Shown: piece after piece, positions 1-64,000 of the stretch | Layout of the letters: every line of letters starts with the position of its first letter | Position numbering within the stretch: position 1 is the first letter of the stretch | Assembly (NCBI GenBank): GCA_947085655.1 | Contig: CAMTXH010000010.1 | Location: 82,015-146,014 of the forward strand | Direction of reading: 5' to 3' | DNA length: 64,000 bases | Source of the DNA: an uncultured Omnitrophica bacterium | Lineage (GTDB): Bacteria > Omnitrophota > Gorgyraeia > JACQQV01 | Translations under genes and position numbers: made by a program | Notes under the pieces: model-generated | The model's database searches: none | What the model was told of the DNA's origin: nothing | What the model saw: only the letters and a program-made list of their open reading frames with translations

Positions 1-106
1 TATAAATTGGCAAGAGATGTTTGTTGGTAACATCCGTCAGGGGATGAAGACGGCTTCCCAAACCTCCAGCAAGAATGATCCCCCGAATATGATCTGGTTT
101 AGCCAT
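1..106 (-). CDS. rmlA: glucose-1-phosphate thymidylyltransferase (RmlA family), 5' portion only; gene continues beyond window start
   Basis: ATG at 104-106 on minus strand; manual translation MAKPDHIRGIILAGGLGSRLHPLTDVTNKHLLPIY, the canonical GxGxRL N-terminus of sugar-1-P nucleotidyltransferases; absent from ORF track because open-ended; 2-nt gap to upstream gene stop at 99-101. Confidence 0.65.
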   Translation of the reverse strand, partial: MAKPDHIRGIILAGGLGSRLHPLTDVTNKHLLPIY

Positions 107-554
107 TTGCACAACTCCAATCATAGGGCACTTCCTTCGAATCAAAAGGAAGGCGGTATTCATCCGGTTTTTCATAATGGTAAGGCTCCGAGGAGACATT
201 GATCAGCAAAACCTCCTCGTCACCCACCGCCTTAAAGCCGTGGTAGACCCAAGGGGGGATTTGGACCAAAATCGGATGGTGTGGGCCCATCGAAAACTCA
301 TTGATTTCCCGATGGGTTGGAGAGTCCTTTCGTGCGTCATACAGAACCAAAAGCATCTTCCCGCTCACACAGACAAAGTGATCGTACTGGATTTTGTGAT
401 AGTGCCAGCCCTTCACGACGCCCGGATTCGCCGTGGTCAGGTAAACCTGTCCAAAGTTTCGGAAAATTTCATCGTCGTTCCTCAGCATCTCCATCAAGCG
501 CCCCCGGTCATCCGGCATCACCTTCAGTTCCTTGACCATCACGTTCTCGATCAT
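99..554 (-). CDS. rmlC: dTDP-4-keto-6-deoxyhexose 3,5-epimerase-like cupin (RmlC family)
   Basis: ORF 99..611 trimmed to internal Met (MIENV...) giving ATGA overlap with upstream stop at 551-554; motifs DDRGRLMEM, KGWHYHK, DSPT, IPPWVYHGF parallel RmlC DERGFFMET/RGLHYQ/SSPTFG/IPEGFAHGF. Confidence 0.55.
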   Translation of the reverse strand: MIENVMVKELKVMPDDRGRLMEMLRNDDEIFRNFGQVYLTTANPGVVKGWHYHKIQYDHFVCVSGKMLLVLYDARKDSPTHREINEFSMGPHHPILVQIPPWVYHGFKAVGDEEVLLINVSSEPYHYEKPDEYRLPFDSKEVPYDWSCANG

Positions 555-2386
555 GCCGTTCCTCCATTTCCATCGTCTTGAATATTGATGACATAGGGCA
601 TCCGGTGGCAAAGAATGTTGTTTCGCTGGCAGTTCTCATACACATCCGCCAACTGCTTATCAGAAACAGAGGGAATGGCGATGAGCACCTCCTCAACCCT
701 TTCCTGCCTGGCAATCGTGACCAAATCATGGCGGGTTCCCAAAACAGGGATGCCGTGGATGAGATGGTCGCGTTTCTTCTTGTCGTCGTCTATAAAGCCG
801 ACCAGTTTGTAATTCAGTCGGCGATTGTTCCGGATTTCACGGAGGGCCAGTTCCCCCGCATCCCCCGCCCCCATAATCAGGATCCGTTTGCCATGCTCTC
901 CCAAGGAAATGAAAAATTCCCGAAAGAATCGGAGGACAACCCGGGAGCCGGCCACCAACACAAGGAGGAGAAGCCCATCGATGACGAAGACGGCGCGGGA
1001 ATATCCCTCAAATCGGAAAAGATACACCAAGTACAGAACGGCTACAATTTGACCCACCACCACCGCCTTGAAAATAGCCATAAGATCATTCAAACTGACG
1101 TATCGCCAAACTCCCCGATAAAGGCCGAAGGTGAAAAAAGAAATGATTTTGATGCCGATCAGAACAGGAAGAGACTCCAAGATCAACTGATGGTTGATTT
1201 CTGAAATGACCCCCTCAAACCGGAGGAGAAACGCCGAAAAATAGGCAAGGCAAATCAGCGAAAGATCCACCAACACCTCGACAATCCGCCGCTTGTGATA
1301 CAGAATGCCATCGAGAAAAATCCATCCTGTTTTCTCTCCGTTCGCCTTCAACTTTTCCTCGTCTGTATAGACTTTGATTTCGCCAAGAAATCTCCCGAAG
1401 GAAAAAAGTCCGATGGCGGCGAGCCCCACCAGAACCACCATTACCGCAGGATTTAACTTCGTATAAAGAAGGGTCAGCCCCCCAAACAAAAGACTCACAA
1501 TATAAAGCGTGAGGACTGCCTTCCGTTCCGACAAACCAAAGGCGACCAAACGGTGGGAGGCATGATCGCGTCCGCCATGGGAGATGGGGCGTTGGTTCAG
1601 TCTCCGTGCAAGCGTCACGAGAGTCGTATCCAAGATTGGGACGGAAAGGGCCAAGACCGGAAGGGCGAAAATGACGACCAAATTCGATATTCCCTGATCG
1701 ATTTGAAGAATTGCCCCGACTGCCAAAAGATAACCCAACAGCATACTCCCGCAGTCCCCCATAAAGATTTGGGCAGGGGTGAAGTTATACCGGAGAAACG
1801 CAAGGGTCGCACCAATGAGCAAAGCCATCAGGATAGCAACGTGGGGATGGCCATTCATCAGGGTGTTCCCGAGAAGCGTCAAGGCGGAAATGACCGCGAT
1901 CCCGCCCGCCAGACCGTCCATGTTGTCCAGAAGATTTACTGCATTCATCAACCCCACAATCCAAAGAATCGTCAAGGGGATGCTGACTAGCGGTGAAATG
2001 CTCCCCGCGAACCGGACACCGAACCCGATGGTGACACAGGCGATCACGATTTGACCGATCAACTTGGAGGAGGGTTTGATCCGGATGAGATCATCCGCAA
2101 GACCCAATGCAACCGAAAGAGAACTTCCCAAAAGGATCATCCAAAAAATCATGCCGTCCCGGAGAAAGAGAAGAAACGAAACCAGAAAAGCGAGGAAGAT
2201 GGCGACCCCTCCCAAAAGAGGGGTCGGCCTCGAGTGCCAGCGATCCTGTTTCGGAAGGGAAACGCAATGAATCTTTAGGGCAAAGCGTTTGACCAGAGGT
2301 GTCAGTCCTAGAGCCAGAAAAAAACTAAAGGCGAACGCTGCTCCGACGGCGATAAGAGGGCTACTGTTTAAAATAGTCGATGACAC
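551..2386 (-). CDS. polyprenyl-phosphate HexNAc-1-phosphate transferase (WecA/WbpL/MraY family, GT4-like) fused to a CapD/PglF-type N-terminal membrane + CoA-binding-like module
   Basis: N-terminal 330 aa multi-TM with NAVNLLDNMDGLAGG MraY/WecA motif; C-terminal GLYRGVWRYVSLNDL 4-TM motif then ILIMGAGDAGELALREI...VGFIDDD...IHGIPVLG Rossmann-like segment typical of WbpM/PglF/WcaJ N-termini; no dehydratase domain. Confidence 0.7.
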   Translation of the reverse strand: MSSTILNSSPLIAVGAAFAFSFFLALGLTPLVKRFALKIHCVSLPKQDRWHSRPTPLLGGVAIFLAFLVSFLLFLRDGMIFWMILLGSSLSVALGLADDLIRIKPSSKLIGQIVIACVTIGFGVRFAGSISPLVSIPLTILWIVGLMNAVNLLDNMDGLAGGIAVISALTLLGNTLMNGHPHVAILMALLIGATLAFLRYNFTPAQIFMGDCGSMLLGYLLAVGAILQIDQGISNLVVIFALPVLALSVPILDTTLVTLARRLNQRPISHGGRDHASHRLVAFGLSERKAVLTLYIVSLLFGGLTLLYTKLNPAVMVVLVGLAAIGLFSFGRFLGEIKVYTDEEKLKANGEKTGWIFLDGILYHKRRIVEVLVDLSLICLAYFSAFLLRFEGVISEINHQLILESLPVLIGIKIISFFTFGLYRGVWRYVSLNDLMAIFKAVVVGQIVAVLYLVYLFRFEGYSRAVFVIDGLLLLVLVAGSRVVLRFFREFFISLGEHGKRILIMGAGDAGELALREIRNNRRLNYKLVGFIDDDKKKRDHLIHGIPVLGTRHDLVTIARQERVEEVLIAIPSVSDKQLADVYENCQRNNILCHRMPYVINIQDDGNGGTA

Positions 2387-3362
2387 TCTTCAAAATCTCC
2401 TCAAGGTTCATTTTCGGTTTGTAGCCGAGTAGCGAATGTATTTTTTCAATGTTCGGCGTCCGCCGCTGCATATCCTCAAAACCCTCTCCATAGGCCTCCT
2501 CATAGGGAACATATTCAATCGGCGAGGCAGAACCAGTCATTTCCTTGACTCGTTTTGCCAGATCTTCGATCGTAATTTCTTCACCGTTTCCAACATTGAA
2601 GACGTCCCCTTCCGCCTTCGGCTCGTTCATCAGGGCAATCAATGCCGCGACGGTGTCGGAAACATGGTTAAAACTGCGCGATTGCTTTCCGTCTCCGTGG
2701 ACACGAATCGACTGTCCCAGGAGTGCCGCCTGAACAAAATTCGGAAGAACCATCCCGTACTGGCCTGTCTGCCGCGGCCCGACGGTGTTGAAAATCCTTG
2801 CAATCACGACCGGAAGCTTTTTCTCGATGTGGTATGCAAGGGCCAGGAACTCATCGATCGTCTTAGAGGAGGCGTAGGCCCAGCGTCTTTTCTTGACCGG
2901 CCCCAAGATCCGGTTGTCGTCCTCACGTAATGTATGCTCGACATGATTTCCGTAAATCTCCGAGGTAGAAGCCAGAAGAACTTTGCGTTTGTACTTATTC
3001 GCAATCTTCAGGACAATCTCAGTGCCTTTGACATTGGTCTCGATGGTTTCAATCGGTTTGTCCATAATGAGCCGGACGCCGACGGCTGCTGCCAGATGAT
3101 AAATTTGTTCAACGTTTTTAATCAGTTTGTCCATCACATCCTCGTTCATGATGCTATCTACGGTAAGGTGAAACTTCGGATGATGGACGATTCCTTCCAA
3201 ATTCTGCAATCTTCCTGTTGAGAGATTATCGATCACCCAAACCTCGTCTCCCCGCTCAAGGAGCGCTTCTGAAAGATGGGAACCGATAAACCCGGCTCCG
3301 CCCGTCACCAAGATTTTCACGGAATCACCTTCTCTTTCCCCTGTTTTCCAGTAACTCTTCAT
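2361..3362 (-). CDS. NAD-dependent nucleotide-sugar epimerase/dehydratase (extended SDR, GalE/UDP-glucuronate decarboxylase-like)
   Basis: ILVTGGAGFIGSHL glycine-rich NAD motif, YASSK catalytic motif; possible GTG start near 3320 just after upstream stop. Confidence 0.8.
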   Translation of the reverse strand: MKSYWKTGEREGDSVKILVTGGAGFIGSHLSEALLERGDEVWVIDNLSTGRLQNLEGIVHHPKFHLTVDSIMNEDVMDKLIKNVEQIYHLAAAVGVRLIMDKPIETIETNVKGTEIVLKIANKYKRKVLLASTSEIYGNHVEHTLREDDNRILGPVKKRRWAYASSKTIDEFLALAYHIEKKLPVVIARIFNTVGPRQTGQYGMVLPNFVQAALLGQSIRVHGDGKQSRSFNHVSDTVAALIALMNEPKAEGDVFNVGNGEEITIEDLAKRVKEMTGSASPIEYVPYEEAYGEGFEDMQRRTPNIEKIHSLLGYKPKMNLEEILKSVIDYFKQ

Positions 3363-5214
3363 AAAGTATTTTCATGTCCGATATGAGCCGTTCCTTGGAA
3401 TACCGGTCCCGAACCCACTCACGACCCCTTTCCCCAAAGCGAATCCGGATCTCTGCATGATCCAAAAGGAATCCGATTCTGTCGCAGAAAGTCGATCCGT
3501 CCCCCGGCGACACAAGATACCCTGTGACTCCCTCCTGAACAACATCCGGAACCCCGCCCACCCGGGTCGAGACGACCGGCCGGGCCGCCGCCATTGCCTC
3601 AATCAGAGAAACTGGAGTCCCCTCATTTTTTGAGGTCTGAACCACCACATCCAAATCTGGGTAAATCCGCTCAAGGTCCTTCCGCCAGCCAAGAAACGTA
3701 ACGTGCCGTTTTAAACTCCGCCTTTGACATTCTGTCTCCAATGTCTCACGTAATTCGCCATCCCCCACAATGACAAAATGAACATCCTGGTGGCGCTTCA
3801 AAAGTTCCGCCGCGATCGAGAGGAAAAAGGCGTGGTCTTTGACCGGCACCAGCCGACCGACAATCCCGATGAGTCGGATTCCTTCCGAAAGCCCCAATTC
3901 CCTACGGAGAAAACCGCGATGCTTTTCCGCATCCAAAAAGGAGTCCAGATCGAGTCCTAAAGGGATAACCCGGATCTTTTCGGGAGAACCGATGCGGTAT
4001 TTCTGAGAAAGTTCCTGACGGACTTCTTCGCTGACCGCGATGAGGCAGTCGGACCGGCGGGCGAGCCATCGTTCGACGGCGAGGAAAAACCGGGTCTTAG
4101 GTCCGTTGAAATAATCATGAAAGACATGGCCGTGATAGGTATGCACCCGGACCGGAACACCGACCAAAAGCGCTGCCAATCGACCCAATGCCCCCGCCTT
4201 CGCCATATGGGTGTGGACAATATCCGGACGTTCCCGCCTGAAAAGCCGGAGGAGTTTCCAGAAACTAATCCAGTCGGTCACCGGATGAATTTTCCGCCTC
4301 AGTTCCGGAACCGCATGCACCGAAATCCTAGGGTGCCCCTTGAGTTCCAACAAATTCCCCTCCCGGGGTTCGGTAGACCCTGAGACCAAAAGACTTTCAA
4401 ACTGGCCATGGTTCATTCCTTCCGTCAGGAAAAGGGCGTGCAAGGCGGGACCCCCGATATTCATACGGGTCACGACGCGCATGATTTTTCTTCGGCTTCC
4501 GTCCTTTTGACGGCGCCTCAATTCAAGAAGGCCGAGACCGCACTTCCAAACGATCTTAAAGAATTTCAAATGACTTTCTCTCCTGGCGATGGAAACAACA
4601 GGGACTTCGGCAATTCGAAGTCCGGAACGATTTGCCAAAAGGAGTATTTCCAAATCCCAAAGCCAGTCGTTTCGAACGGTCTTTTTCATGAGAGGAAACA
4701 GCGCTTCCCTTCTAAAAGCCTTGAGACCTGCCTGAGTATCACGAATGGACAATTTAAATAAGAAGGACAAGACAAATCGATAAATGGCCTGTACCAGATT
4801 TCTCATCCATCCCCGCTTCGCCTCTCCTCCAGGTACTGCTCTGGATCCAATAGCAATATCAAATCCTTCCTCCAGACGAACAAGCAGGTGTTCCAAATAA
4901 GAGACGTCGATCTCCAAATCGGCATCCAAGAAGGCATAATATTTGCTTTCGCCGTGCAGAAAGCCCTGTTTTAGAATTCCTCCCTTTCCGACGTTTTTTT
5001 CCTGTCTGACCACAACCACCTTCTCCGGATGTTTCAGGGATTCCTTTTGAAGGATTTCGTCAGAACCGTCCGTTGAGCCGTCATCCGCAAGAACCAAAGT
5101 GTAATCGTAACGCTTTTCTTCGAGGAAGGAACGAATTCGGTGAAGATTCGATTCCAGGATATCCCGCTCGTTAAAGATGGGGATCACCAGCGTCAATGTG
5201 TGAAAGGTGTTCAT
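3325..5214 (-). CDS. bifunctional glycosyltransferase: N-terminal GT2 domain fused to C-terminal GT4 (group 1) domain
   Basis: ORF 3325..5262 trimmed to MNTFHTLTLVIPIFNE (ATGA overlap at 5211-5214); GT2 signature VIPIFNE...LADDGSTDGS; GT4 signatures IVHTHMAKAG and NEGTPVSLIEAMAAARPVVSTRVGG (EX7E). Confidence 0.7.
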   Translation of the reverse strand: MNTFHTLTLVIPIFNERDILESNLHRIRSFLEEKRYDYTLVLADDGSTDGSDEILQKESLKHPEKVVVVRQEKNVGKGGILKQGFLHGESKYYAFLDADLEIDVSYLEHLLVRLEEGFDIAIGSRAVPGGEAKRGWMRNLVQAIYRFVLSFLFKLSIRDTQAGLKAFRREALFPLMKKTVRNDWLWDLEILLLANRSGLRIAEVPVVSIARRESHLKFFKIVWKCGLGLLELRRRQKDGSRRKIMRVVTRMNIGGPALHALFLTEGMNHGQFESLLVSGSTEPREGNLLELKGHPRISVHAVPELRRKIHPVTDWISFWKLLRLFRRERPDIVHTHMAKAGALGRLAALLVGVPVRVHTYHGHVFHDYFNGPKTRFFLAVERWLARRSDCLIAVSEEVRQELSQKYRIGSPEKIRVIPLGLDLDSFLDAEKHRGFLRRELGLSEGIRLIGIVGRLVPVKDHAFFLSIAAELLKRHQDVHFVIVGDGELRETLETECQRRSLKRHVTFLGWRKDLERIYPDLDVVVQTSKNEGTPVSLIEAMAAARPVVSTRVGGVPDVVQEGVTGYLVSPGDGSTFCDRIGFLLDHAEIRIRFGERGREWVRDRYSKERLISDMKILYEELLENRGKRR

Positions 5215-6506
5215 GAGGGTATAACCCCCTGTTGAGAGGCAAACAGGGCCAGATAAAGCCAAAGGTGCCTCAAGTGATGAAGATCAACGTAGAAACCTGT
5301 CAGTACCAAACCCAAAAGGGTATACGCCATAACCGGAGAGTAAGTTGCCTCGTTGTGTTTGAAGGCGTTTGGAAAGCGGCGTCTTGCTGTTTTGGCCAAA
5401 TGCATACAGAACATGGCAAAAGCGCCACACCCCAATAAGCCGCGTGTCGCCAGGAGTCCGAGCCAGGTACTGTGAGGCATGGCATAACGGTATCGGTCGT
5501 GAATTTTTTTTTCTGAGACCGCGTTTTGCGTCAGTATTTGAAAACCGCCGGGGCCGACACCAAGCCAGGGATGCTTCCGGAAGCCATCCCATGCAATCCG
5601 CTTCAAAAGGCCGTAGGAGGCAGGGTCAAATGTTATGGAAAATGTGAGTTTTGGAGACCCAACACCGCTTTGATAAAAAGAATACTGCATTTTAGAAGGG
5701 CCCAGGTCCTCACGGGACCAGCGCCATACCACATCTCTTACGACAATGGAGGACGACAATTCCAGGAGCAAAACAAGACCGACCAAGCCAGCAAGAACCA
5801 GCGTTTTATTCCTCCGCCACAGCAAAAGGAAAAGAACCGTTGCCGCAACACCGGCAAAAACCCGGGAATAGGTAAGCCAGAGGGCAAGGAAGGCGAAACC
5901 AAACAAAACGCTCCACTGGAAACGATGGTTTCCGACGGAAACCTTCTGCCATATAAGACTCAAAACAAGTACCAAATAGGTTGCTAACATCGTCGGCGCA
6001 AATTGGGGGCTGCAGAAGGTGGAGAGCAGGCGAACACGCTCCCCAAAAAAAGGCATCAGCGTCACAAAAACAAAAGGATTGTCTACACCCAGCATATGCA
6101 AAAGATACGCCCCCAGCCCGATGCCGGTGACGATGCCTCCCACAACAAGAAAAGTTGTAACGGTCTTTTGGGGCAGGCCCTTTTGTGACAAAACATGCAA
6201 GCTGGAGAAAAATATCAATATCACGTAAAGATCTTTTGTGACCTCAATCCAATGAGCACGCAGGCCTCCCCGAAAGAAGGACGAGACGATGCTGACCATC
6301 AGAAAAATTCCAAGCCATCGCGCATAAGGGTTCCCTAAGCGTCGTTTGTTTTTCTCGCGCATCCACTCCAGACCGGCGACAAGAATGAATATTCCGCCTA
6401 AAAGGTCCACAACCCCTATCAGTACGGGATGCATCAGGAAAGGAACGCTAAAGAGGTATGCCAAAAACAGCTTCCCTGAAAGAGATGTCCGCACGGCGTT
6501 ACACAA
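5211..6506 (-). CDS. O-antigen ligase/polymerase family membrane protein (Wzy_C domain)
   Basis: about 10 predicted TM helices plus periplasmic loop with HSTWLGLLATRGLLG and HPWLGVGPGGF motifs typical of WaaL/Wzy_C. Confidence 0.6.
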   Translation of the reverse strand: MCNAVRTSLSGKLFLAYLFSVPFLMHPVLIGVVDLLGGIFILVAGLEWMREKNKRRLGNPYARWLGIFLMVSIVSSFFRGGLRAHWIEVTKDLYVILIFFSSLHVLSQKGLPQKTVTTFLVVGGIVTGIGLGAYLLHMLGVDNPFVFVTLMPFFGERVRLLSTFCSPQFAPTMLATYLVLVLSLIWQKVSVGNHRFQWSVLFGFAFLALWLTYSRVFAGVAATVLFLLLWRRNKTLVLAGLVGLVLLLELSSSIVVRDVVWRWSREDLGPSKMQYSFYQSGVGSPKLTFSITFDPASYGLLKRIAWDGFRKHPWLGVGPGGFQILTQNAVSEKKIHDRYRYAMPHSTWLGLLATRGLLGCGAFAMFCMHLAKTARRRFPNAFKHNEATYSPVMAYTLLGLVLTGFYVDLHHLRHLWLYLALFASQQGVIPS

Positions 6507-8343
6507 ATCCTTTCAACCAGGAATAAAGAATACCCAGCACCTCGTGAAGCAGTGCCCGAAGTTGACCCATTTGAACCGGCACTTTTTTCCCGTAAAAACT
6601 GCTTTTCGCAACGGGAAGGTAGCGTACCTCAATGTCCGGTGCCACCTTGTGAAATACCATCGATAAGCGCCGCATGTGATAGGGGGCGCTGACCAAAAGG
6701 ATAGAGTCCCATTTCTTTTGTGCAAGGATTTCTTTCACAAATTGAACATTTTCATAGGTGCTAGAAGAATGGGTCTCCAACAAAATTGCATCCTCCGGAA
6801 CGCCGCTTGATGTCGCGATCAATTTCATGTCTTCTGCTTCCTGATAGGAATAGACATAGCCGGATGAGAAGAGAATGGCAGGAGCCCAACCGGCCTTGTA
6901 AAGCTCCGAGGCGTACCGCGCCCGTTCAATGGTGCTGATCCCAGGGTGCCTTGTCTCACCCACCCCACCCCCCAATACGACGATCACATCCGCTTTTTGG
7001 GGAGCTTCTGCAATCTTCAGGGGACTTGCAAGCATCCAGATGAAGGGCGTATAAAAGAAAGCCGCCCAGCTGATTCCCACAACAACCAGGATCGTCGCAA
7101 GTTTCCTTCTTGTCTTCCGGTAGGCCATTTGAAACGCACTCGCCCAATGAGACTCCGAAAATGCCCTCTTTTCCTTTATCCTGTCCGCAATCAGCATGCT
7201 CATGGATTCAATCCGGTTTGTCCAGCTGTTCTGGCGTGCGGCATCAATCCGTCTCTGAACATCAGTCCCATTTGCGGTTTTTAGTGTTTCTTGAACCCGA
7301 CGAAAAAAAGAATCGGGACCGTCCCCGATGGACACCAGTTCCCCGAAATCCCGATTGAAACGGATGACTTCCGGGAGAGGTGTCGAGACAACCGGTTTCC
7401 CCAGAAAAAAATACTCATTCAGCTTGGTCGGATAGACGCACCGGGTATAGTCCGTCAGAACGTAGGGAATGAGTCCCACATCAAACGCCTGAATGTATCC
7501 GGGAAGCTCCTCGTGGGTCCTTCCGCCGACAAAGTGGATGTTCGGCCGTTTTTCCAGAAGACTGACATCCGTCTGCACCGGCCCGACAAGGACAAAGGAA
7601 CAATCCGGCATTTTCCCTGCCAAATGATGCAACAGGTTCTGGTCAATCCACTTGTGGACACCTCCGACATAGCCGATCAAGGGCCGTTTCAGCGCCGCAA
7701 GTTCCGAGGGTTGCCGGGCAGAGGCCTGCTTGGCCTTTTCGAATGTTCTGAGCGAAACGCCGAATGGGAAGAAATGAACAGAGGTGTTAGATGTCTCGCA
7801 GCGGCGTTTCAATTGCTCCGAAGTCACGAAAATCAGATCCGCTCTTTCGCAAAGACGTTTCTCGGAGCGCCTTATTTTTTCGGCGGCGCGGCTGCTGCTG
7901 GCGAAATGGTCGATGCAGTAATAAATAAGGCACTGGTGGTCGATGTGGTCGATGAGATCCAAAACGAGATCTGTCGGCAAAAATGTCCAGATGATCGGTT
8001 TGTCAAATTGGACGGACCGCATCCACCGCCTGAGTGTTCTCAGCAGGATCAAGGAGTTAATCCGCGTCGCAATAGCTGAATACGGGAACGGCAGGGCCAA
8101 GGGGGAAAAGATAAAAAGTCCCTCTGATTTTTTCCGGATTCCCCCCAGTCCTTTTTTCCAATTCAGAAAGCGCTTTTTCAACCTCGGCAAATCCCGCAGG
8201 CCCGGCGTCCGAACACCCAGATTTTCTACAAAGAGGACGCGGTTTCCCTCTTCCGCCAAAGTCGTCATAATTTCTTGGTGGCCCTGCCAAATAAAGTCCC
8301 AATCGATCGAAGAGATACAGAGAATGTTTTCGTTCTTTAACAT
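6499..8343 (-). CDS. GT4 (TuaH-like) glycosyltransferase fused to C-terminal DUF218/YdcF (SanA/ElyC-like) domain
   Basis: ORF 6499..8394 trimmed to MLKNENILC (ATG 8341-8343 right after upstream stop 8337-8339); N-term SSIDWDFIWQGHQ TuaH-like start; C-term ADVIVVLGGGVG...SSTYENVQF...SAPYHMRRL DUF218 signature. Confidence 0.6.
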   Translation of the reverse strand: MLKNENILCISSIDWDFIWQGHQEIMTTLAEEGNRVLFVENLGVRTPGLRDLPRLKKRFLNWKKGLGGIRKKSEGLFIFSPLALPFPYSAIATRINSLILLRTLRRWMRSVQFDKPIIWTFLPTDLVLDLIDHIDHQCLIYYCIDHFASSSRAAEKIRRSEKRLCERADLIFVTSEQLKRRCETSNTSVHFFPFGVSLRTFEKAKQASARQPSELAALKRPLIGYVGGVHKWIDQNLLHHLAGKMPDCSFVLVGPVQTDVSLLEKRPNIHFVGGRTHEELPGYIQAFDVGLIPYVLTDYTRCVYPTKLNEYFFLGKPVVSTPLPEVIRFNRDFGELVSIGDGPDSFFRRVQETLKTANGTDVQRRIDAARQNSWTNRIESMSMLIADRIKEKRAFSESHWASAFQMAYRKTRRKLATILVVVGISWAAFFYTPFIWMLASPLKIAEAPQKADVIVVLGGGVGETRHPGISTIERARYASELYKAGWAPAILFSSGYVYSYQEAEDMKLIATSSGVPEDAILLETHSSSTYENVQFVKEILAQKKWDSILLVSAPYHMRRLSMVFHKVAPDIEVRYLPVAKSSFYGKKVPVQMGQLRALLHEVLGILYSWLKGFV

Positions 8344-9506
8344 GCAAAGACCTCTCGAAGAAGCCCCTCGACCGTCGCGGCACGGTGCTCCCAAGTGTGT
8401 TGGAGGGCGAACTCGACCCTGGACCGTTCCTTGTCTCCTTTTTCCCCCAGTGCTTTTTGGATCTGCAAGATGAATGAAGAACTATCCTCTGCCACGTAGA
8501 CCAATCCGTCCATCTCTTCAAAGCTTCCAAGCGGTGTCGAGACAACCGGTTTTCCGACAGCCAGATATTCAAAGATCTTTAATGTCGAAAGCCCCTCGGT
8601 GAACGGGTCCACGATGAAGGGATGCAGGCACACATCGGCTTCTCTCAAAAACTGGGGAACCCGGCGTCGTTCCTGCTCCCCCAGGTAAAAGACATTGGGA
8701 AGCCGGAAAAGTTCCCGGAAGGCCGTTTTCCCTCTCATCAGCCGCCCGATCAAAAGCAAAGACCAGTCTCTCTTTTGCTGCATCACCTCAACCATAAGAG
8801 GAATGTTAAACTTACGCGCATCAAGATGTCCGGCAAAGGCCAGTCGGGGTGAAGGAATCCGGTGAAGCGCCCCGTTCTCATCCGAAGACGGCATCCGGGA
8901 TTCCCTAAAGAAAATGGTTTCATCAACGGCACTCGGGAGAAAACAGATCCTTCGAGGACTTGCAGGAAAAAGAGCTGCCCGCCGTTCGGACATCGTGAAG
9001 ACAAGATCCGCCCGCCGTAAAAGTTCCGCCTCCACCTCCTGGAGGGTCCTCTGCCGAAGCCAGATGTTTCTCTCCGCCGAGTGACCCTCAAGGGCGTGGT
9101 ACACGACCCCAGCCACATCGCCAAAGGCCGGTATCGCATCAGCCGCCAGGGGCGTATAAGTCCATAGAAGCGGTGTTGTAAAGTGGAGCCGGGACAAAAC
9201 CTGTTTTAATTCATTCACCAGACGCCTCTGGTTCCATTGGTTGATCCGGCGATCATAAGCCCCAAAGGGAAACGACAGGGAGGGTGTGTACACCCAAAGA
9301 GACGGTGCGACACTGCGCAAAGCCCCATTCTTCTTCCATCGTCCCCGCAAAGATTTGTAACGGAAGGGGTGAAGGCAGGATGCCTGATATTCCACAAAGA
9401 GCACGCGACGCTGCCCGGCCAGCCGGCGCATGATCTGCTGCCGGCTGCCGACCGGAAAATCCCAATCCGATGTAGAGAAACAAACAATGTCAAAACTAGG
9501 TGTCAT
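8337..9506 (-). CDS. GT4 (TuaH-like) glycosyltransferase
   Basis: ORF 8337..9644 probably starting at MTPSFDIVCFSTSDWDF; paralogous N-terminus to previous gene; C-terminal VGKPVVSTPLGSFEE GT-B motif. Confidence 0.6.
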   Translation of the reverse strand: MTPSFDIVCFSTSDWDFPVGSRQQIMRRLAGQRRVLFVEYQASCLHPFRYKSLRGRWKKNGALRSVAPSLWVYTPSLSFPFGAYDRRINQWNQRRLVNELKQVLSRLHFTTPLLWTYTPLAADAIPAFGDVAGVVYHALEGHSAERNIWLRQRTLQEVEAELLRRADLVFTMSERRAALFPASPRRICFLPSAVDETIFFRESRMPSSDENGALHRIPSPRLAFAGHLDARKFNIPLMVEVMQQKRDWSLLLIGRLMRGKTAFRELFRLPNVFYLGEQERRRVPQFLREADVCLHPFIVDPFTEGLSTLKIFEYLAVGKPVVSTPLGSFEEMDGLVYVAEDSSSFILQIQKALGEKGDKERSRVEFALQHTWEHRAATVEGLLREVFAC

Positions 9507-10542
9507 CAACAGGGCCGACCTCGCCGTTGAAAGAAACAATTTCGTTGTGCATCTCTGAAAAATGGCATCCTTTGCAAATGTCCAGCGTTCCGGACCAAAC
9601 CTGTTTTCTGTATTCTTGATACGCCTGACTCCTCCAGATTTCACTCAAAGGTTTTTCGAATATATTGCCGATCACATGGCGCCCGTTAAAATCGAGACAG
9701 CAGAGAATCGCTTCGCCGGTCCAGAGAATCACCATCCGATCCAACGGAAAGGGACATACAAAAGCAGGGTCTTTGATAAAACGGACGCGTCCGTCCTGAA
9801 GGTCATAGCGCCGGAATCGAGGCGTTGTCGGCAAAAATTCCTCGGCGTAACGTCCCTTTTCTTCTTCGGTCAGCCAACTTCCCATATTGAGATTCATCGA
9901 TTTCAGAATCATGCGGTCGGCGCCTATTTCCCTTGCCGTACCGATCAATTCCGGAATCTGGTCTTCATTGTACCGCGTGACAATGGTTTGGAGGGATACC
10001 ACAGGCGATTTCGATTTCCTTTTTCTCTTCTCGTCGCATAGAAGTCTTGCGCCTTTCAGGACCTTCTCAAGGTCTGACCCCACACGGTAGCGACCATGCG
10101 CTTCTTGGTTGGCACCGTCCACTTCAATCGTGATGTATTGGAGCCGGGAATCCAGGATGTCGCCGATATACCGCTCCAATAGAACGGCGTTCGTATCGAC
10201 GGTTGATGGAATTCCCCGCTGCCAGGCCCGATAGGCCATTTGATAAAGCATCGGGTTCACCAAGGGCTCTCCCGAAAAAGCAAAGTTCATCAGTTTCGGT
10301 TTCCAATCAATCCGGTCCAGGATCTTCTGAAACGTCTCTATGTTCATGATGCCTTTTGCCCTCTCCATCTTATGGGGCGTGGGACAGAGGGGACATTTGA
10401 TATTACACGTATTCGTCGGTTCGACAACGAGATAACGCGGCAGATGAAAATTCACCAGCTGGGGAAAACGGATGAGGAAAAATTTGGCGGTCCCCCGGAC
10501 CAAGGGGGATGACCACATCCTGTTCAAAATGGCTTTCTTCAT
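9496..10542 (-). CDS. radical SAM protein with C-terminal SPASM/twitch-like Cys cluster
   Basis: CNIKCPLC (CxxxCxxC) near N-terminus; C-terminal CPFPLDRMVILWTGEAILCCLDFNG...CKGCH auxiliary cluster cysteines. Confidence 0.7.
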   Translation of the reverse strand: MKKAILNRMWSSPLVRGTAKFFLIRFPQLVNFHLPRYLVVEPTNTCNIKCPLCPTPHKMERAKGIMNIETFQKILDRIDWKPKLMNFAFSGEPLVNPMLYQMAYRAWQRGIPSTVDTNAVLLERYIGDILDSRLQYITIEVDGANQEAHGRYRVGSDLEKVLKGARLLCDEKRKRKSKSPVVSLQTIVTRYNEDQIPELIGTAREIGADRMILKSMNLNMGSWLTEEEKGRYAEEFLPTTPRFRRYDLQDGRVRFIKDPAFVCPFPLDRMVILWTGEAILCCLDFNGRHVIGNIFEKPLSEIWRSQAYQEYRKQVWSGTLDICKGCHFSEMHNEIVSFNGEVGPVDDT

Positions 10543-12062
10543 CAGAATACCCCTGGATTCACCGGAAAGGCGCGCTGAAGGAGTTTCCTCTCTTCGGCAT
10601 CAAACACCTTTCTGAAGTAAGAGAGGCATAAAAAGACTGCACCCCCGAGAAAAGCCAGCGCAACAATCATGGTCAAGGAAGTCGCGGTCCCGCTCAAAAG
10701 AAAAACAACGCCTCCTGCAAGAGAAGCATGAAGAGCAATCTGGACCAGAGAAAGCCAGGGAGTCTCTAACGAAACGATCTGCTTTGTCATCATATAGTGA
10801 AGAAAAAAGGCGAGGACGGGACTGACACCGCTTGCGATAGCCGTCCCGATCATCCCCCACTTTTTCGTTAGAAACCAGGCAGAAATCAACCAAAATGTTA
10901 CGGCGGGCAAGGATCCTTTTACGATGATAATCGGTTTCTTGAGCGTCCAGATAAAAGTTGCAAGCGGTGCGGCCACAGCCTTAATCAGTCCGAAGAAAGC
11001 AAGGGTCCAGAAGGCAGGCAGAGCGGCCAGATAGTCGGCCTTGAAAAAGCGCTTGATGACCGCGGGCATGAGGACCGCTGAGATCATAATAAAGGGAAAG
11101 AGAATAAAGGCCTGAATTTTACAGTTGATGCGATACAGAAATTTTTGTTCGTCCAAATCCTTTGTCTTGGCGTATTGCCTCAGAAAAAGAGGCGTAATAA
11201 CCGATTTCAGCACGAGTGCCGGAGAAAAAGTGACGAGTGCATTGGCAAGTTGCGCGGCAAAGGCGTACCACCCGGTCGCCGTCGCGCTCAGGAAATGGCT
11301 GACCATGTACAAATCGACGCGGGTGTCCAGAAGGAAATGAAGGAAATTATCGATATGAAGCGCTGCGCCAAACCGGAAAATCTCTCCCTTCCCTCCCTTT
11401 GCCTCCTCCCCTTTGGTCTCACGTTTTCCGAAGAGTAGCGGAAGAACCCTTACCAGATAAACAACCAAAAGAAGCGTTTCTGTTACGATCCACGCGGTGA
11501 AAAGCTTCTCCAAAGCCGCTGACCGGCTGAGAAGCCAGGCAAAAAGAAGGAGTTTGAGTGTCAACGCCGTCACCGTCCCTGTGACCACGTATTTCCGCAG
11601 CAAAAAAGCATTCAAGGTGTTCTCAACGAGCAGGATCGATACCCTAAGGAAACAAAAAATCAAGAGAAACGGCACGAAACGCATCAGTTCGTCATTCCTG
11701 ACCCATTGCGCCAAAATCCTGCTCAAGGGATGAATGACCGGGATGAGCAACACAAAACTTAGAAAGAGGATTGCGTAACAACGTTTGAGGAGCCACCGGC
11801 TCCTCCCCCACTCCTGTTTTTCGACATATTCGGAAACGAAACGCGTCACGACATAAGGCATGCCCCAACTCAACGCAAGCGCAAAGAAAATAAGGGTAGT
11901 GACAACAAGACTGTAAAGTCCAAAGTCTTGAACGGACAAATGTCGGACAAGCAACACCAGGATCAGAAGCGAAAGGAGAGACGAAAAGAAGGTTCCGACA
12001 TAATTGTAGATGGCCCCTTTCAGTGCAAATTGCGGAAATGTGGTCTTTAACCCTTCCTTCAT
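10542..12062 (-). CDS. wzx: Wzx-type polysaccharide flippase (MOP superfamily, polysaccharide biosynthesis protein)
   Basis: 506 aa, about 12-14 hydrophobic segments, typical RfbX/Wzx architecture; location between glycosyltransferases. Confidence 0.7.
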   Translation of the reverse strand: MKEGLKTTFPQFALKGAIYNYVGTFFSSLLSLLILVLLVRHLSVQDFGLYSLVVTTLIFFALALSWGMPYVVTRFVSEYVEKQEWGRSRWLLKRCYAILFLSFVLLIPVIHPLSRILAQWVRNDELMRFVPFLLIFCFLRVSILLVENTLNAFLLRKYVVTGTVTALTLKLLLFAWLLSRSAALEKLFTAWIVTETLLLVVYLVRVLPLLFGKRETKGEEAKGGKGEIFRFGAALHIDNFLHFLLDTRVDLYMVSHFLSATATGWYAFAAQLANALVTFSPALVLKSVITPLFLRQYAKTKDLDEQKFLYRINCKIQAFILFPFIMISAVLMPAVIKRFFKADYLAALPAFWTLAFFGLIKAVAAPLATFIWTLKKPIIIVKGSLPAVTFWLISAWFLTKKWGMIGTAIASGVSPVLAFFLHYMMTKQIVSLETPWLSLVQIALHASLAGGVVFLLSGTATSLTMIVALAFLGGAVFLCLSYFRKVFDAEERKLLQRAFPVNPGVF

Positions 12063-13201
12063 TCCCCCCTCACTGTCGTGGATACCTCCGGTATAGAAAC
12101 GATCTCTTCGGATTTGACACAGCGCGGTTCCACGGAAAAGTTTCTGACAACACTGGCAAGGCGATCCCGATAGATGTGGGAAGTATAACGTTCCTCGATG
12201 GTTCTTCTACCTGCCTCTCCAAACCGCTTCCTGAGAGAGGGGTCCTCAAGCAATAGGGATAATTTTTGAACCCATTCTGCCTCCGTGGAAGCCAGAAATC
12301 CGTTGACGCCGTCCTGAACCACCTCGCCGTTCATTCCGATGGGCGAGGCGATCACCGGGACTCCCGCCGTCATATATTGAATCGTCTTGAAAGCCGCTTT
12401 GCCGCGGGCCCAGGGATCGTCCGGCAGCGGATGGACCCCGATATCCAGACCCAGAAAACAGTGCCATTCTTCCGTCAACGACCACTCACGGTTTTCCACC
12501 CACACCCCCGGAATCTCGAATGCCCTGGAAGCCCCGACGACTCTCAGCACAAAGGGATGCTTCTGCGCCAATGTTTGGAAGACCGGCAGGATCCGCTCAA
12601 GATACCCGGAGGTGGAGGGGGTCCCGATCCAGCCGATCACCGGTGGTCCCTCCTGTTCCCTCTCCCGCCTCATCCGAAGGTACTCCGGATCTACCACGGT
12701 CGGAATCACCCACACCCTCTCATGGTACCGCCTGACATATACCGCGAGCGTGTGGTTGGCTACGAGGACAGCCCGGCTTATGCGAATCGTCTGACCCACC
12801 TTCCAGGAACATTTCAAAAAACGCCACGCGGGGCTCAACCGGCTGGTGTCCGATAAAAAGATGGCGTCGTCAAAATCAAAGATCACCGGCTTCCCCATCA
12901 ACCAGCAGCACCACTCAAAGAGGGGAGGTCCCACCGGCGCTGCCTCCCGGTGAATGAAAATGACATCCGAACGAAATGCCCAAAAAAGGTCTCCTGTCCG
13001 CTTCAGGCAGGCGCCGAGAAAATAAAATGCTTTTTTGAGAAGTTGGCCCCTTCGGTGGAGAAGCCGGTAAAATGCCCGTGTCATAAAGGGGCGTATCTGG
13101 CACCGGATGCCCTGTTCTTCCAGATAGGGCAAATATTGCTCTACCCTGTAGCGATTACTCGCGCCTTCGGTCGGATAAGGCACAATAAAAAGAACTTTCA
13201 T
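12059..13201 (-). CDS. GT4 (group 1) glycosyltransferase
   Basis: ORF trimmed to MKVLFIVPYP (ATGA overlap 13198-13201); C-terminal AGVPVIASPIGMNGEVVQDGVNGFL EX7E-type motif. Confidence 0.75.
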   Translation of the reverse strand: MKVLFIVPYPTEGASNRYRVEQYLPYLEEQGIRCQIRPFMTRAFYRLLHRRGQLLKKAFYFLGACLKRTGDLFWAFRSDVIFIHREAAPVGPPLFEWCCWLMGKPVIFDFDDAIFLSDTSRLSPAWRFLKCSWKVGQTIRISRAVLVANHTLAVYVRRYHERVWVIPTVVDPEYLRMRREREQEGPPVIGWIGTPSTSGYLERILPVFQTLAQKHPFVLRVVGASRAFEIPGVWVENREWSLTEEWHCFLGLDIGVHPLPDDPWARGKAAFKTIQYMTAGVPVIASPIGMNGEVVQDGVNGFLASTEAEWVQKLSLLLEDPSLRKRFGEAGRRTIEERYTSHIYRDRLASVVRNFSVEPRCVKSEEIVSIPEVSTTVRGE

Positions 13202-14412
13202 GATTTTTCCAGGAGGGACAGATACATCTGATGGTATCTCCTCGCCCCCTCTTCCAGGGAAAGTTGTGAGGCGGCCACGCGGCGGCATCTTTCGGAAAGC
13301 TCCTTCCCCTCTCTTAAAAGCGCGGTCAGGGCATCCGCGGCACGTTGATAACTTTCCCCCGAGAAATCGGAAACGACGACGCCTACACTGTTTTCCCGAA
13401 TGAGTGCTTCGGTATCCCCCACATCCGCATTCAGGACTACGGGAAGCCCCGCAGCAAGGTATTCACCCACCTTGGTGGGGCTGGAGGCCATTTTTGAGAA
13501 GACCGGTTTGATAAACGAAATCCCCGCCTGGGCCGATAAGAGCGTTTTGGGGACGTCTTCGTAGGAACTTTGCCGGATGATGAGCCCGTTTCCTGAATGG
13601 CGGCGGAGTCTCTCCCACAATTTTCGGTCACCGGTTTGGGTTAAAATCTGAAATGAGGCATTCGGAATCCTCGTCTTCAAAACCCGATAAAAATCAAGCA
13701 TCGGTTCCAGAAGATACCACGTACCGAGTGACCCCACATACACCAGAACAACCCCTTCCTGAACCGCAGACACCCTTGCCGGGCCTGCTTCCTCAAATCG
13801 CCTCACATCCACGCAGCAAGGAATCACGGCGACCGGCACCTGGTCACGAGTGGCCCTTTTCTGTTTGAGGTAGGCGGCGGCGCGATGGGTGAGCACAACC
13901 ACGCCATCCGCCGACTTCAAAAAGCGCTGCTCGAGGGCGGAGACAAGTCTGTACATCACTCCATGGCGCTTCCAAATTCCGCCATCCGCATATTCCTCCG
14001 CCAGAAAACCCCTCACATCAAATAAAAAGGGTCTTTTTTGCAGCCGTGAAATCATCCATCCGATACTGGCCGGAATGGTCCCCCGCGCATGGATCATCTC
14101 CACGGCATGCCTTTGCGCCAAACGCCGAGCCACCGCAAAACCGGTTACAAGATCCATCGATGTCGACAAAAGAGGGGGAAATTTATGGTACCGGCACCAG
14201 GTCCATCGGATGCCCCCTTCTGCGAGCTCCTCACGGAAACGACGCATCCCGGATTTCCCCAACCGCACGCAGTCTTCCTTTTTCTCAAAGGTCAAGAGGA
14301 TGATCTCAATCCCCTTTTGTGCAAGTCTCCTCAGGTACGGCAAACCCTGCGACTTAAAAATCGGCTCAAGCGCCCCGTTGTAAGAGAGAAATAAAACGCG
14401 TTTAACTGTCAT
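13198..14412 (-). CDS. GT4 (group 1) glycosyltransferase
   Basis: ORF trimmed to MTVKRVLFLSYNG (ATG 14410-14412 after upstream stop); C-terminal GEYLAAGLPVVLNADVGDTEALIRENSVGVVV. Confidence 0.7.
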   Translation of the reverse strand: MTVKRVLFLSYNGALEPIFKSQGLPYLRRLAQKGIEIILLTFEKKEDCVRLGKSGMRRFREELAEGGIRWTWCRYHKFPPLLSTSMDLVTGFAVARRLAQRHAVEMIHARGTIPASIGWMISRLQKRPFLFDVRGFLAEEYADGGIWKRHGVMYRLVSALEQRFLKSADGVVVLTHRAAAYLKQKRATRDQVPVAVIPCCVDVRRFEEAGPARVSAVQEGVVLVYVGSLGTWYLLEPMLDFYRVLKTRIPNASFQILTQTGDRKLWERLRRHSGNGLIIRQSSYEDVPKTLLSAQAGISFIKPVFSKMASSPTKVGEYLAAGLPVVLNADVGDTEALIRENSVGVVVSDFSGESYQRAADALTALLREGKELSERCRRVAASQLSLEEGARRYHQMYLSLLEKS

Positions 14413-15853
14413 GGCGCCGAACCTCCCAAAGCGGACCCTGAGGAATAAGGGTAAAACGTTTCTCCAATTCGCGAATGCTATAGTAATTTTCCTCGTTATC
14501 CGCAAGATAAACCGGACGGCGTCCGGTTTCCCTTTCAATCAACCGGTAAAGCTCCTCCCTTTTTTCGGGGAAAAAGACATACCGGTCAATCGTGGCGTCA
14601 ATGGAGACGTCCGGCCGCAGGCCTTCTATCTCTTGGTAATAGAGGAGAACCATCATCGGCGTAAAATCGCCGATGATTAAACTGCCCGGTTTTACGACTT
14701 CGAGAGATGCCAAACCGTACTGCCTCGGTCCGAATTCGCTGCGCTTGACGGGATTGAGGTAAAAGCGGTTATTGTCCCGGAAGGCGAGCTGCCGGCCGCG
14801 TACAAAGTCGATTTGATAACGTTTCGAAAAATGTGGCAGACTGAGGTACAATCCGACCGGCAGGATGACCAAAAGAGCCAGGGCCCCCAGCGCGAAGGAG
14901 GGATGGCTCGCTCCTTTGGATGCCATCGCTCCTCTTAGGCCAAAACCGATCCAGACCGCGAAGAGGACGTAAGTGGGAAGCATCAGAAAAAAATTTCGCT
15001 GCCGCATATAACCACAGGCAAGGAGGATATTCAGGAAAAACACCGTCAGCAAAACCCAGAAGAACTTCCCTCTTTCCCGAACCATCTTCCTGGTGCCCAG
15101 AAGACCCAATCCGAATCCAACAAAAGGAAACTGGTAAAAGAGGTAGGCGGGATAAAGACTCAGTTCCGATAACAGGTCGCCGGGCCTCAAAAACCATCTG
15201 TTCGCTCCCAAGTCCAAAGGGGCGTTCCTGAACGCCAAAATCAGCATCGGAGAACATCCGAGGAGAAAACAAACAATGCCCAACAGACCCCGGTCGCTCA
15301 AAAGCCACCGCCTCCCCCGTTCCAGAAGCAGGAGATAGAAAAAGGTTGCGATAATCATCAATCCGGACAAGAGGTTATTGAGAAGGGCCACCCCCATCAG
15401 AAAAAAATGCAGGATAAGATAGACGTCTTTTCTTTTCTCCTCCCATGTCAACAGGAGGAAAAAGCCGGTTGTAAAAAAAAAGATGCAAAGTGAATAAGAC
15501 TCGTTGATCACCGAGGCCAGCCAGAAGGTGTGCGAAAGCCCCAGACAGACCGTCGCCAAAAACGCCGCGGCTTCGTGCTGCAGAAGCCGGCGCATCGCCA
15601 GGTAAAAGAACCAGAGGGCCAAAATCCCAAAAAAGGCGGACATGAGGTTTTGCCTGTAGGCAAAGTCGCCGAAGGGCAACCAACTGAAGAGTTTCCCGAT
15701 GAGCGTGTGAAGCATATGGTTCCCTACCGGATCAAACACGATGGTCATTTCCTTGACATAGATCGCCAGTTTTGCTGAATCCCCCCAGAGAACGGTCGGG
15801 GCGAGGGTGTACCAATACAGGACGGCGAAAACGCTGACCGCTAAAAGTCCCAT
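14402..15853 (-). CDS. GT-C fold membrane glycosyltransferase, DUF2723/TMEM260-like
   Basis: N-terminal YWYTLAPTVLWGDSAKL motif resembling DUF2723 start, multi-TM N-half plus soluble C-terminal domain; immediately downstream of a DPM1-like GT2. Confidence 0.45.
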   Translation of the reverse strand: MGLLAVSVFAVLYWYTLAPTVLWGDSAKLAIYVKEMTIVFDPVGNHMLHTLIGKLFSWLPFGDFAYRQNLMSAFFGILALWFFYLAMRRLLQHEAAAFLATVCLGLSHTFWLASVINESYSLCIFFFTTGFFLLLTWEEKRKDVYLILHFFLMGVALLNNLLSGLMIIATFFYLLLLERGRRWLLSDRGLLGIVCFLLGCSPMLILAFRNAPLDLGANRWFLRPGDLLSELSLYPAYLFYQFPFVGFGLGLLGTRKMVRERGKFFWVLLTVFFLNILLACGYMRQRNFFLMLPTYVLFAVWIGFGLRGAMASKGASHPSFALGALALLVILPVGLYLSLPHFSKRYQIDFVRGRQLAFRDNNRFYLNPVKRSEFGPRQYGLASLEVVKPGSLIIGDFTPMMVLLYYQEIEGLRPDVSIDATIDRYVFFPEKREELYRLIERETGRRPVYLADNEENYYSIRELEKRFTLIPQGPLWEVRRHDS

Positions 15854-16548
15854 CAGTCGACAAACCTGTATTTCAGAAGAGCCCAGAGCGCCAAAAAGCC
15901 GTCGGTCCAGTGAATCTTTTTCCCTTCAGCATAGGTCCTGCCGTAATAGGAAATGGGAATTTCATACACCCGCCACTTGCGCTTAAAAATTTTTGCTGTG
16001 AGCTCCGGCTCGATCCGAAAATCGCTCGAACGGAGCGTCATCCCCTGAATCACCTCCCGGCGAAACACTTTATATCCCGTCTCCATGTCACTGAGGGTCG
16101 TGTTGTAGAGAAAACCGGTCACGAAGGTGAGAAAATTGTTTCCCAGTTTATGCCAAAAGAGATAAACGCGCTGTGGTTTGGCGGCGGAAAGCCGGGAGCC
16201 GTACACCACATCGGCAACCCCTTGTTGAATCGGTTCAATCAGTTCGGGGTACTCCGAAGGATCGTACTCCAAATCGGCATCCTGGGTCAGAATAATCTCT
16301 CCCGTTGCATGTCTGAAACCTGTCCGAAGGGCCGCTCCCTTTCCGAGGTTTTTCTCATGGTAAAACACCTTCACCCCCTCATCCCCCAAAGACGCTTCTA
16401 TCGCCTTCAGTCTGCGGCGGGTCTCCTCGGAAGAGCCGTCGTCTACAATGAGAATCTCCTTCTCCAAAGGCACTTCCCTCACTCTCCGAACGATCTCCTC
16501 GACCGTGTCGGTTTCATTGAAAACAGGCATGATCACCGAAATCTTCAT
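15853..16548 (-). CDS. GT2 polyprenyl-phosphate sugar synthase (DPM1/GtrB-like, soluble 231 aa)
   Basis: ISVIMPVFNE...LIVDDGSSEET...TQDADLEYDP signature of dolichyl/undecaprenyl-phosphate glycosyltransferases. Confidence 0.8.
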   Translation of the reverse strand: MKISVIMPVFNETDTVEEIVRRVREVPLEKEILIVDDGSSEETRRRLKAIEASLGDEGVKVFYHEKNLGKGAALRTGFRHATGEIILTQDADLEYDPSEYPELIEPIQQGVADVVYGSRLSAAKPQRVYLFWHKLGNNFLTFVTGFLYNTTLSDMETGYKVFRREVIQGMTLRSSDFRIEPELTAKIFKRKWRVYEIPISYYGRTYAEGKKIHWTDGFLALWALLKYRFVD

Positions 16549-17906
16549 AGAGGAACCTCTTGGACGTCCTGGCTGGATTTCTCCGCATGGGACAACCCGA
16601 CCGCAAGAAAGATCAGGGCGTAATAGAGCGTCATGGCACGGTGCCGGAACAACGTCCCAAGATTCGAGTCGATAAGGCCCATGAACAAAGAGAAGCCTAT
16701 AAAAATGAAGAGCATCAAATGGGTTTCTCTGCGCGCGTAGTGCAACGCCTGACGCATTCCCTGGATGATAAACGGAACGCAGAAGTAGAGGACGGAGATC
16801 TCGATGGCCCCGATGAAGAAAAAGGTGCTCCCGATCTGCCAGGGGAAGGGTGCGAAGAGGGCATAGACGATCCCAAGGGGGGCGAATAAGAGAAGGCCCC
16901 TGATGTCGGACAGACGCGACTCCTCCAAAAAGGAGGACGTTCCATAGGCCCTCACCGTCCTAAGATAATTAAACCACTCGAGCGGAGAACTCTTCTCCAC
17001 AAAAAAGGTCTTGAGCATCGTTTCCTGCGTCCCTACATGATAGACATGATATAAATAAGCAAGGGGCGCCACCGAGATAGCGACAAGGATGATGAGCAGG
17101 ATGCACAAGAATTTCATCTTTCTCCAGAGCAGGGTCGATCCTAAAAACCAAACTGTGCCAAAGAGCAGAATAAGGCCCAAGGCGGGTGCCCTCAGCAAGA
17201 AAAGCAGATACGCAAGGACCAGGCCGGCCAAGAGAGACGGCACCTTAAGGCGCTTCCGATTCTCGATCAGGCACCAGACCAGGAGGAAAACCATTATATT
17301 GACCGCAGGATCCCGAAGGTTTAGAGTCGACCAGAATAAAAGCGACGGCCAGAAGGCGGAGAAGATCAAGGCGAGACGGGCCGGTCTTGGACCGAAAAAC
17401 TTCTGTGTGAAGAGATAGACGAAAATGGCAGACCAGGTCCCGATCAAGGCATTGATAAACAAGAGGGACAATGGGCTCTTGCCGGTTACGGCGTAGAGAG
17501 CCGCATTCCAGGCTTCAAAAGGACCGGGATTGGTATCTGTCTGACTCTTAAATAACATGGACTCTTCATGGAAGACCCCCCGCTCACGCAACATCAGCAT
17601 CTGCCAGGCGTTTTCGCTGTACGCGTATCCGTCATTTGCGAAATAAAAGCCGGGCCGGAAGCCCATGTCAGCATAGGAAAGGATGTTAAAGGGCAGGATG
17701 AGACTGACGCGAAGGAGGATTGCAAGGAGGAAAATATGAATCACTTGGCCTCTTTTTTCCTGGGAGACGCCCATAGAGACGAATGCAATCCCGGCGAGGA
17801 TCCCGGCTAACAATATCAGCCAGGGGCTGATCCACCCCAACCCAAAGCCCAGCTCCGAAACCCATCCCTGCAGAGGAAAATCCCCCAACAGAAAATCTCG
17901 CATCAT
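16545..17906 (-). CDS. polytopic integral membrane protein, possible GT-C glycosyltransferase or polymerase
   Basis: 453 aa, more than 10 hydrophobic segments, no recognisable soluble domain; operon position next to GT2/GT-C pair. Confidence 0.35.
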   Translation of the reverse strand: MMRDFLLGDFPLQGWVSELGFGLGWISPWLILLAGILAGIAFVSMGVSQEKRGQVIHIFLLAILLRVSLILPFNILSYADMGFRPGFYFANDGYAYSENAWQMLMLRERGVFHEESMLFKSQTDTNPGPFEAWNAALYAVTGKSPLSLLFINALIGTWSAIFVYLFTQKFFGPRPARLALIFSAFWPSLLFWSTLNLRDPAVNIMVFLLVWCLIENRKRLKVPSLLAGLVLAYLLFLLRAPALGLILLFGTVWFLGSTLLWRKMKFLCILLIILVAISVAPLAYLYHVYHVGTQETMLKTFFVEKSSPLEWFNYLRTVRAYGTSSFLEESRLSDIRGLLLFAPLGIVYALFAPFPWQIGSTFFFIGAIEISVLYFCVPFIIQGMRQALHYARRETHLMLFIFIGFSLFMGLIDSNLGTLFRHRAMTLYYALIFLAVGLSHAEKSSQDVQEVPL

Positions 17907-19585
17907 TTGAAAACCTCAGCCGGTCGGCCCTTTTCAAAATGCCGCACCCACTCCCGCCAACCATCACCCTCCGTGACCTGGGCGCCTTTCCGGGCCTGCG
18001 AAAAGAGCTCCGAGGGGGTAAAATAACGCGCGCCCGGAATGTGCAGATCCGAAAATTTCTCACCGAGTAGAACACTGGAGGACGCCGAGTCCCTCTTCTC
18101 CAGCCGATCCCGAACCCAAACAGAGCCCGCCTCTACAAAGCGGACCTCTCGTTCGAACCCGAAATGTTTACCCCGGTTATTTTGAATCAGCAGACGTCGC
18201 AAGAAACGTTTGAGCGGGAAGGCGACCGGTGCCCTGAGACTCGATAACCAGCCGACGATGCGCAGCACAAAAAGCTTCCATGTAGAAAGGAGGTGCGTCT
18301 TGCGGTGAAAACAGGATCCTGTCACCCGAAATCCATTGGGATGGACTTCTACCCGGCACTTAGGATCCAAAACACCGGCGATACTGGTTCCGGAAGCGCT
18401 CTTCGCAACGATTCCGGCATCGTACAAAACCTCGTTCCCCTTTTTGGAAAACCACTTGAAGGTCCCGCCTTTTCCCAGGTTCGCCACCAGATACCCTTCA
18501 GGATCCCCATGAACCAGAAGCTGGGCACTTGGGAAATAGCGGTGGAAATTTTCGACCTCACAGGGCAACTGTTCAATGCCCGTAAGGGACAGGCTGCCCG
18601 ATGTCTCCGCCGCTTGAAGAAAGGGGTAGGCGATATAACAAAGATACCGGTCATCCAGATCGTATAGGCCGATCAGGGTCCGCTTTTCCAACCCTTCTCT
18701 CACAAACGCTGCCATACGGGCCGCCACTACGCTGTAGGGGGCAAGGATCTCGATCCCGTGGGGAATCAGGTACTCGGTATTCCGGCTGCCATACTCCCCT
18801 CCCGCGGTGCCGTTCGGATGGAGGAAGTGACTGAGGAATTGCAGGGATTTTTCCAAAACAGGAAGCAGCGATGGGTCCTGAACCTTCTGGAAATACTTGG
18901 CCAGGTAATCCACCGTCAAGGAGAGATAGCCGATATCAGGGCCTCCGTATTCTTGAAACCACCCTTCTTCACTCTGATGTCTCAACAAGAAATCGATTTT
19001 CTGGCGCGCGCCCCTTTCAAATTGCCGATCCTTTGTAACAAGAAAGAGGTTCTGGAGGGCCGCGGCGGCCCCTGCTTCCTGATTGAGTACGTCGTGTTCG
19101 TCATGTTTCAGAAGCCAGGCCCCTGCCCGCGCCAGCGCTTCCACACCCTCCTGACACTGAATCTCGTCATCCAGCGCAAGGAGGGCCTCTGAAACGGCGT
19201 ATGAAGAAAAAGCGGTCGCCACAAAGCTCTTCTCCCCCGGATACCACTCGCTGAAGGAGCCATCGCGCGCTTGGATCTGACACCAAAAATGAAGGGCTGC
19301 TTCGACCCAACGTTTCAGAAGCGGGTTTCCCTCGTAAGGAGGGTAGCCGGATCCTTTTCTGTAAAGGAGGGCAAGCGTCAAGGCCGCCTCCTGAAAGCGG
19401 ACCCCTGCAAAGTCCGTCATCTTGTAATGCCAAAAGGTCCTGTCAAAACAACCGTACGTTGTGGAACCCGGATGCCGGTCCAGGAGACTCAAAAGACGCG
19501 GGACCTGCTCCAAGACTTGAAGTCGGTAAACGTCCCCGCTCTCCTGCTTGGACTCTCTCATCTCATCAAGGGATATCGGTCGCAT
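17903..19585 (-). CDS. uncharacterised soluble protein, paralogue of 41949..42923 with 240-aa C-terminal extension
   Basis: shares TYGCFDRTFWHYKMTDF...QEAALTLALLY and EWYPGEKSFVATAFSSYAVSEA blocks with the 324-aa paralogue; no recognised catalytic motif. Confidence 0.4.
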   Translation of the reverse strand: MRPISLDEMRESKQESGDVYRLQVLEQVPRLLSLLDRHPGSTTYGCFDRTFWHYKMTDFAGVRFQEAALTLALLYRKGSGYPPYEGNPLLKRWVEAALHFWCQIQARDGSFSEWYPGEKSFVATAFSSYAVSEALLALDDEIQCQEGVEALARAGAWLLKHDEHDVLNQEAGAAAALQNLFLVTKDRQFERGARQKIDFLLRHQSEEGWFQEYGGPDIGYLSLTVDYLAKYFQKVQDPSLLPVLEKSLQFLSHFLHPNGTAGGEYGSRNTEYLIPHGIEILAPYSVVAARMAAFVREGLEKRTLIGLYDLDDRYLCYIAYPFLQAAETSGSLSLTGIEQLPCEVENFHRYFPSAQLLVHGDPEGYLVANLGKGGTFKWFSKKGNEVLYDAGIVAKSASGTSIAGVLDPKCRVEVHPNGFRVTGSCFHRKTHLLSTWKLFVLRIVGWLSSLRAPVAFPLKRFLRRLLIQNNRGKHFGFEREVRFVEAGSVWVRDRLEKRDSASSSVLLGEKFSDLHIPGARYFTPSELFSQARKGAQVTEGDGWREWVRHFEKGRPAEVFK

Positions 19586-19590
19586 CGGTC

Positions 19591-20304
19591 TCAGTTATAA
19601 AATTTCTTCTCGAAACGTTTGGCCAAGGGATAAAGATATTTTCGCTTGGGGCACAAATAATAGAGCTGTCGCAGAATCCGCCGGGTGAGAATCCGCCAGT
19701 CAATCAAAGGCAACTTCGGTTTCTTAAAATCGAAGGTGTTGTAAGCGTAGACATCCTGAAGCGTGTATTTCAATTCGTGGGGCCGGAGTTCGTATGAATA
19801 ATAGCCCATCGACACAAAGGCCACAGGGTCATAGGTCCTCGGGATTTTGAACATTCTTCTTAACTCCCGTTTCGGAGGCAGGTGAAGCACCCAGCAGCAG
19901 CCGATATTGTAACAATGGGCCATGAGAATCATATTCTGAACGGCGGCAGCCGCACTCTGAACAGGATCCTGGTAGGTCACATTATCGGTCCTGTTTTCGT
20001 AGCAGACCAGGATCCCTTGCGGTGCATCCCGCAGGAAGGTTGCGCCCCCCCGGTCGAACATCTCCTGAATGAGCCGTCTGTCATTGACAACGATAAATTT
20101 CCATCCCTGGATGTTGCAGGCGGTGGGCGTATGGACCGCCGCCTCAATCAGTTTCTGGATGATGTGATCGTCAATCAAATCCTGCCGATAACGCCTGACC
20201 GAGCGACGCCCCTTGATCACCTCAAGGAGTCGCCGCGCCTTTTCAGGAAGGTCGGATGCAGATACTTTCTCGTTGTCCCTTGTCATGACCATCGAGGCCT
20301 TCAT
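19591..20304 (-). CDS. nitroreductase-family NAD(P)H/FMN oxidoreductase
   Basis: ORF trimmed to MKASMVM (ATGA overlap 20301-20304); RRSVRRY...AVHTPTACNIQGWKFIVV nitroreductase signature. Confidence 0.65.
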   Translation of the reverse strand: MKASMVMTRDNEKVSASDLPEKARRLLEVIKGRRSVRRYRQDLIDDHIIQKLIEAAVHTPTACNIQGWKFIVVNDRRLIQEMFDRGGATFLRDAPQGILVCYENRTDNVTYQDPVQSAAAAVQNMILMAHCYNIGCCWVLHLPPKRELRRMFKIPRTYDPVAFVSMGYYSYELRPHELKYTLQDVYAYNTFDFKKPKLPLIDWRILTRRILRQLYYLCPKRKYLYPLAKRFEKKFYN

Positions 20305-20963
20305 CTCCTTGGCCCCATCCCCACACAAATGGTCCACGGAAACGAGCTGATGTTCCGGATCTCTCTGAAATAAGGTTTGATCATTTTAATGAAAGCTGCC
20401 TGATTCCAGAATTGAACATGCTCCGGGTCCCGTCCCAACCGGGCGAGATGTTTTCCCCTGGCGAAATTCCCCAAACTAAATAGCGGTTCATTGGGAACGC
20501 TTACAATGACTGTATGGCGGCTCACCCGACACAGTTCTGTTAGAGCCCGTATGGGCTCCTTGAGGTGCTCCAAGATCTCAAGCGCCATGACCAGGTCGAA
20601 ACTTTGTGCGGCAAAATGGAGAGAAGTGACATTTCCCTCGGAAAATGAGACTCCCGGATTGAGTTCGCTTGCTATTGCCAGGGCTTCTGCGTTTCTATCC
20701 ACGCCCTCGAAACGGGCCTTGATGCCGTGACGGCGCAAATGAGAAATAACAAACCCTTCGCCACAGCCTATTTCTAAGACATCGTCACAATGAAGCATGG
20801 AGACTGTTTCAAGAATCTTGTCGAGAAACCGGCCTATTAAAAAACGGGCCAAACGGTTTTTTGTTAGATATTTATTGTAATTACTTGAGGAGTAGGTTGC
20901 TCGGTGACGAACCGTTTCAAAATATTTCACATTTTCCAGAACTTCCATTCCTTCAGACTCCAT
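20301..20963 (-). CDS. class I SAM-dependent methyltransferase
   Basis: VLEIGCGEGFV motif I, DLVMALEILEHL motif II/III region. Confidence 0.7.
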   Translation of the reverse strand: MESEGMEVLENVKYFETVRHRATYSSSNYNKYLTKNRLARFLIGRFLDKILETVSMLHCDDVLEIGCGEGFVISHLRRHGIKARFEGVDRNAEALAIASELNPGVSFSEGNVTSLHFAAQSFDLVMALEILEHLKEPIRALTELCRVSRHTVIVSVPNEPLFSLGNFARGKHLARLGRDPEHVQFWNQAAFIKMIKPYFREIRNISSFPWTICVGMGPRR

Positions 20964-20987
20964 GCGAAAACGTTTCGGGCCGTTTCG

Positions 20988-21974
20988 TCACCCTATCCTC
21001 TCCTTTTCTTCAACCGGCTGCCCGGTGGAGGCGTATTCCCCCCCTCCCTCCAGGAACGGGGACCCTTGATGAAAATGATGCACAATCAATTCACCCAAAA
21101 GCCCCACGCAGAAAAATTGAATGCCCGATAAAATCAGGAGAATCCCGAGGAAAAGGAGGGGCCTATTGCCGATCGGCCGTTGACCCATGAACCATAGAAG
21201 AGATAAGTAACTACAAATCAAAACGCCCAAGCCCCCTGTAATCAATCCCGGCCGGCCCAGAAAATGGAGGGGCCGCTTCAGATACTGGGTTAAAAAAAGG
21301 ACCGTCAGGAGGTCCAAAAAACCCTCCACATAACGCCCGGGCCCAAACTTCGTCTTTCCGAATTTCCGCGCGCGATGCCGCACTTTGGCTTCGGAGACGC
21401 GAAATCCCTTCTGATGCGCCAAGACCGCGATGAACCGGTGGAGCTGGCCATACAGTCTCAGTTCTTTGACGACTTCCCGCCGGTAGCATTTCATTCCGCA
21501 GTTAAAATCGTGGAGCGGGATGCCGGTCATGGATGCCGTGACACGGTTGAAAAATTTCGAGGAGATCTTTTTCAGGAAGGGGTCTTGTCGGTTTGTCTTC
21601 CAACCCGAGACAAGGTCATACCCCTCCTCGAGCTTCCTGAGCAGAACCGGAATTTCGTGCGGATCATCCTGAAGATCCCCATCGAGGGTGACCACCACAT
21701 CCCCCCGTGCCTCCTCAAAACCCTTCTGCATGGCAGCAGATTTCCCAAAATTCCTCCTGAAACGGATTACCTTCAAAGAGTCGAAGTTCTCCTTGAGCGA
21801 CTGGAGACGTTGAGGGGTATCATCGGTGCTGCCATCGTCCACGAGAACGATCTCATAGTCGTCCACGGAAAGACTCAGGAAAACCTCGGAGATCTCCTGA
21901 AGCAGCGGCGCCAGACTGTCGGCTTCGTTAAAGACCGGGACAACAACCGAAAGACGAGGGGCTTTCTGTTTCAT
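20988..21974 (-). CDS. GT2 polyprenyl-phosphate sugar transferase (ArnC/GtrB-like with C-terminal TM helices)
   Basis: LSVVVPVFNE...VLVDDGSTDDT...TLDGDLQDDP; two hydrophobic C-terminal helices (LLTVLFLTQY..., LLFLGILLILSGIQFFCVGLLGEL). Confidence 0.8.
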   Translation of the reverse strand: MKQKAPRLSVVVPVFNEADSLAPLLQEISEVFLSLSVDDYEIVLVDDGSTDDTPQRLQSLKENFDSLKVIRFRRNFGKSAAMQKGFEEARGDVVVTLDGDLQDDPHEIPVLLRKLEEGYDLVSGWKTNRQDPFLKKISSKFFNRVTASMTGIPLHDFNCGMKCYRREVVKELRLYGQLHRFIAVLAHQKGFRVSEAKVRHRARKFGKTKFGPGRYVEGFLDLLTVLFLTQYLKRPLHFLGRPGLITGGLGVLICSYLSLLWFMGQRPIGNRPLLFLGILLILSGIQFFCVGLLGELIVHHFHQGSPFLEGGGEYASTGQPVEEKERIG

Positions 21975-23725
21975 CTTCTTCCCCGCTTGGCCGATGGGTG
22001 TAAGGCGTAAATTTTAATGGTCGGACCAGGTCGATTGAAACGATAAAGACCCTCAAAGGGACCGTGCACTCCGTAGAGAACGGCAACAGTCTCTTTCTCG
22101 TTCCGGAAAGGATGGAAAACTTTCACCAATTCGGCCTTTTCATCCAACTTTTGGTAAAAGCGGGAAATTTTCGGGGAGTTTGTGACACGGTCTCTCCAGA
22201 AGCTGGAAAGGACCACGTAGTCGACCCCCCGTGCCCTTAAGGCATCGAAGTCATAATGGTTTTCATATTTTGGGAAATAGGATTCCCGGTCGGAAATATC
22301 GATCAGTTCATACCGGGGCCCCGCTATCTGGAAACGCTGCAGCGCTTCCCGTGTTTTCCCTTTCAATGGATTTTGCAATTTCAGTTCCTTCAAAATCGCC
22401 TCGTTTTGCCCGGAAGTCTCCGCCAAAGGCGGAACCCACGCCTGGATCGCCAGGTACCGCTCCAGGGCAATGACGGAATGGGGAGGGATATGGGTCTCAA
22501 TCCACTCTTTGGCGGAGGTCCTGGTGTCCTTTTGAGAGAGGAGATAATTGTGATAGATGTCGCTGGCCGCCGAAGGAAAAATCAGGGCTCCGGCCAAGGA
22601 ACCGGTCAAAACCGTTTTCCAAAATTGGGGGAGAGTGAGTCGGGAACAACAGGCCTCCACCGCAACAGCTGCGAGAATACATAAGAAAGGTGTTAGGGGC
22701 ATTACATAAGGAGGGAGTTTGCTTTCTAGATTTTCAAAGACAAGATAATAGATGAGGGGGAAGAGAATAAGAAAGATCGCTTTCTTTTCAGGGTGTCCTA
22801 GGACAAAAACGAGGCCCAGACATGCCGCAATCAGAAAAGCCCATCCCACCCCGATAGGCAAAATCTCTTTGGCATAGGCCAGATTGAACGACCATCCCGC
22901 AGACGAGCCAGGGCCAAGAGCACGGTTGACCAAAAGGCCGAATTCCTTGAAAACGGAAGGGAAATCCAAAAAGACAAAAGGACTCGTCATAAAAAGACCC
23001 AGGCCCATCATCAAGAGACCGCCAAACAGCAAGGGGTGCCAAAAGGACATTCTCTCTGGCTGAGAGCGGTCAAAGACCCGAAGAAGATGTGCCACCCCAT
23101 ACAGAGGGACGAGGAGCAGCGCATTCCAGTTGGCCGAAATGGCTAACCCCGTCAGGAATCCGCTTCCCAAATAGGCTGCCCGTCGACCCCCGGAAACCAT
23201 ACCGAGATACGCTGCGACACAACAGGTGATGAAAAAGGTAACAGGGACGTCATGCCGCATGTAATGGGAATTCCGGACATGGAGAAACGGGAGAGCCATG
23301 AAGAAAGCGGAAAGGAGCGCCACCCGCCGGGAAAAGACTTTTCGTGCCAAGGTGTAGGTGGCCCAAATGGTAGCGGTCCCGAAAAGGACGCCCATCACAA
23401 AACGACCGATGAGGTAAAAGGAGGATGGATTTGTAAAAAAGAGCCGCTCAAAGTCCGACAGAGAGGCAAACCAACCCAGCCCCTTCCCTAAGAGAAAATA
23501 ACACCCATAGATAAAGAATAGGGAGTAATGGATGAGGTGGGGATGCCAGAAATAGTGAGGATGGAGGTCGCCGGTTCCAAACCCCAATGTCACGTTCATT
23601 GTCATCCCTTCATCCTGGTGGTAAAGATAGGGCAGGCCAAAATCAATTCCCCATAGACGCACCAAAAAACCTCCGATCAGAATGAAAATCAAATAAAGGT
23701 TATATGGAGAACCGTTTCTGAACAT
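21971..23725 (-). CDS. GT-C glycosyltransferase of the ArnT/PMT (GT39/GT83-like) family
   Basis: 584 aa polytopic; N-terminal loop motif YLYHQDEGM; overlaps (4 nt) the preceding ArnC-like GT2, the classical ArnC/ArnT or GtrB/GtrC arrangement. Confidence 0.6.
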   Translation of the reverse strand: MFRNGSPYNLYLIFILIGGFLVRLWGIDFGLPYLYHQDEGMTMNVTLGFGTGDLHPHYFWHPHLIHYSLFFIYGCYFLLGKGLGWFASLSDFERLFFTNPSSFYLIGRFVMGVLFGTATIWATYTLARKVFSRRVALLSAFFMALPFLHVRNSHYMRHDVPVTFFITCCVAAYLGMVSGGRRAAYLGSGFLTGLAISANWNALLLVPLYGVAHLLRVFDRSQPERMSFWHPLLFGGLLMMGLGLFMTSPFVFLDFPSVFKEFGLLVNRALGPGSSAGWSFNLAYAKEILPIGVGWAFLIAACLGLVFVLGHPEKKAIFLILFPLIYYLVFENLESKLPPYVMPLTPFLCILAAVAVEACCSRLTLPQFWKTVLTGSLAGALIFPSAASDIYHNYLLSQKDTRTSAKEWIETHIPPHSVIALERYLAIQAWVPPLAETSGQNEAILKELKLQNPLKGKTREALQRFQIAGPRYELIDISDRESYFPKYENHYDFDALRARGVDYVVLSSFWRDRVTNSPKISRFYQKLDEKAELVKVFHPFRNEKETVAVLYGVHGPFEGLYRFNRPGPTIKIYALHPSAKRGRR

Positions 23726-23737
23726 GGAGAAACACCG

Positions 23738-24988
23738 TTACCAAATTCCAGTGATGTGTAAGGAAGATGCCAAAAGTCGCTTAAAGGGTTCTGAAAAAGC
23801 CGCCAAGGTTGCATGGATGACCAAAAAAACTGAAACGATCGCCCATCCCATAGAACGCCGCGGAAGTTTCTGAAAGAGTTCCAGAAGACCAAAGGCACCC
23901 AGTATCACGATAAAAGGCTCGATGGGCAGCCGAAACCTCGGAGACCCATAAAAAAGAAGGGCCATCCCCTGGAAATAAAGAATGGGGACCAGAAAAAAAA
24001 GACGTTTCCCTTTCGCCAGGAACAGGCCGAGGAGGAAAAAAGGGAAGATGAAACCGTACAAGATATGATAACGGCCGTCCCCCAAAATTTCCCAGTCAAA
24101 AGGCGCCCAGAAATAAAGAAATTTCAGCAATTCCAAACGGATGAGGGAAGCCGGGCTTTCACGGATATCCTCAATCGTCTTTTGAAAAAGATAGGCGCTC
24201 ATTTCTGTTTCGGATCCGAGTTGTCTTGCAAAAGCTGTTCTCTCATCCTTGACGTTCACTCCAAAAACCTTGCCGTCCACGGGATGGTAGGCGCTATAAA
24301 AAGCGTATCCGCCCTGTGTCGAGACCGGCACAAAGGTTCGATGCACATAGAAGTTTCGTATCGCGAGAGGTAAAAGGCAGAGAAGGAATATTCCCAACAA
24401 AACCATCCCTTTCTTAAACCCTTTGCGGCCGTGCAGGAAAATAAGATACCCCGCCGCAACAAATGGCAAGAGAAAGGTCATCCCCTTTATCAAAGTCGCT
24501 ATGCCGAAGAAAAATCCTGAAAAGACAATGTCCGTCTGAGTCCCCTTTTGCAACGAAAAGAAAGCTCCTAAAAAGCAGAGGGTGAAGAGACATTCCGTCA
24601 AGAGAAGGGTGCTCGTCGCGATAGAGGGGAAATTCACAAGCATCAAGACCGATGCAAGAAGCGCGACAGCCGAGCCAAAGGGTCTTCTTGCCATTTCATA
24701 GACCAGATTGCAAACCAACGCACCCAAAAGGGCCTGTATGACATAAACGGCTTTCAGGTTGCCTCTCCCAAAGAGGCGATACACAGAGGCAACAAACATG
24801 GGGTAAAGGGGTGGCCGGGTATAGGTTTGCTCCTCGCTCCGGTAACCCCTTCCCTCCTCAAGCGAAACCGCGAAGGCATGGTAGTCACTCTCATCGCCGC
24901 GGAGTTGCGGCTCGGCAGGAATCATCCAGAGCCGGAGCGCCACTGCCACCCCCCAAAGAATCAAGTGAAACCAAATTATTTTCCCGCG
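23738..24988 (-). CDS. GT-C glycosyltransferase, ArnT-like (PMT_2 family)
   Basis: ORF 23738..25051 trimmed to MRGKIIWFHL; first-loop motif RGDESDYHAFAVSLEEGRGY typical of ArnT-like enzymes; C-terminus GSPRFRLPIEP shared with paralogue at 29321..30619. Confidence 0.6.
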   Translation of the reverse strand, partial: RGKIIWFHLILWGVAVALRLWMIPAEPQLRGDESDYHAFAVSLEEGRGYRSEEQTYTRPPLYPMFVASVYRLFGRGNLKAVYVIQALLGALVCNLVYEMARRPFGSAVALLASVLMLVNFPSIATSTLLLTECLFTLCFLGAFFSLQKGTQTDIVFSGFFFGIATLIKGMTFLLPFVAAGYLIFLHGRKGFKKGMVLLGIFLLCLLPLAIRNFYVHRTFVPVSTQGGYAFYSAYHPVDGKVFGVNVKDERTAFARQLGSETEMSAYLFQKTIEDIRESPASLIRLELLKFLYFWAPFDWEILGDGRYHILYGFIFPFFLLGLFLAKGKRLFFLVPILYFQGMALLFYGSPRFRLPIEPFIVILGAFGLLELFQKLPRRSMGWAIVSVFLVIHATLAAFSEPFKRLLASSLHITGIW

Positions 24989-24996
24989 CATGGTCA

Positions 24997-25725
24997 CTAT
25001 TTCCTGAGGCCCAATCCGAGATAAACAATCGGTTTCAACATACTCCACCATCCTGTGATCGGCTTCATCTTTGTATAACCCAGCTTCTTCGGAGGATAAA
25101 TTTTCGTTGCCGGAACTTCTTTTACACGGTATCCGAGCCGGATGCTCTTATAATAGAGGTAAGGTTCCAGTTCATACTGGTTCAACCAATCCTGATCGAT
25201 CCGAATCCGATCGTCCCGAAGGAGCGATAAACGAAAAGCCCTGAAGCCGTTGGTGCTGTCGGTGATCCAACGCCTTGTGATGAGCGAAAAAAGAAAGGGA
25301 TGGATATAGCGTGTTGCCGCGATCCGGTAAAGGGGCATCGCTCCAAATCTTCCTCCGTTCAGATAACGGGATCCCTGCACGAAATCGTAATCTTCCTGAA
25401 AAAGTGCCTCCAGAAGTTGGGGTATTTCAGAGGGATTGTCTTTGTCGTTTCCGGCGAGAACAACGACCGCATCCGCGTTTTTCTGTTGTGCATAGCGGAG
25501 ACCTGTTCGTAACGCAGTGCCGACACCCCTTGTTTGTGGATGGGAAATAATATAAGCCCCTTCCCGCCTTGCCTCTTCAGATGTCCCATCGGAGGAGCCG
25601 TCGTCCACCACCACAACCTCATTCACCGGAGGGCGCGGGATTTTGGAGACGACTTTCCCAATCTTCCGGGATTCGTTAAACGCCGGAATCAGAGCAACAA
25701 CATAAGGATGAGATGGACCGTCCAA
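24997..25725 (-). CDS. GT2 polyprenyl-phosphate sugar synthase (DPM1-like)
   Basis: VVALIPAFNE...VVVVDDGSSDGT...VLAGNDKDNP. Confidence 0.8.
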   Translation of the reverse strand: MDGPSHPYVVALIPAFNESRKIGKVVSKIPRPPVNEVVVVDDGSSDGTSEEARREGAYIISHPQTRGVGTALRTGLRYAQQKNADAVVVLAGNDKDNPSEIPQLLEALFQEDYDFVQGSRYLNGGRFGAMPLYRIAATRYIHPFLFSLITRRWITDSTNGFRAFRLSLLRDDRIRIDQDWLNQYELEPYLYYKSIRLGYRVKEVPATKIYPPKKLGYTKMKPITGWWSMLKPIVYLGLGLRK

Positions 25726-25752
25726 ATGAGAATTCCCTCTTTCAAAAACACT

Positions 25753-26349
25753 TTACCTTTTCTGCAGAGCTCCCCGAACCTGTGCAGGGTTTCCGTAAGC
25801 GACAACCTCCTCTGGAATGTCGCGAGTGACAACACTCCCTGAGCCAATCAAACTCCCTGCACCCACATGGATGCCCGGCAGGAGAATAACCCCCGCACCA
25901 ATTTTTGCTCCCCGGTGAATATGAGGCCCAGGGAAGTTCTTTAAGGCGATATACTTGTCATTGGTCGTCACCACGCCGGGACCGATAAAAACGTCGTCCT
26001 CCACAACGGTATATTGTGCGAGATAGACCTGATTATGAAGTTTGACGCGATTTCCGATCCGGCATCCATAGTCAATGATTGAATGACTCCAAATGCAGAC
26101 CTCGTCGCCAATCTGGTTTTCTTCGCGGATGACAACATGATGTCCAGTCGCAAGCTTTGCACCGATGCGTGTGCCCGCATAGATGACGGTTCCGGAACGG
26201 AGGATGGCGGCATCCCCGATGAATGTCTCCTTGTTTGCAATCTGCCGCGAGGGGAGGCATCCGATCAGGACGTCCGGATCCATCTGGACATCCTTTCCCA
26301 GCACCACATGAGAACCAAAGGATCGAGAAGGCCGTGTTTTCTTTCTCAT
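25753..26349 (-). CDS. left-handed beta-helix sugar N-acetyltransferase (WbpD/PglD/NeuD-like hexapeptide transferase)
   Basis: repeated hexapeptide [LIV]-G-x-x-x-x pattern (IGDAAIL, IGAKLATG, IGNRVKL, IGPGVVT, IGAGVIL, VGAGSLIGSGSVV). Confidence 0.7.
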   Translation of the reverse strand: MRKKTRPSRSFGSHVVLGKDVQMDPDVLIGCLPSRQIANKETFIGDAAILRSGTVIYAGTRIGAKLATGHHVVIREENQIGDEVCIWSHSIIDYGCRIGNRVKLHNQVYLAQYTVVEDDVFIGPGVVTTNDKYIALKNFPGPHIHRGAKIGAGVILLPGIHVGAGSLIGSGSVVTRDIPEEVVAYGNPAQVRGALQKR

Positions 26350-27380
26350 GCGAAGACCTTTACCGGAAGTCCCTTTTTCCGGATAGACTTCTGAATGGCC
26401 TCAAGAATCTGAACTACTTTCACCCCCATTTGGCCATCGCTAATCGGTTTTTTGCCGTTTGTAATCGATGATAGAAACGCCTCTGCCTGAACCTGAAGCG
26501 GTTCAGCCAAATAGACCTTTGGAATCAGCACGTCTCCGTCGCGCGATAAAAAATGAAACTCGCCGAATGTCCTGTAGTTCTGTGACCGCATCACGCCTTT
26601 ATCGTAGATCCGTATGGGCTCGATGGGGTTCATGTCGTCCCAGATGGCCATCTTTTCACTTCCTACAACAGTAATCTCCCGAACCTTCCGGGGGTCTAGC
26701 CAGCTGACCTGGACATTTGCGATGATATTGTGAGGATACGTCAAGGTAACGACCGCGATATCCTCTATCCGTGGCTGGATAAAGGTCGCCCCTTTGGCCG
26801 TCACCTCCGTCGGTGTGACGCCAAGTAAATACGATAAGATTGAGATATCATGGGCAGCCAAATCCCAAACGACGTTCACATCCTTCCGGATGGGCCCGAG
26901 ATTCGTCCGAAGAGACCGGATATAACAAGGTTTACCAAGAGTCCCCTTCTGAATATAGTCATGCAGCCGTTGGATCCCCAGATTGAAAAGAAAGGTGTGT
27001 CCGACGAAGAGGAGACGCCTCTTCTTTTTGGCAAGGGTCACCAACTTTTTGGCCTTTTCAGAGGTGGTGGTCAAAGGTTTCTCGCAAAGTACATGCTTTC
27101 CGTGCTCAAGACAGGTTTTGACAATGTCAAAATGGGTTGACGTCGGCGTGGCAACGACGACGGCCTCCACATCAGTGCGTTTCAAAAGAGACCTATAGTC
27201 CGAGACCGTCTCCAGGGACGGATAAAGCTCCTTCACCAAATTTTGACGGGAGGGGTCCCTGTCTGCACAAACAACGACCCGGCCGCCAGAGACTTGTGAA
27301 AAAATCCGAATGTGATTTTTCCCCCATTCTCCGCAACCGATGATCCCAATATTGATTCGTTCCCGGTTATTCGTTCGCAT
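26346..27380 (-). CDS. Gfo/Idh/MocA-family NAD(P)-dependent oxidoreductase (WbpB-like nucleotide-sugar dehydrogenase)
   Basis: ORF trimmed to MRTNNRERINIGIIGCGEWGKNH Rossmann start; C-terminal alpha/beta domain. Confidence 0.7.
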   Translation of the reverse strand: MRTNNRERINIGIIGCGEWGKNHIRIFSQVSGGRVVVCADRDPSRQNLVKELYPSLETVSDYRSLLKRTDVEAVVVATPTSTHFDIVKTCLEHGKHVLCEKPLTTTSEKAKKLVTLAKKKRRLLFVGHTFLFNLGIQRLHDYIQKGTLGKPCYIRSLRTNLGPIRKDVNVVWDLAAHDISILSYLLGVTPTEVTAKGATFIQPRIEDIAVVTLTYPHNIIANVQVSWLDPRKVREITVVGSEKMAIWDDMNPIEPIRIYDKGVMRSQNYRTFGEFHFLSRDGDVLIPKVYLAEPLQVQAEAFLSSITNGKKPISDGQMGVKVVQILEAIQKSIRKKGLPVKVFA

Positions 27381-29310
27381 ATGAATAGGTCGTTGCAGGG
27401 CGCTCTTCGGCCGGCCTCCGATCGATAAAGGTTCGGTGCCACAGTTCAAGATTGAGAAGCGCCCAGAGCCGGAACCTGTGGTCCCGACGTCTTTCGCGAT
27501 GCTCCCTCAAAAGCTTTTCGATGGCGCTCCGCTTAAACAGACCCCGCCGCAGCGTCACAGGGTCGAGAAGGACCTCTTCAACCAACCTCCTCAGACTGGA
27601 ACGGAACCAATGGTCGATCGGAACCGCAAAGCCCATTTTTCGTCTGTTCAGGACAGCGCGAGGCAGACGATCCGAGACGATTTCCCTTAACAGAAATTTT
27701 GTCTGAAATCGATGAAGTTTAAAATCAGCCGGCATCTGGGCAATGGTCTCCAAAAAAATATGGTCTAGGAAGGGCGATCGAATTTCCAGTCCATGCGCCA
27801 TACTGGCGATATCCATCTTCACCAGTAGGTCTTCAGGAAGATACGATTGAGTATCCGCTTTAAGAAGCTGATCCACCACCGATGTCGTCTCTGTGCGGCG
27901 TAAGATTTCCAGGAGAAACTGGCCTGCAACACGATCCCTCACGTGGGCGTTGAAATGATCGGCATAGAGCTGTTCCTTCTCGCGGGTTGAAAAAATGCTC
28001 ACCCAACGCAGATAGCGTTCTTCCGAATTGGGAAACTCCACCAAGGCCTCCAGAAAATTGAGGGGGCGGCGCCAACGCTTTGGATCACTCCTCGGTCCAT
28101 GATCTGCAAGCCATTGACAAAGAGACCTTGCCGATCGGAGCACGGGACGTGGGAGGCGGCTGAGGGCCATTGCCAATTGCGCCCCCCGGTACCGGTCATA
28201 TCCTGCGAAGGCCTCATCCCCCCCATCCCCGCTCAAGGCGACCTTCACATGCCGGCGCGTCAACTGTGAGACATAGTAAGTCGGGATGCAGGAGGAATCT
28301 CCGAAGGGCTCATTATAGTGCCAGATCAATTTCGGAAGGATCGCAGCCGCATCGGGCCGAACAATCAGCTCATGGTGCTCCGTCCCGAAGTGCCGTGCCA
28401 CTTCCCGGGCGAATTTTAATTCACTGTAATCCGACTCCTCGAATCCGATGCTGAACGTCCGGACGGATTGGCCGGAGCATTCACGGATCAGGGCAACGAT
28501 TGTGCTTGAATCAAGGCCGCCGCTCAAAAGAACCCCAAGGGGCACATCACTCCGCAGCCGGAGCCGGACCGCCTCCGAAAGAAGGGACCAGATCTTCTCC
28601 CGCCAGGCCTCCCGCGAATGTATTTGCTTGGGCTCATAGGACAGAGACCAGTATCGCTGGACCGTCACGCCATGACGATCACAACGCATCCAGTGGGCCG
28701 GTGGAAGCTTCATAATTCCTTCAAACATGGTGAAGGGAGACGGTGTATATCCGTACGTCAGATAATCGTCGATCGAGGCGGGCCGGGTCGTGCGGCTCAC
28801 GTCAGGCGACTCCAGAATCGCCTTGATCTCCGAGCCGAAAAAAAGGGTGCCGTTTCGGACTGCGTAAAAAAGCGGCTTCTTGCCAAGCCGGTCGCGCGCC
28901 AAAAAGAGCTGGCGGCTGTCCGAATCCCAGATGGCAAAGGCAAACATGCCTCTGGCCTCCTCCAGGCAATCGGATCCCTTGTCGCGGTAGAGATTCAAAA
29001 GGACCTCCGTATCACTCTGCGTCCGGAAGCGATAACCCTTCGAAAGGAGCGTTTCTTTCAGTTCACAATAGTTGTAGATCTCTCCGTTAAAGACAATGGT
29101 GAAGCGCCCCGTCTCATCCTGCATCGGCTGTTTGCCGCCGGAGAGGTCGATAATGGAGAGTCGTCTGTGTCCCAGTCCGATCCGGCCGTCCACAAAAATG
29201 TCCTCATCGTCCGGTCCCCGGTGGGAGAGGACCCGGGCCATGCGCCGGACGAACGCAGGGTCTACCGGCTGCTCATTCTGGAAATTAAACTGTCCCGCAA
29301 TGCCGCACAC
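27367..29310 (-). CDS. asparagine synthase (glutamine-hydrolysing) family amidotransferase (AsnB/WbpS-like)
   Basis: GTG at 29308-29310 directly precedes CGIAGQF (the obligatory N-terminal Cys of class II glutamine amidotransferases); SGGLDSS PP-loop motif. Confidence 0.8.
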   Translation of the reverse strand: MCGIAGQFNFQNEQPVDPAFVRRMARVLSHRGPDDEDIFVDGRIGLGHRRLSIIDLSGGKQPMQDETGRFTIVFNGEIYNYCELKETLLSKGYRFRTQSDTEVLLNLYRDKGSDCLEEARGMFAFAIWDSDSRQLFLARDRLGKKPLFYAVRNGTLFFGSEIKAILESPDVSRTTRPASIDDYLTYGYTPSPFTMFEGIMKLPPAHWMRCDRHGVTVQRYWSLSYEPKQIHSREAWREKIWSLLSEAVRLRLRSDVPLGVLLSGGLDSSTIVALIRECSGQSVRTFSIGFEESDYSELKFAREVARHFGTEHHELIVRPDAAAILPKLIWHYNEPFGDSSCIPTYYVSQLTRRHVKVALSGDGGDEAFAGYDRYRGAQLAMALSRLPRPVLRSARSLCQWLADHGPRSDPKRWRRPLNFLEALVEFPNSEERYLRWVSIFSTREKEQLYADHFNAHVRDRVAGQFLLEILRRTETTSVVDQLLKADTQSYLPEDLLVKMDIASMAHGLEIRSPFLDHIFLETIAQMPADFKLHRFQTKFLLREIVSDRLPRAVLNRRKMGFAVPIDHWFRSSLRRLVEEVLLDPVTLRRGLFKRSAIEKLLREHRERRRDHRFRLWALLNLELWHRTFIDRRPAEERPATTYSYANE

Positions 29311-29320
29311 AAACGTTCTC

Positions 29321-30619
29321 CTACCAAAGTCCCAGACGCGCCGCGAATGCCGACGCCTGGAGACGGATGGCATCTGAATTCACAAAGAGAAGTGACATCG
29401 CCCCGAGCCAGCCGCCCGAAAGAACCGACGGAACCCACTTCCGCGAGAAAAACGAAAAGAATCTCGCCAGCGCGACGGCACCGAAGAGAATCAAAACCGG
29501 TTCAAAGGGCAACCGGTACCGCGGCGTCCCTTGAAAAACAAGACTGACGACGTGAAGATAGAGGAGCGGAACATACAACACCCACAAGTCCTGAAAATGC
29601 CTGAGCGATGCCGCCATCCCCCACAGGATAAAAGGCAGAAGAAATCCGTAGGTCGGGTTAAACATCCCTCCCCCTAAAACCTCCCAGTCAAACGGCGACC
29701 AGAGCAAACCGATTTTTAACGCCTCAAGGCGGGGTATCCGGCCGGGGTTCTCACGGATAAACCGCCATCCCTCCCGAAACAGAAAACGGCTCCTGTCGAT
29801 TTCAGAGTCGAAATGAGCGTTGGCATAATGTGTCGTCTCATCATGTGTGATGAATCCGAGGAGTTTCCCTTCAGGCGGCCGATAAGAGGAATAAAAGGTA
29901 ACCCCTCCGTTTGTAGAGATCGGGGTCCATTGTCCGTATCGATGAAGATTCCGAAGCTCCCAGGGAAGGAGAACAAGATAGAAGGCCAAAAACATTCCCA
30001 AGGAAAGACCGAATCGTCTGTGCCACGACCACGAACGCCTTGTGAGGATTCCCCCCATGAGAAACACTGGAAAGAGGACGATGCTTGTTTTGGTTAGACT
30101 CGCCAATCCCAGACAAATCCCCAATACGCCCGATGTCCTCCAGCCATCTCCCTGATAGACCCGGAGAAGAAGATAGAGTGCTGTGATGAAGAGAAAGGTA
30201 AAAAGAGACTCCGACAGAACCATCGAAGAGACCTTAATCAATGAAAGGGAAAACACGCACAAAAGAAGCGACAAAAGCGCAAGCCGCGGTCCCAAAATCC
30301 TCTTTCCGATCAGATAGGTCAAGGCACAGGTTGCGGTTCCCAAGAACGCCTGAATGATCAGAACAGGAAACAGATTCCGTCCGAATACTCTGTATATGAG
30401 AGAGAGGAAGATCGGGTACAAGGGGGGATGGAAGAAATCGAGTTCCCTGAGATCTTCCCCGCCCGAAGCCAGCAACCAGCCGGTGGCATCGTACCAGGTC
30501 GCATCTCCCTGGAGGGTCTGGCCGGCATGCATGCCGGCGCTCCATAGCCGCAGAAAAAGTGCAAGGCCCAGCAGAAACATCACCCCCCACCCCTCCTTTT
30601 TCCGGAACAAGGTCTCCAT
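29321..30619 (-). CDS. GT-C glycosyltransferase, ArnT-like (PMT_2 family); paralogue of 23738..24988
   Basis: polytopic; QGDATWYDATGWLLASG first-loop motif; C-terminal GTPRYRLPFEP matches paralogue. Confidence 0.6.
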   Translation of the reverse strand: METLFRKKEGWGVMFLLGLALFLRLWSAGMHAGQTLQGDATWYDATGWLLASGGEDLRELDFFHPPLYPIFLSLIYRVFGRNLFPVLIIQAFLGTATCALTYLIGKRILGPRLALLSLLLCVFSLSLIKVSSMVLSESLFTFLFITALYLLLRVYQGDGWRTSGVLGICLGLASLTKTSIVLFPVFLMGGILTRRSWSWHRRFGLSLGMFLAFYLVLLPWELRNLHRYGQWTPISTNGGVTFYSSYRPPEGKLLGFITHDETTHYANAHFDSEIDRSRFLFREGWRFIRENPGRIPRLEALKIGLLWSPFDWEVLGGGMFNPTYGFLLPFILWGMAASLRHFQDLWVLYVPLLYLHVVSLVFQGTPRYRLPFEPVLILFGAVALARFFSFFSRKWVPSVLSGGWLGAMSLLFVNSDAIRLQASAFAARLGLW

Positions 30620-30622
30620 TTC

Positions 30623-31573
30623 TCACACCTTCTCGGCGAACACGATCATCTTGGTAAAAGGAACGATGTAATAGGTCTTGTCATAGAACCCCAAAAGGCG
30701 GCTTGCGCTCTGGAGAAATCTGGCCGTCCCCTTGTGATAGAACTCCCAGCGCCTCAGGATCTTGCCGACCTTGAAATGACGGCCATACTGATGCACCTTC
30801 AAGACACGGAAACCGGTCTTTTGAAGCATCAAGGTCAGAGTTTTCTCTGAGAACAAGTAAAGGTGCTCCTTGACCCGTCGCATATCTTCCCACCTGCCTC
30901 CGAGGAGTCGCGCCAGAAGACTCCCCGCATTCGGGGTGGCGATGGTCACAACACCGCCGGGTCTTAAAAGGGCATGGACCTTCTGAAGGGCCGAGAAAGG
31001 ATCGTGGAAGTGTTCAATGACATCCAAAAGAACTCCTGCATCGAATGAGATGGGCGGCAGAACCTGCTCCTCAAATGATCCCTGGACAACATCGAGCCCC
31101 AGCCTGTGTCTGGCGTAGCGGACGGCGGCCTCAGAGATCTCCATACCGGTCACTTCCCACCCATGCCGTCTTGCAACTTCGAGAAAATACCCCGGGCCAC
31201 ATCCGATATCGAAGAGGTGGCCGGGCGACGTCAAAACTTGCAACCGCTGGACGACCTTTTCAAAGGACCGCTCGATCTCCTGACGTTCAGAGATATATTC
31301 GGCATACCCATACATGTAACCGTCAAATTGATAGAACTTCGGATTATGAAAATATTCCGACTGGGAATAGATCTTTTCAACTTCCTCCCGGACGAGGCGT
31401 GGATTCACGTAGATCAACCCGCATTTTCGGCAGCGCACGATTTGGAAACCGTCGATGCGGTAAAGCCGTGTCGCATCCTCTGCACCGCAGAGGTTGCAGG
31501 GGACGATTTCCAGTCGTTGCTGGCCTTCTTTTGTCCGGAGCGCCTTTTCCTTTATCGTCGTTTCAGGCATCAT
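30623..31573 (-). CDS. class I SAM-dependent methyltransferase with N-terminal Cys4 zinc ribbon
   Basis: CNLCGAEDA...CRKCG ribbon; LFDIGCGPGYF motif I; LLDVIEHFHDP motif II. Confidence 0.7.
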   Translation of the reverse strand: MMPETTIKEKALRTKEGQQRLEIVPCNLCGAEDATRLYRIDGFQIVRCRKCGLIYVNPRLVREEVEKIYSQSEYFHNPKFYQFDGYMYGYAEYISERQEIERSFEKVVQRLQVLTSPGHLFDIGCGPGYFLEVARRHGWEVTGMEISEAAVRYARHRLGLDVVQGSFEEQVLPPISFDAGVLLDVIEHFHDPFSALQKVHALLRPGGVVTIATPNAGSLLARLLGGRWEDMRRVKEHLYLFSEKTLTLMLQKTGFRVLKVHQYGRHFKVGKILRRWEFYHKGTARFLQSASRLLGFYDKTYYIVPFTKMIVFAEKV

Positions 31574-32793
31574 GGTTTTGTCCCTACCGTTGCGGCCTCT
31601 TCCTCAAAAGTCTTCGCCTCCTTTAAGGAAGAGGGTTCCCATCGGTGCCTCTTTCCATTTCGCAATGTCTCATAGAGAGATTCCAAGCGGCGGGCGGCTT
31701 GAAGTGCAGAAAACTTTCTCTGCACATAAGACCGGCCCTCCTGGGCCATTCTTTGCAACTGATCGGGATGGGACAACATCATCTCGAGTTTGGCTTCTAA
31801 GGCATGGCTATCTCCCGGAGGAACCAGAAAGCCGGTCTGTCCGTCCTGTATCGCTTCCTGATTCGGACCGATATTGGTTGCAAGGACCGGCCGTCCGGAG
31901 GCCATCGCCTCCAAAAGGCAAAAAGGCATTCCCTCGCTCAGCGTCGGGAAGACAAAGCCGTCACACGCACTCAAAAGATTCTTGACATCAAGACGCCGTC
32001 CCAAAAAGGAGACGGCATTCTGTAATCCGAGGGACTGCACCAGATCTTCCAATGTCTTGCGAAAGGACCCCTCTCCGACGATCCAGAGCCGCACGTGGGG
32101 ATGGCGCCGGAAAACCCCTGCAAAGGCGCGAATCAAAAAAGGGTGGCCCTTATCCGGGTGGAGCTTCCCCACGGTCACAAACAGAAAGGCGTCCCCCCTC
32201 AACCCCCACGCAGCCCGATGTCGTCTCCGCTCCTCTTCGGGCATCGTCGAAAAGGCCTCTTCGCCGATCGCGTTATAGATGACAGAGATCTGCCCAGGAT
32301 CGACCCGGAGATGTCGCATGATGGAATCGCGCACCGTTTCTGAAACGGCAACAAAGTGTTGGCACCACCGCGCACTCCAACGGTCGAGCCATAAACGCTT
32401 CTGCGAATAGAGTGACAAGTGCCTGTTGTCATAAACCGTTGACTGGACTGTGGAGATCGCAAGGGGAGTCCTTGAAAATCGTCCCGCCAGTCGGCCGTAA
32501 AGATCCGCCCAGAAAAGCTGGGTGTGGAGGATGTGGGGACGGTATCGGCGAATCAACCGAACGAGGCCCGAAACAATACGGGCTCCGTCGGAAGGATGGG
32601 ATGCCGACATCCCCACCGTAGAAACCCCCAGACGCTCAAAATCCTTTTTCAGGTCATCCTCCTTTGTCAGAAAACAGACAACAGGCTCAAAACGGGACCG
32701 GTCTAAATTCTCCATGTCTATCAGGAGGCGCTTCTCGGCCCCCCCCAGTCCCAAACTTTCGATCAGATAGAAGATGCGACATCGATCAACCAT
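31570..32793 (-). CDS. GT4 (group 1) glycosyltransferase
   Basis: FVFPTLSEGMPFCLLEAMASGRPVLATNIGPNQEAIQDGQTGFLV EX7E motif. Confidence 0.8.
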   Translation of the reverse strand: MVDRCRIFYLIESLGLGGAEKRLLIDMENLDRSRFEPVVCFLTKEDDLKKDFERLGVSTVGMSASHPSDGARIVSGLVRLIRRYRPHILHTQLFWADLYGRLAGRFSRTPLAISTVQSTVYDNRHLSLYSQKRLWLDRWSARWCQHFVAVSETVRDSIMRHLRVDPGQISVIYNAIGEEAFSTMPEEERRRHRAAWGLRGDAFLFVTVGKLHPDKGHPFLIRAFAGVFRRHPHVRLWIVGEGSFRKTLEDLVQSLGLQNAVSFLGRRLDVKNLLSACDGFVFPTLSEGMPFCLLEAMASGRPVLATNIGPNQEAIQDGQTGFLVPPGDSHALEAKLEMMLSHPDQLQRMAQEGRSYVQRKFSALQAARRLESLYETLRNGKRHRWEPSSLKEAKTFEEEAATVGTKP

Positions 32794-33340
32794 ACGCTTT
32801 TTCGATCGCCCGCAGATAGCCCTTTTCCCACTTTTTTTGAGCCGTGAGGATCAGTCGGATCGTTTCCGCGACGGCACCCTCTCCGCCCTTCTTCCGTGTG
32901 ACGTACCGGGCGGCCTTTTTGACTTCCGGAACCGCGTCGCTGACCGCGACTGGAAAACCGACTCTTTGAAGAACGGGAAGATCCAGAAAATCATCCCCGA
33001 TATAAGCAACCTCCTCATCGCAGAGGTGGTGCTTTTTTTCGACCTCATCCAAAATTTTGAGTTTGTTCAGATTGTTCAGGTAAATGCCGTCCACCTTCAT
33101 TTTTTCCGCGCGCTGTTTGACCACCCTGGAATCCCGGCCCGAAACAAGAACCCGGAGCAGACCCGCTTCCTTCGCGGCCCAGCTCGCCGCACCGTCATGG
33201 ACGCAAAATTCCTTGATCTCATGGAGTCCTTCCCCGTTCAGGGAACCTGCCCAAATAATGCTCGGCTTCGCCAGGACCCCGTCGACATCGATCAGGAATA
33301 ACTTAATTTTTTTTAACCGTGCTCTCAATCCTTGCTTCAC
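32786..33340 (-). CDS. kdsC: 3-deoxy-D-manno-octulosonate 8-phosphate phosphatase (KdsC/YrbI HAD family)
   Basis: KLFLIDVDGVL HAD motif I, IGDDFLDLP motif IV; adjacent to kdsB. Confidence 0.7.
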   Translation of the reverse strand: MKQGLRARLKKIKLFLIDVDGVLAKPSIIWAGSLNGEGLHEIKEFCVHDGAASWAAKEAGLLRVLVSGRDSRVVKQRAEKMKVDGIYLNNLNKLKILDEVEKKHHLCDEEVAYIGDDFLDLPVLQRVGFPVAVSDAVPEVKKAARYVTRKKGGEGAVAETIRLILTAQKKWEKGYLRAIEKAYG

Positions 33341-34073
33341 GAGTCGTGTCCTCTGGTTTTAAGATCTTTCTGACTTCAAAAAGGTCGGAAAGGGTATCGA
33401 CGCTGATCGTCTTACGGCGTGTTTCGACGCCCTTGACCTTAATGCCGTTCTCGACCGCCCGGAGCAGTTCCACCCCTTCCACAAGTTCAAGAGGGGTCGG
33501 GGACATCGACGCAAACTCCAGAAGAAACTCCTTCCGGAAGGCATAAAGCCCTACCTGTTTATAAGCCGTGTAGGCCTGGCGTGTTTTGGGGTAAGGGATC
33601 GGGCTTCTTGAAAAGAAGAGGACATCACCTTTTGTGTCTATGACCGTCTTAACAACGGTGGTATCGATAAAGTCCGCGGGGTCTTCGATCGGAGACATCA
33701 AAGTTGAAACCAAGCAGCCGGGTTCTTTCAAAAGCGGCTGTGCGGCCTGTTCGAGCATCTCAGGATGGACGAGCGGCTCATCCCCTTGAACATTGAGAAT
33801 AATGTCGGCGTCGATATCCAAAACGGCCTCTGCAATCCGGTCGGTTCCGGTCTTGTGTTCGGGACTTGTCAAAATCACCTTGCCACCGAACGCCTCAACG
33901 GCTTTTTGGATTCTCTGATCGTCCGTCGCGACAAAGACATCCTGAATGCCCTTGGCGCGCCCTGCCCCCTTGAACACGTAGTAAATCATCGGTCTGCCAT
34001 GAATCTCTGCAAGCGGTTTCCCCTCAAAACGGGTGGACTGGTAACGTGCCGGAATAACGGCGACGATTTTCAT
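33303..34073 (-). CDS. kdsB: 3-deoxy-manno-octulosonate cytidylyltransferase (CMP-Kdo synthetase)
   Basis: MKIVAVIPARYQSTRFEGKPL...LNVQGDEPL characteristic of KdsB. Confidence 0.85.
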   Translation of the reverse strand: MKIVAVIPARYQSTRFEGKPLAEIHGRPMIYYVFKGAGRAKGIQDVFVATDDQRIQKAVEAFGGKVILTSPEHKTGTDRIAEAVLDIDADIILNVQGDEPLVHPEMLEQAAQPLLKEPGCLVSTLMSPIEDPADFIDTTVVKTVIDTKGDVLFFSRSPIPYPKTRQAYTAYKQVGLYAFRKEFLLEFASMSPTPLELVEGVELLRAVENGIKVKGVETRRKTISVDTLSDLFEVRKILKPEDTTREARIESTVKKN

Positions 34074-35419
34074 TGCAGTATCCTTTCAACCAACTCTTTA
34101 TGTCTGTCGAATGTCTCTTTCTGCCGGCCCACGATCTCACAGGTCCTCCCCCGGAGTCGTTCCATCAGGGATCGGTCTTCCAAAAGCATGGTGACGTTAC
34201 GGACAAGCTCCTCCGCGCTGCCGACCTGCAGGCCGGGCCAGCAATCGAGCAATTGCGCCAGGAACGCCTTGCGTAGATGGATATTCCTTCCAAAGAAAAA
34301 CGGCTTTTCGTGCAGCATCGGCTCCGCAACATTGTGACAAAGGCCTTTCCAATGGGTATCCTCCGTCTCGAGGCTGCTGCCCCCGATAAAGACAAACGTC
34401 GCGAGTCCGTACAGGTATCTCAACTCGCCGTAGGTGTCCAGCAGGATAATGCTGTCCGGTGCCAATCCTTCTTTTTGGATCTTACTTTTCCGAATCGACG
34501 CACATGAAAAATCGCGGAGCCGCCTTTCCATGTCATCCAAATGCTCAATCCAACGGGGTGCGATTAAAAGACGGAGCCGGGGAAATTTCTCCCTGAGTTT
34601 CCGGCAGGCCGAGGCGATGAGGGGAATTTCTTCCGTATGGAGACTGCCCACAACCCATAGGATCTCATCCGGGTGAAGGCCCAGTTCTTTCCGATAGGCG
34701 GCGGTCTGTTCGTCGGAAAGCCGGATGTCCTCCGCGGAAAACTTAAGGTCTCCGAGAACAAAGATACGCCCGGGTTCAACACCCAAACGTTTATATCCTT
34801 CCGCGTCCTCCTCCCCCTTAACGCCAATCCACTGCAGCGCTTCGTAAAAGCGGAGGGACATGGCCCGCTGCATATAACGATTCCCCTCCCAACCTTCCGG
34901 AAAAAAGCCGCTGAGGAGCGCTGTCGGGATTCCTTTCTGGTACGCCGTCTTCAAGCCGAGCGGAAACTTGGCGCTTTCCACCGTAAAAAGCGCTCTCGGC
35001 TTCAGCAGTCGGAACAGACGGCTCACCGGTGCGGGCAAATCCCACGGCGAATGCAAAACAAGATGAAAGAGTCCCTCCTCCTGCGCCTTCTGAAACGCGG
35101 ATTCGTCGCTGGTTGAGCAGACGAGAAGGTCGTCCGGAAAAGAGGCGTTCATCCACCGGCAGAGTGCGCGCATCTGGTAAAGTTCTCCCAAAGATTGGGC
35201 TTCAATCCAGATCGATCTTTTTCCGTTGAGTCTTTGGGCGTCCTCCCGGTTCAAAAATCCCCAACGGTTCCAGAAATAGTCGTGCCAATACCGGTCGCGG
35301 CTTAAAAGAATGCGACTGGTCCAGGTGATCGGCAGATAGGCATAGGCCTTCATGCGATACCCCAGGGGTGATGTAATCGTCAAATATCTCAGGTGTGAAA
35401 ACGAAAGTCTGTTATGCAT
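34070..35419 (-). CDS. waaA: 3-deoxy-D-manno-octulosonic acid transferase (WaaA/KdtA, GT30)
   Basis: IWIEAQSLGELYQMRAL (cf. WaaA IWIHAASVGE), GT-B C-terminal half; adjacent to kdsB/kdsC. Confidence 0.7.
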   Translation of the reverse strand: MHNRLSFSHLRYLTITSPLGYRMKAYAYLPITWTSRILLSRDRYWHDYFWNRWGFLNREDAQRLNGKRSIWIEAQSLGELYQMRALCRWMNASFPDDLLVCSTSDESAFQKAQEEGLFHLVLHSPWDLPAPVSRLFRLLKPRALFTVESAKFPLGLKTAYQKGIPTALLSGFFPEGWEGNRYMQRAMSLRFYEALQWIGVKGEEDAEGYKRLGVEPGRIFVLGDLKFSAEDIRLSDEQTAAYRKELGLHPDEILWVVGSLHTEEIPLIASACRKLREKFPRLRLLIAPRWIEHLDDMERRLRDFSCASIRKSKIQKEGLAPDSIILLDTYGELRYLYGLATFVFIGGSSLETEDTHWKGLCHNVAEPMLHEKPFFFGRNIHLRKAFLAQLLDCWPGLQVGSAEELVRNVTMLLEDRSLMERLRGRTCEIVGRQKETFDRHKELVERILQ

Positions 35420-35434
35420 CCTCTCTCATTCAGG

Positions 35435-36469
35435 TTAGATCCGGCCTATGTACTCAAAAATCGGATCATGCGGCATCTTTTCCGAAAAGAAAAGCCAGCG
35501 TCTCGGGTACGAATTGGGCCTCGTAAAAGCAGGGGAGATTCTGAAGTGGAGTCTCTTCTCCGGGTCCCAAACGGGATAATCCAATAGGGTAATGTCCGAA
35601 TCATAAAGCTGGGACGACTGGACGCGATTCACGGTGAAGAAGAACCTCGCCGTCTTAAAGACGGGGGACTCCATGTAATATTCGAACCACTGCCGCTTCA
35701 TCTCTCCGAAGGAGGTAAAATTCGTCACAAGATCCGACGATTCCCGGCCCAACCGGTCATAACAGGGAATCGGGACAAGGATAAAATCGTACTGCCGAAT
35801 GAAATCTCTTGTGATTTCCTTTTGGTCCAAAAATTCTTTGACCCCCGCGATCCGCGCTTCGGGAAGATAACTTCCCAGAAAGTAGTAGGCCAGAATCAAC
35901 TGCGCCGAGAAATCCACAAGGATGTGATGGGATTGGGGCCATTCCTGCTTGACCAGCCCTGAGAAAACGCCGTAACTGCTCCCGATATCCAGAGTGATAA
36001 AATCATCTGCAAGATGTTTTCCGAGTATTTCCTTGAGAAGACCGGTGAGATAGACATGTTTGAACCACCGGTGGGTGTAGCGATAACCTTGATATTGAAA
36101 GACGCTGGGATTCCCGACGTCGGGGCAAGGGTGTCTTTTTAAAAGGTCGGTATATTTTGCCTCTTCAAGGACCTTAAAACACTCAATCAGATGCCTCCGG
36201 TCGCCGCGTCTGCCGCCGCCCAAAAAATTCCTCGGGTCCAAGGCATGCATGTCATAATTAGGCGTATCCGGCACAAAGATATGCAGCCGCCTGAAATTGG
36301 AAAGGGCCTCTTTGTTCAGCAACCCATCCCGGTGGATGAGGCGATCCGGTTCGCTCTCCAGGCGCTCGCGCCATGTCTCACAAAGGTCTTCCCCGTAGCG
36401 GGCTGCGCCATCCAACGCCCGGTGGCTTTCCAGCTCGGCCTGAATCTGATTGAGGAGGTCGTTTTTCAT
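35435..36469 (-). CDS. methyltransferase-fold protein (possible divergent CmoB-like/FkbM-like transferase), translationally coupled to cmoA-like gene
   Basis: ATGA overlap with cmoA-like stop at 36466-36469; ITLDIGSSYGVF resembles SAM motif I (CmoB ILDVGCGSGY) at equivalent position; otherwise no canonical CmoB blocks. Confidence 0.4.
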   Translation of the reverse strand: MKNDLLNQIQAELESHRALDGAARYGEDLCETWRERLESEPDRLIHRDGLLNKEALSNFRRLHIFVPDTPNYDMHALDPRNFLGGGRRGDRRHLIECFKVLEEAKYTDLLKRHPCPDVGNPSVFQYQGYRYTHRWFKHVYLTGLLKEILGKHLADDFITLDIGSSYGVFSGLVKQEWPQSHHILVDFSAQLILAYYFLGSYLPEARIAGVKEFLDQKEITRDFIRQYDFILVPIPCYDRLGRESSDLVTNFTSFGEMKRQWFEYYMESPVFKTARFFFTVNRVQSSQLYDSDITLLDYPVWDPEKRLHFRISPAFTRPNSYPRRWLFFSEKMPHDPIFEYIGRI

Positions 36470-37239
36470 ACCTCGTCCAACTCAACTCTTGTATTTTTCT
36501 TGAGGCACAAAAAACCGGCAAAATTGTACCACTGAAAAAAGGTATCGACCGCCTGAAACCCGTTTCGCTTGAATAATTGAACATTTTCCTCGATCCGGTA
36601 GGGAACCAGGACATTTTCCAGGGCTTCGCGTTTGCGCCCGATTTCCGCGTCCGAATAGCCGTTTCTCCTTTTGAAGTCATAATACAGTTCCACAAAAAGC
36701 CGGTTCGTATCGGTGTTGTTTGTCAAAATTTTCTCCAAAACCAGCAAAATCCCGTTATCGACCAGAGCGTGGTGAATCGAACGGATCAGACGGTCGCGCA
36801 TGAGCGGCCTGATAAACTGAAGGGTCCAGCACATCGTCACGACACTGGCATTTTGCATCGGGACCTCCCCGTTCAGATCGGCATAGGCGATCTCAACGAC
36901 GCCGTCCAAGCCGATTCGGCTCACCTTTTCTCTCGCCTTTGAGATCATCGGTTCCGAATTGTCATAACCGATCAGGTGTTTTCCCGTTTTCTTCATGTCG
37001 CGGCCGATATTCGTCAAGGTCGTCCCCGTCGAACACCCCAGGTCGTAGATATTCGTCCCCTTGATATAGAACTTCTTGGTGAGTTCCTTAACGATGGCTT
37101 GCTGCTCCAGATAAAAAGGAACGCTCCGGACAAGCATGTCGTCAAAGACCGCCGCTACGTCGGGCCCAAACTCAAAATCACTGACCCGGGATGCTGTTTT
37201 CGCAAAGATCGTGTCTGCTTTCATCGTCTCTGTTTTCAT
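36466..37239 (-). CDS. cmoA: carboxy-S-adenosyl-L-methionine synthase homologue (CmoA family)
   Basis: end-to-end match to E. coli CmoA as recalled: DTIFAKTASRVSDFEFGPDVAAVFDDMLVRSVPFY, YDLGCSTG, LQFI, HHDFKRxNGYS with conserved Arg, FQWYNFAGF; ORF 36466..37257 trimmed to MKAD... Confidence 0.7.
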   Translation of the reverse strand: MKTETMKADTIFAKTASRVSDFEFGPDVAAVFDDMLVRSVPFYLEQQAIVKELTKKFYIKGTNIYDLGCSTGTTLTNIGRDMKKTGKHLIGYDNSEPMISKAREKVSRIGLDGVVEIAYADLNGEVPMQNASVVTMCWTLQFIRPLMRDRLIRSIHHALVDNGILLVLEKILTNNTDTNRLFVELYYDFKRRNGYSDAEIGRKREALENVLVPYRIEENVQLFKRNGFQAVDTFFQWYNFAGFLCLKKNTRVELDEV

Positions 37240-37240
37240 C

Positions 37241-38548
37241 TCATCTCTCCTTTGCATTATGAACCGTTAAACTCTGGATCAGCGCAGTGACCCGCTCATG
37301 TGTTTTACCATCCAAATAGTGGCAGATCCGTTCCTTTAAGGCAGCCCTCTCTTGGCGCTCCAAAGAGGGGTCTTTGAGATACTCATTCACCCTCTGGATC
37401 AACTCAAATTCATCCCTCGCGATCCGGCTCGCCCCTGTCTCGCGGACAGGACGAAAGTGGTACTCCCAGTGTCTTTTGAGAATGTGTGTTTTGAAGGCCC
37501 CCGCATTTTGGGGATCGAAGGCGACATTGACAACGGGCGTGTCCAAAAGGGCTGCCTCGATCGTCACCGTTGAAGCAACGTTGACGAGGACATCGCTGTG
37601 TTTGATCAGATTGGCGACGTGCCTCGATTCCGCCAGGTCAGGATCCCAACCAAGTGTTGGTGAAATACGGCCCTTCAGATCGAGGGTCACATCGGGACAC
37701 GCCGGTAACTCCCACTTCGTCTCCTTCTGGAACATGATCGGATGGAACCGGCAAACCAGTTGCGACGGTTCGGCCAGTTTACCCTCACGCATCGCCCGGC
37801 GCAGGTGTTCGACCACATGAAGGCAATCTCCGCGCAGATTGCGCAGATAATACCCTGCAATCGTAATGAGTTTCTTCCGGGGATCCAATCCAAGCCGCTT
37901 AAAGAAGGCGTCTCTCGACTCAAATGTCTGTTCCTCGTAATAATGGTCAAACTGGAGGGGGCCGACGACCCATATCCGATTTTCCGGAAAGTGCCAAGTC
38001 CGAACGACTTCCTCTTTCATTAATGGATTCCAGACGGCCAGATAACCGGGTCTTACCCGCAGGGTGTCTTTGATCGGACTGAAGTTGTCCCAACTGTGCA
38101 CGACACAGAGCACCGGTATCTTCCAATTCCTTGCCTCCCGGATCAGGGGGAGATCCTGTGTTGTGTGGAGCCCGCATCCCGCCGTAACGAGCAGGGCGGG
38201 TTGATGCTTTTGAAACATTTCCCCATATTGTATCGGCTCCGAACGCGTCGCCAGCCAATGGTGCATCTTCATCGCCAAAAGGTAAGGCGTACGGGAGCCC
38301 CTGAGTCTCCTCCCGCATTTCCATAAAAGAGCCCTGCAGAATCCCTCCTCTTTGTCGGCAGCACCCATCGGCTCAAACAGGACCTGTCCATTTAAGGCGA
38401 ATTCCTTAACGAAAGAAGGGTCACGAGCGGCCGTCGAGACGATAACCGCTCGCATGTCCCGCCTGGATAAAATCCCTGCCAAGAGGCGGCTCCGTAACAG
38501 GGATCTTGCGTAACGTCCGATCGGAATCGAAAAGAAAATGGTCTTCAT
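37241..38548 (-). CDS. GT-B fold transferase, possibly CDP-alcohol/glycerophosphotransferase (TagB/TagF Glyphos_transf-like) or capsule phosphotransferase
   Basis: FHP...then LIKHSDVLVNVASTVTIEAALLDTPVVNV pattern resembling TagF HP ... SDxLITDYSS...KPII; low certainty. Confidence 0.35.
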   Translation of the reverse strand: MKTIFFSIPIGRYARSLLRSRLLAGILSRRDMRAVIVSTAARDPSFVKEFALNGQVLFEPMGAADKEEGFCRALLWKCGRRLRGSRTPYLLAMKMHHWLATRSEPIQYGEMFQKHQPALLVTAGCGLHTTQDLPLIREARNWKIPVLCVVHSWDNFSPIKDTLRVRPGYLAVWNPLMKEEVVRTWHFPENRIWVVGPLQFDHYYEEQTFESRDAFFKRLGLDPRKKLITIAGYYLRNLRGDCLHVVEHLRRAMREGKLAEPSQLVCRFHPIMFQKETKWELPACPDVTLDLKGRISPTLGWDPDLAESRHVANLIKHSDVLVNVASTVTIEAALLDTPVVNVAFDPQNAGAFKTHILKRHWEYHFRPVRETGASRIARDEFELIQRVNEYLKDPSLERQERAALKERICHYLDGKTHERVTALIQSLTVHNAKER

Positions 38549-39474
38549 TTTCTCATGGACCGAAGTGCCACGGAGACCTGATCCGCCAGAAACCCGAAAA
38601 GAATCACCGAGAAGGAGGCGATCAAGACAATGATGGAGGATCCGCGGATTCCTCCGGAAACGATAAAATTCGTCAAACCCAGGAATATGCCGGCGGCACC
38701 CAAGAAAAGCCCCGCCGGCAAAAAGATGCGGAGAGGACTGAACAGCATGACCATCCTCGTGATAATTAGGAGAAAACGCAACCCCTCCCGGAAAGGCCGA
38801 AGCTTGCTTTTGCCCAGGCGCCTCTTTCCGATGGAATCCAAAGGGACATATTTCACAAAGTAGCCCGCCTTCAAAAATGAAAGGGTCGCCGTCGTCGGAT
38901 ACGAGTAAGTATTTGGGAAAAGATGAAGAAACTCCAGGGCCTTCTGTCGCTTGATCGCCCTGAAACCCGAGGTGAGATCCAGAATTTTCGCATCAGAGAG
39001 ATACTCGGCGACTTTAATCAACATCTTGTTCCCCGCCGTACGGAAACGGGAAAGTTCTGCGCGCTTCGTCCGTGCCCCAATCACCATGTCGTATTCACCG
39101 ATGTCTTTGATCAACTCCGGAACCGCCTCCGGAGGATGCTGGCCGTCGCCGTCCATCAACACCACAATATCCCCCTTGGCCCGTTGAATTCCCGTCTTGA
39201 CGGCCGCTCCATTCCCCAAATTGTAGGGGTGACGGACGACGTCCGCACCCGCGGCCTTTGCCCGTGCCGCCGTTTGATCCTCTGATCCGTCGTCGATGAC
39301 CAGCACCTGGTCGGCACAGCCGAGGACGAGGATCCGCTTGACCACCTCGGCAATCGCATCCTCCTCGTTGTAACAGGGAAGGAGGATGCTGATTTCTTTC
39401 TCTTGAGGGGTTTTAGTCCCCTCGGACGGTGAAGTCGACGACTTTTGATCCAGCAATGGCGATTTTTCGAACAT
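38545..39474 (-). CDS. GT2 polyprenyl-phosphate sugar transferase (GtrB/ArnC-like with C-terminal TM helices)
   Basis: ISILLPCYNEE...LVIDDGSEDQT...LMDGDGQHPP; C-terminal hydrophobic helices; 62-nt overlap with upstream ORF suggests alternative internal start. Confidence 0.75.
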   Translation of the reverse strand: MFEKSPLLDQKSSTSPSEGTKTPQEKEISILLPCYNEEDAIAEVVKRILVLGCADQVLVIDDGSEDQTAARAKAAGADVVRHPYNLGNGAAVKTGIQRAKGDIVVLMDGDGQHPPEAVPELIKDIGEYDMVIGARTKRAELSRFRTAGNKMLIKVAEYLSDAKILDLTSGFRAIKRQKALEFLHLFPNTYSYPTTATLSFLKAGYFVKYVPLDSIGKRRLGKSKLRPFREGLRFLLIITRMVMLFSPLRIFLPAGLFLGAAGIFLGLTNFIVSGGIRGSSIIVLIASFSVILFGFLADQVSVALRSMRK

Positions 39475-40915
39475 CTGTCCAGCTCCTTATTCCGAAAAGG
39501 CGCTTTCCGACATAGGAAGGTCTCAGGTAGAAGCGCCGGTAGGCGTCCCGTATATATTTGGCAAGGTCCTCTTTCTTCACAGACGTATAAAGCTCGTTAA
39601 ACAACCCCTCCGTATGCAGGACGGTCAGATCGCTCTGCGAGCCGTCTTTTATCTCCGGATACTTGGCCTGAACTTCGGCAAACAGTGGGGTTCCCGGATA
39701 GGGGGTGCAGATCCCGAAGGTGGCCGTGGTCGGATCGATCTCCATCGTAAATTCGATCGTCCGCTGAATGCTCTCATCCGTATCGTCCGGCATTCCCAGC
39801 ATGATGTGGGCATGGGTGTCAATCCCGACCTCATGCGCCCATTTGAAGGTCTCCACGGTTTGCTCCACCTTAAAACCCTTTTTCACGCGGTCCAGGACAT
39901 TCTGATTTCCCGATTCGACGCCGAACTTCATGACGGAGCATCCTGCCCGCTTCATCCATTCCATCTGTTCTTTGTCCACCAGCCCCACCTTCGCATTGCA
40001 AATCCAGGGAAATTGATAGCCCCGCTCAATGACCCCCTTGCAGAACTCGATGTTGCGCCTTTTATGAACGGTCCATATCTCATCCCGGTAGTAGATCTCC
40101 CGGTAACCGTTCGAGAGAAAGTATTCAACCTCATCGAGCATCCGTTTCGCACTCTGGTATCTGAAATTGGGACCATGGAAAAAAGGCGCCGTACAGAAGG
40201 TGCATTTCGAAGGGCAACCCCTCGTCGTGACCGCCGTAATATAAGGGTACTGAATGACAAGGGGATTAAAATACCCGACATCCTTCGGAAGGAGCGAAAC
40301 ATCGACCATCGGATATTCATCAAGATTATCGATGAAATTCGGCTGAGGCGTTAAGACGGGCTCGCCGTTCTCCTGGAAGCCGATGCCCTTCACCGCCCTC
40401 CACTCCCCATTTCTCCCATGCAGAGCCCGGACAAGTTCTACAACGATTCCCTCGGGCTCATTGAGGACGATGATGTCAACGCCCTCCTTGCTCAAGGCAT
40501 ACTTTGGCATAAACGTGCCGTGGGACCCGAAAAGAATCGTCTTAAGGCGCGGGTTTTCAAGTTTAAACTGACGCAGCGTTTCCGCATCCTCGTTAAAAGT
40601 CATCGTTGCGGCATTCGCAACAATGAGATCGTAATGGTCCATTTTTCCGCGCAAGTCATCCGGGTGAATCCCTTCCGCCTGGGCATCGATCAGCGTCACA
40701 TCGTGACCGTCCTTCTTCAGAACGCTTGCGACGGACAAAAGGAAGTAGGGCGGAACCGTTCCCCCGCCGATCCGCTTCCCCTTGCACCAGCAACCGTAGA
40801 GGACATCCCGTACGATGTTCTTTGTCACGTAACTTGCCGGATTCAATGCAAGAATTCTCATGCCACTCCCCCTTCCTTTCTTAAGCGGACGATTCTCATG
40901 ACACCTTCTGCGCAA
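39413..40915 (-). CDS. B12-binding (class B) radical SAM enzyme
   Basis: N-terminal cobalamin-binding-like domain (MRILALNPASY..., DLIVANAATM), radical SAM CxxxCxxC as GCPSKCTFC; probable real start at MRILALN (about 40861). Confidence 0.75.
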   Translation of the reverse strand: MRRRCHENRPLKKGRGSGMRILALNPASYVTKNIVRDVLYGCWCKGKRIGGGTVPPYFLLSVASVLKKDGHDVTLIDAQAEGIHPDDLRGKMDHYDLIVANAATMTFNEDAETLRQFKLENPRLKTILFGSHGTFMPKYALSKEGVDIIVLNEPEGIVVELVRALHGRNGEWRAVKGIGFQENGEPVLTPQPNFIDNLDEYPMVDVSLLPKDVGYFNPLVIQYPYITAVTTRGCPSKCTFCTAPFFHGPNFRYQSAKRMLDEVEYFLSNGYREIYYRDEIWTVHKRRNIEFCKGVIERGYQFPWICNAKVGLVDKEQMEWMKRAGCSVMKFGVESGNQNVLDRVKKGFKVEQTVETFKWAHEVGIDTHAHIMLGMPDDTDESIQRTIEFTMEIDPTTATFGICTPYPGTPLFAEVQAKYPEIKDGSQSDLTVLHTEGLFNELYTSVKKEDLAKYIRDAYRRFYLRPSYVGKRLFGIRSWTDVRKIAIAGSKVVDFTVRGD

Positions 40916-41819
40916 CGACCCATTGATTCACTTTTTTCCCGGAAAACGACTGCGCAAGATAAATCAGGGCGATTCCGAAACGGACCCACCCGGACACTCC
41001 GATCCGCCCAACCGGATAGTCTTTCGGAATGCAGGCAGTCCGCTCGAAGCCGTTCTCGGTCAAAAGACGGTGCAGCGTTCGCTCTGTGAAGTAATGAAGA
41101 TGATAAGAAGGATAAAGTCTCGTGATTGGAAATTGGATTGTCCCGAAACTCAACCGATAGGACCAATGTCCGATCTGATAGAGAAGATTGTCGATGTTCA
41201 GGGTCTGGGTCATCAAGAGGCCCCCCGGTTTCAGAATTCTCCTGATCTCCACCAGACACGCCAATGGGTCCCGCAGGTGTTCCAAAACGTCCCAAAGCGT
41301 CACCACGTCAAAATGATTTTCCGGAAATGCGGCGTTCTGAAGCGTGCCCTGCGTAATGGAGAGCTCATATTGTTCCCTCGCACGCTGAACCGCGTAGGAG
41401 GAGATTTCGACGCCGCTGGGTCGCCATCCTCTTTTTTGCGCCATGTTCAAAAAGACCCCCATCGCGCAGCCCACATCAAGGAGAGCCCCTTTCGCGGGAG
41501 CGTGCGTCTCCAGAATCTCCAGCGCCTCCTCATAATCTTTGAGGTGCTCTTCACCCGCAATATCCCCCTCCTGATGCTTAAAATAATCCACCTCCCAATA
41601 CGTTTTGTCCTCGTAGAGATGTTTGAGCTCCTCTTCATCCGGCATCGGAAAGAGATACCGATGGCCGCACCGCGGACACGAAACGACGGAGTGGCTACGG
41701 GTCGGAAAGGGACGGATGCTCGGCAAGCGATAGCATGTCCGGTACCGCCCTTCCTGACAAAGGGGACAACTCCCTTTATTTGTTAAGTTCTGAGGGGGTA
41801 AAGTATCTTGAAGAAGCAA
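40896..41819 (-). CDS. class I SAM-dependent methyltransferase with N-terminal zinc ribbon; paralogue of 30623..31573
   Basis: TTG start verified at 41817-41819; CPLCQ...CPRCG ribbon; LLDVGCAMGVF motif I; DVVTLWDVLEHLRDP motif II. Confidence 0.7.
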   Translation of the reverse strand: MLLQDTLPPQNLTNKGSCPLCQEGRYRTCYRLPSIRPFPTRSHSVVSCPRCGHRYLFPMPDEEELKHLYEDKTYWEVDYFKHQEGDIAGEEHLKDYEEALEILETHAPAKGALLDVGCAMGVFLNMAQKRGWRPSGVEISSYAVQRAREQYELSITQGTLQNAAFPENHFDVVTLWDVLEHLRDPLACLVEIRRILKPGGLLMTQTLNIDNLLYQIGHWSYRLSFGTIQFPITRLYPSYHLHYFTERTLHRLLTENGFERTACIPKDYPVGRIGVSGWVRFGIALIYLAQSFSGKKVNQWVVAQKVS

Positions 41820-41948
41820 CGTACTTCTCCTCTCTTGACCGGATGAACCGCCAAACCAGAAACCGCTTCAACAGTTGCGACGCCTCCGGTATTTTCCCCA
41901 ACGTCACAAGATAAAGCCGGAGCAAGAGAAACCGAAAGGGGGTCATTT

Positions 41949-42923
41949 TCATTCTTTTGACTCGTAAGATTCAACCGCTGCACCCACCGCATGCCTTTCG
42001 GAAAGCGCCCAAAGGACCGTTTCCAGATAATCCGTTGTCAGCGGCATAAAATAACGGTCGTCTAACCAAACAGGGTTTAACAAAGTTCCCTCCTCGAGTC
42101 CACGGCATATCCTTTCGAAAACGGGACTTCCGAAAAACGCAACGCCGTACGAATAAAGGAACTGGGTCTTCCGGCTCATCCGGTGATGGTCATAATGTCC
42201 CTTTTCGTCGATTCTCTCCTCCAAAAATCCAAGGGCGCGCTTGAGCGATTCCAAAAGAACGGGATCTTTTGTCCGTTTCCAATAGTGCGCCAGACAACCG
42301 ACAATCAGGGAAAGATAGCCGACGTCAGCCCCTCCGTACTCGGGAAAATACCCTGACGACTCTTGAGAAGAAAGCAGCCTGGACAATTTCTCCTCGGAGG
42401 CACGCAGATAGGGGGTGTTGCTTGTCAAATGGTAAAGATTTAAAAGCGCGCAAGCCGCTGCCGCCATCTGATTGGAAACGTCCGGATTGTTATGGCGCAT
42501 CAGCCACTTTCCCGTTTTTTCAAGACGCTCGCCATCGCTCCTCCGGAGGAGAAGCATCGCTTCCGTGACGGCCCAGCAGGTAAAAGCGGTGGCGCAAAAC
42601 CCCCGTTCGTTCGGGTAGGCCTCATCCACGCTTCCGTCCCGGTGGCGACGCGAAATCCAAAATTCGATCGCCGCCTCTGCCCACTGCTTCACCTGTCCGT
42701 TCTGGTAATAAATGTTCCCGTCAAAATTCCCCTGATAGAGAAGCGCCAAGAGCCAGCACGCTTCCTGATACCGCGTATTCGGAAAGTCGATTGACTTGTA
42801 GTGCCAGTACCCGCGGTCGAAACATCCGAATGTCTCAGAAGAGGGATCCCGGTCGCCCAATCCCAATACGCGGGGCACCTGGCTTAAGACAATTTCATGG
42901 ATTCTCTCGAGAGACTCTTTCAT
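41949..42923 (-). CDS. uncharacterised soluble protein, paralogue of 17903..19585
   Basis: ETFGCFDRGYWHYKSIDFPNTRYQEACWLLALLY and EAYPNERGFCATAFTCWAVTEA blocks shared with the 560-aa paralogue. Confidence 0.4.
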   Translation of the reverse strand: MKESLERIHEIVLSQVPRVLGLGDRDPSSETFGCFDRGYWHYKSIDFPNTRYQEACWLLALLYQGNFDGNIYYQNGQVKQWAEAAIEFWISRRHRDGSVDEAYPNERGFCATAFTCWAVTEAMLLLRRSDGERLEKTGKWLMRHNNPDVSNQMAAAACALLNLYHLTSNTPYLRASEEKLSRLLSSQESSGYFPEYGGADVGYLSLIVGCLAHYWKRTKDPVLLESLKRALGFLEERIDEKGHYDHHRMSRKTQFLYSYGVAFFGSPVFERICRGLEEGTLLNPVWLDDRYFMPLTTDYLETVLWALSERHAVGAAVESYESKE

Positions 42924-44827
42924 GCGGTAACCGCCTCCCGGGGACAGGGAACCTTTTGATCCACAAAAACATCGAGCCAGATCTCAAGAATCAGTAGCGC
43001 CATCAGCTGTTTGTGATAAATGAGCGGTGAGGAATCCGCTTTCTCCAAAAGAGAGCGGAGCGTTTCCCACTCAAACCATCCTCTCCGCTTGATCCGTTCA
43101 ACGGAGAGATAGTCGCTACAGAGCTTTCTGAAAACGCTCTGAAATCTTCCCTCGAGCGGCATAAAGAAGGCCTGCTTCCTGCGTCTGGTCGTTTCGGGCG
43201 GAAGGATTCCTTTGAAGGCGCGCCGGAGCAGGATCTTGTTGACCCCCCCATGAATCTTCAAATGAAACGGAACGCGCCCCATCAATTCAACAATGCGATG
43301 ATCCAGATAAGGAACGCGCCCCTCCACGGAGTGCGCCATGGTCAGCTTATCCTGTTTAAAAAGGATATTGTCCGGAAGCCAAGAGGTCAGTTCCTGGCGC
43401 AGAAGCCAATTCGGGATGTCGTCTGTTTCGTTATCCATCAAAACATCTTCTGAATCTTTTTCACCTGTAAGAACCTCTTTGAATTGACCGGTATAAAGTC
43501 GATCCTTTTCCGCACCCGTAAAAAGAGAGACGACATGCAGATAGTTTTGCTTCGTATCTCCCAAGTGCCTTAGGAAAAAGGCAAGCCGTTTACGACCCTC
43601 AGTTCCCATCGAAGCGGGGTATTGGAAAAAGCGATCGATCAGAGACACGGGCATTCCTTCGACGAAGCGTCCCAAAGCGCTCCCGATGCGGGGAGGAATC
43701 CGGGATGCCCGGAGAAGTGTGTCCTGATGGACATATCCCCCCAACAATTCATCCGCGCCTTCGCCGGTGAGAACAACTTTGACATGACGGTGGGCGATTT
43801 GAGACAAAAGATAGGTCGGGACAACGATGGCATCCCCGACCGGCTCATCCAGATGCCACACGATCTTCGGAAGGAGAAAAAAGTCGTCGGGCTTGACCTC
43901 AACTTCGTGGTGGTCCGTCGCATACAGATCAGCGATGTGCCTGGCGCTTGCTGTTTCATCCTGTGATGTCCCGAATCCGACGGAGAAAGTCTTTCGGGGC
44001 GCGTGGTCCAGCGCTGCGACCAGGGAAACCACGGCACTCGAATCGAGTCCCCCGCTTAAGAAAGCCCCGATGGGGACGTCGCCCATGAGCTGAAGCCGGA
44101 CGGAATCCTTCAAGAGGTTATAAAACTCCTCCACAAACGCCTCCTCCGACATCTTTCGGTCTTCCTTCATTTCAAAATGCCAGTAAGGGCGCAGGGTCTC
44201 CTTCCCTTCCTGAAACGCCAGAAAATGCGCAGGGGGAAGCTTCCGGATGCCGGCAAAAAAGGTCCTGTTCCCGGGCACATACCGAAACGTCAGGTAATCG
44301 TCAATCGATCTAAAATCGAGTGTGCGATTGACCGCCTCGCACTGAAGGAGCGCTTTGAGTTCCGACGCAAAGAGAAAATCCCCGTTGACCCGCGTATAAT
44401 AGAGCGGTTTAATTCCCAGCCGGTCACGCGCCAAGAAAAACCGGCTCTGTGTTGAGTCCCATATCGCGAAAGCAAACATTCCGTTCAACCGGTCCAGACA
44501 GGATGTCCCGTATTCTTCGTAGGCATGAACAACGACTTCGCTGTCGGTCTTCGTGACAAAGCGATGGCCTTTTTGGGTCAGGAGTTCCCGTAGCTCGAGG
44601 TGGTTATAGATTTCGCCGTTAAAGACAAGTACCAAAGAACGGTCTTCATTAAAGAGGGGCTGACTTCCTGTTTGAAGATCCACGATGCTCAACCGGACAT
44701 TGCCTACGCCGGTTCCCTCCCTGTAGAAAAATCCTGATTCGTCAGGTCCGCGGTGGGCCATCGTTCCCGCCATGACCTTCAGCAGTTCCTCCGGGTAATC
44801 TCCCCTAAAACCGAAAATGCCGCACAT
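42920..44827 (-). CDS. asparagine synthase (glutamine-hydrolysing) family amidotransferase, second copy
   Basis: internal start MCGIFGF (ATG 44825-44827 overlapping upstream stop as TGATG); SGGLDSS PP-loop; long ORF 42920..45040 is an N-terminal over-extension. Confidence 0.8.
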   Translation of the reverse strand: MCGIFGFRGDYPEELLKVMAGTMAHRGPDESGFFYREGTGVGNVRLSIVDLQTGSQPLFNEDRSLVLVFNGEIYNHLELRELLTQKGHRFVTKTDSEVVVHAYEEYGTSCLDRLNGMFAFAIWDSTQSRFFLARDRLGIKPLYYTRVNGDFLFASELKALLQCEAVNRTLDFRSIDDYLTFRYVPGNRTFFAGIRKLPPAHFLAFQEGKETLRPYWHFEMKEDRKMSEEAFVEEFYNLLKDSVRLQLMGDVPIGAFLSGGLDSSAVVSLVAALDHAPRKTFSVGFGTSQDETASARHIADLYATDHHEVEVKPDDFFLLPKIVWHLDEPVGDAIVVPTYLLSQIAHRHVKVVLTGEGADELLGGYVHQDTLLRASRIPPRIGSALGRFVEGMPVSLIDRFFQYPASMGTEGRKRLAFFLRHLGDTKQNYLHVVSLFTGAEKDRLYTGQFKEVLTGEKDSEDVLMDNETDDIPNWLLRQELTSWLPDNILFKQDKLTMAHSVEGRVPYLDHRIVELMGRVPFHLKIHGGVNKILLRRAFKGILPPETTRRRKQAFFMPLEGRFQSVFRKLCSDYLSVERIKRRGWFEWETLRSLLEKADSSPLIYHKQLMALLILEIWLDVFVDQKVPCPREAVTA

Positions 44828-46545
44828 CAGCCCGAACGCCCCATCCGCCCCTTCGGACAGTAGATTTTGATGCCGTAGTAAGGAAAATAACCGCCTATTT
44901 CCCGGTACGTAAATTTGGGCGCAAAAGCAGTCGCATCGCCCAGTTCCCTTGCAAGCACATAATGTTCCTCGATAAAGTCGAAGAGTCTCCTTCGAGAACT
45001 GGTGTAAGGAAAGTAGGTGACGGGAGTGACAATGATGCATTTCGGCCGTTTCAATCGGATCTGGTTGATTAAATCCTCTTCGATCTCCGTTCTTTCATCC
45101 GGTGTGAGGCCTGCGAATTTAAATTTTTTGTCCTCCACTATGCCTGCTCGAAGGGTCACAAATTCATCCTTCACAACCGGATCTCTTTGAGAAAGAAAGT
45201 AATAGATGGGCTCGATGCTGACGACAAAAATTCCGTCTTGGGGTGCTGTTTGTTGCCTGATATACGTAACCGTATCTTCGTACATTTTTTTAATATGGGG
45301 GGGGACCTGAATCCCCCTCGCCACATTGATGGAAAGTGGAACCTTTCCACGCATTTTCTGAAGGGGCATATCAACATAGCTGCTGAAGAGAATAAAGTAG
45401 CCCACAAAGCAGGCAATGCCTGCTTGAAGCAGGCGAAGGGCACTCGGTCTGGAAAGAAGGGTCTGGAGATTCCAGAGCCGGTAAAAGAAATAAATCAACA
45501 GCACAAAAGGAACCTGGAGCAGAAAACCGATTCCGTTCGAACCTGTGATGAGCGGTTGGGCGTAAATAAGAACCGAGAAAAGGGAAAGAAAAAGAACCGC
45601 GCGGTCCTTCCTGAAGAAAAGGAAACCCGCCCCGGCACAGACAACAGGGGACCACCAGAGAGACACCACAACCAGGTGCCAGACCGCCTCCTTGACCTTG
45701 GGGAAAAACCCCGAAAGATGCGCCAACCCGGACCAAAATGTCTCGCTGAACAGGTTCGGATAGGACGCATGATAACGCCATACGCCCACACCGGAAGTGG
45801 TCGGAAAGAGATTCATCAAGAGTTTCTGTGCGGGCATGTGGGTCAGGAGATAGATGAGAAAAGGAGCCACTAGACAGAAAGCGCCTAAACCATAATATCC
45901 GAGAAGCGGCATCGCGTTGAAAGTTCTCGGATTTCTTTTAATTTGATCGATGAGCTCCGTGATCACCACAAATAAAATGACGGATCCAAAAATGCCGACG
46001 CCCATGGGAAGCGGTTTCGTCAAAAGTCCCACCCCTGCGCCAAGTCCCATCCAAAAAGGCCGGCTCCTTCCCCCGGGACGTTTCAGAACCGAAAGAAAAA
46101 GGGCGACCACCCAAAGCGCTGAAAGCGTCCCAAAAATATGGTTGTAGGAGTGGGGGGGCAGAGAAAGATATGAAAAGGATGCCAAGCTTGCGATGCCCGC
46201 CCAAAAAGGAGGCATGAAAAAGCGGGCGATCCGGAAGGCAAGACCCACACCAATGGCTCCGACAAAAATATAGACAAGTCTCACCAGTTGCACGCTGACG
46301 CCGAACCAATTGAACAGGGTTCCAAAAATAAAAGGGGCCAAAGGGCCGTAATTCCAGCTGAAATCGCGGTAAACCAATTCCCCAAGACTCGCCCGCCAGA
46401 AGACAAAAAGGTTCACCCCTTCATCGCCCGTAAAAAGGTCGTATTGAAAAATAAGGAGTTTTCCCAACAGAAAAAGTCCGACGGCGGCAAATAACACAAA
46501 CCTATCTTTCATTTCCGACCTTTCTTGCGACGATTGTAAAATCAT
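44827..46545 (-). CDS. polytopic membrane protein with C-terminal soluble domain, possible GT-C glycosyltransferase
   Basis: 572 aa; about 12 hydrophobic segments in first 400 aa, hydrophilic C-terminal 150 aa; no diagnostic motif found. Confidence 0.35.
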   Translation of the reverse strand: MILQSSQERSEMKDRFVLFAAVGLFLLGKLLIFQYDLFTGDEGVNLFVFWRASLGELVYRDFSWNYGPLAPFIFGTLFNWFGVSVQLVRLVYIFVGAIGVGLAFRIARFFMPPFWAGIASLASFSYLSLPPHSYNHIFGTLSALWVVALFLSVLKRPGGRSRPFWMGLGAGVGLLTKPLPMGVGIFGSVILFVVITELIDQIKRNPRTFNAMPLLGYYGLGAFCLVAPFLIYLLTHMPAQKLLMNLFPTTSGVGVWRYHASYPNLFSETFWSGLAHLSGFFPKVKEAVWHLVVVSLWWSPVVCAGAGFLFFRKDRAVLFLSLFSVLIYAQPLITGSNGIGFLLQVPFVLLIYFFYRLWNLQTLLSRPSALRLLQAGIACFVGYFILFSSYVDMPLQKMRGKVPLSINVARGIQVPPHIKKMYEDTVTYIRQQTAPQDGIFVVSIEPIYYFLSQRDPVVKDEFVTLRAGIVEDKKFKFAGLTPDERTEIEEDLINQIRLKRPKCIIVTPVTYFPYTSSRRRLFDFIEEHYVLARELGDATAFAPKFTYREIGGYFPYYGIKIYCPKGRMGRSG

Positions 46546-48019
46546 CCCAATAAAAGGGCTTCAAATCTAAACCTCTGTTCTTCTCGGGGGCTTCAACCGT
46601 TTCAACCACCTGTAATCCCAGGTGTTCAAGAACCGGTTTCAGCGATTGCGGCGTCCAGTAGGAAAAATGCCGCCAGCCCGGTTTCCCCTTGGGGTGAAAA
46701 ACCCCGTGTCTTTGTCCCTCCCAAAAGGAGCGCGAGGAAGTCGCGGGATTTTCGTCGTCTGTCTCTGTAAGGTCCAATCTTTCTCTTTCCAGAAGTTCCT
46801 TGAGAGTCGTCTCAGCAGCACGGTTATCTGTTGGGATTGGGACGTAGCGCTTATCCGGAACAATCAGAAAGAGGACTCCCCCCGGTCTCATCACCCGTTT
46901 CCATTCCTTCAGCGCTTTCAGGGGATTGATCAAGTGTTCCAAGAGGTGCGAAGTGATTACGAAATCGCGGCTTTCGTCTTTTAGAAAAGAGAGGTCATAG
47001 GCAGAAGCAATCACATCCGGTTTCGGATAGACTCTCTCCTTAAAATCGGTGTAGAGATCAACGGAGACGGCATTGATATTCGGAAAACGATTGGATCCTG
47101 CGCCGATTTCAACGCCGCGTCCGATACAGTACCGATAGGCAAGTTTCAGGTCAGCCCGTTTCCGCTGGGTCCACCCGCTCACTCTCACTTTCTTGAATCC
47201 CAACTGAATCAGTTTCCCCGACATTCTGGATTTCAGTTTTGGGATAATTCCACGGCTGAGGACCGCCCGCGGCGGACGCTCTTTCCGGTCAAAATAAAAT
47301 CCTCCTCCATTTACTTCATAATTCTTGCCGTCTTGGAAGTGATAAGCGAAACTCTCCATCACCCGTTTGTATTCCAAGCCCCTCTTCCACAGGATCCGCC
47401 GGAAAAGAGTGTCGTTCGGATAGGGAAACGGCCTCCGGTCAGGCCAGCGGCCGAGGGCATTGAATAATGTTTTATGGATCACCGTCGGAACAAAGAAACC
47501 GTCAATGGCCAACCGCTCTTCAGCATGACGTTTCACAAAATCAATAAAACCTGCCTCTTCGAATTCATCTGCCCTCAGCCCAAAATTCCTAATGAGGTTC
47601 GCGTGGTAAGGTCGGATGATCCCCGGCTCAACTGTCTGCGCCGTCAGAACATTCTTTGGCGTGAGATACTTTACGATAGCCCTGTCCCAATCGGGGGCAA
47701 AATAGATGTCCTGTGTGGTAAAACATAAGATGCCCTTCGAGGCAAGCCGGGCACCCCGATTCCAACTCCCGTACGGGCCCAAATTTTTCGGATTTTTAAA
47801 GACACGCACATGTGAATGACGCGACAGGATGTCGATATCCTGCTGGGTGTAAGAGGCGCTATGCCGGTCCGGATCGACGAGTGCAATGATTTCATGAGGG
47901 AGGCGGCTATTTTTTTGAAGACTGCCAATACAGACCTCCAATTCAGCCCCGCCCTTAAAAACAGGGATGATGATCGAAAATGAGTTATCCAACTTTTTCC
48001 CCAAGACCTTGAATCGCAA
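46502..48019 (-). CDS. bifunctional GT2 glycosyltransferase / SAM-dependent methyltransferase fusion
   Basis: N-term SIIIPVFKGGAELEVC GT2 start; C-term LEHLINPLKALKEWKRVMRPGGVLFLIVPD methyltransferase motif II/III region. Confidence 0.6.
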   Translation of the reverse strand: MRFKVLGKKLDNSFSIIIPVFKGGAELEVCIGSLQKNSRLPHEIIALVDPDRHSASYTQQDIDILSRHSHVRVFKNPKNLGPYGSWNRGARLASKGILCFTTQDIYFAPDWDRAIVKYLTPKNVLTAQTVEPGIIRPYHANLIRNFGLRADEFEEAGFIDFVKRHAEERLAIDGFFVPTVIHKTLFNALGRWPDRRPFPYPNDTLFRRILWKRGLEYKRVMESFAYHFQDGKNYEVNGGGFYFDRKERPPRAVLSRGIIPKLKSRMSGKLIQLGFKKVRVSGWTQRKRADLKLAYRYCIGRGVEIGAGSNRFPNINAVSVDLYTDFKERVYPKPDVIASAYDLSFLKDESRDFVITSHLLEHLINPLKALKEWKRVMRPGGVLFLIVPDKRYVPIPTDNRAAETTLKELLERERLDLTETDDENPATSSRSFWEGQRHGVFHPKGKPGWRHFSYWTPQSLKPVLEHLGLQVVETVEAPEKNRGLDLKPFYWDDFTIVARKVGNER

Positions 48020-49583
48020 GGCGCTGTTTGAACAGAGTCAATGCGATCTGGACCTCTTCAAGGCGAAGCTGCCGGAGCGTCACAACGAAAACAAGAAAGC
48101 CGGTACCCCCAATCACCGCCAACTCAAACAGAGACATCTTCAGTCCTTTTTCAGGCCCCAAATACCGGAGTATTTCCTTCATTCCGAAGAGGGTGGCACC
48201 GCATGCAAGCGCCGCAGCCGACAGTTTCATGTAAAAGGAACTGACAAATATTTTGGCCGTCTCCGGCATTGCCCTTGAAAGAGCCGCCCAGTAGACCATG
48301 GCGATGGTTAGTGTCATGAGCGAAGAAGAGAGGGCAACACCCAAATAGCCGAGGGGGCCGATCAGAAGCAAAATGAAAAAGAGATGGATCACTTCCCCCA
48401 AGATTTGAATGCCGGCGACCTGAAAGGGCCTCTTCAGTGCGTAGAGCCCCCGTCTAAAGATGCCCACCGCGCCTTCCGCCATCAATCCCAATGCATAACA
48501 GGCAAGGGCATTCGCAAGCAGGACCGTGTCCGACGACTGGAATCGTCCCCTCTCAAAAATGATTGCAGTAATGGGCGTCCGGAGAAGAACTAAAAAGAGT
48601 GTCATAGGAAGGCAAATCAGGAAAATGACACGGAGGACCTTCCCCATGACCACCCTCAGCTGATCAAGTTTCTGTATAGCGGCAGCGGCTAGACTCGGAT
48701 AGACTACCGTCTGCACAGGGACAATGCTCAAGCCGCACAATTTGGCATAAATGTTGGAAGTATATTGCAAAATCGCCAGACTCCCCTGCGGGAGAAAAGA
48801 AATTAAGGCGGTCATGGCAACAATCTTCGCCTGAACCGCTACTTTACTCACAACAAAAGGGCTGACAGACTTGATGGTTTCCCGCACTGCAGGATTTTTC
48901 CAGTCAAAAGAGAACGTGTAACGGAAGCCGTTTCCAAGGAGAGCACCCAATAGAAAAAGAAAGCGGGTCAGGGCGCCTGTCATGAGGGCGACGGGAAGAC
49001 TCCAGAGGCCGATGGAGGGGGCCAAAAGAGAGAGAGCCAATAGCCCCAAACCGGGCGAGAGGACCGAATCCGTCACCTCCACCCACACAAACCTCCGCAG
49101 GGCGTGGAGAACGGCGGTTACGAAATTGCCGAGAACCACAAGGGTCAGCATCGGAAGGAGAAAACGGGTCATGGAGATGATCGTTCCTCTGGCCGATGCT
49201 TCAAAACCGGGCACGACGAACGGGATGATCCAGGGGGCAAGATAAAAGACAATCCCTCCGATCAGCAGGGTGAGGCCTGCAAGCACATTAAAGAGATTGG
49301 ATGTAATGATCCACGCCTCTTTGTAATCTTTTTTCGCCCACCGCTCCGTAAAGATCGGAAGAAAAACCGTGGCAACTGTCCCTCCCAGAAAAAACTTGTT
49401 GGTCGTCGTGAAAAGGACAGATGCCGCGAAAAAGATATCCATTTCCCTTCCGGCACCAAAGAAAAAGGCATAAAGGGCCATTTGAACAAATGAGAGAACA
49501 AGACCTATCGCACGGAGGGCGCTGATCCAGCCGACCGAGCGGGCCGCCCTCTCGTAAACGCCCAGCTGCTCAGGTTCACCCAT
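47985..49583 (-). CDS. MurJ/MviN-family (MOP superfamily) lipid-linked oligosaccharide flippase
   Basis: ORF 47985..49664 trimmed to MGEPEQ...; FFGAGREMDIFFAASVLFTT resembles MurJ N-terminal signature; 14 hydrophobic segments. Confidence 0.65.
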   Translation of the reverse strand: MGEPEQLGVYERAARSVGWISALRAIGLVLSFVQMALYAFFFGAGREMDIFFAASVLFTTTNKFFLGGTVATVFLPIFTERWAKKDYKEAWIITSNLFNVLAGLTLLIGGIVFYLAPWIIPFVVPGFEASARGTIISMTRFLLPMLTLVVLGNFVTAVLHALRRFVWVEVTDSVLSPGLGLLALSLLAPSIGLWSLPVALMTGALTRFLFLLGALLGNGFRYTFSFDWKNPAVRETIKSVSPFVVSKVAVQAKIVAMTALISFLPQGSLAILQYTSNIYAKLCGLSIVPVQTVVYPSLAAAAIQKLDQLRVVMGKVLRVIFLICLPMTLFLVLLRTPITAIIFERGRFQSSDTVLLANALACYALGLMAEGAVGIFRRGLYALKRPFQVAGIQILGEVIHLFFILLLIGPLGYLGVALSSSLMTLTIAMVYWAALSRAMPETAKIFVSSFYMKLSAAALACGATLFGMKEILRYLGPEKGLKMSLFELAVIGGTGFLVFVVTLRQLRLEEVQIALTLFKQRLAIQGLGEKVG

Positions 49584-50763
49584 GAAGGACTCGTTCAAAA
49601 AGACCCTCCTCCCACTCTGGGGTGGGTGTCCTACCTTCTCGAAGCGTTGACACAAGCGTCTCAAAACGCCGTCTTGAATTTTCGTAGGAGAAAGATTCGA
49701 CTTTCTCCATCGCCTTTCTTTGGATCTCCCGATAGAATAAAGGGTCGGCCATCAGTTGTTCCGCCAGCGCTATCCCCTTCCGGACACCCTCAATATCTGA
49801 GACGGCAAGATCCGGAAAGCATTCCGATTGTCCGTTCGAATTGCAGCCGATGCACGGGGTGCCGACCGCGGCTGCGTCCAGAGCAACCCTCCCATTGGTC
49901 CACCAGATGTCCGTGTTCAAAATCATGAATGCCTTGGCGGTTTCCTGAAGGTAGGGCTGCCAGGCGGTCCTGGGAAGGACTTCGTAGTGTGTCCCCCGCA
50001 GGGGTTCGAGATTCATATCCCCCCAATCCGTCAATCGAATCAGAAATTCAGGATGGCGTCTCTGCAGTTCCCGGGCTACGAGGAGACTCGCCATGATATC
50101 CAGTCGGTCTGTCTTTCCGGCAATGTAGAGGATTTTCTCTTTTCCTTCCAGAGGTCTGTAGAATGATTTGGCGAATTCGGTTGGATAGAAAGGCGGAGCA
50201 TAGGCAATCGGTTTTTCGGACACCAACTGCAGATAACCGAGTGCGGCGCGGTTCACAATCAGGAAAAGATCCGACGCATTCACAAATTCCGCAAAAGAAC
50301 GGTACCAACCGGGATCCCTCCACCATTCCCGAACGCGGCCCAAATTGTAGGTTCCGTGTGTTCCCAAGAAAAGGACCTCCGGCGTCGCAGATTTGGCCTC
50401 TTTGAGAAATTGTAGAAGGTCGTCATGACGCTCAAGAAAATGACAGACCAAAATCACGTCGAAGCGCTTGACATAGGAGAGGTTTTTAAATCGCAAAGGG
50501 CGTTTGAGCCGGCGCCGCATAGAAAATTTTATTCGATCCGGAAAAGAAACCGGCTCATGGACACCGGGCCTTTCTTTCCCGTCCTCAAACCAGTGAAGCG
50601 GAATATGCTCTCCGTTTAGGGCACTGGTCCAGCAGCCGAAGGAATTGACGTCGATTTCCCGGCGCTGATCGCAGAAGTAATTCGGCCTTTCCGGCGTCGG
50701 TCTCCAGATGCCGCCCGATTTTGTATTCCATTCCACGCAGGCAAATCTCACCATGCCGTCCAA
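49576..50763 (-). CDS. hypothetical protein with GT-B-like C-terminal half, candidate glycosyltransferase of the nonulosonate module
   Basis: C-terminal AVGTPCIGCNSNGQSECFPDL...ALAEQLMADP resembles GT-B donor-binding domain; no firm family assignment. Confidence 0.3.
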   Translation of the reverse strand: MDGMVRFACVEWNTKSGGIWRPTPERPNYFCDQRREIDVNSFGCWTSALNGEHIPLHWFEDGKERPGVHEPVSFPDRIKFSMRRRLKRPLRFKNLSYVKRFDVILVCHFLERHDDLLQFLKEAKSATPEVLFLGTHGTYNLGRVREWWRDPGWYRSFAEFVNASDLFLIVNRAALGYLQLVSEKPIAYAPPFYPTEFAKSFYRPLEGKEKILYIAGKTDRLDIMASLLVARELQRRHPEFLIRLTDWGDMNLEPLRGTHYEVLPRTAWQPYLQETAKAFMILNTDIWWTNGRVALDAAAVGTPCIGCNSNGQSECFPDLAVSDIEGVRKGIALAEQLMADPLFYREIQRKAMEKVESFSYENSRRRFETLVSTLREGRTPTPEWEEGLFERVLHG

Positions 50764-51590
50764 CCCCCGTCCACCACGAGATTCGCCCCTGTCATATACG
50801 AAGAGGCATCCGAAGCGAGGAAAAGGATTGCTCCTTTGTATTCGTCCCGATCCGCCATCCGGCCGAGGGGAACACGCCAGGAATAATTTTTGACAAAGGT
50901 CTCATCATGGCCGTCGTAGACACCCCCCGGCGAAAGAGAATTGACCCGAATTTTTTTCTCCGCCCAATAGGTGGCCAGGTACCGGGTAAAATTGATCACA
51001 CCCGCTTTTGTCGTTGAATAGGAAACCGGCATGTTGAAGGGCTTGCCGCTGTAAGGGCTCTTGACTCCCTCATAGATCCGGTGGTCAGGACCGACCATTC
51101 CCGCCATGGAGGCGATGTTGATGATGACACCACCCCCCTGTTTGACCATGACTTTTCCGACGGCCTGGGTGCATAAAAACATCCCGGTCAGATTGACTCC
51201 CAACGCTTCCTCCCAAAGTTCCAGCGGGTAATTCTCGAATTCGGAAAAATAGCCGTTGAGCTCCTCGCTTCCTTTCTTGACCGTCAAGGCCGCATTGTTG
51301 ATGAGGACATCGATGCGCGGAAATTTTTCCAGAATTTCCTTGACCATGGCCGTGACGTCCGCTTTTTTTGTGATGTCCGCCCGGATTCCGAGTGTCTTCA
51401 CGTTGAAGGCCCGGCCGATCTCGTCGGTTGCTTGATCAAGACGCTTCCGGTCAAGGTCCACCAATACCGGCTGGCCTCCTGCTTCCGCAATCGCCTCCGC
51501 ATGCATCCTCCCGAGCATGCCGGCCCCGCCGGTAATAACCGCGGTCCTCCCTGTCAGGTCAAACGCCTTCTTGACAGATTTTGTCTTCAT
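50748..51590 (-). CDS. classical short-chain dehydrogenase/reductase (SDR)
   Basis: TAVITGGAGMLG cofactor motif, YSTTKAG (YxxxK) catalytic motif. Confidence 0.8.
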   Translation of the reverse strand: MKTKSVKKAFDLTGRTAVITGGAGMLGRMHAEAIAEAGGQPVLVDLDRKRLDQATDEIGRAFNVKTLGIRADITKKADVTAMVKEILEKFPRIDVLINNAALTVKKGSEELNGYFSEFENYPLELWEEALGVNLTGMFLCTQAVGKVMVKQGGGVIINIASMAGMVGPDHRIYEGVKSPYSGKPFNMPVSYSTTKAGVINFTRYLATYWAEKKIRVNSLSPGGVYDGHDETFVKNYSWRVPLGRMADRDEYKGAILFLASDASSYMTGANLVVDGGWTAW

Positions 51591-52620
51591 AGAGTGAAAT
51601 CACCTCTCCGGTCTCAAGGGATTGCTTCGCGGCAAGGGCGATTCTTAGGCTGTCGGCGCCTTCCCGAAGCGAAACGAGCGGCGTTTCTTCGCCCCGGACA
51701 GATGCCAAAAAATGCCTCATTTCGTCCAGGAAAAGTTGGTTTCTCTCAAATCCCTCCAGACGGCGTGTCTCCGGCTCCTCTTTGCCTCCCTGCCACACGG
51801 TCAATGTCCCGCCGTGATGATCCCAAATGATCTTTCCCGAATCCCCGATGATTTCGCAGCGCCGGCTCGGCGGCCTCTGGAGATAATCCTGGAGAATGTG
51901 AACCGGCAGGATATTTCCGTTCCACCGACATTCCATCAGAATGCTCGCGGTATCTTCTACATCGAGTTCTAAACGGCTCAACTTTCCTCCGAGGGCAAAC
52001 AGACGCTGGGGCATCCCGAAAAGAGAATAGGCATAATCGAACTCGTGGATTTGGGAAAGAATCACGCCGCCGCCCAGATTTTTTCTTGAAGCATACATCT
52101 TCCGGTAATCTTCGTACGGATGCCATCCGGGGAGGTACTCGCCCACCTCCAGACGGACGGATAAGAGCTTACCGATCGCCTCTTCCTTGAGGAGATTCCG
52201 GATCCAGCCGAGACAGGGATGGAACCGAAGTTGAAACCCGACCATGGCGGTAAGCCCCTTTTTCTCGACGATGGAGATCAATTCGTCCACACCCTCCAGA
52301 GAATCGGATAACGGTTTTTCGATAAAAAGGTGGCACCCGGCCTTTGCCGCCTCAAGGGCCGCGGGGATGTGGAGACTGCTCGGGTTGGTGATGAATGCCA
52401 CCTCCGGCTTTTCTGCCAGCGCTTTGTCCAGTTCACCAAAAACATGGATGTTGTACTTCTCTTCGATGGAAGCACCCGGCTCAACAGTCAAAGTCGGAGT
52501 CATCACTGTCTGCAGGCGGCGGACGCGGTAGGCCAAAATCTCCGTTTCCGGAACCAGGGTCTTGAGGTTCCTCAAGTGGCGCTGCCCGATTCCGCCCAGT
52601 CCGATGAAGAGTGCCTTCAT
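51559..52620 (-). CDS. Gfo/Idh/MocA-family oxidoreductase
   Basis: MKALFIGLGGIGQRHLRNL Rossmann start, EKPL motif (FIEKPLSDS). Confidence 0.75.
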   Translation of the reverse strand: MKALFIGLGGIGQRHLRNLKTLVPETEILAYRVRRLQTVMTPTLTVEPGASIEEKYNIHVFGELDKALAEKPEVAFITNPSSLHIPAALEAAKAGCHLFIEKPLSDSLEGVDELISIVEKKGLTAMVGFQLRFHPCLGWIRNLLKEEAIGKLLSVRLEVGEYLPGWHPYEDYRKMYASRKNLGGGVILSQIHEFDYAYSLFGMPQRLFALGGKLSRLELDVEDTASILMECRWNGNILPVHILQDYLQRPPSRRCEIIGDSGKIIWDHHGGTLTVWQGGKEEPETRRLEGFERNQLFLDEMRHFLASVRGEETPLVSLREGADSLRIALAAKQSLETGEVISLYEDKICQEGV

Positions 52621-53381
52621 GCGGGGTGTCTCCGCTCCCCTGTCGACACTGAAAGCGTTTCTTTGGCATTCATCGAGGCCAACAACTTTTCTGCCTCCTG
52701 AAAACTCTCTTCATAATCAATTTCGATGTAGGGCTCCTGGATGACAAAAGGCAGGATTTTTCGCCCCGACATCGCCCCCTCCAGGATGACCCGGGGCCGC
52801 AGAATATCAACGTAACCGTTCTGCCAATAGACTTCCGGAAGGAGTTGCCGCGGCATGTTGTAAGGTTCCTCCATTCCCGGCACCGTCACCAGCGGTTCCA
52901 AATAACCCTCTGGATTCATGCGCCACATCTTATAAGGGGTTTGGGACGGCCAGAGGACTGATTTGAGGGAATCCGCCTCCGGATGCACCATCAGGGTGCG
53001 GATCGCGGCTTCAACCGTCTCCACACGCCGGATCGGTCCCGTCGGACGCAGATCGACGATCAGTTCAGGAGTATAGTCTTCGTTTTCCTTCAGCCACTTG
53101 AGCGCATGCTGAAACACGGGAAGGTCAGGACTTAAATCCTGGGCCAGTTCCGGAGGCCGCATAAACGGCACCTCCGCCCCGAATTTCCTGGCAATCTCGG
53201 CAATTTCCCGATCCTCCGTGGAAACAATGACCCGTTGAATGAGATCGGATTGCCGGGCGCACGCAATGGTATAGGCAATCAGGGGCTTCCCGGCAAGCGG
53301 CCGAATGTTTTTCCGGGGAATGCTCTTGGACCCTCCCCGGGCCGGAATCAGGCATAGAATTTCAGGGATTTTGTTCCGCAT
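52617..53381 (-). CDS. CMP-nonulosonate/ulosonate cytidylyltransferase (NeuA/CTP_transf_3 family)
   Basis: LCLIPARGGSKSIPRKNIRPLAGKPLIAYTI signature of acylneuraminate cytidylyltransferases. Confidence 0.75.
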   Translation of the reverse strand: MRNKIPEILCLIPARGGSKSIPRKNIRPLAGKPLIAYTIACARQSDLIQRVIVSTEDREIAEIARKFGAEVPFMRPPELAQDLSPDLPVFQHALKWLKENEDYTPELIVDLRPTGPIRRVETVEAAIRTLMVHPEADSLKSVLWPSQTPYKMWRMNPEGYLEPLVTVPGMEEPYNMPRQLLPEVYWQNGYVDILRPRVILEGAMSGRKILPFVIQEPYIEIDYEESFQEAEKLLASMNAKETLSVSTGERRHPA

Positions 53382-54213
53382 ACTTACAGGATTCCTGCAA
53401 ATGGCGTTTCACAAATTCAAGATAGCGCCTCGCCGTTTCTTCTTCAATGCCGTCCCGGGCACCCTGCAGGATGTAAGGACCTTCGAAGCCCGCCGCCTGC
53501 AAGGCCTGAAATGTCCCCGTAAAATCGACATCGCCGGTCCCGAGCGGCACCGTGGAGCCCCCCCGTTTTCTGTCTTTGACATGAACACCGGAAATCCAAG
53601 TCCCGAGTTTTGGGATTTCCGTCTCCGGACGATGTCCCGTCGCGACACGGTTTCCGATATCATAATAAATGCGGATCAGCGGATGATCGAACGCCTCCAT
53701 CAACGCCTCATACGACTCGACCGGCAGATTGGATTCGATGGCAAGTTCAATGCCATGCGTCTCTGCAATCGGCAACACGGCGCGCAGGCATTGGATCAGC
53801 TGGCGCTGGTCGGTTTCTGTTTGAATTTCGACCTCCTCCAAAACAGGCAGAAGGACCCTCCGGATGCCCAAACGCGCCCCCTGTTCAATCAGGTGCCTGA
53901 GCGTTTGAATAGAATTTGACTGCGCCTCGGGTGAAGTCCGGAAGAAAGGGTATCGCATGAAGTAATCAGCGCAGATCGAAGGGACTGCAACCCCGTGGAC
54001 CTCAGAGACAGTCCGAATCCGTTTGATTCCCTCCCTTGTCCAAAGCGGGTTCTTCCGATGGCCGTCGGCTTCAAAAACCCATTCCAAAGCATCAAACCCG
54101 CACCGCCTTGCTTTCGGAAACTCCTCCTCCCATGTCTCTACCGGAAACGCCTGCAATCTTCCCTTGAGAGGAGGAGAAAGTCTCCCTTGAAGGATCCCGA
54201 TGACGTTCTTCAC
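53362..54213 (-). CDS. sugar phosphate isomerase/epimerase (xylose isomerase-like TIM barrel, AP_endonuc_2 family)
   Basis: 283 aa alternating beta/alpha pattern, FDALEW, HGVAVPSICADYF, His/Glu/Asp-rich metal-site-like segments; family call tentative. Confidence 0.5.
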   Translation of the reverse strand: MKNVIGILQGRLSPPLKGRLQAFPVETWEEEFPKARRCGFDALEWVFEADGHRKNPLWTREGIKRIRTVSEVHGVAVPSICADYFMRYPFFRTSPEAQSNSIQTLRHLIEQGARLGIRRVLLPVLEEVEIQTETDQRQLIQCLRAVLPIAETHGIELAIESNLPVESYEALMEAFDHPLIRIYYDIGNRVATGHRPETEIPKLGTWISGVHVKDRKRGGSTVPLGTGDVDFTGTFQALQAAGFEGPYILQGARDGIEEETARRYLEFVKRHLQESCKYAEQNP

Positions 54214-54752
54214 GAATGAATCCGGGTCATCCTGGAGGGTTCTGTCGGTTTTTCTGCCTCCAATGTCCTTAAAACCATGCCGCAGACCTCTCGGACAGCT
54301 CCTTGGCCTCCTTTTTCACTCAGAACGATCTTGGCCTTCGAGATCACAGAGGGATCCGCGTCCTTCACCGCGATACCCAATCCCGCCCAGGCCATACACG
54401 CCAGATCATTCTCGTCGTTTCCCACATAAACCACATCTTCCGGACGGAGTCCTTGGGCAGTCGCCAAAGATTTCAGTTGCACCAACTTGTCCGGAAGTCC
54501 CTGATAACAGGGTAACCCCAATTTTCTGCACCTCGCCGAAACAACGGGGTTCCCTTCCGTCGAGAGGACTGCCATCGGAATGCCTTGTTCCTTCAGCCGG
54601 GCAATTCCCAATCCGTCCCCTCGATGGCAAAAAACGGATTCCGTCCCATCCTGGTGGACCAGAACGCGGTTATCCGTCAATACACCGTCGAAGTCAAACA
54701 CAACAAGCTTGGGGATTCTCGGGAGGATTCCCTTTTTGACAGGCATCGTCAC
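54210..54752 (-). CDS. HAD-superfamily phosphatase, KdsC/YrbI subfamily (ulosonate-phosphate phosphatase)
   Basis: KLVVFDFDGVLTDN motif I, YVGNDENDL motif IV. Confidence 0.7.
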   Translation of the reverse strand: MTMPVKKGILPRIPKLVVFDFDGVLTDNRVLVHQDGTESVFCHRGDGLGIARLKEQGIPMAVLSTEGNPVVSARCRKLGLPCYQGLPDKLVQLKSLATAQGLRPEDVVYVGNDENDLACMAWAGLGIAVKDADPSVISKAKIVLSEKGGQGAVREVCGMVLRTLEAEKPTEPSRMTRIHS

Positions 54753-55618
54753 ACCCGGCGTAATTTTGCCAGAATCGGCTTCTCGCTTTCATACACCTCT
54801 TTCACACCGTTGCCGATCGCCTTCTCAATCAGGCGGATGTCTTTCACCAGGTGCCTGAATCCTTGGGGTTCGACCGAAGCAGCTTGGTCGCTGCCCCACA
54901 TGCTGCGATCCAGGGTAATATGACGCTCAACCACGCAGGCGCCAAGGGTTACGGCAGCCACTGTGGAGGCCAGACCCACTTCATGCCCGGAGTATCCGAC
55001 CGGGCAGTCGAAACTCCTTTGCAGCGTCTGAATCATCCGGAGGTTTAACTCTTCCGGTTGGGAAGGGTAGGTGCTGGTGCAATGCAACAGGATGAGATCC
55101 TCAGGACCAAGAATTTCCACCGCATGAATAATCTGCTCCATGGTGCTCATCCCGGTGGAAAGGATAATCGGTTTTCCTTTGGTTCTTTGGTAACGGAGGA
55201 GGTTATCGTCGGTCAGGGAAGCGGAGGCGATTTTGTAACAAGGGGCGTTAAATTGTGCGATAAAATCAACGCTTTCTTCGTCCCAACAGGAAGCAAACCA
55301 GAGAATCCCCTTCTGCTTGGCATAGCGATCGATCTCGCAATATTCCTTAAAACCGAACTCGAGCCCCCTTTTTAAATCGCCATTGGTCGGGCCAAACGGG
55401 TTTTCCCGGGGGCGTGCGAGTTCTTCGGGGGAGTAGACCACCTCCACCGCCCGTTTCTGGAATTTTACCGCATCCGCCCCTGCCTCCTTGGCCGCATCCA
55501 TCAGGGACTTTGCAAGCGCAAGATCCCCGTTGTGATTGATGCCGATCTCGGCTACGATAAATGCGGGATGCCCTTCTCCGATCAGACGATCCCCGATGCG
55601 TACCTCCCTTGCGCTCAT
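54749..55618 (-). CDS. NeuB-family PEP-condensing nonulosonate/ulosonate-phosphate synthase lacking C-terminal SAF domain
   Basis: IVAEIGINHNGDLALAKSLMDAAKEAGADAVKFQKR N-terminal signature of NeuB/PseI/LegI; 289 aa ends before antifreeze-like domain. Confidence 0.7.
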   Translation of the reverse strand: MSAREVRIGDRLIGEGHPAFIVAEIGINHNGDLALAKSLMDAAKEAGADAVKFQKRAVEVVYSPEELARPRENPFGPTNGDLKRGLEFGFKEYCEIDRYAKQKGILWFASCWDEESVDFIAQFNAPCYKIASASLTDDNLLRYQRTKGKPIILSTGMSTMEQIIHAVEILGPEDLILLHCTSTYPSQPEELNLRMIQTLQRSFDCPVGYSGHEVGLASTVAAVTLGACVVERHITLDRSMWGSDQAASVEPQGFRHLVKDIRLIEKAIGNGVKEVYESEKPILAKLRRV

Positions 55619-55635
55619 TCCCCGCTCCTTTCACA

Positions 55636-56337
55636 TCACTTGGATTCTGTTAAGATTTCCTCCGCATCCGCCGTCACGGTCTTGCGCCGCTCTTCCTCCT
55701 TCCACACCGTCCTGAAATAGTCGAGGAAGAAAAAGAAGAAGTAGCCCCCTACCCCGGAAGCGAGCAGGGCACTCAGAACCTTCTTGAGGGTGTGCCTGGG
55801 ATTGGGACCTTGCGGTGGTAATGCGCGATCAATCACCTTCAACATCGGCTTTTCGGCTGTCAGACCAAGCTGTTCGTTGATGACATTGAGATGGTCAACG
55901 CAGAAATTGGCAAGCGCCGCCGAAAAGTCCGGATCTTCTGTGGTTGCCTGAACCATGAAAAGCGTCCCTTGGGAGACGTCGTGTCCGCTGATCATCAAGG
56001 GAACCTTCCGAAGCACCGCCTCCCTTGTTGCCCCATACCTTTGAGTCAGATCAAAATGGTCCACCACCCCCTCGGCCATTCGTCGCGTTTTCAAGAGGTA
56101 GCTTAATGACGTCACGGAGGTGGGCGTGCCGCCTCCCACTGAAATTCCCAACACCGGAGCCCCCTTGAGCGTCTGCTCGGGGGCAGGCGGAAAGGTACTG
56201 ACTCTTGCGGTGTATGTTCTCGGCGTGATCATCGTAATCGATGCCACGATGACCACCGAGATCGTCATCATAACAAAAAGGTACCCCTTGTATTTCCGGG
56301 CAACCTTCCCGTAGGTCAAAAGTGTAATATCAGCCAT
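55636..56337 (-). CDS. Wzz-like polysaccharide co-polymerase (chain-length determinant, small PCP)
   Basis: ORF 55636..56514 trimmed to MADITLL...; N-terminal TM (YLFVMMTISVVIVASITMI), periplasmic segment, C-terminal TM (LSALLASGVGGYFFFFF). Confidence 0.5.
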   Translation of the reverse strand: MADITLLTYGKVARKYKGYLFVMMTISVVIVASITMITPRTYTARVSTFPPAPEQTLKGAPVLGISVGGGTPTSVTSLSYLLKTRRMAEGVVDHFDLTQRYGATREAVLRKVPLMISGHDVSQGTLFMVQATTEDPDFSAALANFCVDHLNVINEQLGLTAEKPMLKVIDRALPPQGPNPRHTLKKVLSALLASGVGGYFFFFFLDYFRTVWKEEERRKTVTADAEEILTESK

Positions 56338-56341
56338 GTTT

Positions 56342-59300
56342 TTAATCGACCGCGGCGATCGCGATCGCTCCAAAGGCGACTTTGAAGAAGAAGTCGGCCG
56401 TTTCTTTGACAAAATTAAACCTCGCGGACTTGTACCGGAACGCTTCCGGAACCACGATGGTGTCTCCCCGTTCCACCTTTTTGAGCCGGATAAACTGGCT
56501 GTAGGCCTCGCCATTGGCCTTGACGAGATAAATCCTCTTCTCGTCTGCGCCTTTGGTCAGGTCACCCGCTTTGCGGAGATAAAACTCGACATTTTTGCCC
56601 TCCGCAAAGGAGACGGCCGTGGGATTGTAGACATTCCCGACCACGAGAACAGAAGAGGGGACCGGTGGAACCTTAAGAGAATCCCCGTCTTCAAGAACAA
56701 AATCATCCGGTGTCCCTTCGAGTTGATCAGGTTCGGCGAGCTTGACGATCATCCTTCCCAAATATTCTTTATTCTTGATCTGTTCCATGAGTCTCTCGTG
56801 ATATTGAGCAAGATCCATCCTGGACTGTTTTTGTCCAGGATCAAACCCCGCTCCCAGCGAGGCCACTTCCTGAAGGAGCGCCAATTGCTCCGACTCAAGG
56901 AAAAGCTTCGCCCGTTCCTTCTCTTCCTTCCGCAACGACTCGCGGGTAAAGACAGTCCCCTTCAGAAAGGCCTGATCCGTAAAACCGCCGGCGCGCTGAA
57001 TGACGGAGCTGAGTCGCTCGCCCTGGCGGATGACGTACTCTCCGGGATAAAGAAACTCGCCGGAAAGTGTCACGGTTGCCGGCTGACGATCCAAATGGGA
57101 TTGGTGGATAAAGAGGCGGTCTCCTTCTGAGAGGTAAAGATCCTTCTCGGCCGCGGTGCCTTCAAGAATTCCCCGGACGTCCAGGGGAATCATGGTGAGG
57201 GAAGTCTCTCCCGGTTTGAGGCGGAAAAGTTCCGCATTCTCCAAAGCGGCCGTCGGCTTGAATCCTCCCGCGCGGAAGAGAAGGTCGCTCAACCGCATTT
57301 GATCCGTCAGTTCATATTTTCCTTCTTGGCGGACCGCCCCGTGGATTTCGACAAACGGGGTCATCACCACGTCACTTCTCGAATAGATTCTCACAATATC
57401 CCATTCCTCCAAGAGGATATTCTGGGAGGGTTCTCCCCGAATGGCGTCTCCGAGATTCACCCGGATGATCCTGCGCATGTTGTCCGCTTGAAAACGGGAG
57501 ACGTCGGCCCGGTCAAAATAGGTCCCTTTCCGAAGACCCCCTCCTTTTTCGATCAGATCTAAAATCCGCATTTGTCCCTTCAACTCATAGTCTCCGGGGC
57601 GAACGACATTGCCTGCGAGTGAGATATACTGATGCCGTCCCGGCGAAATAGGCGAAATCAGCACCAGATCCCCATCCCAAAGCCGGACTTCGTCCCCCAA
57701 ACGCGCCAGTTCACGCGACCCCTTAAATTCAAGATCGAGTACCACCTTTCTTTCCCGGTCTTGGACCCGTTCGATTTGGATCCTCTGAAGATATCCGATC
57801 GCGGTGGGGCCGCCTGCCATCTCCACCAGTTCGTCGAGATGAATCGAAGAGGTCACTTCATAAATGGCAGGACGTTTAACGCTTCCGGCAATGCCGATCA
57901 CCTCGCCGATGGGCGGAACCAGAATCGTGTCATTCGCCTCCAAGGGGATATCACCCTCCTTCTCGCCTTTCAAAAGGAGTTTGTAAAGATCGAAGGTCGA
58001 CTCCTCGTGACCTTCCCGCAACAGTTTGATCCCTCGCAACGTTCCCAATTTCGTCGGGCCCCCGGCTGCATAGAGCGCATGAAACGCGGTAGATTGTGGG
58101 TTGAGAAGGTAAGCCCCCGGCCGTTTCACCTCTCCCAGAACAAAGATCCGGATCGTGCGGAGTCTTCCCATCGTGATACTGAGATTGACATTCGAGTAGT
58201 GTTCGGTGAGACTCTTCTTGAGGAGTTCTTCCGCCTCTCCGAACGTCAATCCCCAAACATAAACGGGCCCGACCTTGGGCAAGAGGATTTTTCCATCCCG
58301 ATCCACGGTCACCGGAAAGGTTCCCTGCATGGCACCCCACATGCTGACGACAATGGTATCCTCCGGGCCCAACACATAATCGGAAGCAACCGGGACGCTC
58401 GATGCCCCCGCACTAAAGGTGTCGAGACTGTCAAAGCTGGATTGGGGGACCTGTTTTCCCATTTCACCCCCGAGGAGAGACCCGGTCAACTGCGAAAAAA
58501 CATTGGAAAAGGAAGAACCCCTCCCGAGAGCCCCTTCCTGTCTGAGAAAGGGTGATGTCAGTTTCTGTGATTCCGGAAAAATATCGTAGCCAAACTGCCG
58601 GATATTCCGGGGGATGCCCAGCGAGATTTCCTCCGAAAACATCATTTCGATGCGGGATAATTCCAGAGGCCGGGTCTCCGGCGCGCGGGCACCGCCGAGC
58701 AGCGCCTCTTCTCCCCGGGGTCCTTGGGGAATCCCTGCCTGTCTGACAATATTTTCCGCCGCAGACTCAAACGCCTCGCCCGTAAAAGGCGAGAACAGTT
58801 TCATTTGCTCCAAGGGATCGACCATGGCCTTGAAGAAGCGTCCATCGGTGGGACTTCTGAAGGTGGTCATGCTGAAGTTTTCACGCAGTTCATCCATCGT
58901 CAGTTGATTCACGCTCAACCGGAATTCGGTGCCGTCATAAGGGCAGCGGAGTATCTGTCCCCCTTCCCCACTTAAAAGGGCGCCGATCTCCAATTCCGCT
59001 TTGAAGATTTTCCCGTCCACGGGACAACGGACATCATAGACACCCTTCTCCGCTTTCTGCTTGAAGCCGGGCATCGGAGTATAAAATTCGTAACCGTCAT
59101 AAGGACAGGTAACCCGCATATTTCCCGCACGGAATGCCTCCTCTGATTTGTCCACTTCGATTTCAAACATCCTGCCGTCCCGCGGACAGGTCACTGTGGT
59201 GAACTCGACATCTTCCAGAGCTCTCCTGCCGAGTGCGTCCGTGACCCTCTGCTGAGGAAGTTTCGGTAATAGACCCTCCTGCGCTTCCAGGGAAACACCG

Positions 59301-59386
59301 ATTTCTCCCAAAAGAAGGACTCCTATACTGAAAACGATTCCCAGACACCGTCTTGCAACAGCACTTTTCTGATTCCGGGCACTCAT
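56342..59386 (-). CDS. outer-membrane polysaccharide export protein (OPX/Wza family) with N-terminal 27-residue tandem repeats and multiple SLBB domains
   Basis: signal peptide MSARNQKSAVARRCLGIVFSIGVLLLG; Poly_export signature PVASDYVLGPEDTIVVSMWG near aa 333; repeated ...GD.L.I. SLBB-like units to aa 1014. Confidence 0.75.
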   Translation of the reverse strand: MSARNQKSAVARRCLGIVFSIGVLLLGEIGVSLEAQEGLLPKLPQQRVTDALGRRALEDVEFTTVTCPRDGRMFEIEVDKSEEAFRAGNMRVTCPYDGYEFYTPMPGFKQKAEKGVYDVRCPVDGKIFKAELEIGALLSGEGGQILRCPYDGTEFRLSVNQLTMDELRENFSMTTFRSPTDGRFFKAMVDPLEQMKLFSPFTGEAFESAAENIVRQAGIPQGPRGEEALLGGARAPETRPLELSRIEMMFSEEISLGIPRNIRQFGYDIFPESQKLTSPFLRQEGALGRGSSFSNVFSQLTGSLLGGEMGKQVPQSSFDSLDTFSAGASSVPVASDYVLGPEDTIVVSMWGAMQGTFPVTVDRDGKILLPKVGPVYVWGLTFGEAEELLKKSLTEHYSNVNLSITMGRLRTIRIFVLGEVKRPGAYLLNPQSTAFHALYAAGGPTKLGTLRGIKLLREGHEESTFDLYKLLLKGEKEGDIPLEANDTILVPPIGEVIGIAGSVKRPAIYEVTSSIHLDELVEMAGGPTAIGYLQRIQIERVQDRERKVVLDLEFKGSRELARLGDEVRLWDGDLVLISPISPGRHQYISLAGNVVRPGDYELKGQMRILDLIEKGGGLRKGTYFDRADVSRFQADNMRRIIRVNLGDAIRGEPSQNILLEEWDIVRIYSRSDVVMTPFVEIHGAVRQEGKYELTDQMRLSDLLFRAGGFKPTAALENAELFRLKPGETSLTMIPLDVRGILEGTAAEKDLYLSEGDRLFIHQSHLDRQPATVTLSGEFLYPGEYVIRQGERLSSVIQRAGGFTDQAFLKGTVFTRESLRKEEKERAKLFLESEQLALLQEVASLGAGFDPGQKQSRMDLAQYHERLMEQIKNKEYLGRMIVKLAEPDQLEGTPDDFVLEDGDSLKVPPVPSSVLVVGNVYNPTAVSFAEGKNVEFYLRKAGDLTKGADEKRIYLVKANGEAYSQFIRLKKVERGDTIVVPEAFRYKSARFNFVKETADFFFKVAFGAIAIAAVD

Positions 59387-59413
59387 GTCCTTTCCTCCTT
59401 CTTTTTGTTTGAG

Positions 59414-61051
59414 TTAAAAACGAAACACAGTTTTCAGGGAAAAGATGTGGTTGTGGGAATCGATACCCGTGGATCCCCTAAAATTGTTGACATCCTCAAA
59501 TTGATAAGCAAAAATCAAATCCACTTTGTCCGAGAATTCATACAGAAAATCCACTTGGACCTCGTTTTTGGCCAGGGCCGATTGTCCGAACTGAAGCGCT
59601 TCTCCCGAAATACCCCGGCGCTCCCGGTCAAACTGAAACCCCGCTACAACCCGCTTCCCCAGGACGTCAAAGACCTGACTCAATCGGAAAAAGAAATCAT
59701 CCGAATCCGGTCCCGCATGGTGTCCGAGAAATTCGTTCTTGAAACGGTGTCCCGAGGTATGAACAAAATGCTCATAGGCGTTTTTATGGACTCTCACCCC
59801 CTCAAAACGGAAATCAAGACCTGGCCAGGAGAAAAGGTCTGTGATCAGGAAGCCGCCCAGATAACTCACAAACTCGGGAATATAAATCCCTTTTGTGTCC
59901 TCGCCGAAGAACTCGCCGTACAGTTCAAGGCCGCTTCCCACTTTGATCCACCTGGCCAACTCAGCAAGAAAAATCCGAAGATCCGCACCAAAAAGATGAT
60001 TCGCTCTCTCCTCGGTCGCACCCCCCTCGGTGGGATCGAGGGCATTCAAAAAATCAATGAAGCCCTCCTCTTCGCCTTCGCCGCCGAAGAGAGCCAGATG
60101 GGAAGCCCCCACCACCAGACGTCGTGTCGGAGACCACTCAAACCGGGTTCCCGTCAGAAAAGACTCCTTCACGGTCCGTTTTTCCTCAAGCCGCGCTCCG
60201 ATGAGCTGGGCCTCCCATTTTCCGAGCTTCTCCAGCTTCCATGGAAGCCGAAAACCCCGCAGGGTCCTCAGGGAAAAGGCCCGAAGGGGTCGGGGGTTGT
60301 TCGTCAACAGAAGGTCTCCGTGGTACCCGGGACCCCACCAGAAATTCAGAAGCCCCCCTTTCAACTCCAGATTCCAGTAGGCCAGTTTGGCCGACGCCTC
60401 TTCCAGATCCAGATCAATGTCCGAATCCTCCTCGCTCCCCCGAAGACCCGGATTGAATGTCGCCGCAAACCAATCCCCCAGACTGAGCCAGGACGGGAGC
60501 GTCCCTCTTCCGTTGAAGCCGTCTTTGAGCCGAAGGCCTTGAGAATTCTCAATGAGGGAGGTGCTGTTCTGGCGATCAAATGAGGTCAGAAATTTTTCAC
60601 CCACCAGCATCGTCCCGAACATCGCTTCCTTCCACTGAAACGGCTGGCCCGGCCTGCGGGCCTCACCCCTCTCCCCCGCTTCCGCGACGCCGAGAGCGCG
60701 AAGTTCCGGAGCAAACGTCTCGGAAAGGCGGAGGAGATCCTCTTCGATCTGATAGGCCATCTCCGATGAGAGGTTCAGGTCTTTCTCTTCGATGGTTTGA
60801 ATCGCTTCCGCGACCCGCCGGGCGACCCAGTCTCGTGTCGCAGGACGCAACCCCAAGCCAAGCCCCTCACACAGACCTCTCGCCGCCAGGCGCTCGACCG
60901 CTTCGATGCTCCAGTCGCGCACAGACAGGTCAACCGGCGCCGCCGAAGCCTCGGCACCAAACAGAAGAAGACCCAGAAGAAAAGACCAGCGGATGAAGGC
61001 GCAAGGATGTCGAAAGATCAAGAGATCTCCTTTGCCAAAGAACGAAACCAC
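59414..61051 (-). CDS. putative outer-membrane beta-barrel protein (Wzi-like or OPX partner)
   Basis: N-terminal signal-like hydrophobic stretch WSFLLGLLLFGAEASA; amphipathic alternating strands; C-terminus ...IFSLKTVFRF ending in Phe as in OMP beta-signal. Confidence 0.4.
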   Translation of the reverse strand: MVSFFGKGDLLIFRHPCAFIRWSFLLGLLLFGAEASAAPVDLSVRDWSIEAVERLAARGLCEGLGLGLRPATRDWVARRVAEAIQTIEEKDLNLSSEMAYQIEEDLLRLSETFAPELRALGVAEAGERGEARRPGQPFQWKEAMFGTMLVGEKFLTSFDRQNSTSLIENSQGLRLKDGFNGRGTLPSWLSLGDWFAATFNPGLRGSEEDSDIDLDLEEASAKLAYWNLELKGGLLNFWWGPGYHGDLLLTNNPRPLRAFSLRTLRGFRLPWKLEKLGKWEAQLIGARLEEKRTVKESFLTGTRFEWSPTRRLVVGASHLALFGGEGEEEGFIDFLNALDPTEGGATEERANHLFGADLRIFLAELARWIKVGSGLELYGEFFGEDTKGIYIPEFVSYLGGFLITDLFSWPGLDFRFEGVRVHKNAYEHFVHTSGHRFKNEFLGHHAGPDSDDFFFRLSQVFDVLGKRVVAGFQFDRERRGISGEALQFGQSALAKNEVQVDFLYEFSDKVDLIFAYQFEDVNNFRGSTGIDSHNHIFSLKTVFRF

Positions 61052-61965
61052 TCCACGGTCCGCCGGAGTCCCTCCTCAAAGTGAACCGGCGTATTGCATT
61101 TGAGAAGACGCGTTGCCTTGGAGACATCCGCCAGGGTCTTTCGGACATCCCCCCGGCGTGCCGGCCCGAATTTGGGAGAAACTTTTTTGCGCAAAATTTG
61201 GTTGACCGTCTCGAGAACGTCCAGAACACTCCGCCCTTCCCCGCAAGCGATATTGAAAACCTCACCCGAGACATTCGGTTGAACCGCTGCCTGCAAATTG
61301 GCCTCAACGACATTGTCGATATAGGTGAAATCGCGCGATTGTCTTCCATCTCCATCCACGGTCGGAGATTCATTTTCAAGAATTTTCAGGATGAATTTTG
61401 GGATCACGGCGGCATATTCCGACGCCGGGTCCTGACGGGGGCCGAAGACGTTGAAATAGCGGAGACTGACCGTCTCAAGCCCATAGGCGTGGGTAAAGAG
61501 TTTACAATAGATTTCACCGGCAACCTTTGAAGCGGCGTAAGGAGAGAGAGGATTGAGGGGAAGATATTCCGTTTCGGGAAAATGGTCCGTATTCCCGTAG
61601 ACGGAACTCGATGAAGCAAAGACGACGCGTTTGACCTTTGCTTCGACGGCGGCCAGCAGAACCTGAAGGGTGCCGCCGACATTGACGTCGTTCGTCTCCG
61701 CCGGGTTGTCAAAGGATTTGGGAACCGAGCGGAGGGCGGCCTGATGGAAAACGACATCGACCCCCTTGAGGGCCCTGCTCAGGCATTCCGGGTCACGGAT
61801 GTCTCCTTCGACCAGCTCAAGGGAATCGCTTATGCCTTCCAGGTTCTCACGGCGGCCCTCAACAAAGTTGTCCAGAACCCGCACCCGCTCTCCCCGGCCA
61901 ACAAGTGCTCTGGCAATATGAGAACCGATAAACCCAGCGCCACCCGTGACTAGTTTAACGCCCAT
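61018..61965 (-). CDS. NAD-dependent nucleotide-sugar 4-epimerase (extended SDR, WbpP/CapD-like)
   Basis: KLVTGGAGFIGSHIA, YAASK catalytic motif; first gene after the intergenic promoter region. Confidence 0.8.
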   Translation of the reverse strand: MGVKLVTGGAGFIGSHIARALVGRGERVRVLDNFVEGRRENLEGISDSLELVEGDIRDPECLSRALKGVDVVFHQAALRSVPKSFDNPAETNDVNVGGTLQVLLAAVEAKVKRVVFASSSSVYGNTDHFPETEYLPLNPLSPYAASKVAGEIYCKLFTHAYGLETVSLRYFNVFGPRQDPASEYAAVIPKFILKILENESPTVDGDGRQSRDFTYIDNVVEANLQAAVQPNVSGEVFNIACGEGRSVLDVLETVNQILRKKVSPKFGPARRGDVRKTLADVSKATRLLKCNTPVHFEEGLRRTVEWFRSLAKEIS

Positions 61966-62144
61966 CCACCCCCATAGCCTTCTGTTGCGGTACGGTAGCG
62001 AATTGAAATGTGAACTTTAGACTTTTCCCTAATCCATTATAGGGATGAGAGTTATGTAATTACGGCTGAGCTTTTTGGAGAAACCGAACCCTTCTTAATG
62101 GGCACCCAATCGGAGCAGAAAAAAGCCTGACAAACGCGATAATC

Positions 62145-62173
62145 ATCTTATAAAGTGGATATCTGTTTGTCAA
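62145..62173 (-). promoter_or_regulatory. candidate sigma70-like promoter for the minus-strand cluster (TTGACA-17 nt-TAAGAT read on minus strand)
   Basis: plus-strand tgtcaa at 62168-62173 and atctta at 62145-62150, 17-nt spacer, within the only AT-rich non-coding region (61966-62382), about 180 nt upstream of first gene. Confidence 0.3.
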
Positions 62174-62382
62174 TATTTATCTTCGGGAGTAAATGTTTTC
62201 TAAATTACCCCCGAGATGTTACAATAATTCTCATGAAATATTGCTACATTCCAACTCGCCGTTGACCGGGTTCCGCTTGTCCTGGGAGCATTGAGTCCAC
62301 GGGGTCTCTTTACAGAGACGCCCAATTTATTTAAAATGGTTTGCCTTTGCCATCGGATCCATTGAGGGGGGATGTCAGGTAG

Positions 62383-63246
62383 ATGAAATTGGTCGTTCAC
62401 GCGGATGACTTCGGGCTCACCCGGGAAACAACAGAGGGGGTCTTAGAGGCCTTTGACCACGGTGCGCTGACCAGCACCAGCATTGTGGCAAACGGAACTT
62501 TTTTTGATGAGGCGATGGAGGAATACCTTAAGAGGAAAAATTTCAGACTCGCCATTCACCTGAATCTGGCTGAGGGAAAACCTGTCTCCGCCCCAAACCG
62601 CATCCCGTTACTCGTGAATACACAAGGAGAGCTTTCCCGAACATTTTTGGGCTTGTGGAAAAATTTTATGCTGAGCAGTCCAGAGGAACGCCTTCAGTTA
62701 AAGCAACAGGTGAAACATGAATTATCGGCCCAAATTCTCAAAGTCAAAAAATGGACGGGGGGACAACCCATAGAGGCTGATGGGCATCTGCATTACCATA
62801 TGATCCCTTTTATCTTTGATGCGCTGGTGGAGCTCAAAAACGAGTTGAATATTTCTTACATTCGTCTGCCCTATGAAAAATTTTTCTTTTGTCTGGATTC
62901 GGTTAAATGCCTCAAGAACTATTTCGGACCCAATATGATCAAGCACATCTTGCTGAATCGCTTGAGCCGGGAAGGAAAAAAAGTGCTGGACCGGCATGGC
63001 ATCCGGCATTGTGACTTTTTTATCGGTGTTTTATTTACCGGCAATATGTCGGAGTCGATCGTGAGATCCGCACTGAGCCGTCTTTCACCCCAGGAAAAGG
63101 AGCCTGCGACGATCGAGGTACTTTTTCATCCGCACAAATCGGGTCGGGAAAAGCGGTCGTTGAAAGAACTCGCGGAGCTGAAAAAGGAAACATTCAAAAA
63201 CTTGGTGGGGGAGTGTGTCAAAAATGCGGCTTTTTCTCGTCATTGA
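62383..63246 (+). CDS. YdjC/ChbG/HpnK-family carbohydrate deacetylase
   Basis: MKLVVHADDFGLTRETTEGVLEAFDHGALTSTSIVANG N-terminal YdjC signature. Confidence 0.75.
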   Translation: MKLVVHADDFGLTRETTEGVLEAFDHGALTSTSIVANGTFFDEAMEEYLKRKNFRLAIHLNLAEGKPVSAPNRIPLLVNTQGELSRTFLGLWKNFMLSSPEERLQLKQQVKHELSAQILKVKKWTGGQPIEADGHLHYHMIPFIFDALVELKNELNISYIRLPYEKFFFCLDSVKCLKNYFGPNMIKHILLNRLSREGKKVLDRHGIRHCDFFIGVLFTGNMSESIVRSALSRLSPQEKEPATIEVLFHPHKSGREKRSLKELAELKKETFKNLVGECVKNAAFSRH

Positions 63247-64000
63247 CGAAACGAGATTTTTTCATCCTGATTTCTCGGCCAGGTTGATCGAAAAAACGCT
63301 TGACGACGTCGTGGGAGCCGCTTTGGTCACAAAGGTGCTGCCCAAAAATAATATCACCCGCTACTTAAGGAAACATTGGTATTATTTGAAAGTGCCGGAA
63401 ATTTTAAAACTTGTCTATCAAAATGGCAGGATGGGTGTTCAAGACCGTCTCTCAAAGAAAATGAGAGGGGGGCACTTCCATTCCGTCAGATCTGTCCTTC
63501 GGTTTTTCGACGTCGATTTCATTGAGGTGGAATACAATATCAACCAGGACCGTTACTTAAAGTTCATTGAAGAAAAAAAACCGGATGTCATCCTTTCTTC
63601 GAATTCCTTATATTTCGGCGATGTGCTATTGCGCATTCCGGCGTTCGGATGCATCAACCGCCATTCTGCGCTGCTGCCTTCCTATGGGGGGTTGCTGCCG
63701 GTCTTCCAGGCCTTTCGCAGCGGCGAGAAATATACCGGCGTCACGGTCCACAAGATGGAAAAGCGACAGGATAGGGGGCCCATCCTCGCACAACGCAAAA
63801 TTGAGATAAGCGGGAGTGCGACGGTTTTTGATTTATACAAGAGATGTTTCGAAATGAGTCCGGATGTGGTGTTGGAGGCCCTGGAAAAGATAAGGAAAAA
63901 TCAGGCCACCTGTGCCTCAGAGAATGTCCAAGAGTCCTACTTCTCCTTCCCTTCGGAGGAACATTGGAATGAATTTAGACAGCGAAAAGGCCGACTTATT
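63224..64000 (+). CDS. formyltransferase-domain protein (Fmt/ArnA-N/sugar N-formyltransferase family), 3' end beyond window
   Basis: manual translation from ATG 63224-63226 open to window end: ...NRHSALLPSYGGLLPVFQAFRSGEKYTGVTVHKME...; HxSLLPxxxG and downstream Asp-containing segment are the catalytic hallmarks of formyl_transf_N; not in ORF track because open-ended. Confidence 0.6.
   Translation, partial: MRLFLVIDETRFFHPDFSARLIEKTLDDVVGAALVTKVLPKNNITRYLRKHWYYLKVPEILKLVYQNGRMGVQDRLSKKMRGGHFHSVRSVLRFFDVDFIEVEYNINQDRYLKFIEEKKPDVILSSNSLYFGDVLLRIPAFGCINRHSALLPSYGGLLPVFQAFRSGEKYTGVTVHKMEKRQDRGPILAQRKIEISGSATVFDLYKRCFEMSPDVVLEALEKIRKNQATCASENVQESYFSFPSEEHWNEFRQRKGRLI

Follow-up and report, generated by a model that had tools for sequence, protein, structure and literature searches.

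What does a radical SAM enzyme do in an operon for surface-glycan assembly, between glycosyltransferases and a Wzx flippase? We addressed this question for one gene in a 64-kb stretch of DNA from an uncultured Omnitrophica bacterium, hereafter called the window. Most likely, the enzyme modifies a sugar building block by radical chemistry, since the family to which it belongs is found within the machinery for cell-surface sugar polymers in both bacteria and archaea, with some members fused to parts of it. The gene, which encodes a protein with a Twitch domain, occupies positions 9496..10542 of the minus strand; a preliminary description had correctly placed a 348-aa reading frame there, without giving the strand. 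Translation from the ATG (10542-10540), which is preceded by an AGGGG sequence 7 nt upstream, yields 348 residues. An alternative start at M9 (10518) gives a product of 340 residues that is identical to P0001, and M9 is also where the gene begins in the public annotation of this MAG (GCA_964374045.1; 340 aa); with this start the gene would follow the Wzx gene after a 23-nt gap rather than overlap it by 1 nt. The reading frame is not due to chance, as its family profile matches 12,015 representative clusters at E<=1e-30. The protein shows no transmembrane segments in a simple hydropathy scan and carries a basic N-terminal extension of ~35-39 residues with a net charge of +6 (35 residues).

The gene is embedded as previously described, with the Wzx gene upstream, a GT4 gene downstream and additional GT4, GT2, Wzy and GT-C genes farther out, and the reported overlaps of 1-11 nt correspond to 1 nt with the Wzx gene and 11 nt with the GT4 gene. 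At the upstream junction, TGATG, the Wzx stop codon TGA (10544-10542) and the radical SAM ATG have an A in common, while at the downstream junction the ATG of the GT4 gene (9506-9504, the start given in the public assembly) precedes the radical SAM stop codon (9498-9496). All of the genes described in this paragraph lie on the minus strand. The Wzx/MOP-family flippase (10542..12062), identified by Pfam Polysacc_synt and the NCBIfam MOP flippase model, is encoded directly upstream and is translationally coupled; directly downstream is a TuaH-like GT4 glycosyltransferase (8337..9506), followed by a GT4 glycosyltransferase-DUF218 fusion (6499..8343), a Wzy_C-type polymerase/ligase-like membrane protein (5211..6434), a GT2-GT4 fusion glycosyltransferase (3325..5214), an SDR nucleotide-sugar epimerase/dehydratase/decarboxylase (2361..3362) whose best match is UDP-xylose synthase-like and below cutoff, and an initiating polyprenyl-phosphate glycosyl-phosphotransferase (551..2386). 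The latter combines a WecA/MraY-like domain with a second one, for which the matches are Pfam CoA_binding_3 and, over their N-terminal half, WbaP/WcaJ-type phosphotransferase models. On the other side of the Wzx gene are two GT4 glycosyltransferases (12059-13201 and 13198-14412), a GT-C fold glycosyltransferase of the PMT_2 / TMEM260-like type (14402..15853) and a GT2 (15853..16548) with best matches to the polyprenyl-phosphate sugar synthases AglJ, ArnC and PpgS, all below cutoff; the sub-cluster around the enzyme extends from about 99 to 16548. The supercluster contains another radical SAM gene, of the B12-binding class, at 39413..40861; this class recurs beside family members elsewhere and is also found fused to them (P0108, P0144).

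The radical SAM core was recognised by Pfam Radical_SAM (57.5 bits, cutoff 29.5, residues 40-200). The N-terminal CxxxCxxC motif that had been noted is present as C46-N-I-K-C50-P-L-C53 (10384..10407, minus strand), with each of the three cysteines, the putative ligands of the SAM-cleaving [4Fe-4S] cluster, 100% conserved among 145 family representatives. The AF2 model of the protein (mean pLDDT 88) matches radical SAM structures with a Foldseek probability of 1.00, ranking BlsE (cytosylglucuronate decarboxylase; PDB 7VOB) first, BtrN (2-deoxy-scyllo-inosamine dehydrogenase of the butirosin pathway; PDB 4M7T) second and DesII (TDP-sugar deaminase; PDB 8HZV) third. A PDB profile search gave BtrN as the best match (1e-23) and BlsE as the second-best (1e-21), and the identity to these two proteins is 18-20%. 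The HMM classification and structure prediction that the preliminary description had proposed both point to a radical SAM enzyme that also has a domain for an auxiliary Fe-S cluster.

No curated family in the NCBIfam scan reaches its cutoff. The best match is TIGR04317 (128.8 bits, E = 2.6e-37), the model of a tungsten-cofactor oxidoreductase maturase, which might suggest that the protein is kin to this enzyme or to heme/PQQ-type radical SAM enzymes. However, the score is far under the cutoff of 380 bits, the better of the two matched stretches (residues 35-214) is the radical SAM core, and neither the 64-kb window nor the related loci contain an aldehyde:ferredoxin oxidoreductase (AOR) or other cofactor-pathway gene, so we regard a cofactor maturase as extremely unlikely. 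A second alternative arises from the BlsE match, second-best in the PDB profile search and first in Foldseek, namely a radical decarboxylase that removes the uronic-acid carboxylate of the glycan or of an activated precursor to leave a pentose. AsnB-like amidotransferases commonly amidate uronic acids, and their recurrence in the loci, together with the operon SDR and its best matches to UDP-xylose synthase-like decarboxylases, suggests that uronic acids are part of the glycans. Yet the BlsE match covers the radical SAM core only (profile positions 39-223) while the Twitch domain matches BtrN, TIGR04466, the NCBIfam BlsE model, yields 31.8 bits (cutoff 400), and no UDP-glucose dehydrogenase was seen in the 64-kb window. 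A BlsE-like decarboxylation is therefore improbable, and tailoring of a sugar by another radical reaction is the reading that we prefer.

The C-terminal region contains the auxiliary-cluster domain, C263-x12-G276-x4-C281-C282...C323-x2-C326 (9565..9756, minus strand), which we delineated from cysteine conservation and the alignment with BtrN. Pfam SPASM matches residues 263-327 with 55.8 bits (cutoff 21.5), and the AF2 model shows a beta-hairpin at residues 269-279 and then helices, the beta-hairpin and helix of a Twitch domain. C263, C281, C282, C323 and C326 are conserved in 100/100/96/100/100% of the 145 family representatives, which have no other conserved C-terminal cysteine column and of which 103 have exactly five cysteines in this region. 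In the HMM alignment of the C-terminal domain (E = 4e-16), C263/C281/C323/C326 pair with BtrN C169/C187/C232/C235. The auxiliary cluster of BtrN has four cysteine ligands and is thought to accept an electron (PMC9012708). By analogy with BtrN, C282 (codon 9697-9699, minus strand) should be superfluous as a cluster ligand, and C46/C50/C53 and C263/C281/C323/C326 would bind the two clusters.

The seven-cysteine SPASM motif binds two auxiliary clusters (PMC6231123). Its first half, CX9-15GX4C...CX2C, is present in the window protein as C263-x12-G276-x4-C281 and C323-x2-C326, while its second half (CX5CX3C-gap-C, the Aux II ligands) is absent; there is no cysteine beyond C326, after which 22 residues remain to the C-terminus. 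With five conserved C-terminal cysteines only, and a C-terminus 22 residues past CX2C, the protein is identified by its sequence as a Twitch-type enzyme with one predicted auxiliary cluster. The Pfam match does not contradict this assignment: residues 263-327 cover all 67 positions of the SPASM model and end one residue past CX2C, and since the model finishes near CX2C, a match to it is no proof of a second auxiliary-cluster motif. The earlier designation as SPASM-type therefore stands in that an auxiliary-cluster domain is present and the SPASM profile is passed, but not in the strict sense, as only the first four cysteines and the adjacent one are found; likewise, the second Fe-S site on which that designation depended is present on alignment but a third is not.

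These features also bear on whether the protein could be a peptide or protein maturase (sactisynthase- or anSME-like) with a substrate encoded elsewhere, its place in the operon being incidental or its target a protein of the glycan pathway. Most characterised enzymes that match Pfam SPASM act on peptides or proteins (PMC9012708, PMC10114670), and many RiPP maturases are among the low-scoring NCBIfam matches. Every peptide-maturase model is far below its cutoff, however, including the anSME model TIGR03942 (33.3 bits, cutoff 349), and the window protein has a single auxiliary-cluster site and a short N-terminal extension; its only Pfam domains are Radical_SAM and SPASM, with no RRE/PqqD domain. 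In line with the claim that no precursor-peptide gene is nearby, all ORFs of >=20 aa in 8300-12100 are nested within large genes, though a more distant precursor may exist, and there is no sulfatase-type target gene in the 64-kb window. Together with the consistent glycan context and the glycosyltransferase fusions described below, this makes a maturase highly improbable.

The family comprises at least 145 clusters at 50% identity with the exact cysteine pattern, with thousands more related, and occurs in bacteria (Omnitrophota, Planctomycetota and others) and archaea (Woesearchaeota, Methanosarcinales and Promethearchaeota). The closest representative, P0033, is 46% identical and lies on a contig of 1.3 kb without genomic context. 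We searched for related loci with a six-sequence family alignment. A neighbour-joining tree restricted to the GTDB loci places the window protein in a clade consisting nearly entirely of glycan loci. When the closest metagenome loci are added to the clade, at least one GT, Wzx, AsnB-like or SDR gene lies within six genes at 23/26 loci and at least two do so at 19/26. By our own ORF calling and HMMs, glycan genes make up 75/223 neighbours in this clade vs 2/339 in the Bacteroidales sister clade (Fisher p = 1.5e-31), and Pfam scans independently bear out the glycan-gene context of the clade. A Wzx gene adjoins or is near the family gene in the window and at six other loci (L002, L089, L008, L009, L011 and L098). 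AsnB-like amidotransferases also recur in family loci.

The preliminary description had reasoned that homologues in consistently non-glycan contexts would speak against a glycan function. Members of the same clade are in glycan loci; the distant Bacteroidales clade is not, its genes standing between RpiB and metallo-beta-lactamase genes. As two further relatives of ~30% identity (P0009 and P0014) are also in non-glycan contexts, the wider family is functionally heterogeneous. In the window and at the archaeal loci L009, L011 and L097 the radical SAM gene is beside a polyprenyl-P-sugar-synthase-like GT2 and a PMT_2 GT-C, with a MOP flippase also present in the window, L009 and L011 (the L097 contig stops at the radical SAM gene). 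We considered a module of GT2 synthase, flippase and GT-C as a constant partner of the enzyme, but this fails for most bacterial loci and was kept as a sub-hypothesis; the GT2s of L013 and L016, for instance, are PgaC-like, unlike polyprenyl-P-sugar synthases. Radical SAM genes are also found beside GT1, epimerase and rfbC genes on the virulence plasmid of Brachyspira hyodysenteriae (PMC4267127). These were rejected as family members, as a tblastn search of all PLSDB plasmids (E<=1e-10) gave no Brachyspira match and only distant relatives of 21-31% identity, one of them in a Roseibium heptose/aminosugar cluster. Our literature search found no characterised member of the family and no characterised SPASM/Twitch enzyme from a glycan locus.

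Several members are fused to other enzymes. Fusions to GT28_C (P0094), GT4 (P0061) and GT2 (P0085) are 33-36% identical to the window protein, as near to it as most single-domain members, and more distant fusions (29-34% identity) carry class I methyltransferases (P0080, P0084) or a B12-radical SAM domain (P0108). The fusion partners bear on a further possibility, that the target of the radical chemistry is a lipid, either the polyprenyl/dolichyl chain that carries the glycan or some other membrane lipid. The neighbouring genes all handle polyprenyl-linked substrates, the basic N-terminal extension (net charge +6) could sit on a membrane, and the PDB profile search gave a significant match to GDGT-MAS, a lipid enzyme of archaea (E = 1.6e-16, core only). 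That match, however, is confined to the common core and is weaker than those to BtrN and BlsE, and the fusion partners are glycosyltransferases and methyltransferases, with no prenyl-modifying enzymes among them; modification of a lipid is thus very unlikely. More generally, context and fusions of the family indicate membership of a pathway, not a substrate or a reaction, and function is hard to predict from sequence similarity among SPASM/Twitch enzymes (PMC6231123).

Taken with these reservations, a carbohydrate is the best-supported substrate of the window enzyme, based on its nearest solved relatives BtrN, BlsE and DesII, the GT2, GT4 and GT28 fusions and the glycan-associated clade. Of the original proposal of a radical SAM enzyme acting on nucleotide- or lipid-linked sugars, the glycan operon and the absence of any peptide substrate in sight are borne out, and the carbohydrate substrate stands at the strength just given. 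We think that the protein is probably a cytoplasmic Twitch-type radical SAM enzyme, with a SAM cluster and a BtrN-like auxiliary cluster, that tailors a carbohydrate intermediate of the surrounding surface-glycan pathway. Its translational coupling to the Wzx and GT4 genes and its lack of a transmembrane segment point to a cytoplasmic step at the lipid-linked stage.

In the mechanism that we propose, cleavage of SAM by the reduced cluster would generate a 5'-deoxyadenosyl radical, which would attack a C-H bond of the sugar by hydrogen abstraction. A possible reductant is the product of the operon's nitroreductase-family gene (19591-20304). As substrate, a polyprenyl-(di)phosphate-linked sugar at the cytoplasmic face, before the adjacent Wzx flips it, is more likely than a nucleotide sugar. 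The substrate radical might then have one of two fates: transfer of an electron to the auxiliary cluster would leave a keto-sugar, the type of product that BtrN makes by dehydrogenation, and addition of a hydrogen atom from the other face would leave an epimer, as with NeoN and HygY. For the latter outcome the family-specific Cys282 is a candidate hydrogen donor. The carbon attacked, the outcome and the role of C282 are speculative parts of this scheme. In the sequence alignment C281 aligns with C276 of anSME and C282 with D277, a residue to which we presume a catalytic role in anSME. C276 is an Aux I ligand of that enzyme (PMC6231123). The donor role of C282 is likewise speculative and is suggested by sequence comparison.

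A broader proposal, which we put forward only tentatively and consider doubtful, is that the family is a widespread group of radical glycan-tailoring enzymes, common to bacteria and archaea, that act on lipid-linked sugars at the cytoplasmic side of the membrane, and in which Cys282 as hydrogen donor would lead to inversion of a stereocentre and its absence to oxidation. If true, the family would provide rare sugars of surface glycans by a route that needs neither oxygen nor NAD, often alongside class I methyltransferases, AsnB-like amidotransferases and B12-radical SAM methylases. To our knowledge, the radical SAM enzymes that act on sugars belong to antibiotic pathways and have soluble substrates, and we found none characterised in Wzx/Wzy-type or archaeal surface-glycan assembly. 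The present family is found repeatedly within, and fused to, glycosyltransferase machinery, mostly in uncultured lineages. Its reaction, once worked out, would be a new type of step in glycan biosynthesis that could account for unusual sugars of bacterial and archaeal lineages not yet in culture, and it would provide a new tailoring tool for glycoengineering. With its additional cysteine, the family would also serve as a natural experiment on what directs Twitch enzymes towards oxidation or towards epimerisation.

Tailoring of lipid-linked sugars before GT-C transfer is known for mycobacterial DprE1/DprE2 and the ORF13 epimerase of Citrobacter youngae (PMC11127046). These belong to synthase/flippase/GT-C three-component systems, an arrangement seen with the radical SAM gene at a minority of family loci, and they are FAD- or NAD-dependent and have no sequence kinship to the window enzyme, so that the analogy is a functional one only. 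The window protein resembles the canonical SPASM enzymes anSME, PqqE and sactisynthases in its Pfam SPASM match, CX12GX4C hairpin motif and CX2C; unlike in those enzymes, an RRE domain is missing and the gene context offers no peptide or protein as substrate, and as the window protein lacks the CX5CX3C...C part it would also lack their second auxiliary cluster. BlsE and DesII act on nucleoside- or nucleotide-linked sugars, but their similarity to the window protein (fold matches one and three) is that of the core domain, their reactions differ and neither comes from a surface-glycan locus. BtrN has the same combination of radical SAM core and Twitch domain, its PDB profile match spans both domains, the four auxiliary cysteines align one-to-one, and its substrate is a sugar-like small molecule. 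The two proteins differ in that they are only ~18% identical, the window protein is ~80 residues longer with its basic N-terminal extension and has CC where BtrN has CF, and BtrN belongs to an aminoglycoside cluster whereas the window protein belongs to Wzx/Wzy surface-glycan assembly. We therefore rejected the window protein as a BtrN orthologue (2-DOIA dehydrogenase), given the 18% identity and the absence of aminoglycoside-pathway genes from the 64-kb window. HygY is reportedly a Twitch radical SAM sugar epimerase that uses a cysteine thiol as hydrogen donor. NeoN, also a radical SAM sugar epimerase, uses Cys249 as its hydrogen-donor thiol (PMC10991966). Both enzymes belong to antibiotic pathways and provide a precedent for inversion of a sugar stereocentre in which one cysteine decides between an epimerase and a dehydrogenase outcome, a switch from epimer to keto product being reported for HygY. 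The window family, which we liken to them by description, has one conserved cysteine beyond the four putative ligands.

The radical SAM gene lies on the minus strand of the window (9496–10542) and encodes a 348-aa protein with the N-terminal motif C46-x3-C50-x2-C53. Pfam detects both a Radical_SAM domain (57.5 bits against a threshold of 29.5, residues 40–200) and a SPASM domain (55.8 bits against 21.5, residues 263–327), and an identical protein, called as 340 aa from M9, is annotated in the MAG GCA_964374045.1 (contig CAYJWX010000003.1). The gene is coupled in an operon to its neighbours. At the TGATG junction with the upstream Wzx flippase gene (10542–12062, minus strand) the final A of the Wzx TGA is also the A of the target ATG, which is preceded at 7 nt by AGGGG; the downstream GT4 glycosyltransferase gene starts at an ATG (9506–9504 in the public assembly call) 11 nt ahead of the target stop. 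Thus, the 348-aa CxxxCxxC ORF and the 1–11 nt overlaps with neighbouring genes that the preliminary description had reported were borne out. In line with its statement that no peptide-precursor gene lies nearby, no ORF of at least 20 aa was found outside the large genes within 8300–12100; maturation of a peptide or protein is regarded as a less likely role of the enzyme. A simple hydropathy scan revealed no transmembrane segment in the protein.

The same description had called the enzyme SPASM-type with an auxiliary Cys cluster. The SPASM motif consists of seven Cys, CX9-15GX4C-gap-CX2CX5CX3C-gap-C, and binds two auxiliary clusters (PMC6231123). We aligned the target with 144 single-domain representatives that a profile had retrieved from among 1.84 billion proteins. 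Across the 145 sequences, C46, C50 and C53 are each 100% conserved, as are C263, C281, C323 and C326 in the C-terminal region, while C282 is 96% conserved; no other column of conserved Cys is present, and the C-terminal region of 103 of the 145 sequences contains five Cys and no more. The C263-x12-G276-x4-C281 ... C323-x2-C326 arrangement corresponds to the initial four Cys of the SPASM motif, and the protein terminates 22 residues past C326 without a further Cys. The Pfam SPASM model is matched at all 67 of its positions by residues 263–327, ending one residue past the CX2C, and the match is therefore no proof of a second auxiliary-cluster motif. When a profile was made of only the C-terminal domain, it matched BtrN (E = 4e-16) and paired C263, C281, C323 and C326 with BtrN C169, C187, C232 and C235; four Cys ligands hold the BtrN auxiliary cluster (PMC9012708). 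In the alignment of this profile to anSME, C281 falls on C276, one of the Aux I ligands (PMC6231123), and C282 falls on D277. The AF2 model of the target (mean pLDDT 88, pTM 0.86) contains a β-hairpin at 269–279 followed by helices. Because the four motif Cys are present and none follows C326, the protein has two predicted cluster sites, the second being auxiliary, and no predicted site for a third cluster. Hence one auxiliary site with four BtrN-like Cys stands, while the Aux II half of the SPASM motif is absent, as in the Twitch type.

No NCBIfam model matches the target at or above its cutoff. The best is a tungsten-cofactor maturase model (128.8 bits versus 380), and cofactor maturation is a less likely function; scores for PqqE (57 versus 381), anSME (33.3 versus 349) and BlsE (31.8 versus 400) are lower still. 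When the family profile was searched against PDB sequences, BtrN was closest (1.3e-23, both domains) and BlsE next (1.1e-21, core), followed by PqqE, GDGT-MAS, the 5wgg/5why radical SAM sactisynthase, SuiB, SkfB and DesII. Foldseek with the target model placed BlsE, BtrN and DesII at the top, in that order. All three act on sugars or sugar-like small molecules, and the nearest solved relatives thus point to a carbohydrate substrate, which is suggestive only because identity to these relatives is 16–20% and sequence clustering predicts function poorly in the SPASM/Twitch subfamily (PMC6231123). A BlsE-like decarboxylation is considered less likely.

The family is large, with 12,015 representative clusters at E ≤ 1e-30, and each of the best 150 of these scores above 300 bits over its full length; the best representative is 46% identical to the target. 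A word-indexed search recovered only 14 close relatives, the best at 42–43% identity apart from the identical protein. Family members are fused to a GT4 glycosyltransferase (P0061, 35% identity to the target), a GT2 glycosyltransferase (P0085, 33%) and a GT28 C-terminal domain (P0094, 36%). Of the individual lines of evidence, fusion to these three distinct glycosyltransferase folds points most strongly to a family that acts on the substrates or products of glycosyltransferases. Other partners are class I SAM methyltransferases (P0080, P0084), B12-binding radical SAM domains (P0108, P0144), an AAA_17 domain (P0149) and further radical SAM/SPASM modules. Giant polyproteins with three or four such modules also occur and are unusual within the family (P0144, 1927 aa, which additionally carries the B12-binding domain; P0154, 1431 aa; P0156, 1444 aa; P0021, 1143 aa).

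Genomic context was sampled at 80 GTDB-genome loci and 80 metagenome loci, plus individual look-ups. Two patterns emerged among 147 immediate neighbours assigned by Pfam. One, confined to Bacteroidales/Paludibacteraceae, comprises RpiB (21) and metallo-beta-lactamase (18); the other comprises GT4 (12), GT2 (7), PMT_2 (4), GT28 (3), B12-radical SAM (7) and methyltransferases (4). In a neighbour-joining tree of the GTDB loci the target groups with sequences from Omnitrophota, Acidobacteriota, Woesearchaeota, Methanosarcinales, Promethearchaeota and others, with the Bacteroidales sequences in a clade of their own. For 26 loci, representing the target's clade and the closest metagenome loci, we used purpose-built HMMs to label the 223 neighbours at a distance of up to six genes. 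The labels were GT4 (26), class I methyltransferase (26), SDR sugar enzyme (15), AsnB-like amidotransferase (11), Wzx (10), GT2 (9), B12-radical SAM (8), paralogous Twitch (7) and PMT_2 (4). At least one core glycan gene is present in 23 of the 26 loci and at least two in 19, whereas among the 339 neighbours in the Bacteroidales clade a core glycan label was assigned to only 2 and a label of any kind to 3 (Fisher p = 1.5e-31 for core labels between the clades). A Pfam scan of 96 neighbours at 12 clade loci agrees, with 14 GT4, 14 methyltransferases, 8 radical SAM, 5 each of AsnB-like, SDR, GT2 and PMT_2, and 4 Wzx. Wzx is adjacent or nearly so in the window and in six related loci (L002, L089, L008, L009, L011 and L098). 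The more distant P0009 and P0014 (~30% identity) are not in glycan loci.

The Bacteroidales/Paludibacteraceae loci (L020–L085) share a conserved trio, with RpiB upstream of the radical SAM gene (for example L020, 9510–9980) and a metallo-beta-lactamase-fold gene downstream (L030, 10945–11547). No glycosyltransferases were found near this trio; a sugar-phosphate link is suggested here too. A distant relative (26% identity) is encoded in a cultured organism, on the Roseibium aggregatum plasmid NZ_CP128602.1 (L091, 22479–39333), in a further sugar-tailoring context of three phytanoyl-CoA-dioxygenase-family genes, a DegT aminotransferase, another radical SAM gene and the ADP-heptose genes rfaE2 and rfaD.

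A single co-directional glycan array of about 50 genes on the minus strand (1–61965) fills almost all of the window and extends beyond the window start, and the target sits within the Wzx/Wzy block of this array. All genes named here are on this strand. The array encodes a Wzi-like protein (59414–61051), a 1014-aa Wza-like exporter (56342–59386), NeuB (54749–55618), two CMP-sugar synthetases (52617–53381, 33303–34073), two AsnB-like amidotransferases (42920–44827, 27367–29373), a TagF-like glycerophosphotransferase (37241–38548), a KdtA-like transferase (34070–35353), HAD phosphatases and several methyltransferases. A MurJ-type protein (47985–49583) and Wzx are its two MOP flippases. Four PMT_2/PMT-type GT-C genes and three synthase-like GT2 genes lie at 14402–16548, 20988–25725 and 29321–30619; the GT2s best match the polyprenyl-phosphate sugar synthases AglJ, ArnC and PpgS, all below cutoff, and each adjoins a PMT_2 gene, an arrangement suggestive of several modules devoted to extracytoplasmic side-branch glycosylation. 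Only two ORFs in the window contain CxxxCxxC, the target and a B12-binding radical SAM enzyme (39413–40861). The two enzyme types, also neighbours in L002, L008, L089, L041 and L060 and fused in P0108 and P0144, may work as a pair.

The initiating transferase of the array (551–2386) combines a WecA/MraY-type domain (residues about 18–320) with a region (about 372–600) that matches Pfam CoA_binding_3 and the N-terminal half (positions 1–232) of phosphotransferase models of the WbaP/WcaJ type, which is an unusual combination. Two large genes inside the glycosyltransferase block (16545–19585; 453 and 560 aa) are matched by no NCBIfam model; for the 560-aa product Pfam gives no more than a weak match, to Ulvan_lyase_N. 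A nitroreductase-family flavoprotein encoded within the array (19591–20304), with weak BluB/FbiB-like matches, could be a redox partner or tailoring enzyme.

We propose that the target would reductively cleave SAM and abstract a hydrogen from a sugar C–H of a cytoplasmic intermediate. The auxiliary cluster could then serve to resolve the radical, as has been suggested for BtrN (PMC9012708). Two outcomes seem most likely, a keto-sugar formed by two-electron oxidation or an epimer formed when a thiol gives a hydrogen back. Such hydrogen donation by a thiol has a precedent in NeoN Cys249 (PMC10991966) and, judging by a title cited there, in HygY. Cys282, which lies beside the ligand C281, would be a candidate donor. 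Its anSME counterpart D277 we take to be a catalytic residue. The substrate may be a nucleotide sugar, a repeat unit linked to Und-PP or a polyprenyl-P-monosaccharide that GT-C enzymes would use as donor; modification of the lipid carrier is less likely. DprE1/E2 and ORF13 are published analogues of tailoring at the polyprenyl-P-monosaccharide stage (PMC11127046). This last substrate could fit the window, L009, L011 and L097, where GT2, PMT_2 and radical SAM genes occur together (with a MOP flippase in three of the four), but does not fit most loci.

The association of the enzyme with a surface-glycan pathway is real and merits experiment. Our literature search turned up no characterised Twitch family with a dedicated place in surface-glycan loci, fusions to glycosyltransferases and a conserved CC motif. 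Twitch radical SAM enzymes that act on carbohydrates are an already known enzyme class.

Follow-up and report, generated by a model that had tools for sequence, protein, structure and literature searches.

Within the 64,000-nucleotide stretch of Omnitrophica DNA analyzed here (the window), two open reading frames on the minus strand encode related proteins: ORF A (17903..19585, 560 aa), a long form, and ORF B (41949..42923, 324 aa), a short form. Both were found at exactly the positions given in a preliminary description of this DNA, and the paralogy proposed there persisted under proper alignment. BLASTP aligned 318 residues, of which 41% are identical and 57% score as positives (E 2e-69), a similarity that, judged from the alignment, is far above chance level; residues 9-326 are the sole part of A with which B aligns. 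The two motif blocks quoted in that description can be read in both translations, as TYGCFDRTFWHYKMTDFAGVRFQEAALTLALLY and EWYPGEKSFVATAFSSYAVSEA in A and as TFGCFDRGYWHYKSIDFPNTRYQEACWLLALLY and EAYPNERGFCATAFTCWAVTEA in B, with the correction that the spacing between 'DF' and '(Y/F)QEA' is four residues instead of three. A protein identical to A has already been called in NCBI assembly GCA_964374045.1. The pair had been described as free of TM segments, and a 19-residue hydropathy scan indeed gave 0 TM for both, with maxima of 1.47 (A) and 1.49 (B), as well as for 123 of 145 family members. No signal-peptide-like N-terminus was visible when the translations of A, B and the family consensus were read by eye. 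From these observations we infer that A and B are cytoplasmic.

The neighbors of A and B, all on the minus strand, form a module around each gene. The start of a 453-aa protein with 9 predicted TM (16545..17906) overlaps the stop codon of A (ATGA); it is a probable GT-C-like protein, with a weak PMT_2 match of 25 bits (cut-off 26.1). A nitroreductase-family protein (19591..20337), a typical partner of long forms, lies 5 nt upstream of A; in the NCBI annotation it has 237 aa, which puts its likely start at 20304. The module around A further contains a class I SAM methyltransferase (20301..20963), an ArnC/PgfS/AglJ-like GT2 with two C-terminal TM, which places it in the polyprenyl-phosphate glycosyltransferase class (20988..21974), and a PMT-type GT-C membrane glycosyltransferase (21971..23725). 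Next to B, the stop of an AsnB-like glutamine amidotransferase (42920..44827) overlaps the start of B; its true start is MCGIFGF, residue 72 of the ORF 42920..45040, and its homologs give scores with the lasso-cyclase model as well. This is preceded by a 572-aa protein with 9 predicted TM (44827..46545) that has no Pfam match and is linked by jackhmmer to PMT_2-type GT-C enzymes. Downstream of B lie a 58-aa micro-ORF (41776..41952), a SAM methyltransferase (40896..41819, true start probably downstream of 41776), a B12-binding radical SAM enzyme typical of short-form loci (39413..40915), whose best NCBIfam model is HpnJ at 236 bits, below the 578-bit cut-off, and an AglJ/PpgS-like GT2 with C-terminal TM (38545..39474). 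The GT2s of the window score best on the ArnC, PgfS, AglJ and PpgS models, A and B are each bordered by GT-C-like genes, and no UPF0104 gene was found in the window. Counting the ORF 41776..41952, minus-strand ORFs of at least 180 aa tile the interval 16545-46545 with gaps of at most 27 nt and many start/stop overlaps; A and B may belong to the same operon, as had been described.

The preliminary description could place the two proteins in no named family, and profile searches agreed: neither A nor B reaches any Pfam or NCBIfam threshold, and no assignment to a well-known housekeeping family emerged. The NCBIfam scan gave no usable match, and no lyase family in Pfam or NCBIfam was passed by either protein. 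Below threshold, Pec_lyase (PF09492, PL10) scored 19.8 bits with A, over 38 residues only, and 13.9 with B, both under the Pfam cut-off of 22, while LANC_like (PF05147) matched B only (E 0.066, 12.2 bits against a Pfam cut-off of 23.2). A precomputed match to Ulvan_lyase_N (PF25840) is flagged 'weak' and was absent from our local Pfam scan at E <= 1, and the sole lyase match in a PDB profile search was to the heparinase II/III-like 6lja (E 0.056). Neither protein matched the AGE (N-acylglucosamine 2-epimerase) superfamily in Pfam or NCBIfam, or SQHop_cyclase or Prenyltrans in Pfam. The AGE catalytic His pair is missing, the family having one partly conserved His only. LanC-like membership was rejected on the Cys-Cys-His zinc site, which is absent because C46 is the only Cys conserved in both forms. 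Class II terpene cyclases were set aside on DxDD, where the family consensus reads (S/W)LDDRY and the first Asp is found in A (DLDD) and not in B or the consensus. Lipid-linked-sugar deacylases (ArnD, GpgD, HexD, HpnK) were likewise rejected, the models being alpha/alpha toroids and no deacetylase Pfam match being found.

A and B are members of one large, widespread and ancient family that lacks a curated model and exists in two ancient forms, long and short. At 50% identity it comprises 2,084 representatives, from at least 580 species of archaea and bacteria. The short forms, proteins of ~305-340 aa that include B, are monophyletic; B is therefore a member of a distinct subfamily and more than a shorter paralog, a point that the preliminary description had missed. 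Across both forms, and in archaea and bacteria alike, ~19 polar or aromatic positions are kept at 35-45% overall identity: R30, C46, D48, R49, W52, Y54, Q65, E66, E113, E118, N168, Q169, E212, Y213, D217, Y220, R268, D311 and D312. Such a pattern would fit a ligand or active site. Candidates for lyase-type acid-base or neutralizer residues, named here from conservation, are the invariant Y213, Y220, Y314, N168, N179 and R268, together with His53, which is present in 80-86% of sequences. A distant relative in Streptomyces has a GH5 gene and a sugar ABC transporter as neighbors in what is a sugar-catabolic locus, so that members of the wider superfamily may be enzymes of hydrolase or lyase type whose substrates are free glycans.

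An alpha/alpha-toroid fold had been guessed from the aromatic-rich segments, and AlphaFold2 produced confident models (pLDDT 89.5 for A and 95.6 for B; pTM 0.92 for both) in which both proteins form an (alpha/alpha)6-type helical toroid. In the model of A the toroid (~18-328) is followed by a C-terminal beta-sandwich (~347-551), into which a basic helical hairpin (~434-468) is inserted and which carries a conserved tail, P517 S518 .. Y521 F522 ..EL; B is toroid only. Foldseek, which had been suggested as a check, matched A to two-domain polysaccharide lyases and B to generic barrels. The top entries for A are 2x03, 8khv, 8fyg, 8r6z and 7bjt; its matches fall among the toroid-plus-sandwich lyase families PL8, PL33, PL17, PL39 and PL12, at E 5e-8 to 3e-4, and the PL40 ulvan lyase structure 9vtk is a fold match at E 2.9e-4. 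Identity of A to the lyase structures is 9-12% and TMq at most 0.49. The matches of B are to GlcNAc 2-epimerase, GH76, GH88, GH127, complement TED and class II terpene-cyclase barrels, at E about 1e-4 to 2e-3 and 8-15% identity, with unrelated barrel families scoring equally; against AGE-type barrels, mannose isomerase included, TMq is 0.56-0.59 (0.59 for 8bry and 1fp3), with 12-14% identity where TMq is 0.59. Solved structures resemble A and B at the level of the fold only.

The preliminary description had also overlooked the micro-ORF that follows B. Its ATG overlaps the B stop codon (ATGA), and its 58-aa product, MKMTPFRFLLLRLYLVTLGKIPEASQLLKRFLVWRFIRSREEKYVASSRYFTPSELNK, is homologous to the hairpin and the SSRYF..EL tail within the C-terminal domain of the long form; 'RYFTPSEL' is identical in A and in the window micro-ORF. 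B's micro-ORF provides the parts that A carries as hairpin and tail in its C-terminal domain, and because of this homology the short system is a split version of the long one without the sandwich. A micro-ORF HMM searched against long forms matched their C-terminal domain at about E 1e-9. Such micro-ORFs are conserved, over their whole length, and often uncalled: one lies directly downstream of the short-form gene in 46 of 56 cases, 49 of the 53 loci that could be assessed have one at some position, and 51 called homologs of 55-82 aa were found, some of them in cultured Fundidesulfovibrio and Solidesulfovibrio. The exact window sequence is absent from a 15-billion-protein collection, and therefore was apparently not called in its source assembly. 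Four loci encode a fusion of the micro-domain with the protein that comes next, the partners being a formyltransferase, a UPF0104 flippase, a methyltransferase and a 912-aa protein, which suggests that partner enzymes may be physically coupled to the toroid.

Co-occurrence with glycan genes, another check that had been suggested, revealed recurrent GT2, flippase and GT-C neighbors across genomes. All neighborhood counts given here are approximate, because the loci came from motif-pattern retrieval with ranking by similarity, gene calling followed a crude ORF rule, and jackhmmer was used to assign families. A GT2 gene lies no more than three genes away in 53/69 long-form and 13/27 short-form loci, leaving 16/69 long-form loci without one inside that distance. 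Genes for UPF0104 (LPG_synthase_TM), PMT_2 and STT3 proteins are recurrent neighbors, and in Dictyoglomota loci a UPF0104-PMT_2 fusion is encoded directly downstream. Minimal cassettes are exemplified by plasmid NZ_CP104967.1 of Phyllobacterium sp. A18/5-2, near 73.2-74.6 kb, and by a GT2-toroid-UPF0104/PMT_2 set in Dictyoglomus. The general context is consistent, with an ArnC/AglJ-like polyprenyl-phosphate GT2 upstream and a UPF0104 flippase and/or a GT-C enzyme downstream; the association is frequent and not universal, and in 16/87 long-form loci the genes follow exactly the sequence GT2, toroid, polytopic membrane protein. The two forms differ in their tailoring partners. Nitroreductase genes occur within three genes of the toroid in 26/69 long-form loci as against 0/27 short-form loci (p 6e-5), whereas B12 radical-SAM genes do so in 14/69 and 19/27, respectively (p 8e-6). 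Long forms thus pair with nitroreductases, and short forms with HpnJ-like B12 radical-SAM enzymes, methyltransferases and AsnB-like amidotransferases; formyltransferase genes are present in some short-form loci. Taken together, the conserved neighbors suggest a cytoplasmic function in the handling of lipid-linked monosaccharides rather than polymer degradation by a lyase or hydrolase.

We therefore propose, tentatively and with its chances put a little below even, that the A/B family is a cytoplasmic (alpha/alpha)6-toroid accessory of lipid-carrier 'three-component' glycosylation modules, serving as editor or hub before the sugar is flipped. An ArnC/AglJ/PpgS-like GT2 with C-terminal TM would load a monosaccharide onto polyprenyl phosphate at the inner membrane face. 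The toroid, completed by the basic hairpin and the SSRYF..EL tail, would then bind the lipid-linked sugar and either edit it itself or present it to tailoring enzymes. In long forms, where the hairpin and tail are embedded in the C-terminal beta-sandwich, the partner would be the nitroreductase-fold flavoenzyme; in short forms, where they make up a separate, translationally coupled micro-protein of ~58 aa, the partners would be the HpnJ-like B12 radical-SAM enzyme, SAM methyltransferases and AsnB-like amidotransferases. The product would be exported by a UPF0104 (MprF-type) or other flippase, and a GT-C enzyme of the PMT_2 or STT3 type would transfer it onto an external acceptor. The lipid could instead be a phospholipid or another acceptor in place of polyprenyl phosphate. 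If the toroid is itself catalytic, our leading guess is that it works on the sugar by acid/base chemistry, as in the removal of the C5 proton from a uronate, a guess drawn only from the resemblance to lyase architecture and the set of invariant residues.

The toroid might instead be a non-catalytic scaffold that docks the GT2, tailoring enzymes and flippase at the membrane, with the hairpin and tail as docking peptide. The fusion of the micro-domain to four kinds of partner, the different partner enzymes of long and short forms, and the failure to identify in the A/B family a cofactor or catalytic motif of any known enzyme class speak for such a scaffold. We nevertheless regard it as unlikely, since the ~19 (nearly) invariant E, D, R, N, Q, Y, W and C residues are more typical of an active or ligand site than of an interface, and since minimal three-gene cassettes contain no tailoring enzyme to recruit. 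Rather improbable, in our estimate, is an AGE-like enzyme acting on a soluble nucleotide sugar or free sugar phosphate to make the GT2 donor. GlcNAc 2-epimerase and mannose isomerase are among the top single-domain folds for B, the protein is soluble by hydropathy scan, and the role is otherwise empty in the cassettes, where the neighbor census found no recurrent nucleotide-sugar enzyme. However, the fold matches are weak (E about 1e-4, 10-14% identity) and equally good for unrelated barrels: B shares an overall barrel with the AGE superfamily, GH76, GH88, GH127, complement TED and class II terpene cyclases, and no sequence-profile relationship to these single-domain (alpha/alpha)6 barrels was found by Pfam, NCBIfam or profile search. 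Membrane action is favored by the UPF0104 fusion of the micro-domain and by the usual place of the gene between GT2 and flippase/GT-C.

The enzyme activity first suggested for the pair, that of a polysaccharide lyase, hydrolase or polymer-level C5-epimerase on finished glycan, appears to us quite improbable. A does share the toroid-plus-sandwich build of PL8, PL12, PL15, PL17, PL21, PL33 and PL39: the chondroitin AC/hyaluronate lyases of PL8 (2x03, 8fyg), PL33 8r6z, PL17 7bjt and PL39 6jp4 have a toroid followed by an antiparallel beta-sandwich, and the layout recurs in heparinase III of PL12 (5jmd, 4fnv) and in the PL40 ulvan lyase. The sub-threshold matches to Pec_lyase and Ulvan_lyase_N and the catabolic surroundings of the Streptomyces relative also lean this way. 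Unlike these lyases, A has a helical hairpin inserted in its sandwich, the whole subfamily of B does without a sandwich, the context of both is biosynthetic and cytoplasmic, and no lyase family HMM was passed. Such lyases are normally extracytoplasmic, whereas A and B have neither TM segments nor a visible signal-peptide-like N-terminus; sequence and structural similarity are as low as stated above, His53 is incompletely conserved, and small GT2/flippase/GT-C cassettes with no polymerase make up many of the loci.

Still harder to credit is a terpene-cyclase- or prenyl-binding-type enzyme that changes the polyprenyl carrier itself. NCBI labels some homologs 'terpene cyclase/mutase family protein', Foldseek pairs B with class II cyclases (drimenyl-diphosphate synthase, MstE) at E 3e-4 to 1e-3, and an isoprenoid chain is likely on the substrate. 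Against it, DxDD is not conserved in the A/B family, the conserved positions are mostly charged or polar, unlike the aromatic lining of a cyclase cavity, and SQHop_cyclase and Prenyltrans are unmatched in Pfam. A RiPP-like system, with the 58-aa ORF as precursor for a LanC-like toroid, an AsnB-like cyclase and the B12 radical-SAM enzyme, can practically be dismissed: the gene set superficially resembles RiPP clusters, B matches LANC_like weakly and the AsnB homologs score on the lasso-cyclase model too, but the micro-ORF is homologous to an internal stretch of the long-form protein, conserved over its full length and sometimes fused to enzymes, GT2, flippase and GT-C genes dominate the neighborhood, and a single invariant Cys leaves no LanC zinc site.

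A lipid-carrier accessory acting before the flippase would have functional counterparts in known pathways. In the Arn and hopanoid pathways, the sugar is edited on the lipid between synthase and flippase (by ArnD and HpnK, respectively). The gpgSDF and hexSDF operons likewise encode a synthase, then a cytoplasmic modifier, then a UPF0104 flippase (PMC12713373). The toroid resembles ArnD, GpgD/HexD and HpnK in its place in the pathway or operon, from synthase to soluble modifier to UPF0104 or other flippase, but these are deacylases with CE4/NodB, COG3233 or YdjC folds, to which it is unrelated in fold and sequence. As here, the GtrA/B/C, ArnC/E/F/T, CsbB/GtcA/YfhO and AglD/AglR/AglS systems join three parts, a GT2 of the polyprenyl-phosphate type bearing TM helices at its C terminus, a flippase and a GT-C enzyme, and an archaeal GT2/UPF0104/GT-C neighborhood has been described (PMC5898192). 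These three-component systems have been described without a soluble toroid or micro-protein, whereas both are conserved extras in the present loci. Hopanoid side-chain genes bring together the same protein classes (HpnI GT2, HpnJ B12 radical SAM, HpnL of the UPF0104 family and the squalene-hopene cyclase toroid), and HpnJ is the best model for the radical-SAM enzyme of the window, although its 236 bits fall far short of 578. The A/B toroid, in contrast, consists of one barrel and conserves neither DxDD nor QW motifs, and its family is abundant in archaea and candidate-phyla bacteria, which are not known to make hopanoids. The A/B family, found beside GT2 genes and beside flippase and/or GT-C genes, is accordingly proposed as an accessory subunit of polyprenyl-phosphate GT2/flippase/GT-C modules, a grouping that is not itself an established family. 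The toroid proteins would mark an unexplored step in the building of microbial surface sugars, beside the enzymes that load lipid carriers.

Both genes lie on the minus strand exactly where the preliminary description had placed them, ORF A at 17903..19585 (560 aa) and ORF B at 41949..42923 (324 aa), and BLASTP upheld their proposed kinship at 41% identity over 318 residues (E 2e-69), with the match to ORF B covering only residues 9-326 of ORF A. The two motif blocks quoted for the pair were found in the translations, although the spacing given for the first was off by one residue. As had been claimed, neither protein contained a transmembrane segment in a simple hydropathy scan, and on reading the sequences the N-termini of both lacked the look of a signal peptide. 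The earlier failure to place the pair in a named family was also borne out by profile scans: all Pfam matches were sub-threshold, namely Pec_lyase (38 residues aligned, scoring 19.8 bits where 22 are required) and LANC_like (E 0.066), and NCBIfam returned no usable match for either protein. To our knowledge, no function, structure or curated family model is on record for this toroid family.

AlphaFold2 (AF2) models of ORF A (pLDDT 89.5, pTM 0.92) and ORF B (pLDDT 95.6, pTM 0.92) agreed with the alpha/alpha-toroid fold that had been suspected, since residues ~18-328 of the former and the whole of the latter were modelled as all-helical toroids. The long form, ORF A, carries in addition a beta-sandwich (~347-551) that is broken by a helical hairpin (435-468) and closes with a conserved tail. 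In a Foldseek search of the PDB, the top match of ORF A was the PL8 lyase 2x03, likewise a toroid plus sandwich (E 5e-8, TMq 0.49), followed by lyases of PL33, PL17, PL39, PL12 and PL40 and by GH127. ORF B resembled generic barrels only (GlcNAc 2-epimerase, complement TED, class II terpene cyclases, GH88, GH76 and GH127), at E 2e-4 or worse, TMq of at most 0.59 and 8-15% identity. A sequence-profile search of the PDB gave marginal matches for the long form (AprG, E 0.015; a heparinase II/III-like protein, E 0.056) and nothing for the short form. Alignments of both forms share ~19 conserved polar or aromatic positions (R30, G45, C46, D48, R49, W52, Y54, Q65, E66, E113, E118, N168, Q169, E212, Y213, D217, Y220, R268 and D311-D312-R313), a pattern that suggests a candidate binding or active site.

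Directly after ORF B, with which its start overlaps the stop (ATGA), lies a 58-aa micro-ORF on the minus strand (41776..41952). Equivalent ORFs of 57-68 aa stand behind short-form genes on unrelated contigs, and an HMM made from four of them detected such an ORF immediately behind 46 of the 56 short-form genes examined; of the other ten loci, three are cut off by the contig end, three place the ORF beyond one intervening gene, and four (three unique) are without it. Applied to long forms, the same HMM matched the C-terminal domain in two pieces, namely the hairpin and the tail (e.g. E 1e-9), and within the window '...PGARYFTPSEL' of ORF A aligns with '...ASSRYFTPSEL' of the micro-ORF. By this homology, the short form and its micro-protein together make up a split long form that has lost the sandwich strands and retained the hairpin and tail. 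The exact micro-ORF sequence of the window was not found in a 15-billion-protein collection and thus apparently went uncalled in the source assembly; the 51 homologs that have been called (55-82 aa) are every one labelled 'hypothetical'. At four of the retrieved family loci the micro-domain is joined to the N-terminus of the next protein, which is a formyltransferase (L107 3476-4441), a flippase of the UPF0104 (LPG_synthase_TM) family (L117 3584-4687), a SAM methyltransferase (L092 7508-8299) or a 912-aa protein with no Pfam match (L130 8789-11527). These fusions hint that such partners are physically coupled to the toroid. The basic hairpin was also considered as an amphipathic in-plane membrane anchor, an idea that we dropped as unsupported, since the hydrophobic moments of the four helices (0.02-0.54) were no higher than in shuffled controls.

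The family proved to be large. Full-length homologs of ORF A number in the hundreds (~540 aa, 37-46% identity), are labelled 'hypothetical' or 'terpene cyclase/mutase family', and occur in archaea (Woesearchaeota, Altiarchaeota, Nanoarchaeia, Heimdallarchaeota, Theionarchaea and Methanosarcinales) and in bacteria, among them Dictyoglomota, candidate-phyla bacteria, Omnitrophota, Planctomycetota and Myxococcota. Scanning one genome per species revealed relatives in at least 580 species, and an exhaustive HMMER search of 1.84 billion cluster representatives with a short-form profile gave 2,084 matches at E <= 1e-3, 935 of these at E <= 1e-30. The short subfamily comprises more than 100 clusters of 303-341 aa; the nearest relatives of ORF B are Omnitrophota proteins, and further short forms occur in Elusimicrobia, Brocadiia, Nitrospirae, Solidesulfovibrio and Ferrovibrio. 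A neighbour-joining tree was built from the toroid regions, without support values and with a distant Streptomyces relative as root; it gathers all 47 short forms in a single clade that no long form enters, so that ORFs A and B are ancient paralogs and not the outcome of a local duplication. A recent origin of ORF B from ORF A within this genome is further contradicted by its identity of 67-69% to Omnitrophota short forms and only 41% to ORF A. That ORF B is a truncated pseudogene was rejected in turn, since its length is shared by the other clusters of the subfamily and its model is of high pLDDT. A plasmid search also returned homologs, in records that carry no annotation at those sites. The Streptomyces relative, a 651-aa protein with no Pfam match, is itself encoded on a plasmid (Streptomyces sp. 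NBC_01591, NZ_CP109328.1; locus L168 7722-9677), is 29% identical over residues 43-260 of ORF A and keeps part of the motif set. Its locus is sugar-catabolic, with a PF12831 FAD oxidoreductase, an ABC sugar-binding protein, a permease and a GH5 enzyme. Since motifs and such neighbours occur together here, the wider superfamily is probably carbohydrate-active, and the Streptomyces protein may belong to an unrecognised carbohydrate-active family.

Gene context was surveyed across 145 non-redundant loci, for which we called the ORFs ourselves, clustered them by BLAST and assigned families by jackhmmer, with Pfam as a check. Neighbours within three genes of the toroid gene were counted at loci with at least two genes per side (69 long-form, 27 short-form) and compared by Fisher's test; as loci were fetched by motif patterns and ranked by similarity, and gene calls and family assignments are approximate, the counts should be read accordingly. 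The steadiest neighbour was a ~310-aa GT2 (an ArnC/AglJ-like polyprenyl-phosphate glycosyltransferase) with C-terminal transmembrane helices, present at 53/69 long-form and 13/27 short-form loci (p 0.013). A nitroreductase accompanied 26 of the 69 long forms, immediately beside the toroid gene in 22, and none of the 27 short forms (p 6e-5), whereas B12 radical-SAM enzymes were found at 14/69 long-form against 19/27 short-form loci (p 8e-6). Methyltransferases (21/69 and 15/27, p 0.034) and AsnB (7/69 and 8/27, p 0.028) were more frequent beside short forms; UPF0104 proteins stood at 20/69 and 11/27 loci, and PMT_2-type GT-C membrane transferases at 22/69 and 4/27. In 16 of 87 long-form loci, genes for a GT2, the toroid and a polytopic membrane protein follow one another strictly in this order and in one direction. 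A megaplasmid of a cultured Phyllobacterium (sp. A18/5-2, NZ_CP104967.1, at about 72-78 kb) carries a cassette of GT2, toroid, UPF0104 and a 428-aa protein; other cultured carriers are Solidesulfovibrio, Fundidesulfovibrio and Gemmatimonas. In Dictyoglomota, a UPF0104-PMT_2 fusion of ~760-950 aa lies directly 3' of the toroid gene (L011 2725-5007; also L010, L012, L017, L020 and L028). In Woesearchaeota (L004, L008, L019 and L058), the next genes after the toroid encode a SpoIIM-like 7-TM protein and, behind it, the oligosaccharyltransferase STT3/AglB, an order that ties the family to archaeal N-glycosylation loci.

The window is a ~60-kb co-directional array of glycan-biosynthesis genes, including an initiating WecA/PglC-type transferase and Wzx, Wzy, MurJ-like and Wza-like export genes, and its two toroid loci fit the respective long-form and short-form patterns. 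From 16545 to 46545 the gaps between minus-strand genes are all at most 27 nt, which makes the shared operon proposed for ORFs A and B plausible. ORF A is flanked by a nitroreductase, a methyltransferase, an ArnC-like GT2 and a PMT on one side and by a 9-TM GT-C-like protein on the other; ORF B is bordered on one side by genes for an AsnB homolog and a GT-C-like protein; on its other side are the micro-ORF and genes for a methyltransferase, an HpnJ-like radical-SAM enzyme and an AglJ-like GT2. The minus strand encodes four ArnC/AglJ-like GT2s (15853, 20988, 24997 and 38545), whose top models (ArnC, PgfS, AglJ and PpgS) are all polyprenyl-phosphate glycosyltransferases, and five or six PMT-type GT-C proteins (14402, 16545, 21971, 23738, 29321 and 44827). 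Since these genes are gathered in 14402..30619 and 38545..46545, several lipid-carrier side-branch modules appear to be stacked inside one Wzx/Wzy-type locus; no UPF0104 gene was found within the window. Two minus-strand AsnB-like amidotransferases (27367..29373 and 42920..44827) have as top model, below its cut-off, TIGR03108, the XrtA/PEP-CTERM-associated amidotransferase; the listed 706-aa ORF of the second begins 71 codons early, MCGIFGF being the true start. HpnJ is the hopanoid sugar ring-contraction enzyme, and it was the best model (236 bits against a cut-off of 578), followed by BchE and the AprD4 diol-dehydratase, for the B12-binding radical-SAM enzyme at 39413..40915 (minus strand), which may perform radical chemistry on a lipid-linked sugar. 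Two minus-strand modules for nonulosonic or Kdo-type sugars are present, the first (32786..35419) with a KdsC-like HAD protein, a KdsB-like cytidylyltransferase and a Kdo-transferase N-domain protein, the second (52617..55618) with NeuB, a HAD protein, a TIM-barrel AP_endonuc_2 protein and a cytidylyltransferase. A formyltransferase-like ORF, assigned by jackhmmer only, runs off the window end on the plus strand (63215..64000).

UPF0104 proteins have been predicted to be flippases, and a GT2/UPF0104/GT-C neighbourhood has been described in archaea (Makarova et al., PMC5898192). A synthase-deacetylase-flippase logic has been shown for gpgSDF, with hexSDF noted as an analogue (Khan et al., PMC12713373); in the family cassettes, the toroid takes the place of the soluble modifier of gpgSDF-type systems. 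The literature on three-component systems and UPF0104 offered background and nothing about the toroid family, and a search for clusters of heparinase-like and asparagine synthase genes found nothing. Homology, fold, the split architecture and the gene neighbourhoods are established by the analysis, whereas cellular location, substrate and the choice between catalysis and scaffolding are inferences. In the scheme to which we give not quite an even chance, the toroid together with the hairpin and tail would bind a carrier-linked sugar at the cytoplasmic side and either edit it or pass it on to partner enzymes (flavin, radical-SAM, methyl- or amido-transferase), the tailored sugar then being flipped and afterwards transferred by a GT-C protein. 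With greater reserve, we propose that the toroid and its hairpin and tail, supplied in cis or as the ~58-aa micro-protein, could constitute a new class of enzymes editing polyprenyl-phosphate-linked monosaccharides on the cytoplasmic face before flipping, alone in minimal cassettes and elsewhere with flavin or B12-radical-SAM enzymes as partners. As to the chemistry, proton abstraction on a uronate (C5 epimerisation or elimination) is a sensible starting guess in view of the lyase-like architecture and of the Tyr, Asn, Arg and Glu residues that do not vary, and a sugar bearing a carboxylate would suit the AsnB-like amidotransferases that recur at these loci; even so, this guess is unlikely to be correct.

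Among the rivals to such an editing role, a pure scaffold, though unlikely, survives best: the varied partner enzymes and the micro-domain fusions speak for it, the minimal cassettes and the invariant residues against it. A nucleotide-sugar enzyme would agree with the likeness of ORF B to GlcNAc 2-epimerase and with a Pfam census of neighbours, in which no recurrent nucleotide-sugar enzyme appeared near toroid genes, leaving such a role unfilled. Beyond fold architecture, ORFs A and B agreed with none of the tested traits of AGE epimerases, terpene cyclases or LanC proteins, and lipid-sugar deacylases differ from them in fold as well. Polysaccharide lyases have the toroid plus sandwich in common with the long form, but no lyase sequence profile reached its threshold, and a polymer lyase or hydrolase is considered improbable. 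For a prenyl-chain enzyme, there are the database labels and the terpene cyclase barrel, with the same restriction to fold. A RiPP system with the micro-ORF as precursor was rejected, as homology to an internal segment of the long-form protein argues otherwise.

Through lipid-carrier ('three-component') glycosylation, whose known systems are described as GT2, flippase and GT-C, cells decorate lipopolysaccharide, teichoic acids, S-layers and archaeal N-glycans, with effects on resistance to antibiotics and on recognition by phages and by the immune system. The type of pathway is already known; what is new is a conserved soluble toroid component within it, the existence of two ancient toroid forms with different redox partners, and a conserved micro-protein that stands in for part of a domain. 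To three-component systems, the family would add this soluble component and the micro-protein; its members are spread over at least 580 species and form ~2,000 sequence clusters, many of them from metagenome-only lineages. The micro-ORF is a clear example of a domain segment replaced by an often-unannotated small gene, and as such is relevant to genome annotation. Should the toroid prove to be no more than a scaffold or a common sugar epimerase, what is gained would be a family annotation and not new biology. If it is an editing enzyme, the toroid, a testable candidate for pre-export tailoring of carrier-linked sugars, would give lipid-carrier glycosylation a fourth, widespread part, both in archaea (DPANN and Asgard among them) and in bacteria (among them the candidate-phyla radiation).

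Follow-up and report, generated by a model that had tools for sequence, protein, structure and literature searches.

A CmoA homologue and a TIGR04371-family protein, paired in some 30 bacterial species, point to a possible carboxymethylation of surface sugars that has not been described

The DNA analysed here, referred to as the window, is a stretch of 64,000 nucleotides from an uncultured Omnitrophica bacterium (GCA_947085655.1, CAMTXH010000010.1:82015-146014). It contains a surface-glycan biosynthesis cluster of approximately 60 kb, in which a gene for a homologue of the carboxy-SAM (Cx-SAM) synthase CmoA (36466..37239) and a gene for a class I methyltransferase-fold partner protein of 344 aa (35435..36469) lie within one long unidirectional operon. 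All of the features described below are on the minus strand. Directly upstream of cmoA is a gene for a TagB/TagF-like (Glyphos_transf, BFO_1060-like) glycosyl or glycerophosphate transferase (37241..38548), which is itself preceded by a GT2 glycosyltransferase gene of the polyprenyl-phosphate-sugar-synthase-like type (38545..39474). Downstream of the partner is a divergent WaaA-like Kdo transferase gene (34070..35419; PF04413, 84 bits), which is below all of the lipid IV(A) equivalog cutoffs, its best NCBIfam match reaching 151 bits where the cutoff is 438. These flanks are as they were described in the original prediction. Further downstream, Pfam matches to the gene calls identify a KdsB-like CMP-ulosonic acid synthetase (CTP_transf_3; 33303..34073) and a KdsC-like phosphatase (Hydrolase_3; 32786..33340). 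The same unidirectional cluster has a NeuB-family nonulosonic acid synthase (54749..55618; PF03102, 273 bits), and the window also contains a second CMP-sugar cytidylyltransferase (CTP_transf_3; 52617..53381), an AsnB-type glutamine amidotransferase/adenylating ligase (42920..45040; Pfam GATase_7 and Asn_synthase), and a second AsnB-type ligase (27367..29373). No tRNA genes were found in the 64,000 nucleotides.

Both open reading frames of the pair are present as predicted, and the stop codon of cmoA overlaps the start codon of the partner in an ATGA (36466..36469), an arrangement of translational coupling. Overlaps of 4 nt had been claimed throughout this set of genes. They are found between the GT2 and TagB-like genes and between cmoA and the partner, but the TagB-like gene and cmoA are 1 nt apart and the partner does not overlap the WaaA-like gene. 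The longest cmoA open reading frame is 36466..37257, of 263 aa. A Shine-Dalgarno sequence, AAGGAG (37247..37252), can be read directly 7 nt upstream of the ATG at 37239, inside the 3' end of the TagB-like gene, and this ATG is therefore likely to be the true start. The resulting protein is 257 aa, as is the NCBI gene call, and the start agrees with the one originally predicted.

The CmoA homologue matches TIGR00740 with 232 bits (trusted cutoff 193.3) over model positions 2-239 of 239, and is 34% identical to Escherichia coli CmoA over its full length. Among PDB sequences it matches YecO (1im8, 8e-48) and E. coli CmoA (4gek, 6e-43), so that the end-to-end likeness to CmoA is confirmed. It is below the cutoff of the stricter enterobacterial model NF011995 (157 bits; cutoff 285). 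In an alignment with E. coli CmoA, 10 of the 11 listed cofactor-contact residues are conserved (Y39, D62, G64, S66, D89, N90, D117, F137, E164, and R199); the exception is N132, which contacts the methionine moiety and is replaced by Cys. The carboxy-SAM-binding residues, which had been put forward as a check on this protein, are thus kept. In E. coli CmoA the carboxylate of carboxy-SAM is salt-bridged by Arg199, within SQKR199SMLENV (PMC3663124), and the equivalent Arg in the window protein is within GRKREALENV. It had been correctly noted that an Arg contacting the carboxylate is retained, but the wrong residue was named, that of FKRxNGYS; the block cited as HHDFKRRNGYS also reads YYDFKRRNGYS in the window. 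On these sequence comparisons, the window CmoA is a genuine member of the CmoA family.

The partner had been compared with CmoB. It belongs instead to a different curated family, TIGR04371 ('putative sugar O-methyltransferase', NanM-type; 93.8 bits; cutoff 44), although the match covers only model positions 111-273 of 273 and leaves out the first 115 residues of the protein. The predicted SAM-motif-I-like sequence, ITLDIGSSYG, is present at residues 158-167. Its AlphaFold model (pLDDT 91) shows the core of a class I methyltransferase, and no solved structure is closely related to it. The possibility that the partner is a divergent CmoB was considered and has been ruled out: there is no match to the CmoB models TIGR00452 and PF08003 in an HMM search, which also means that it is not a bona fide CmoB, BLASTP against CmoB gives E=6.9, and CmoB is not among the top structural matches. 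Nor was similarity found to the N-terminal domain of CmoB, of approximately 100 residues, that carries Lys91. There is no demonstrable relation between the partner and CmoB beyond the common methyltransferase fold. We propose that the partner is a carboxy-SAM-dependent O-carboxymethyltransferase.

A search with a partner profile identified 38 species-level GTDB loci encoding a relative of the partner. A CmoA-family gene is on the same strand in 31 of these, and it is directly adjacent in 28, being upstream of the partner in 18 and downstream in 10. At the remaining seven loci there is no CmoA within reach; contig ends truncate two or three of the seven. The pairing is conserved over at least 10 phyla, its hosts including Dehalococcoidia, Nitrospirae, Omnitrophota, Planctomycetes, Myxococcota, Rhizobiaceae, Hoeflea, Polynucleobacter, Bacteriovoracaceae, Pelagibacteraceae, Bacteroidota, and Actinomycetota. 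It is also found in cultured strains (Hoeflea sp. CAU 1731, Flavimaribacter sediminis WL0058, Polynucleobacter bastaniensis, and Sediminibacterium roseum SYL130). No gene family other than CmoA is conserved alongside the partner in the 38 loci. Sugar-nucleotide and glycosyltransferase genes predominate in the neighbourhoods. In 22 of the 38, NeuB or a KdsB/NeuA-like cytidylyltransferase is at most 10 kb away, and KdsB-like homologues are present in 11.

Roughly two in three of the CmoA-family genes linked to a partner belong to a divergent subgroup, 25-31% identical to E. coli CmoA. These score 73-163 bits on TIGR00740, below its cutoff, and are without Arg at position 199, which makes their Cx-SAM synthase activity less certain. 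Loss of Arg199 was not accepted as proof that the divergent CmoAs are non-functional, since the cyanophage CmoAs that adjoin CmoX-type genes are also without it; an invariant Lys198 is common to all of them. Canonical-type and divergent-type CmoAs are interchangeable as companions of orthologous partners, and this points to a single common function.

Within the partner family, Arg134 is invariant in all of the CmoA-linked members. Six more distant relatives (loci L126-L131, four of them nonulosonic acid, NulO, clusters) have no CmoA-like gene at the locus, and have Asn (mostly), Ser or Cys at this position. The association between position 134 and CmoA linkage (Fisher's exact test, p=2e-4) is a correlation confounded by phylogeny. 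It parallels the situation in the phage enzyme CmoX, where Arg350 replaces Asn304 of the SAM-dependent M.HhaI and binds the Cx-SAM carboxylate (PMC12783734), and we infer that Arg134 is a candidate selector of the extra carboxylate of Cx-SAM. Motif I was also considered as a marker of Cx-SAM use, as GSSYG versus GGGYG, and was rejected because one partner linked to a CmoA-like gene (P0294) has GGGYG. The CmoA-unlinked TIGR04371 relatives (for example, P0381/L127, P0382/L128, and P0383/L129) have the fold, the NulO/CMP-sugar neighbourhood, and the motifs D/E-I-G-x-x-Y-G and N-x-x-S-x-x-E-M in common with the partner. However, no CmoA-like gene is near them, their motif I is the canonical GGGYG, and position 134 is occupied by Asn, Ser or Cys. 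From these differences, they are presumably true SAM-dependent methyltransferases.

The original prediction held that use of carboxy-SAM outside of tRNA modification had not been described. This is outdated. TglE/TglF, for 3-thiaglutamate, and MccS/MccB, for a microcin C-like antibiotic, use carboxy-SAM (PMC10491745), and phage CmoA/CmoX make 5-carboxymethylcytosine in DNA (PMC12783734). In every characterised non-tRNA case the CmoA homologue adjoins a dedicated carboxymethyltransferase, which can be of an unrelated methyltransferase fold, as are the MccB C-terminal domain and CmoX (PMC10491745, PMC12783734). The window pair has this same cassette arrangement of the Tgl, Mcc-Bam, and CmoX type, with CmoA beside a methyltransferase-fold gene and an adjacency that is conserved across genomes. 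As with cmoA and cmoB of the E. coli tRNA cmo5U pathway, the window cmoA overlaps the downstream transferase gene; however, the transferase is not CmoB and the context is glycan assembly, not translation. As in the CmoA/CmoX(/CmoY) system of Synechococcus phage S-B43 (PMC12783734), the CmoA homologue adjoins a recruited methyltransferase of an unrelated family, although CmoX is a C5-methyltransferase homologue with DNA cytosine C5 as its acceptor, whereas the partner is a homologue of TIGR04371-type O-methyltransferases in a glycan cluster. In the natural-product cassettes MccS/MccB, of Bacillus, and TglE/TglF, a dedicated carboxymethyltransferase is fed with Cx-SAM by a CmoA homologue, and the MccB C-terminal domain is, like the partner, unrelated to CmoB. 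These two systems modify a peptidyl-cytidylate and a peptide thiol, and neither acts on carbohydrates. The use of carboxy-SAM on glycans appears to be undescribed.

The best explanation of these observations, and one that we consider reasonably probable, is a two-gene carboxymethylation cassette, made up of CmoA and a Cx-SAM-using partner, within a surface-glycan cluster. The CmoA homologue would convert SAM and prephenate to Cx-SAM, as its family membership and conserved cofactor contacts suggest. The soluble partner would then use Cx-SAM, rather than SAM, to transfer a carboxymethyl group to a sugar hydroxyl, generating an O-carboxymethyl (glycolate ether) substituent. The translational coupling, the conserved pairing, and the absence of CmoB point to the partner as the Cx-SAM user. 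More weakly, the gene neighbourhood points to a Kdo-type or nonulosonic-acid-type sugar, or a neighbouring residue, as the likeliest acceptor, which might be in the form of an activated nucleotide sugar or of a lipid-linked intermediate at the cytoplasmic face. Speculatively, and by analogy with the phage CmoY system, in which AsnS-like ligases are able to amidate the new carboxyl (PMC12783734), the carboxymethyl group may then be amidated by an AsnB-type ligase of the cluster. Such ligases are near the pair in only six of the 38 loci, so that amidation would be at most an occasional add-on, outside of the core system.

That CmoA and the partner carboxymethylate a sugar or lipid and not tRNA, as was first suggested, is favoured by the pairing and by the lack of a nearby CmoB; carboxymethyl transfer to the glycan is predicted from gene linkage. 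Literature searches found no naturally occurring O-carboxymethyl sugar, and the product may be something else for this reason. Queries on sugar carboxymethyltransferases, CmoA in polysaccharide synthesis, and carboxymethylated nonulosonic acids, which were partly poorly specified, returned nothing relevant.

Is carboxy-SAM made by these enzymes at all? Or, are the CmoA-like protein and the partner ordinary SAM-dependent methyltransferases of the same glycan, producing, for example, a di-O-methyl sugar, with CmoA re-purposed for methylation? The curated name of the partner family suits this second reading, as do the many partner-linked CmoA-family genes that are below the CmoA cutoff and without Arg199. 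In addition, O-methyl sugars, O-methylated ulosonic acids among them, are familiar compounds, whereas O-carboxymethyl sugars, to our knowledge, are not. However, the window CmoA is above the equivalog cutoff with Arg199 and Glu164 kept, the interchangeable pairing of partners with both types of CmoA speaks for one function, and the CmoA-unlinked relatives in similar NulO clusters differ from the partner at position 134. In CmoA, moreover, a lid buries the active site and leaves macromolecular or bulky acceptors no space, and the enzyme is not one that methylates (PMC3663124, PMC10491745). We therefore regard two ordinary methyltransferases as unlikely.

Carboxy-SAM might also be made here but used differently. 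The clade to which the window CmoA belongs is modular, a feature that also counts in favour of the cassette reading. Among 80 metagenomic loci encoding CmoAs 45-63% identical to that of the window, the neighbour is a TIGR04325-like methyltransferase in 21, another Methyltransf_23-type methyltransferase in 16, and an NRPS with a methyltransferase domain in five, and the contexts include glycosyltransferase, PMT_2, and flippase genes. The window cluster itself has at least four methyltransferase domains besides CmoA and the partner. One of its two Zn-ribbon Methyltransf_23 enzymes, its GT2-methyltransferase fusion, or its B12-radical-SAM enzyme could be the consumer of carboxy-SAM or, the sugar specificity of TIGR04371 being itself only 'putative', the partner could act on a lipid head group, amine, thiol, or protein. 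This, too, seems improbable. Only the partner family co-varies with CmoA, the other window methyltransferases do not recur with it across genomes, the partner is the gene that is translationally coupled to cmoA, and the neighbourhoods are mostly those of sugar-nucleotide and glycosyltransferase genes.

There is no tblastn match to CmoB at E<=1e-5 in the 64-kb window or in any of the 38 partner loci, and CmoB is nearby in none of the 80 loci of close CmoA relatives, whereas cmoA and cmoB overlap in E. coli (b1870/b1871). Reports of CmoA-CmoB come chiefly from gamma-, epsilon-, and some delta-proteobacteria (PMC6063277), and taxa with the pair (Nitrospirae, Omnitrophota, Planctomycetes, alphaproteobacteria, SAR11, and archaea) are outside of this range. 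Databases name close homologues of the window protein 'tRNA (cmo5U34)-methyltransferase' or 'CmoA'. Such names, and a cmoB search confined to the window and these loci, would leave room for a housekeeping tRNA cmo5U gene lying in a glycan cluster, with cmoB elsewhere and the partner a plain O-methyltransferase, but the absence of CmoB beside close relatives, the taxa involved, and an adjacency to the partner that is conserved in many phyla and in both gene orders make this very unlikely.

The carboxymethylation cassette may be one instance of a wider phenomenon. We tentatively suggest, as a possibility short of probable, that Cx-SAM is a general alkyl donor for the tailoring of bacterial, and perhaps archaeal, surface glycans and secondary metabolites, rather than a peculiarity of tRNA and phages. 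On this view, four or more methyltransferase families unrelated to one another (TIGR04371-type, TIGR04325-like, Methyltransf_23 type, and NRPS domains) have been joined to the CmoA clade. The TIGR04371 branch would place O-carboxymethyl (glycolate ether) groups, not seen before, on Kdo/nonulosonic-acid glycans, including those of such abundant lineages as SAR11, Polynucleobacter, Rhizobiaceae, Nitrospirae, and Omnitrophota, with Arg134 as the selector, and AsnB-like ligases would sometimes amidate the product in the manner of CmoY.

If the proposed function is correct, the pair would introduce a new surface-sugar group, a carboxymethyl in ether linkage with a negative charge and scope for further derivatisation, and the partner would represent a fourth structural family of natural carboxymethyltransferases. 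Methyltransferases have already been engineered to accept Cx-SAM (PMC7496830), and here glyco-engineers and biocatalysis would gain a natural O-carboxymethylating enzyme. Thousands of environmental genes labelled 'tRNA (cmo5U34)-methyltransferase/CmoA' would have been mis-assigned to translation, and, in aquatic bacteria of very high abundance, prephenate metabolism would be connected with the chemistry of the cell envelope.

The two genes originally described are confirmed; both lie on the minus strand, the TGA of the cmoA homologue sharing bases with the ATG of the 344-aa partner ORF (35435..36469) in an ATGA at 36466..36469. The longest-ORF rule places the cmoA homologue at 36466..37257 (263 aa). 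The preferred start is the ATG at 37239 (257 aa), where NCBI begins the gene on an identical contig from a MAG [GCA_964374045.1, CAYJWX010000003.1]; it is supported by a Shine-Dalgarno sequence, AAGGAG (37247..37252, minus strand), 7 nt upstream.

The window CmoA scores 232 bits against the NCBIfam equivalog TIGR00740 (cutoff 193.3), covering the entire model, and matches solved CmoA structures end to end (1im8, 8e-48; 4gek, 6e-43). Byrne et al. (PMC3663124) catalogued which residues of E. coli CmoA contact the cofactor, and the window protein was compared at these positions by aligning it with the E. coli sequence (L041). Y39, D62, G64, S66, D89, N90, D117, F137, Glu164 and Arg199 are kept, and only N132 is changed, to Cys. 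The carboxylate-binding Arg is thus present as predicted, though not in the FKRxNGYS motif to which it had been assigned; Arg199 is in SQKR-SMLENV, the window equivalent being GRKR-EALENV.

Is the partner a CmoB, the enzyme with which the original prediction had compared it? No CmoB model is among its NCBIfam or Pfam matches, a BLASTP comparison with E. coli CmoB yields E=6.9, and the partner passes TIGR04371, 'putative sugar O-methyltransferase' (93.8 bits vs 44, via residues 116-281). The partner is therefore not CmoB, and the analogy has to be corrected. A PDB sequence search with the partner returned no match.

Evidence that the two proteins work together comes from other genomes. A partner-family profile search using one genome per GTDB species gave 38 loci, taken with up to 10 kb each side, in which CmoA was located by tblastn and ORF mapping. 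A same-strand CmoA-family gene is present in 31 of the 38. In 28 it is directly adjacent to the partner gene (upstream in 18, downstream in 10), and in the other three it lies 1.1-3.5 kb off. Among the seven loci that have none, two (L005 and L025) stop at a contig edge just past the partner gene. The loci are from Dehalococcoidia, Nitrospirae, Omnitrophota, Planctomycetes, Myxococcota, Peribacteria, Rhizobiaceae, Hoeflea, Flavimaribacter, Polynucleobacter, Bacteriovoracaceae, Pelagibacteraceae, Bacteroidota and Actinomycetota. Carriers in culture are Hoeflea sp. CAU 1731, Flavimaribacter sediminis WL0058, Polynucleobacter bastaniensis and Sediminibacterium roseum SYL130. When all neighbouring ORFs were clustered, CmoA was the one family to be widely shared among the partner loci (30 of them), followed by a KdsB/NeuA-like cytidylyltransferase (14), a radical SAM protein (10), an MsbA-like exporter (8) and NeuB (7). 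A cytidylyltransferase or NeuB homologue is within reach in 22 of the 38 loci. An E. coli CmoB query had no match in any of the 38 or in the window itself. On a marine contig (L125 4181-9056, sample ERZ27292760) the order is an AsnB-type ligase, a partner homologue that begins with a membrane segment, FMN_dh (an FMN-dependent 2-hydroxyacid dehydrogenase) and a divergent CmoA-like gene, the ligase overlapping the partner homologue by 4 nt.

The partner-linked CmoA sequences fall into two groups. The first (the window, L004, L006-L013 and L038) retains Arg199, is 47-64% identical to the window CmoA (38% for L038) and exceeds the TIGR00740 cutoff, except for L038 at 169 bits. The second comprises the other approximately 20 loci, including every cultured strain, and is 25-31% identical to both the E. 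coli and the window CmoA. CmoA is the sole or best NCBIfam match of these proteins over their full length, yet at 73-163 bits they are below the cutoff, and they retain Lys198 but not Arg199. Either group may be paired with orthologous partners, an argument for both providing the same service. Cyanophages S-CRM01 (L132 2992-4829) and S-B05 (L133 3022-5644) each have a CmoA homologue beside a CmoX-type DNA cytosine methyltransferase, and the S-B05 locus also has an AsnS-like CmoY, the amidating ligase. These phage CmoA sequences are approximately 29% identical to that of E. coli and have Glu at 199, with Lys198 kept. The S-B43 CmoA, which is of the same type, is an active carboxy-SAM (Cx-SAM) synthase (PMC12783734). 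Going by the S-CRM01 and S-B05 sequences, and by analogy with the S-B43 enzyme, loss of Arg199 would not disqualify a CmoA. Because of this Glu, and because Lys198 is invariant across all aligned CmoA-family sequences, the carboxylate contact in the divergent enzymes may differ from that in the E. coli structure.

Within the partner, Arg134 is a candidate determinant of Cx-SAM specificity. When 1.84 billion representatives were searched with a profile, 2699 partner-family members were obtained at E<=1e-3, of which 100 reached E<=1e-30. Aligned sequences have Arg at position 134 throughout the CmoA-linked family and in the distant relatives P0294, P0301 and P0324; the locus of P0294 (27% identical, with a GGGYG motif) still includes a CmoA-like gene of group 2, at a distance of two genes. 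The residue is Asn, Ser or Cys in six relatives (P0375, P0378, P0379, P0381, P0382 and P0383) with no CmoA-like gene in the locus DNA read, four of which are housed in NeuB/cytidylyltransferase clusters; further distant sequences have Asn or Glu there. CmoA linkage is seen for 32 of 39 Arg134-type sequences vs none of the six others (Fisher p=2e-4, confounded by shared ancestry). This mirrors the phage DNA carboxymethyltransferase CmoX, in which Arg350 contacts the Cx-SAM carboxylate and stands for Asn304 of M.HhaI, a rule that engineered M.MpeI N374K also follows (PMC12783734). CmoB employs Lys91, Tyr200 and Arg315, of which Lys91 is essential (PMC4482062). We regard Arg134 as a lead, not proof.

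From approximately 0.5 to 62 kb the window is a single unidirectional array of about 50 genes. The pair is directly preceded by a GT2 gene and one of TagB/TagF-like type (Glyphos_transf, BFO_1060-like), and directly followed by genes for a divergent WaaA-like Kdo transferase, a cytidylyltransferase resembling KdsB and a KdsC-like phosphatase. Genes farther out encode a NeuB-family synthase, another cytidylyltransferase, a MurJ-like flippase, several transferases of PMT_2/ArnT-like type, two AsnB-type ligases, a radical SAM enzyme that binds B12 and several additional methyltransferases. The pair therefore lies within a very large surface-glycan cluster with ulosonic-acid (Kdo/nonulosonic acid, NulO) genes.

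Other members of this array deserve mention. The WaaA-like protein (34070..35419, minus strand) scores at best 151 bits vs 438, far under every lipid IV(A) Kdo-transferase equivalog cutoff, and keeps company with polysaccharide rather than lipid A genes; the acceptor to which it adds Kdo, or a similar ulosonic acid, may therefore be something other than lipid A. The B12-binding radical SAM enzyme (39413..40915, minus strand), two genes upstream of cmoA, is HpnJ/BchE-like at 236 bits, below the cutoff. Radical SAM genes are near partner-family genes in 10 of the 38 loci, and B12-radical-SAM genes adjoin CmoA-unlinked TIGR04371-like methyltransferases (L127 4278-5843, L128 11415-12866); this recurrence suggests that the same sugar undergoes C-methylation or some other radical reaction. 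Two paralogous methyltransferases (30623..31573 and 40896..41819, both minus strand; 29% mutual identity), each with an N-terminal four-Cys zinc-ribbon and Methyltransf_23, flank the cmoA region on both sides and have no co-conservation with CmoA. The cluster also contains a GT2-methyltransferase fusion (46502..48019, minus strand), a nitroreductase-family gene (19591..20337, minus strand) and large ORFs without a Pfam match (16545..17906, 17903..19585, 41949..42923, 44827..46545 and 49576..50763).

The best overall explanation, in which we have moderate confidence, is that CmoA-made Cx-SAM is used by the partner to carboxymethylate a sugar of the cluster's glycan. Beyond gene presence and linkage, the steps that we infer are as follows. 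The window CmoA would convert SAM and prephenate to Cx-SAM; the partner would bind this, with Arg134 as the candidate selector, and move the carboxymethyl group onto a sugar hydroxyl. Because of the Kdo/NulO genes in the window and the 22 loci with a cytidylyltransferase or NeuB homologue, a unit containing an ulosonic acid is our first guess at the acceptor or its surroundings. The partner is presumably soluble; the only annotation its relatives bear is that of soluble sugar O-methyltransferases, and this is consistent with a reaction on a nucleotide sugar or a cytoplasmic lipid-linked intermediate. An AsnB-type ligase might then amidate the new carboxyl, by analogy with CmoY, yet such ligases are near the pair in just 6 of the 38 loci, so amidation would be optional at best.

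The core of the original prediction, Cx-SAM supply and non-tRNA transfer by the partner, is thus supported by the 31 of 38 pairings without CmoB. Its statement that Cx-SAM use outside tRNA was undescribed is outdated, since CmoA is known with a dedicated carboxymethyltransferase in four systems, three of them non-tRNA (PMC12783734, PMC10491745). The transferase is CmoB for tRNA, the CmoB homologue TglF for 3-thiaglutamate, the MccB C-terminal domain, of unrelated methyltransferase fold, for a microcin C-like antibiotic, and CmoX for phage DNA. In open-access PMC and bioRxiv we found no paper linking CmoA or Cx-SAM to glycan biosynthesis, no described sugar carboxymethyltransferase and no characterisation of this TIGR04371-type subfamily. 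We know of no O-carboxymethyl sugar in bacterial glycans, which makes the prediction interesting, yet leaves room for a different product.

The partner is not the only neighbour of this type of CmoA. At least 7956 database proteins match the window CmoA at E<=1e-30, the best being 58-67% identical, labelled 'CmoA' or 'tRNA (cmo5U34)-methyltransferase' and including archaeal entries. Three such contexts were read closely: two glycan clusters, with CmoA then a different methyltransferase, and one archaeal. In a Thermoproteota archaeon MAG (L044 656-7454, GCA_042566045.1) a CmoA 59% identical to the window protein is beside an FkbM-type methyltransferase and a sulfate-activation set (ATP sulfurylase, APS kinase, DHH phosphoesterase, phosphodiesterase/sulfatase-like), a gene arrangement that points to archaeal use of Cx-SAM, CmoB being unexpected in archaea. 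A metagenome scan added 80 loci (L045-L124) whose CmoA shares 45-63% identity with that of the window. CmoB is beside CmoA in none of the 80 and the partner family in two. An 'L042-type' methyltransferase (approximately 250 aa, Methyltransf_23-type) is directly downstream in 16, a TIGR04325-like methyltransferase directly upstream in 21, a convergent PaaK/F390-synthetase-like ligase is present in 10, and an NRPS with an internal methyltransferase domain in five. Examples of alternative neighbours are at L086 5128-5997, L112 659-1435, L106 1061-5662 and L123 650-1306; the alternative partners, L042-type and TIGR04325-like among them, have no homologue within the window. These neighbours are candidates for further carboxymethyltransferase families and carboxyl-derivatising enzymes. 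Given such varied methyltransferase neighbours, the window-type CmoA clade behaves as a mobile cofactor-supply module for various methyltransferase-fold enzymes, mostly in glycan contexts. We would classify the cofactor-supply logic as known, and the predicted transferase family and substrate class as new.
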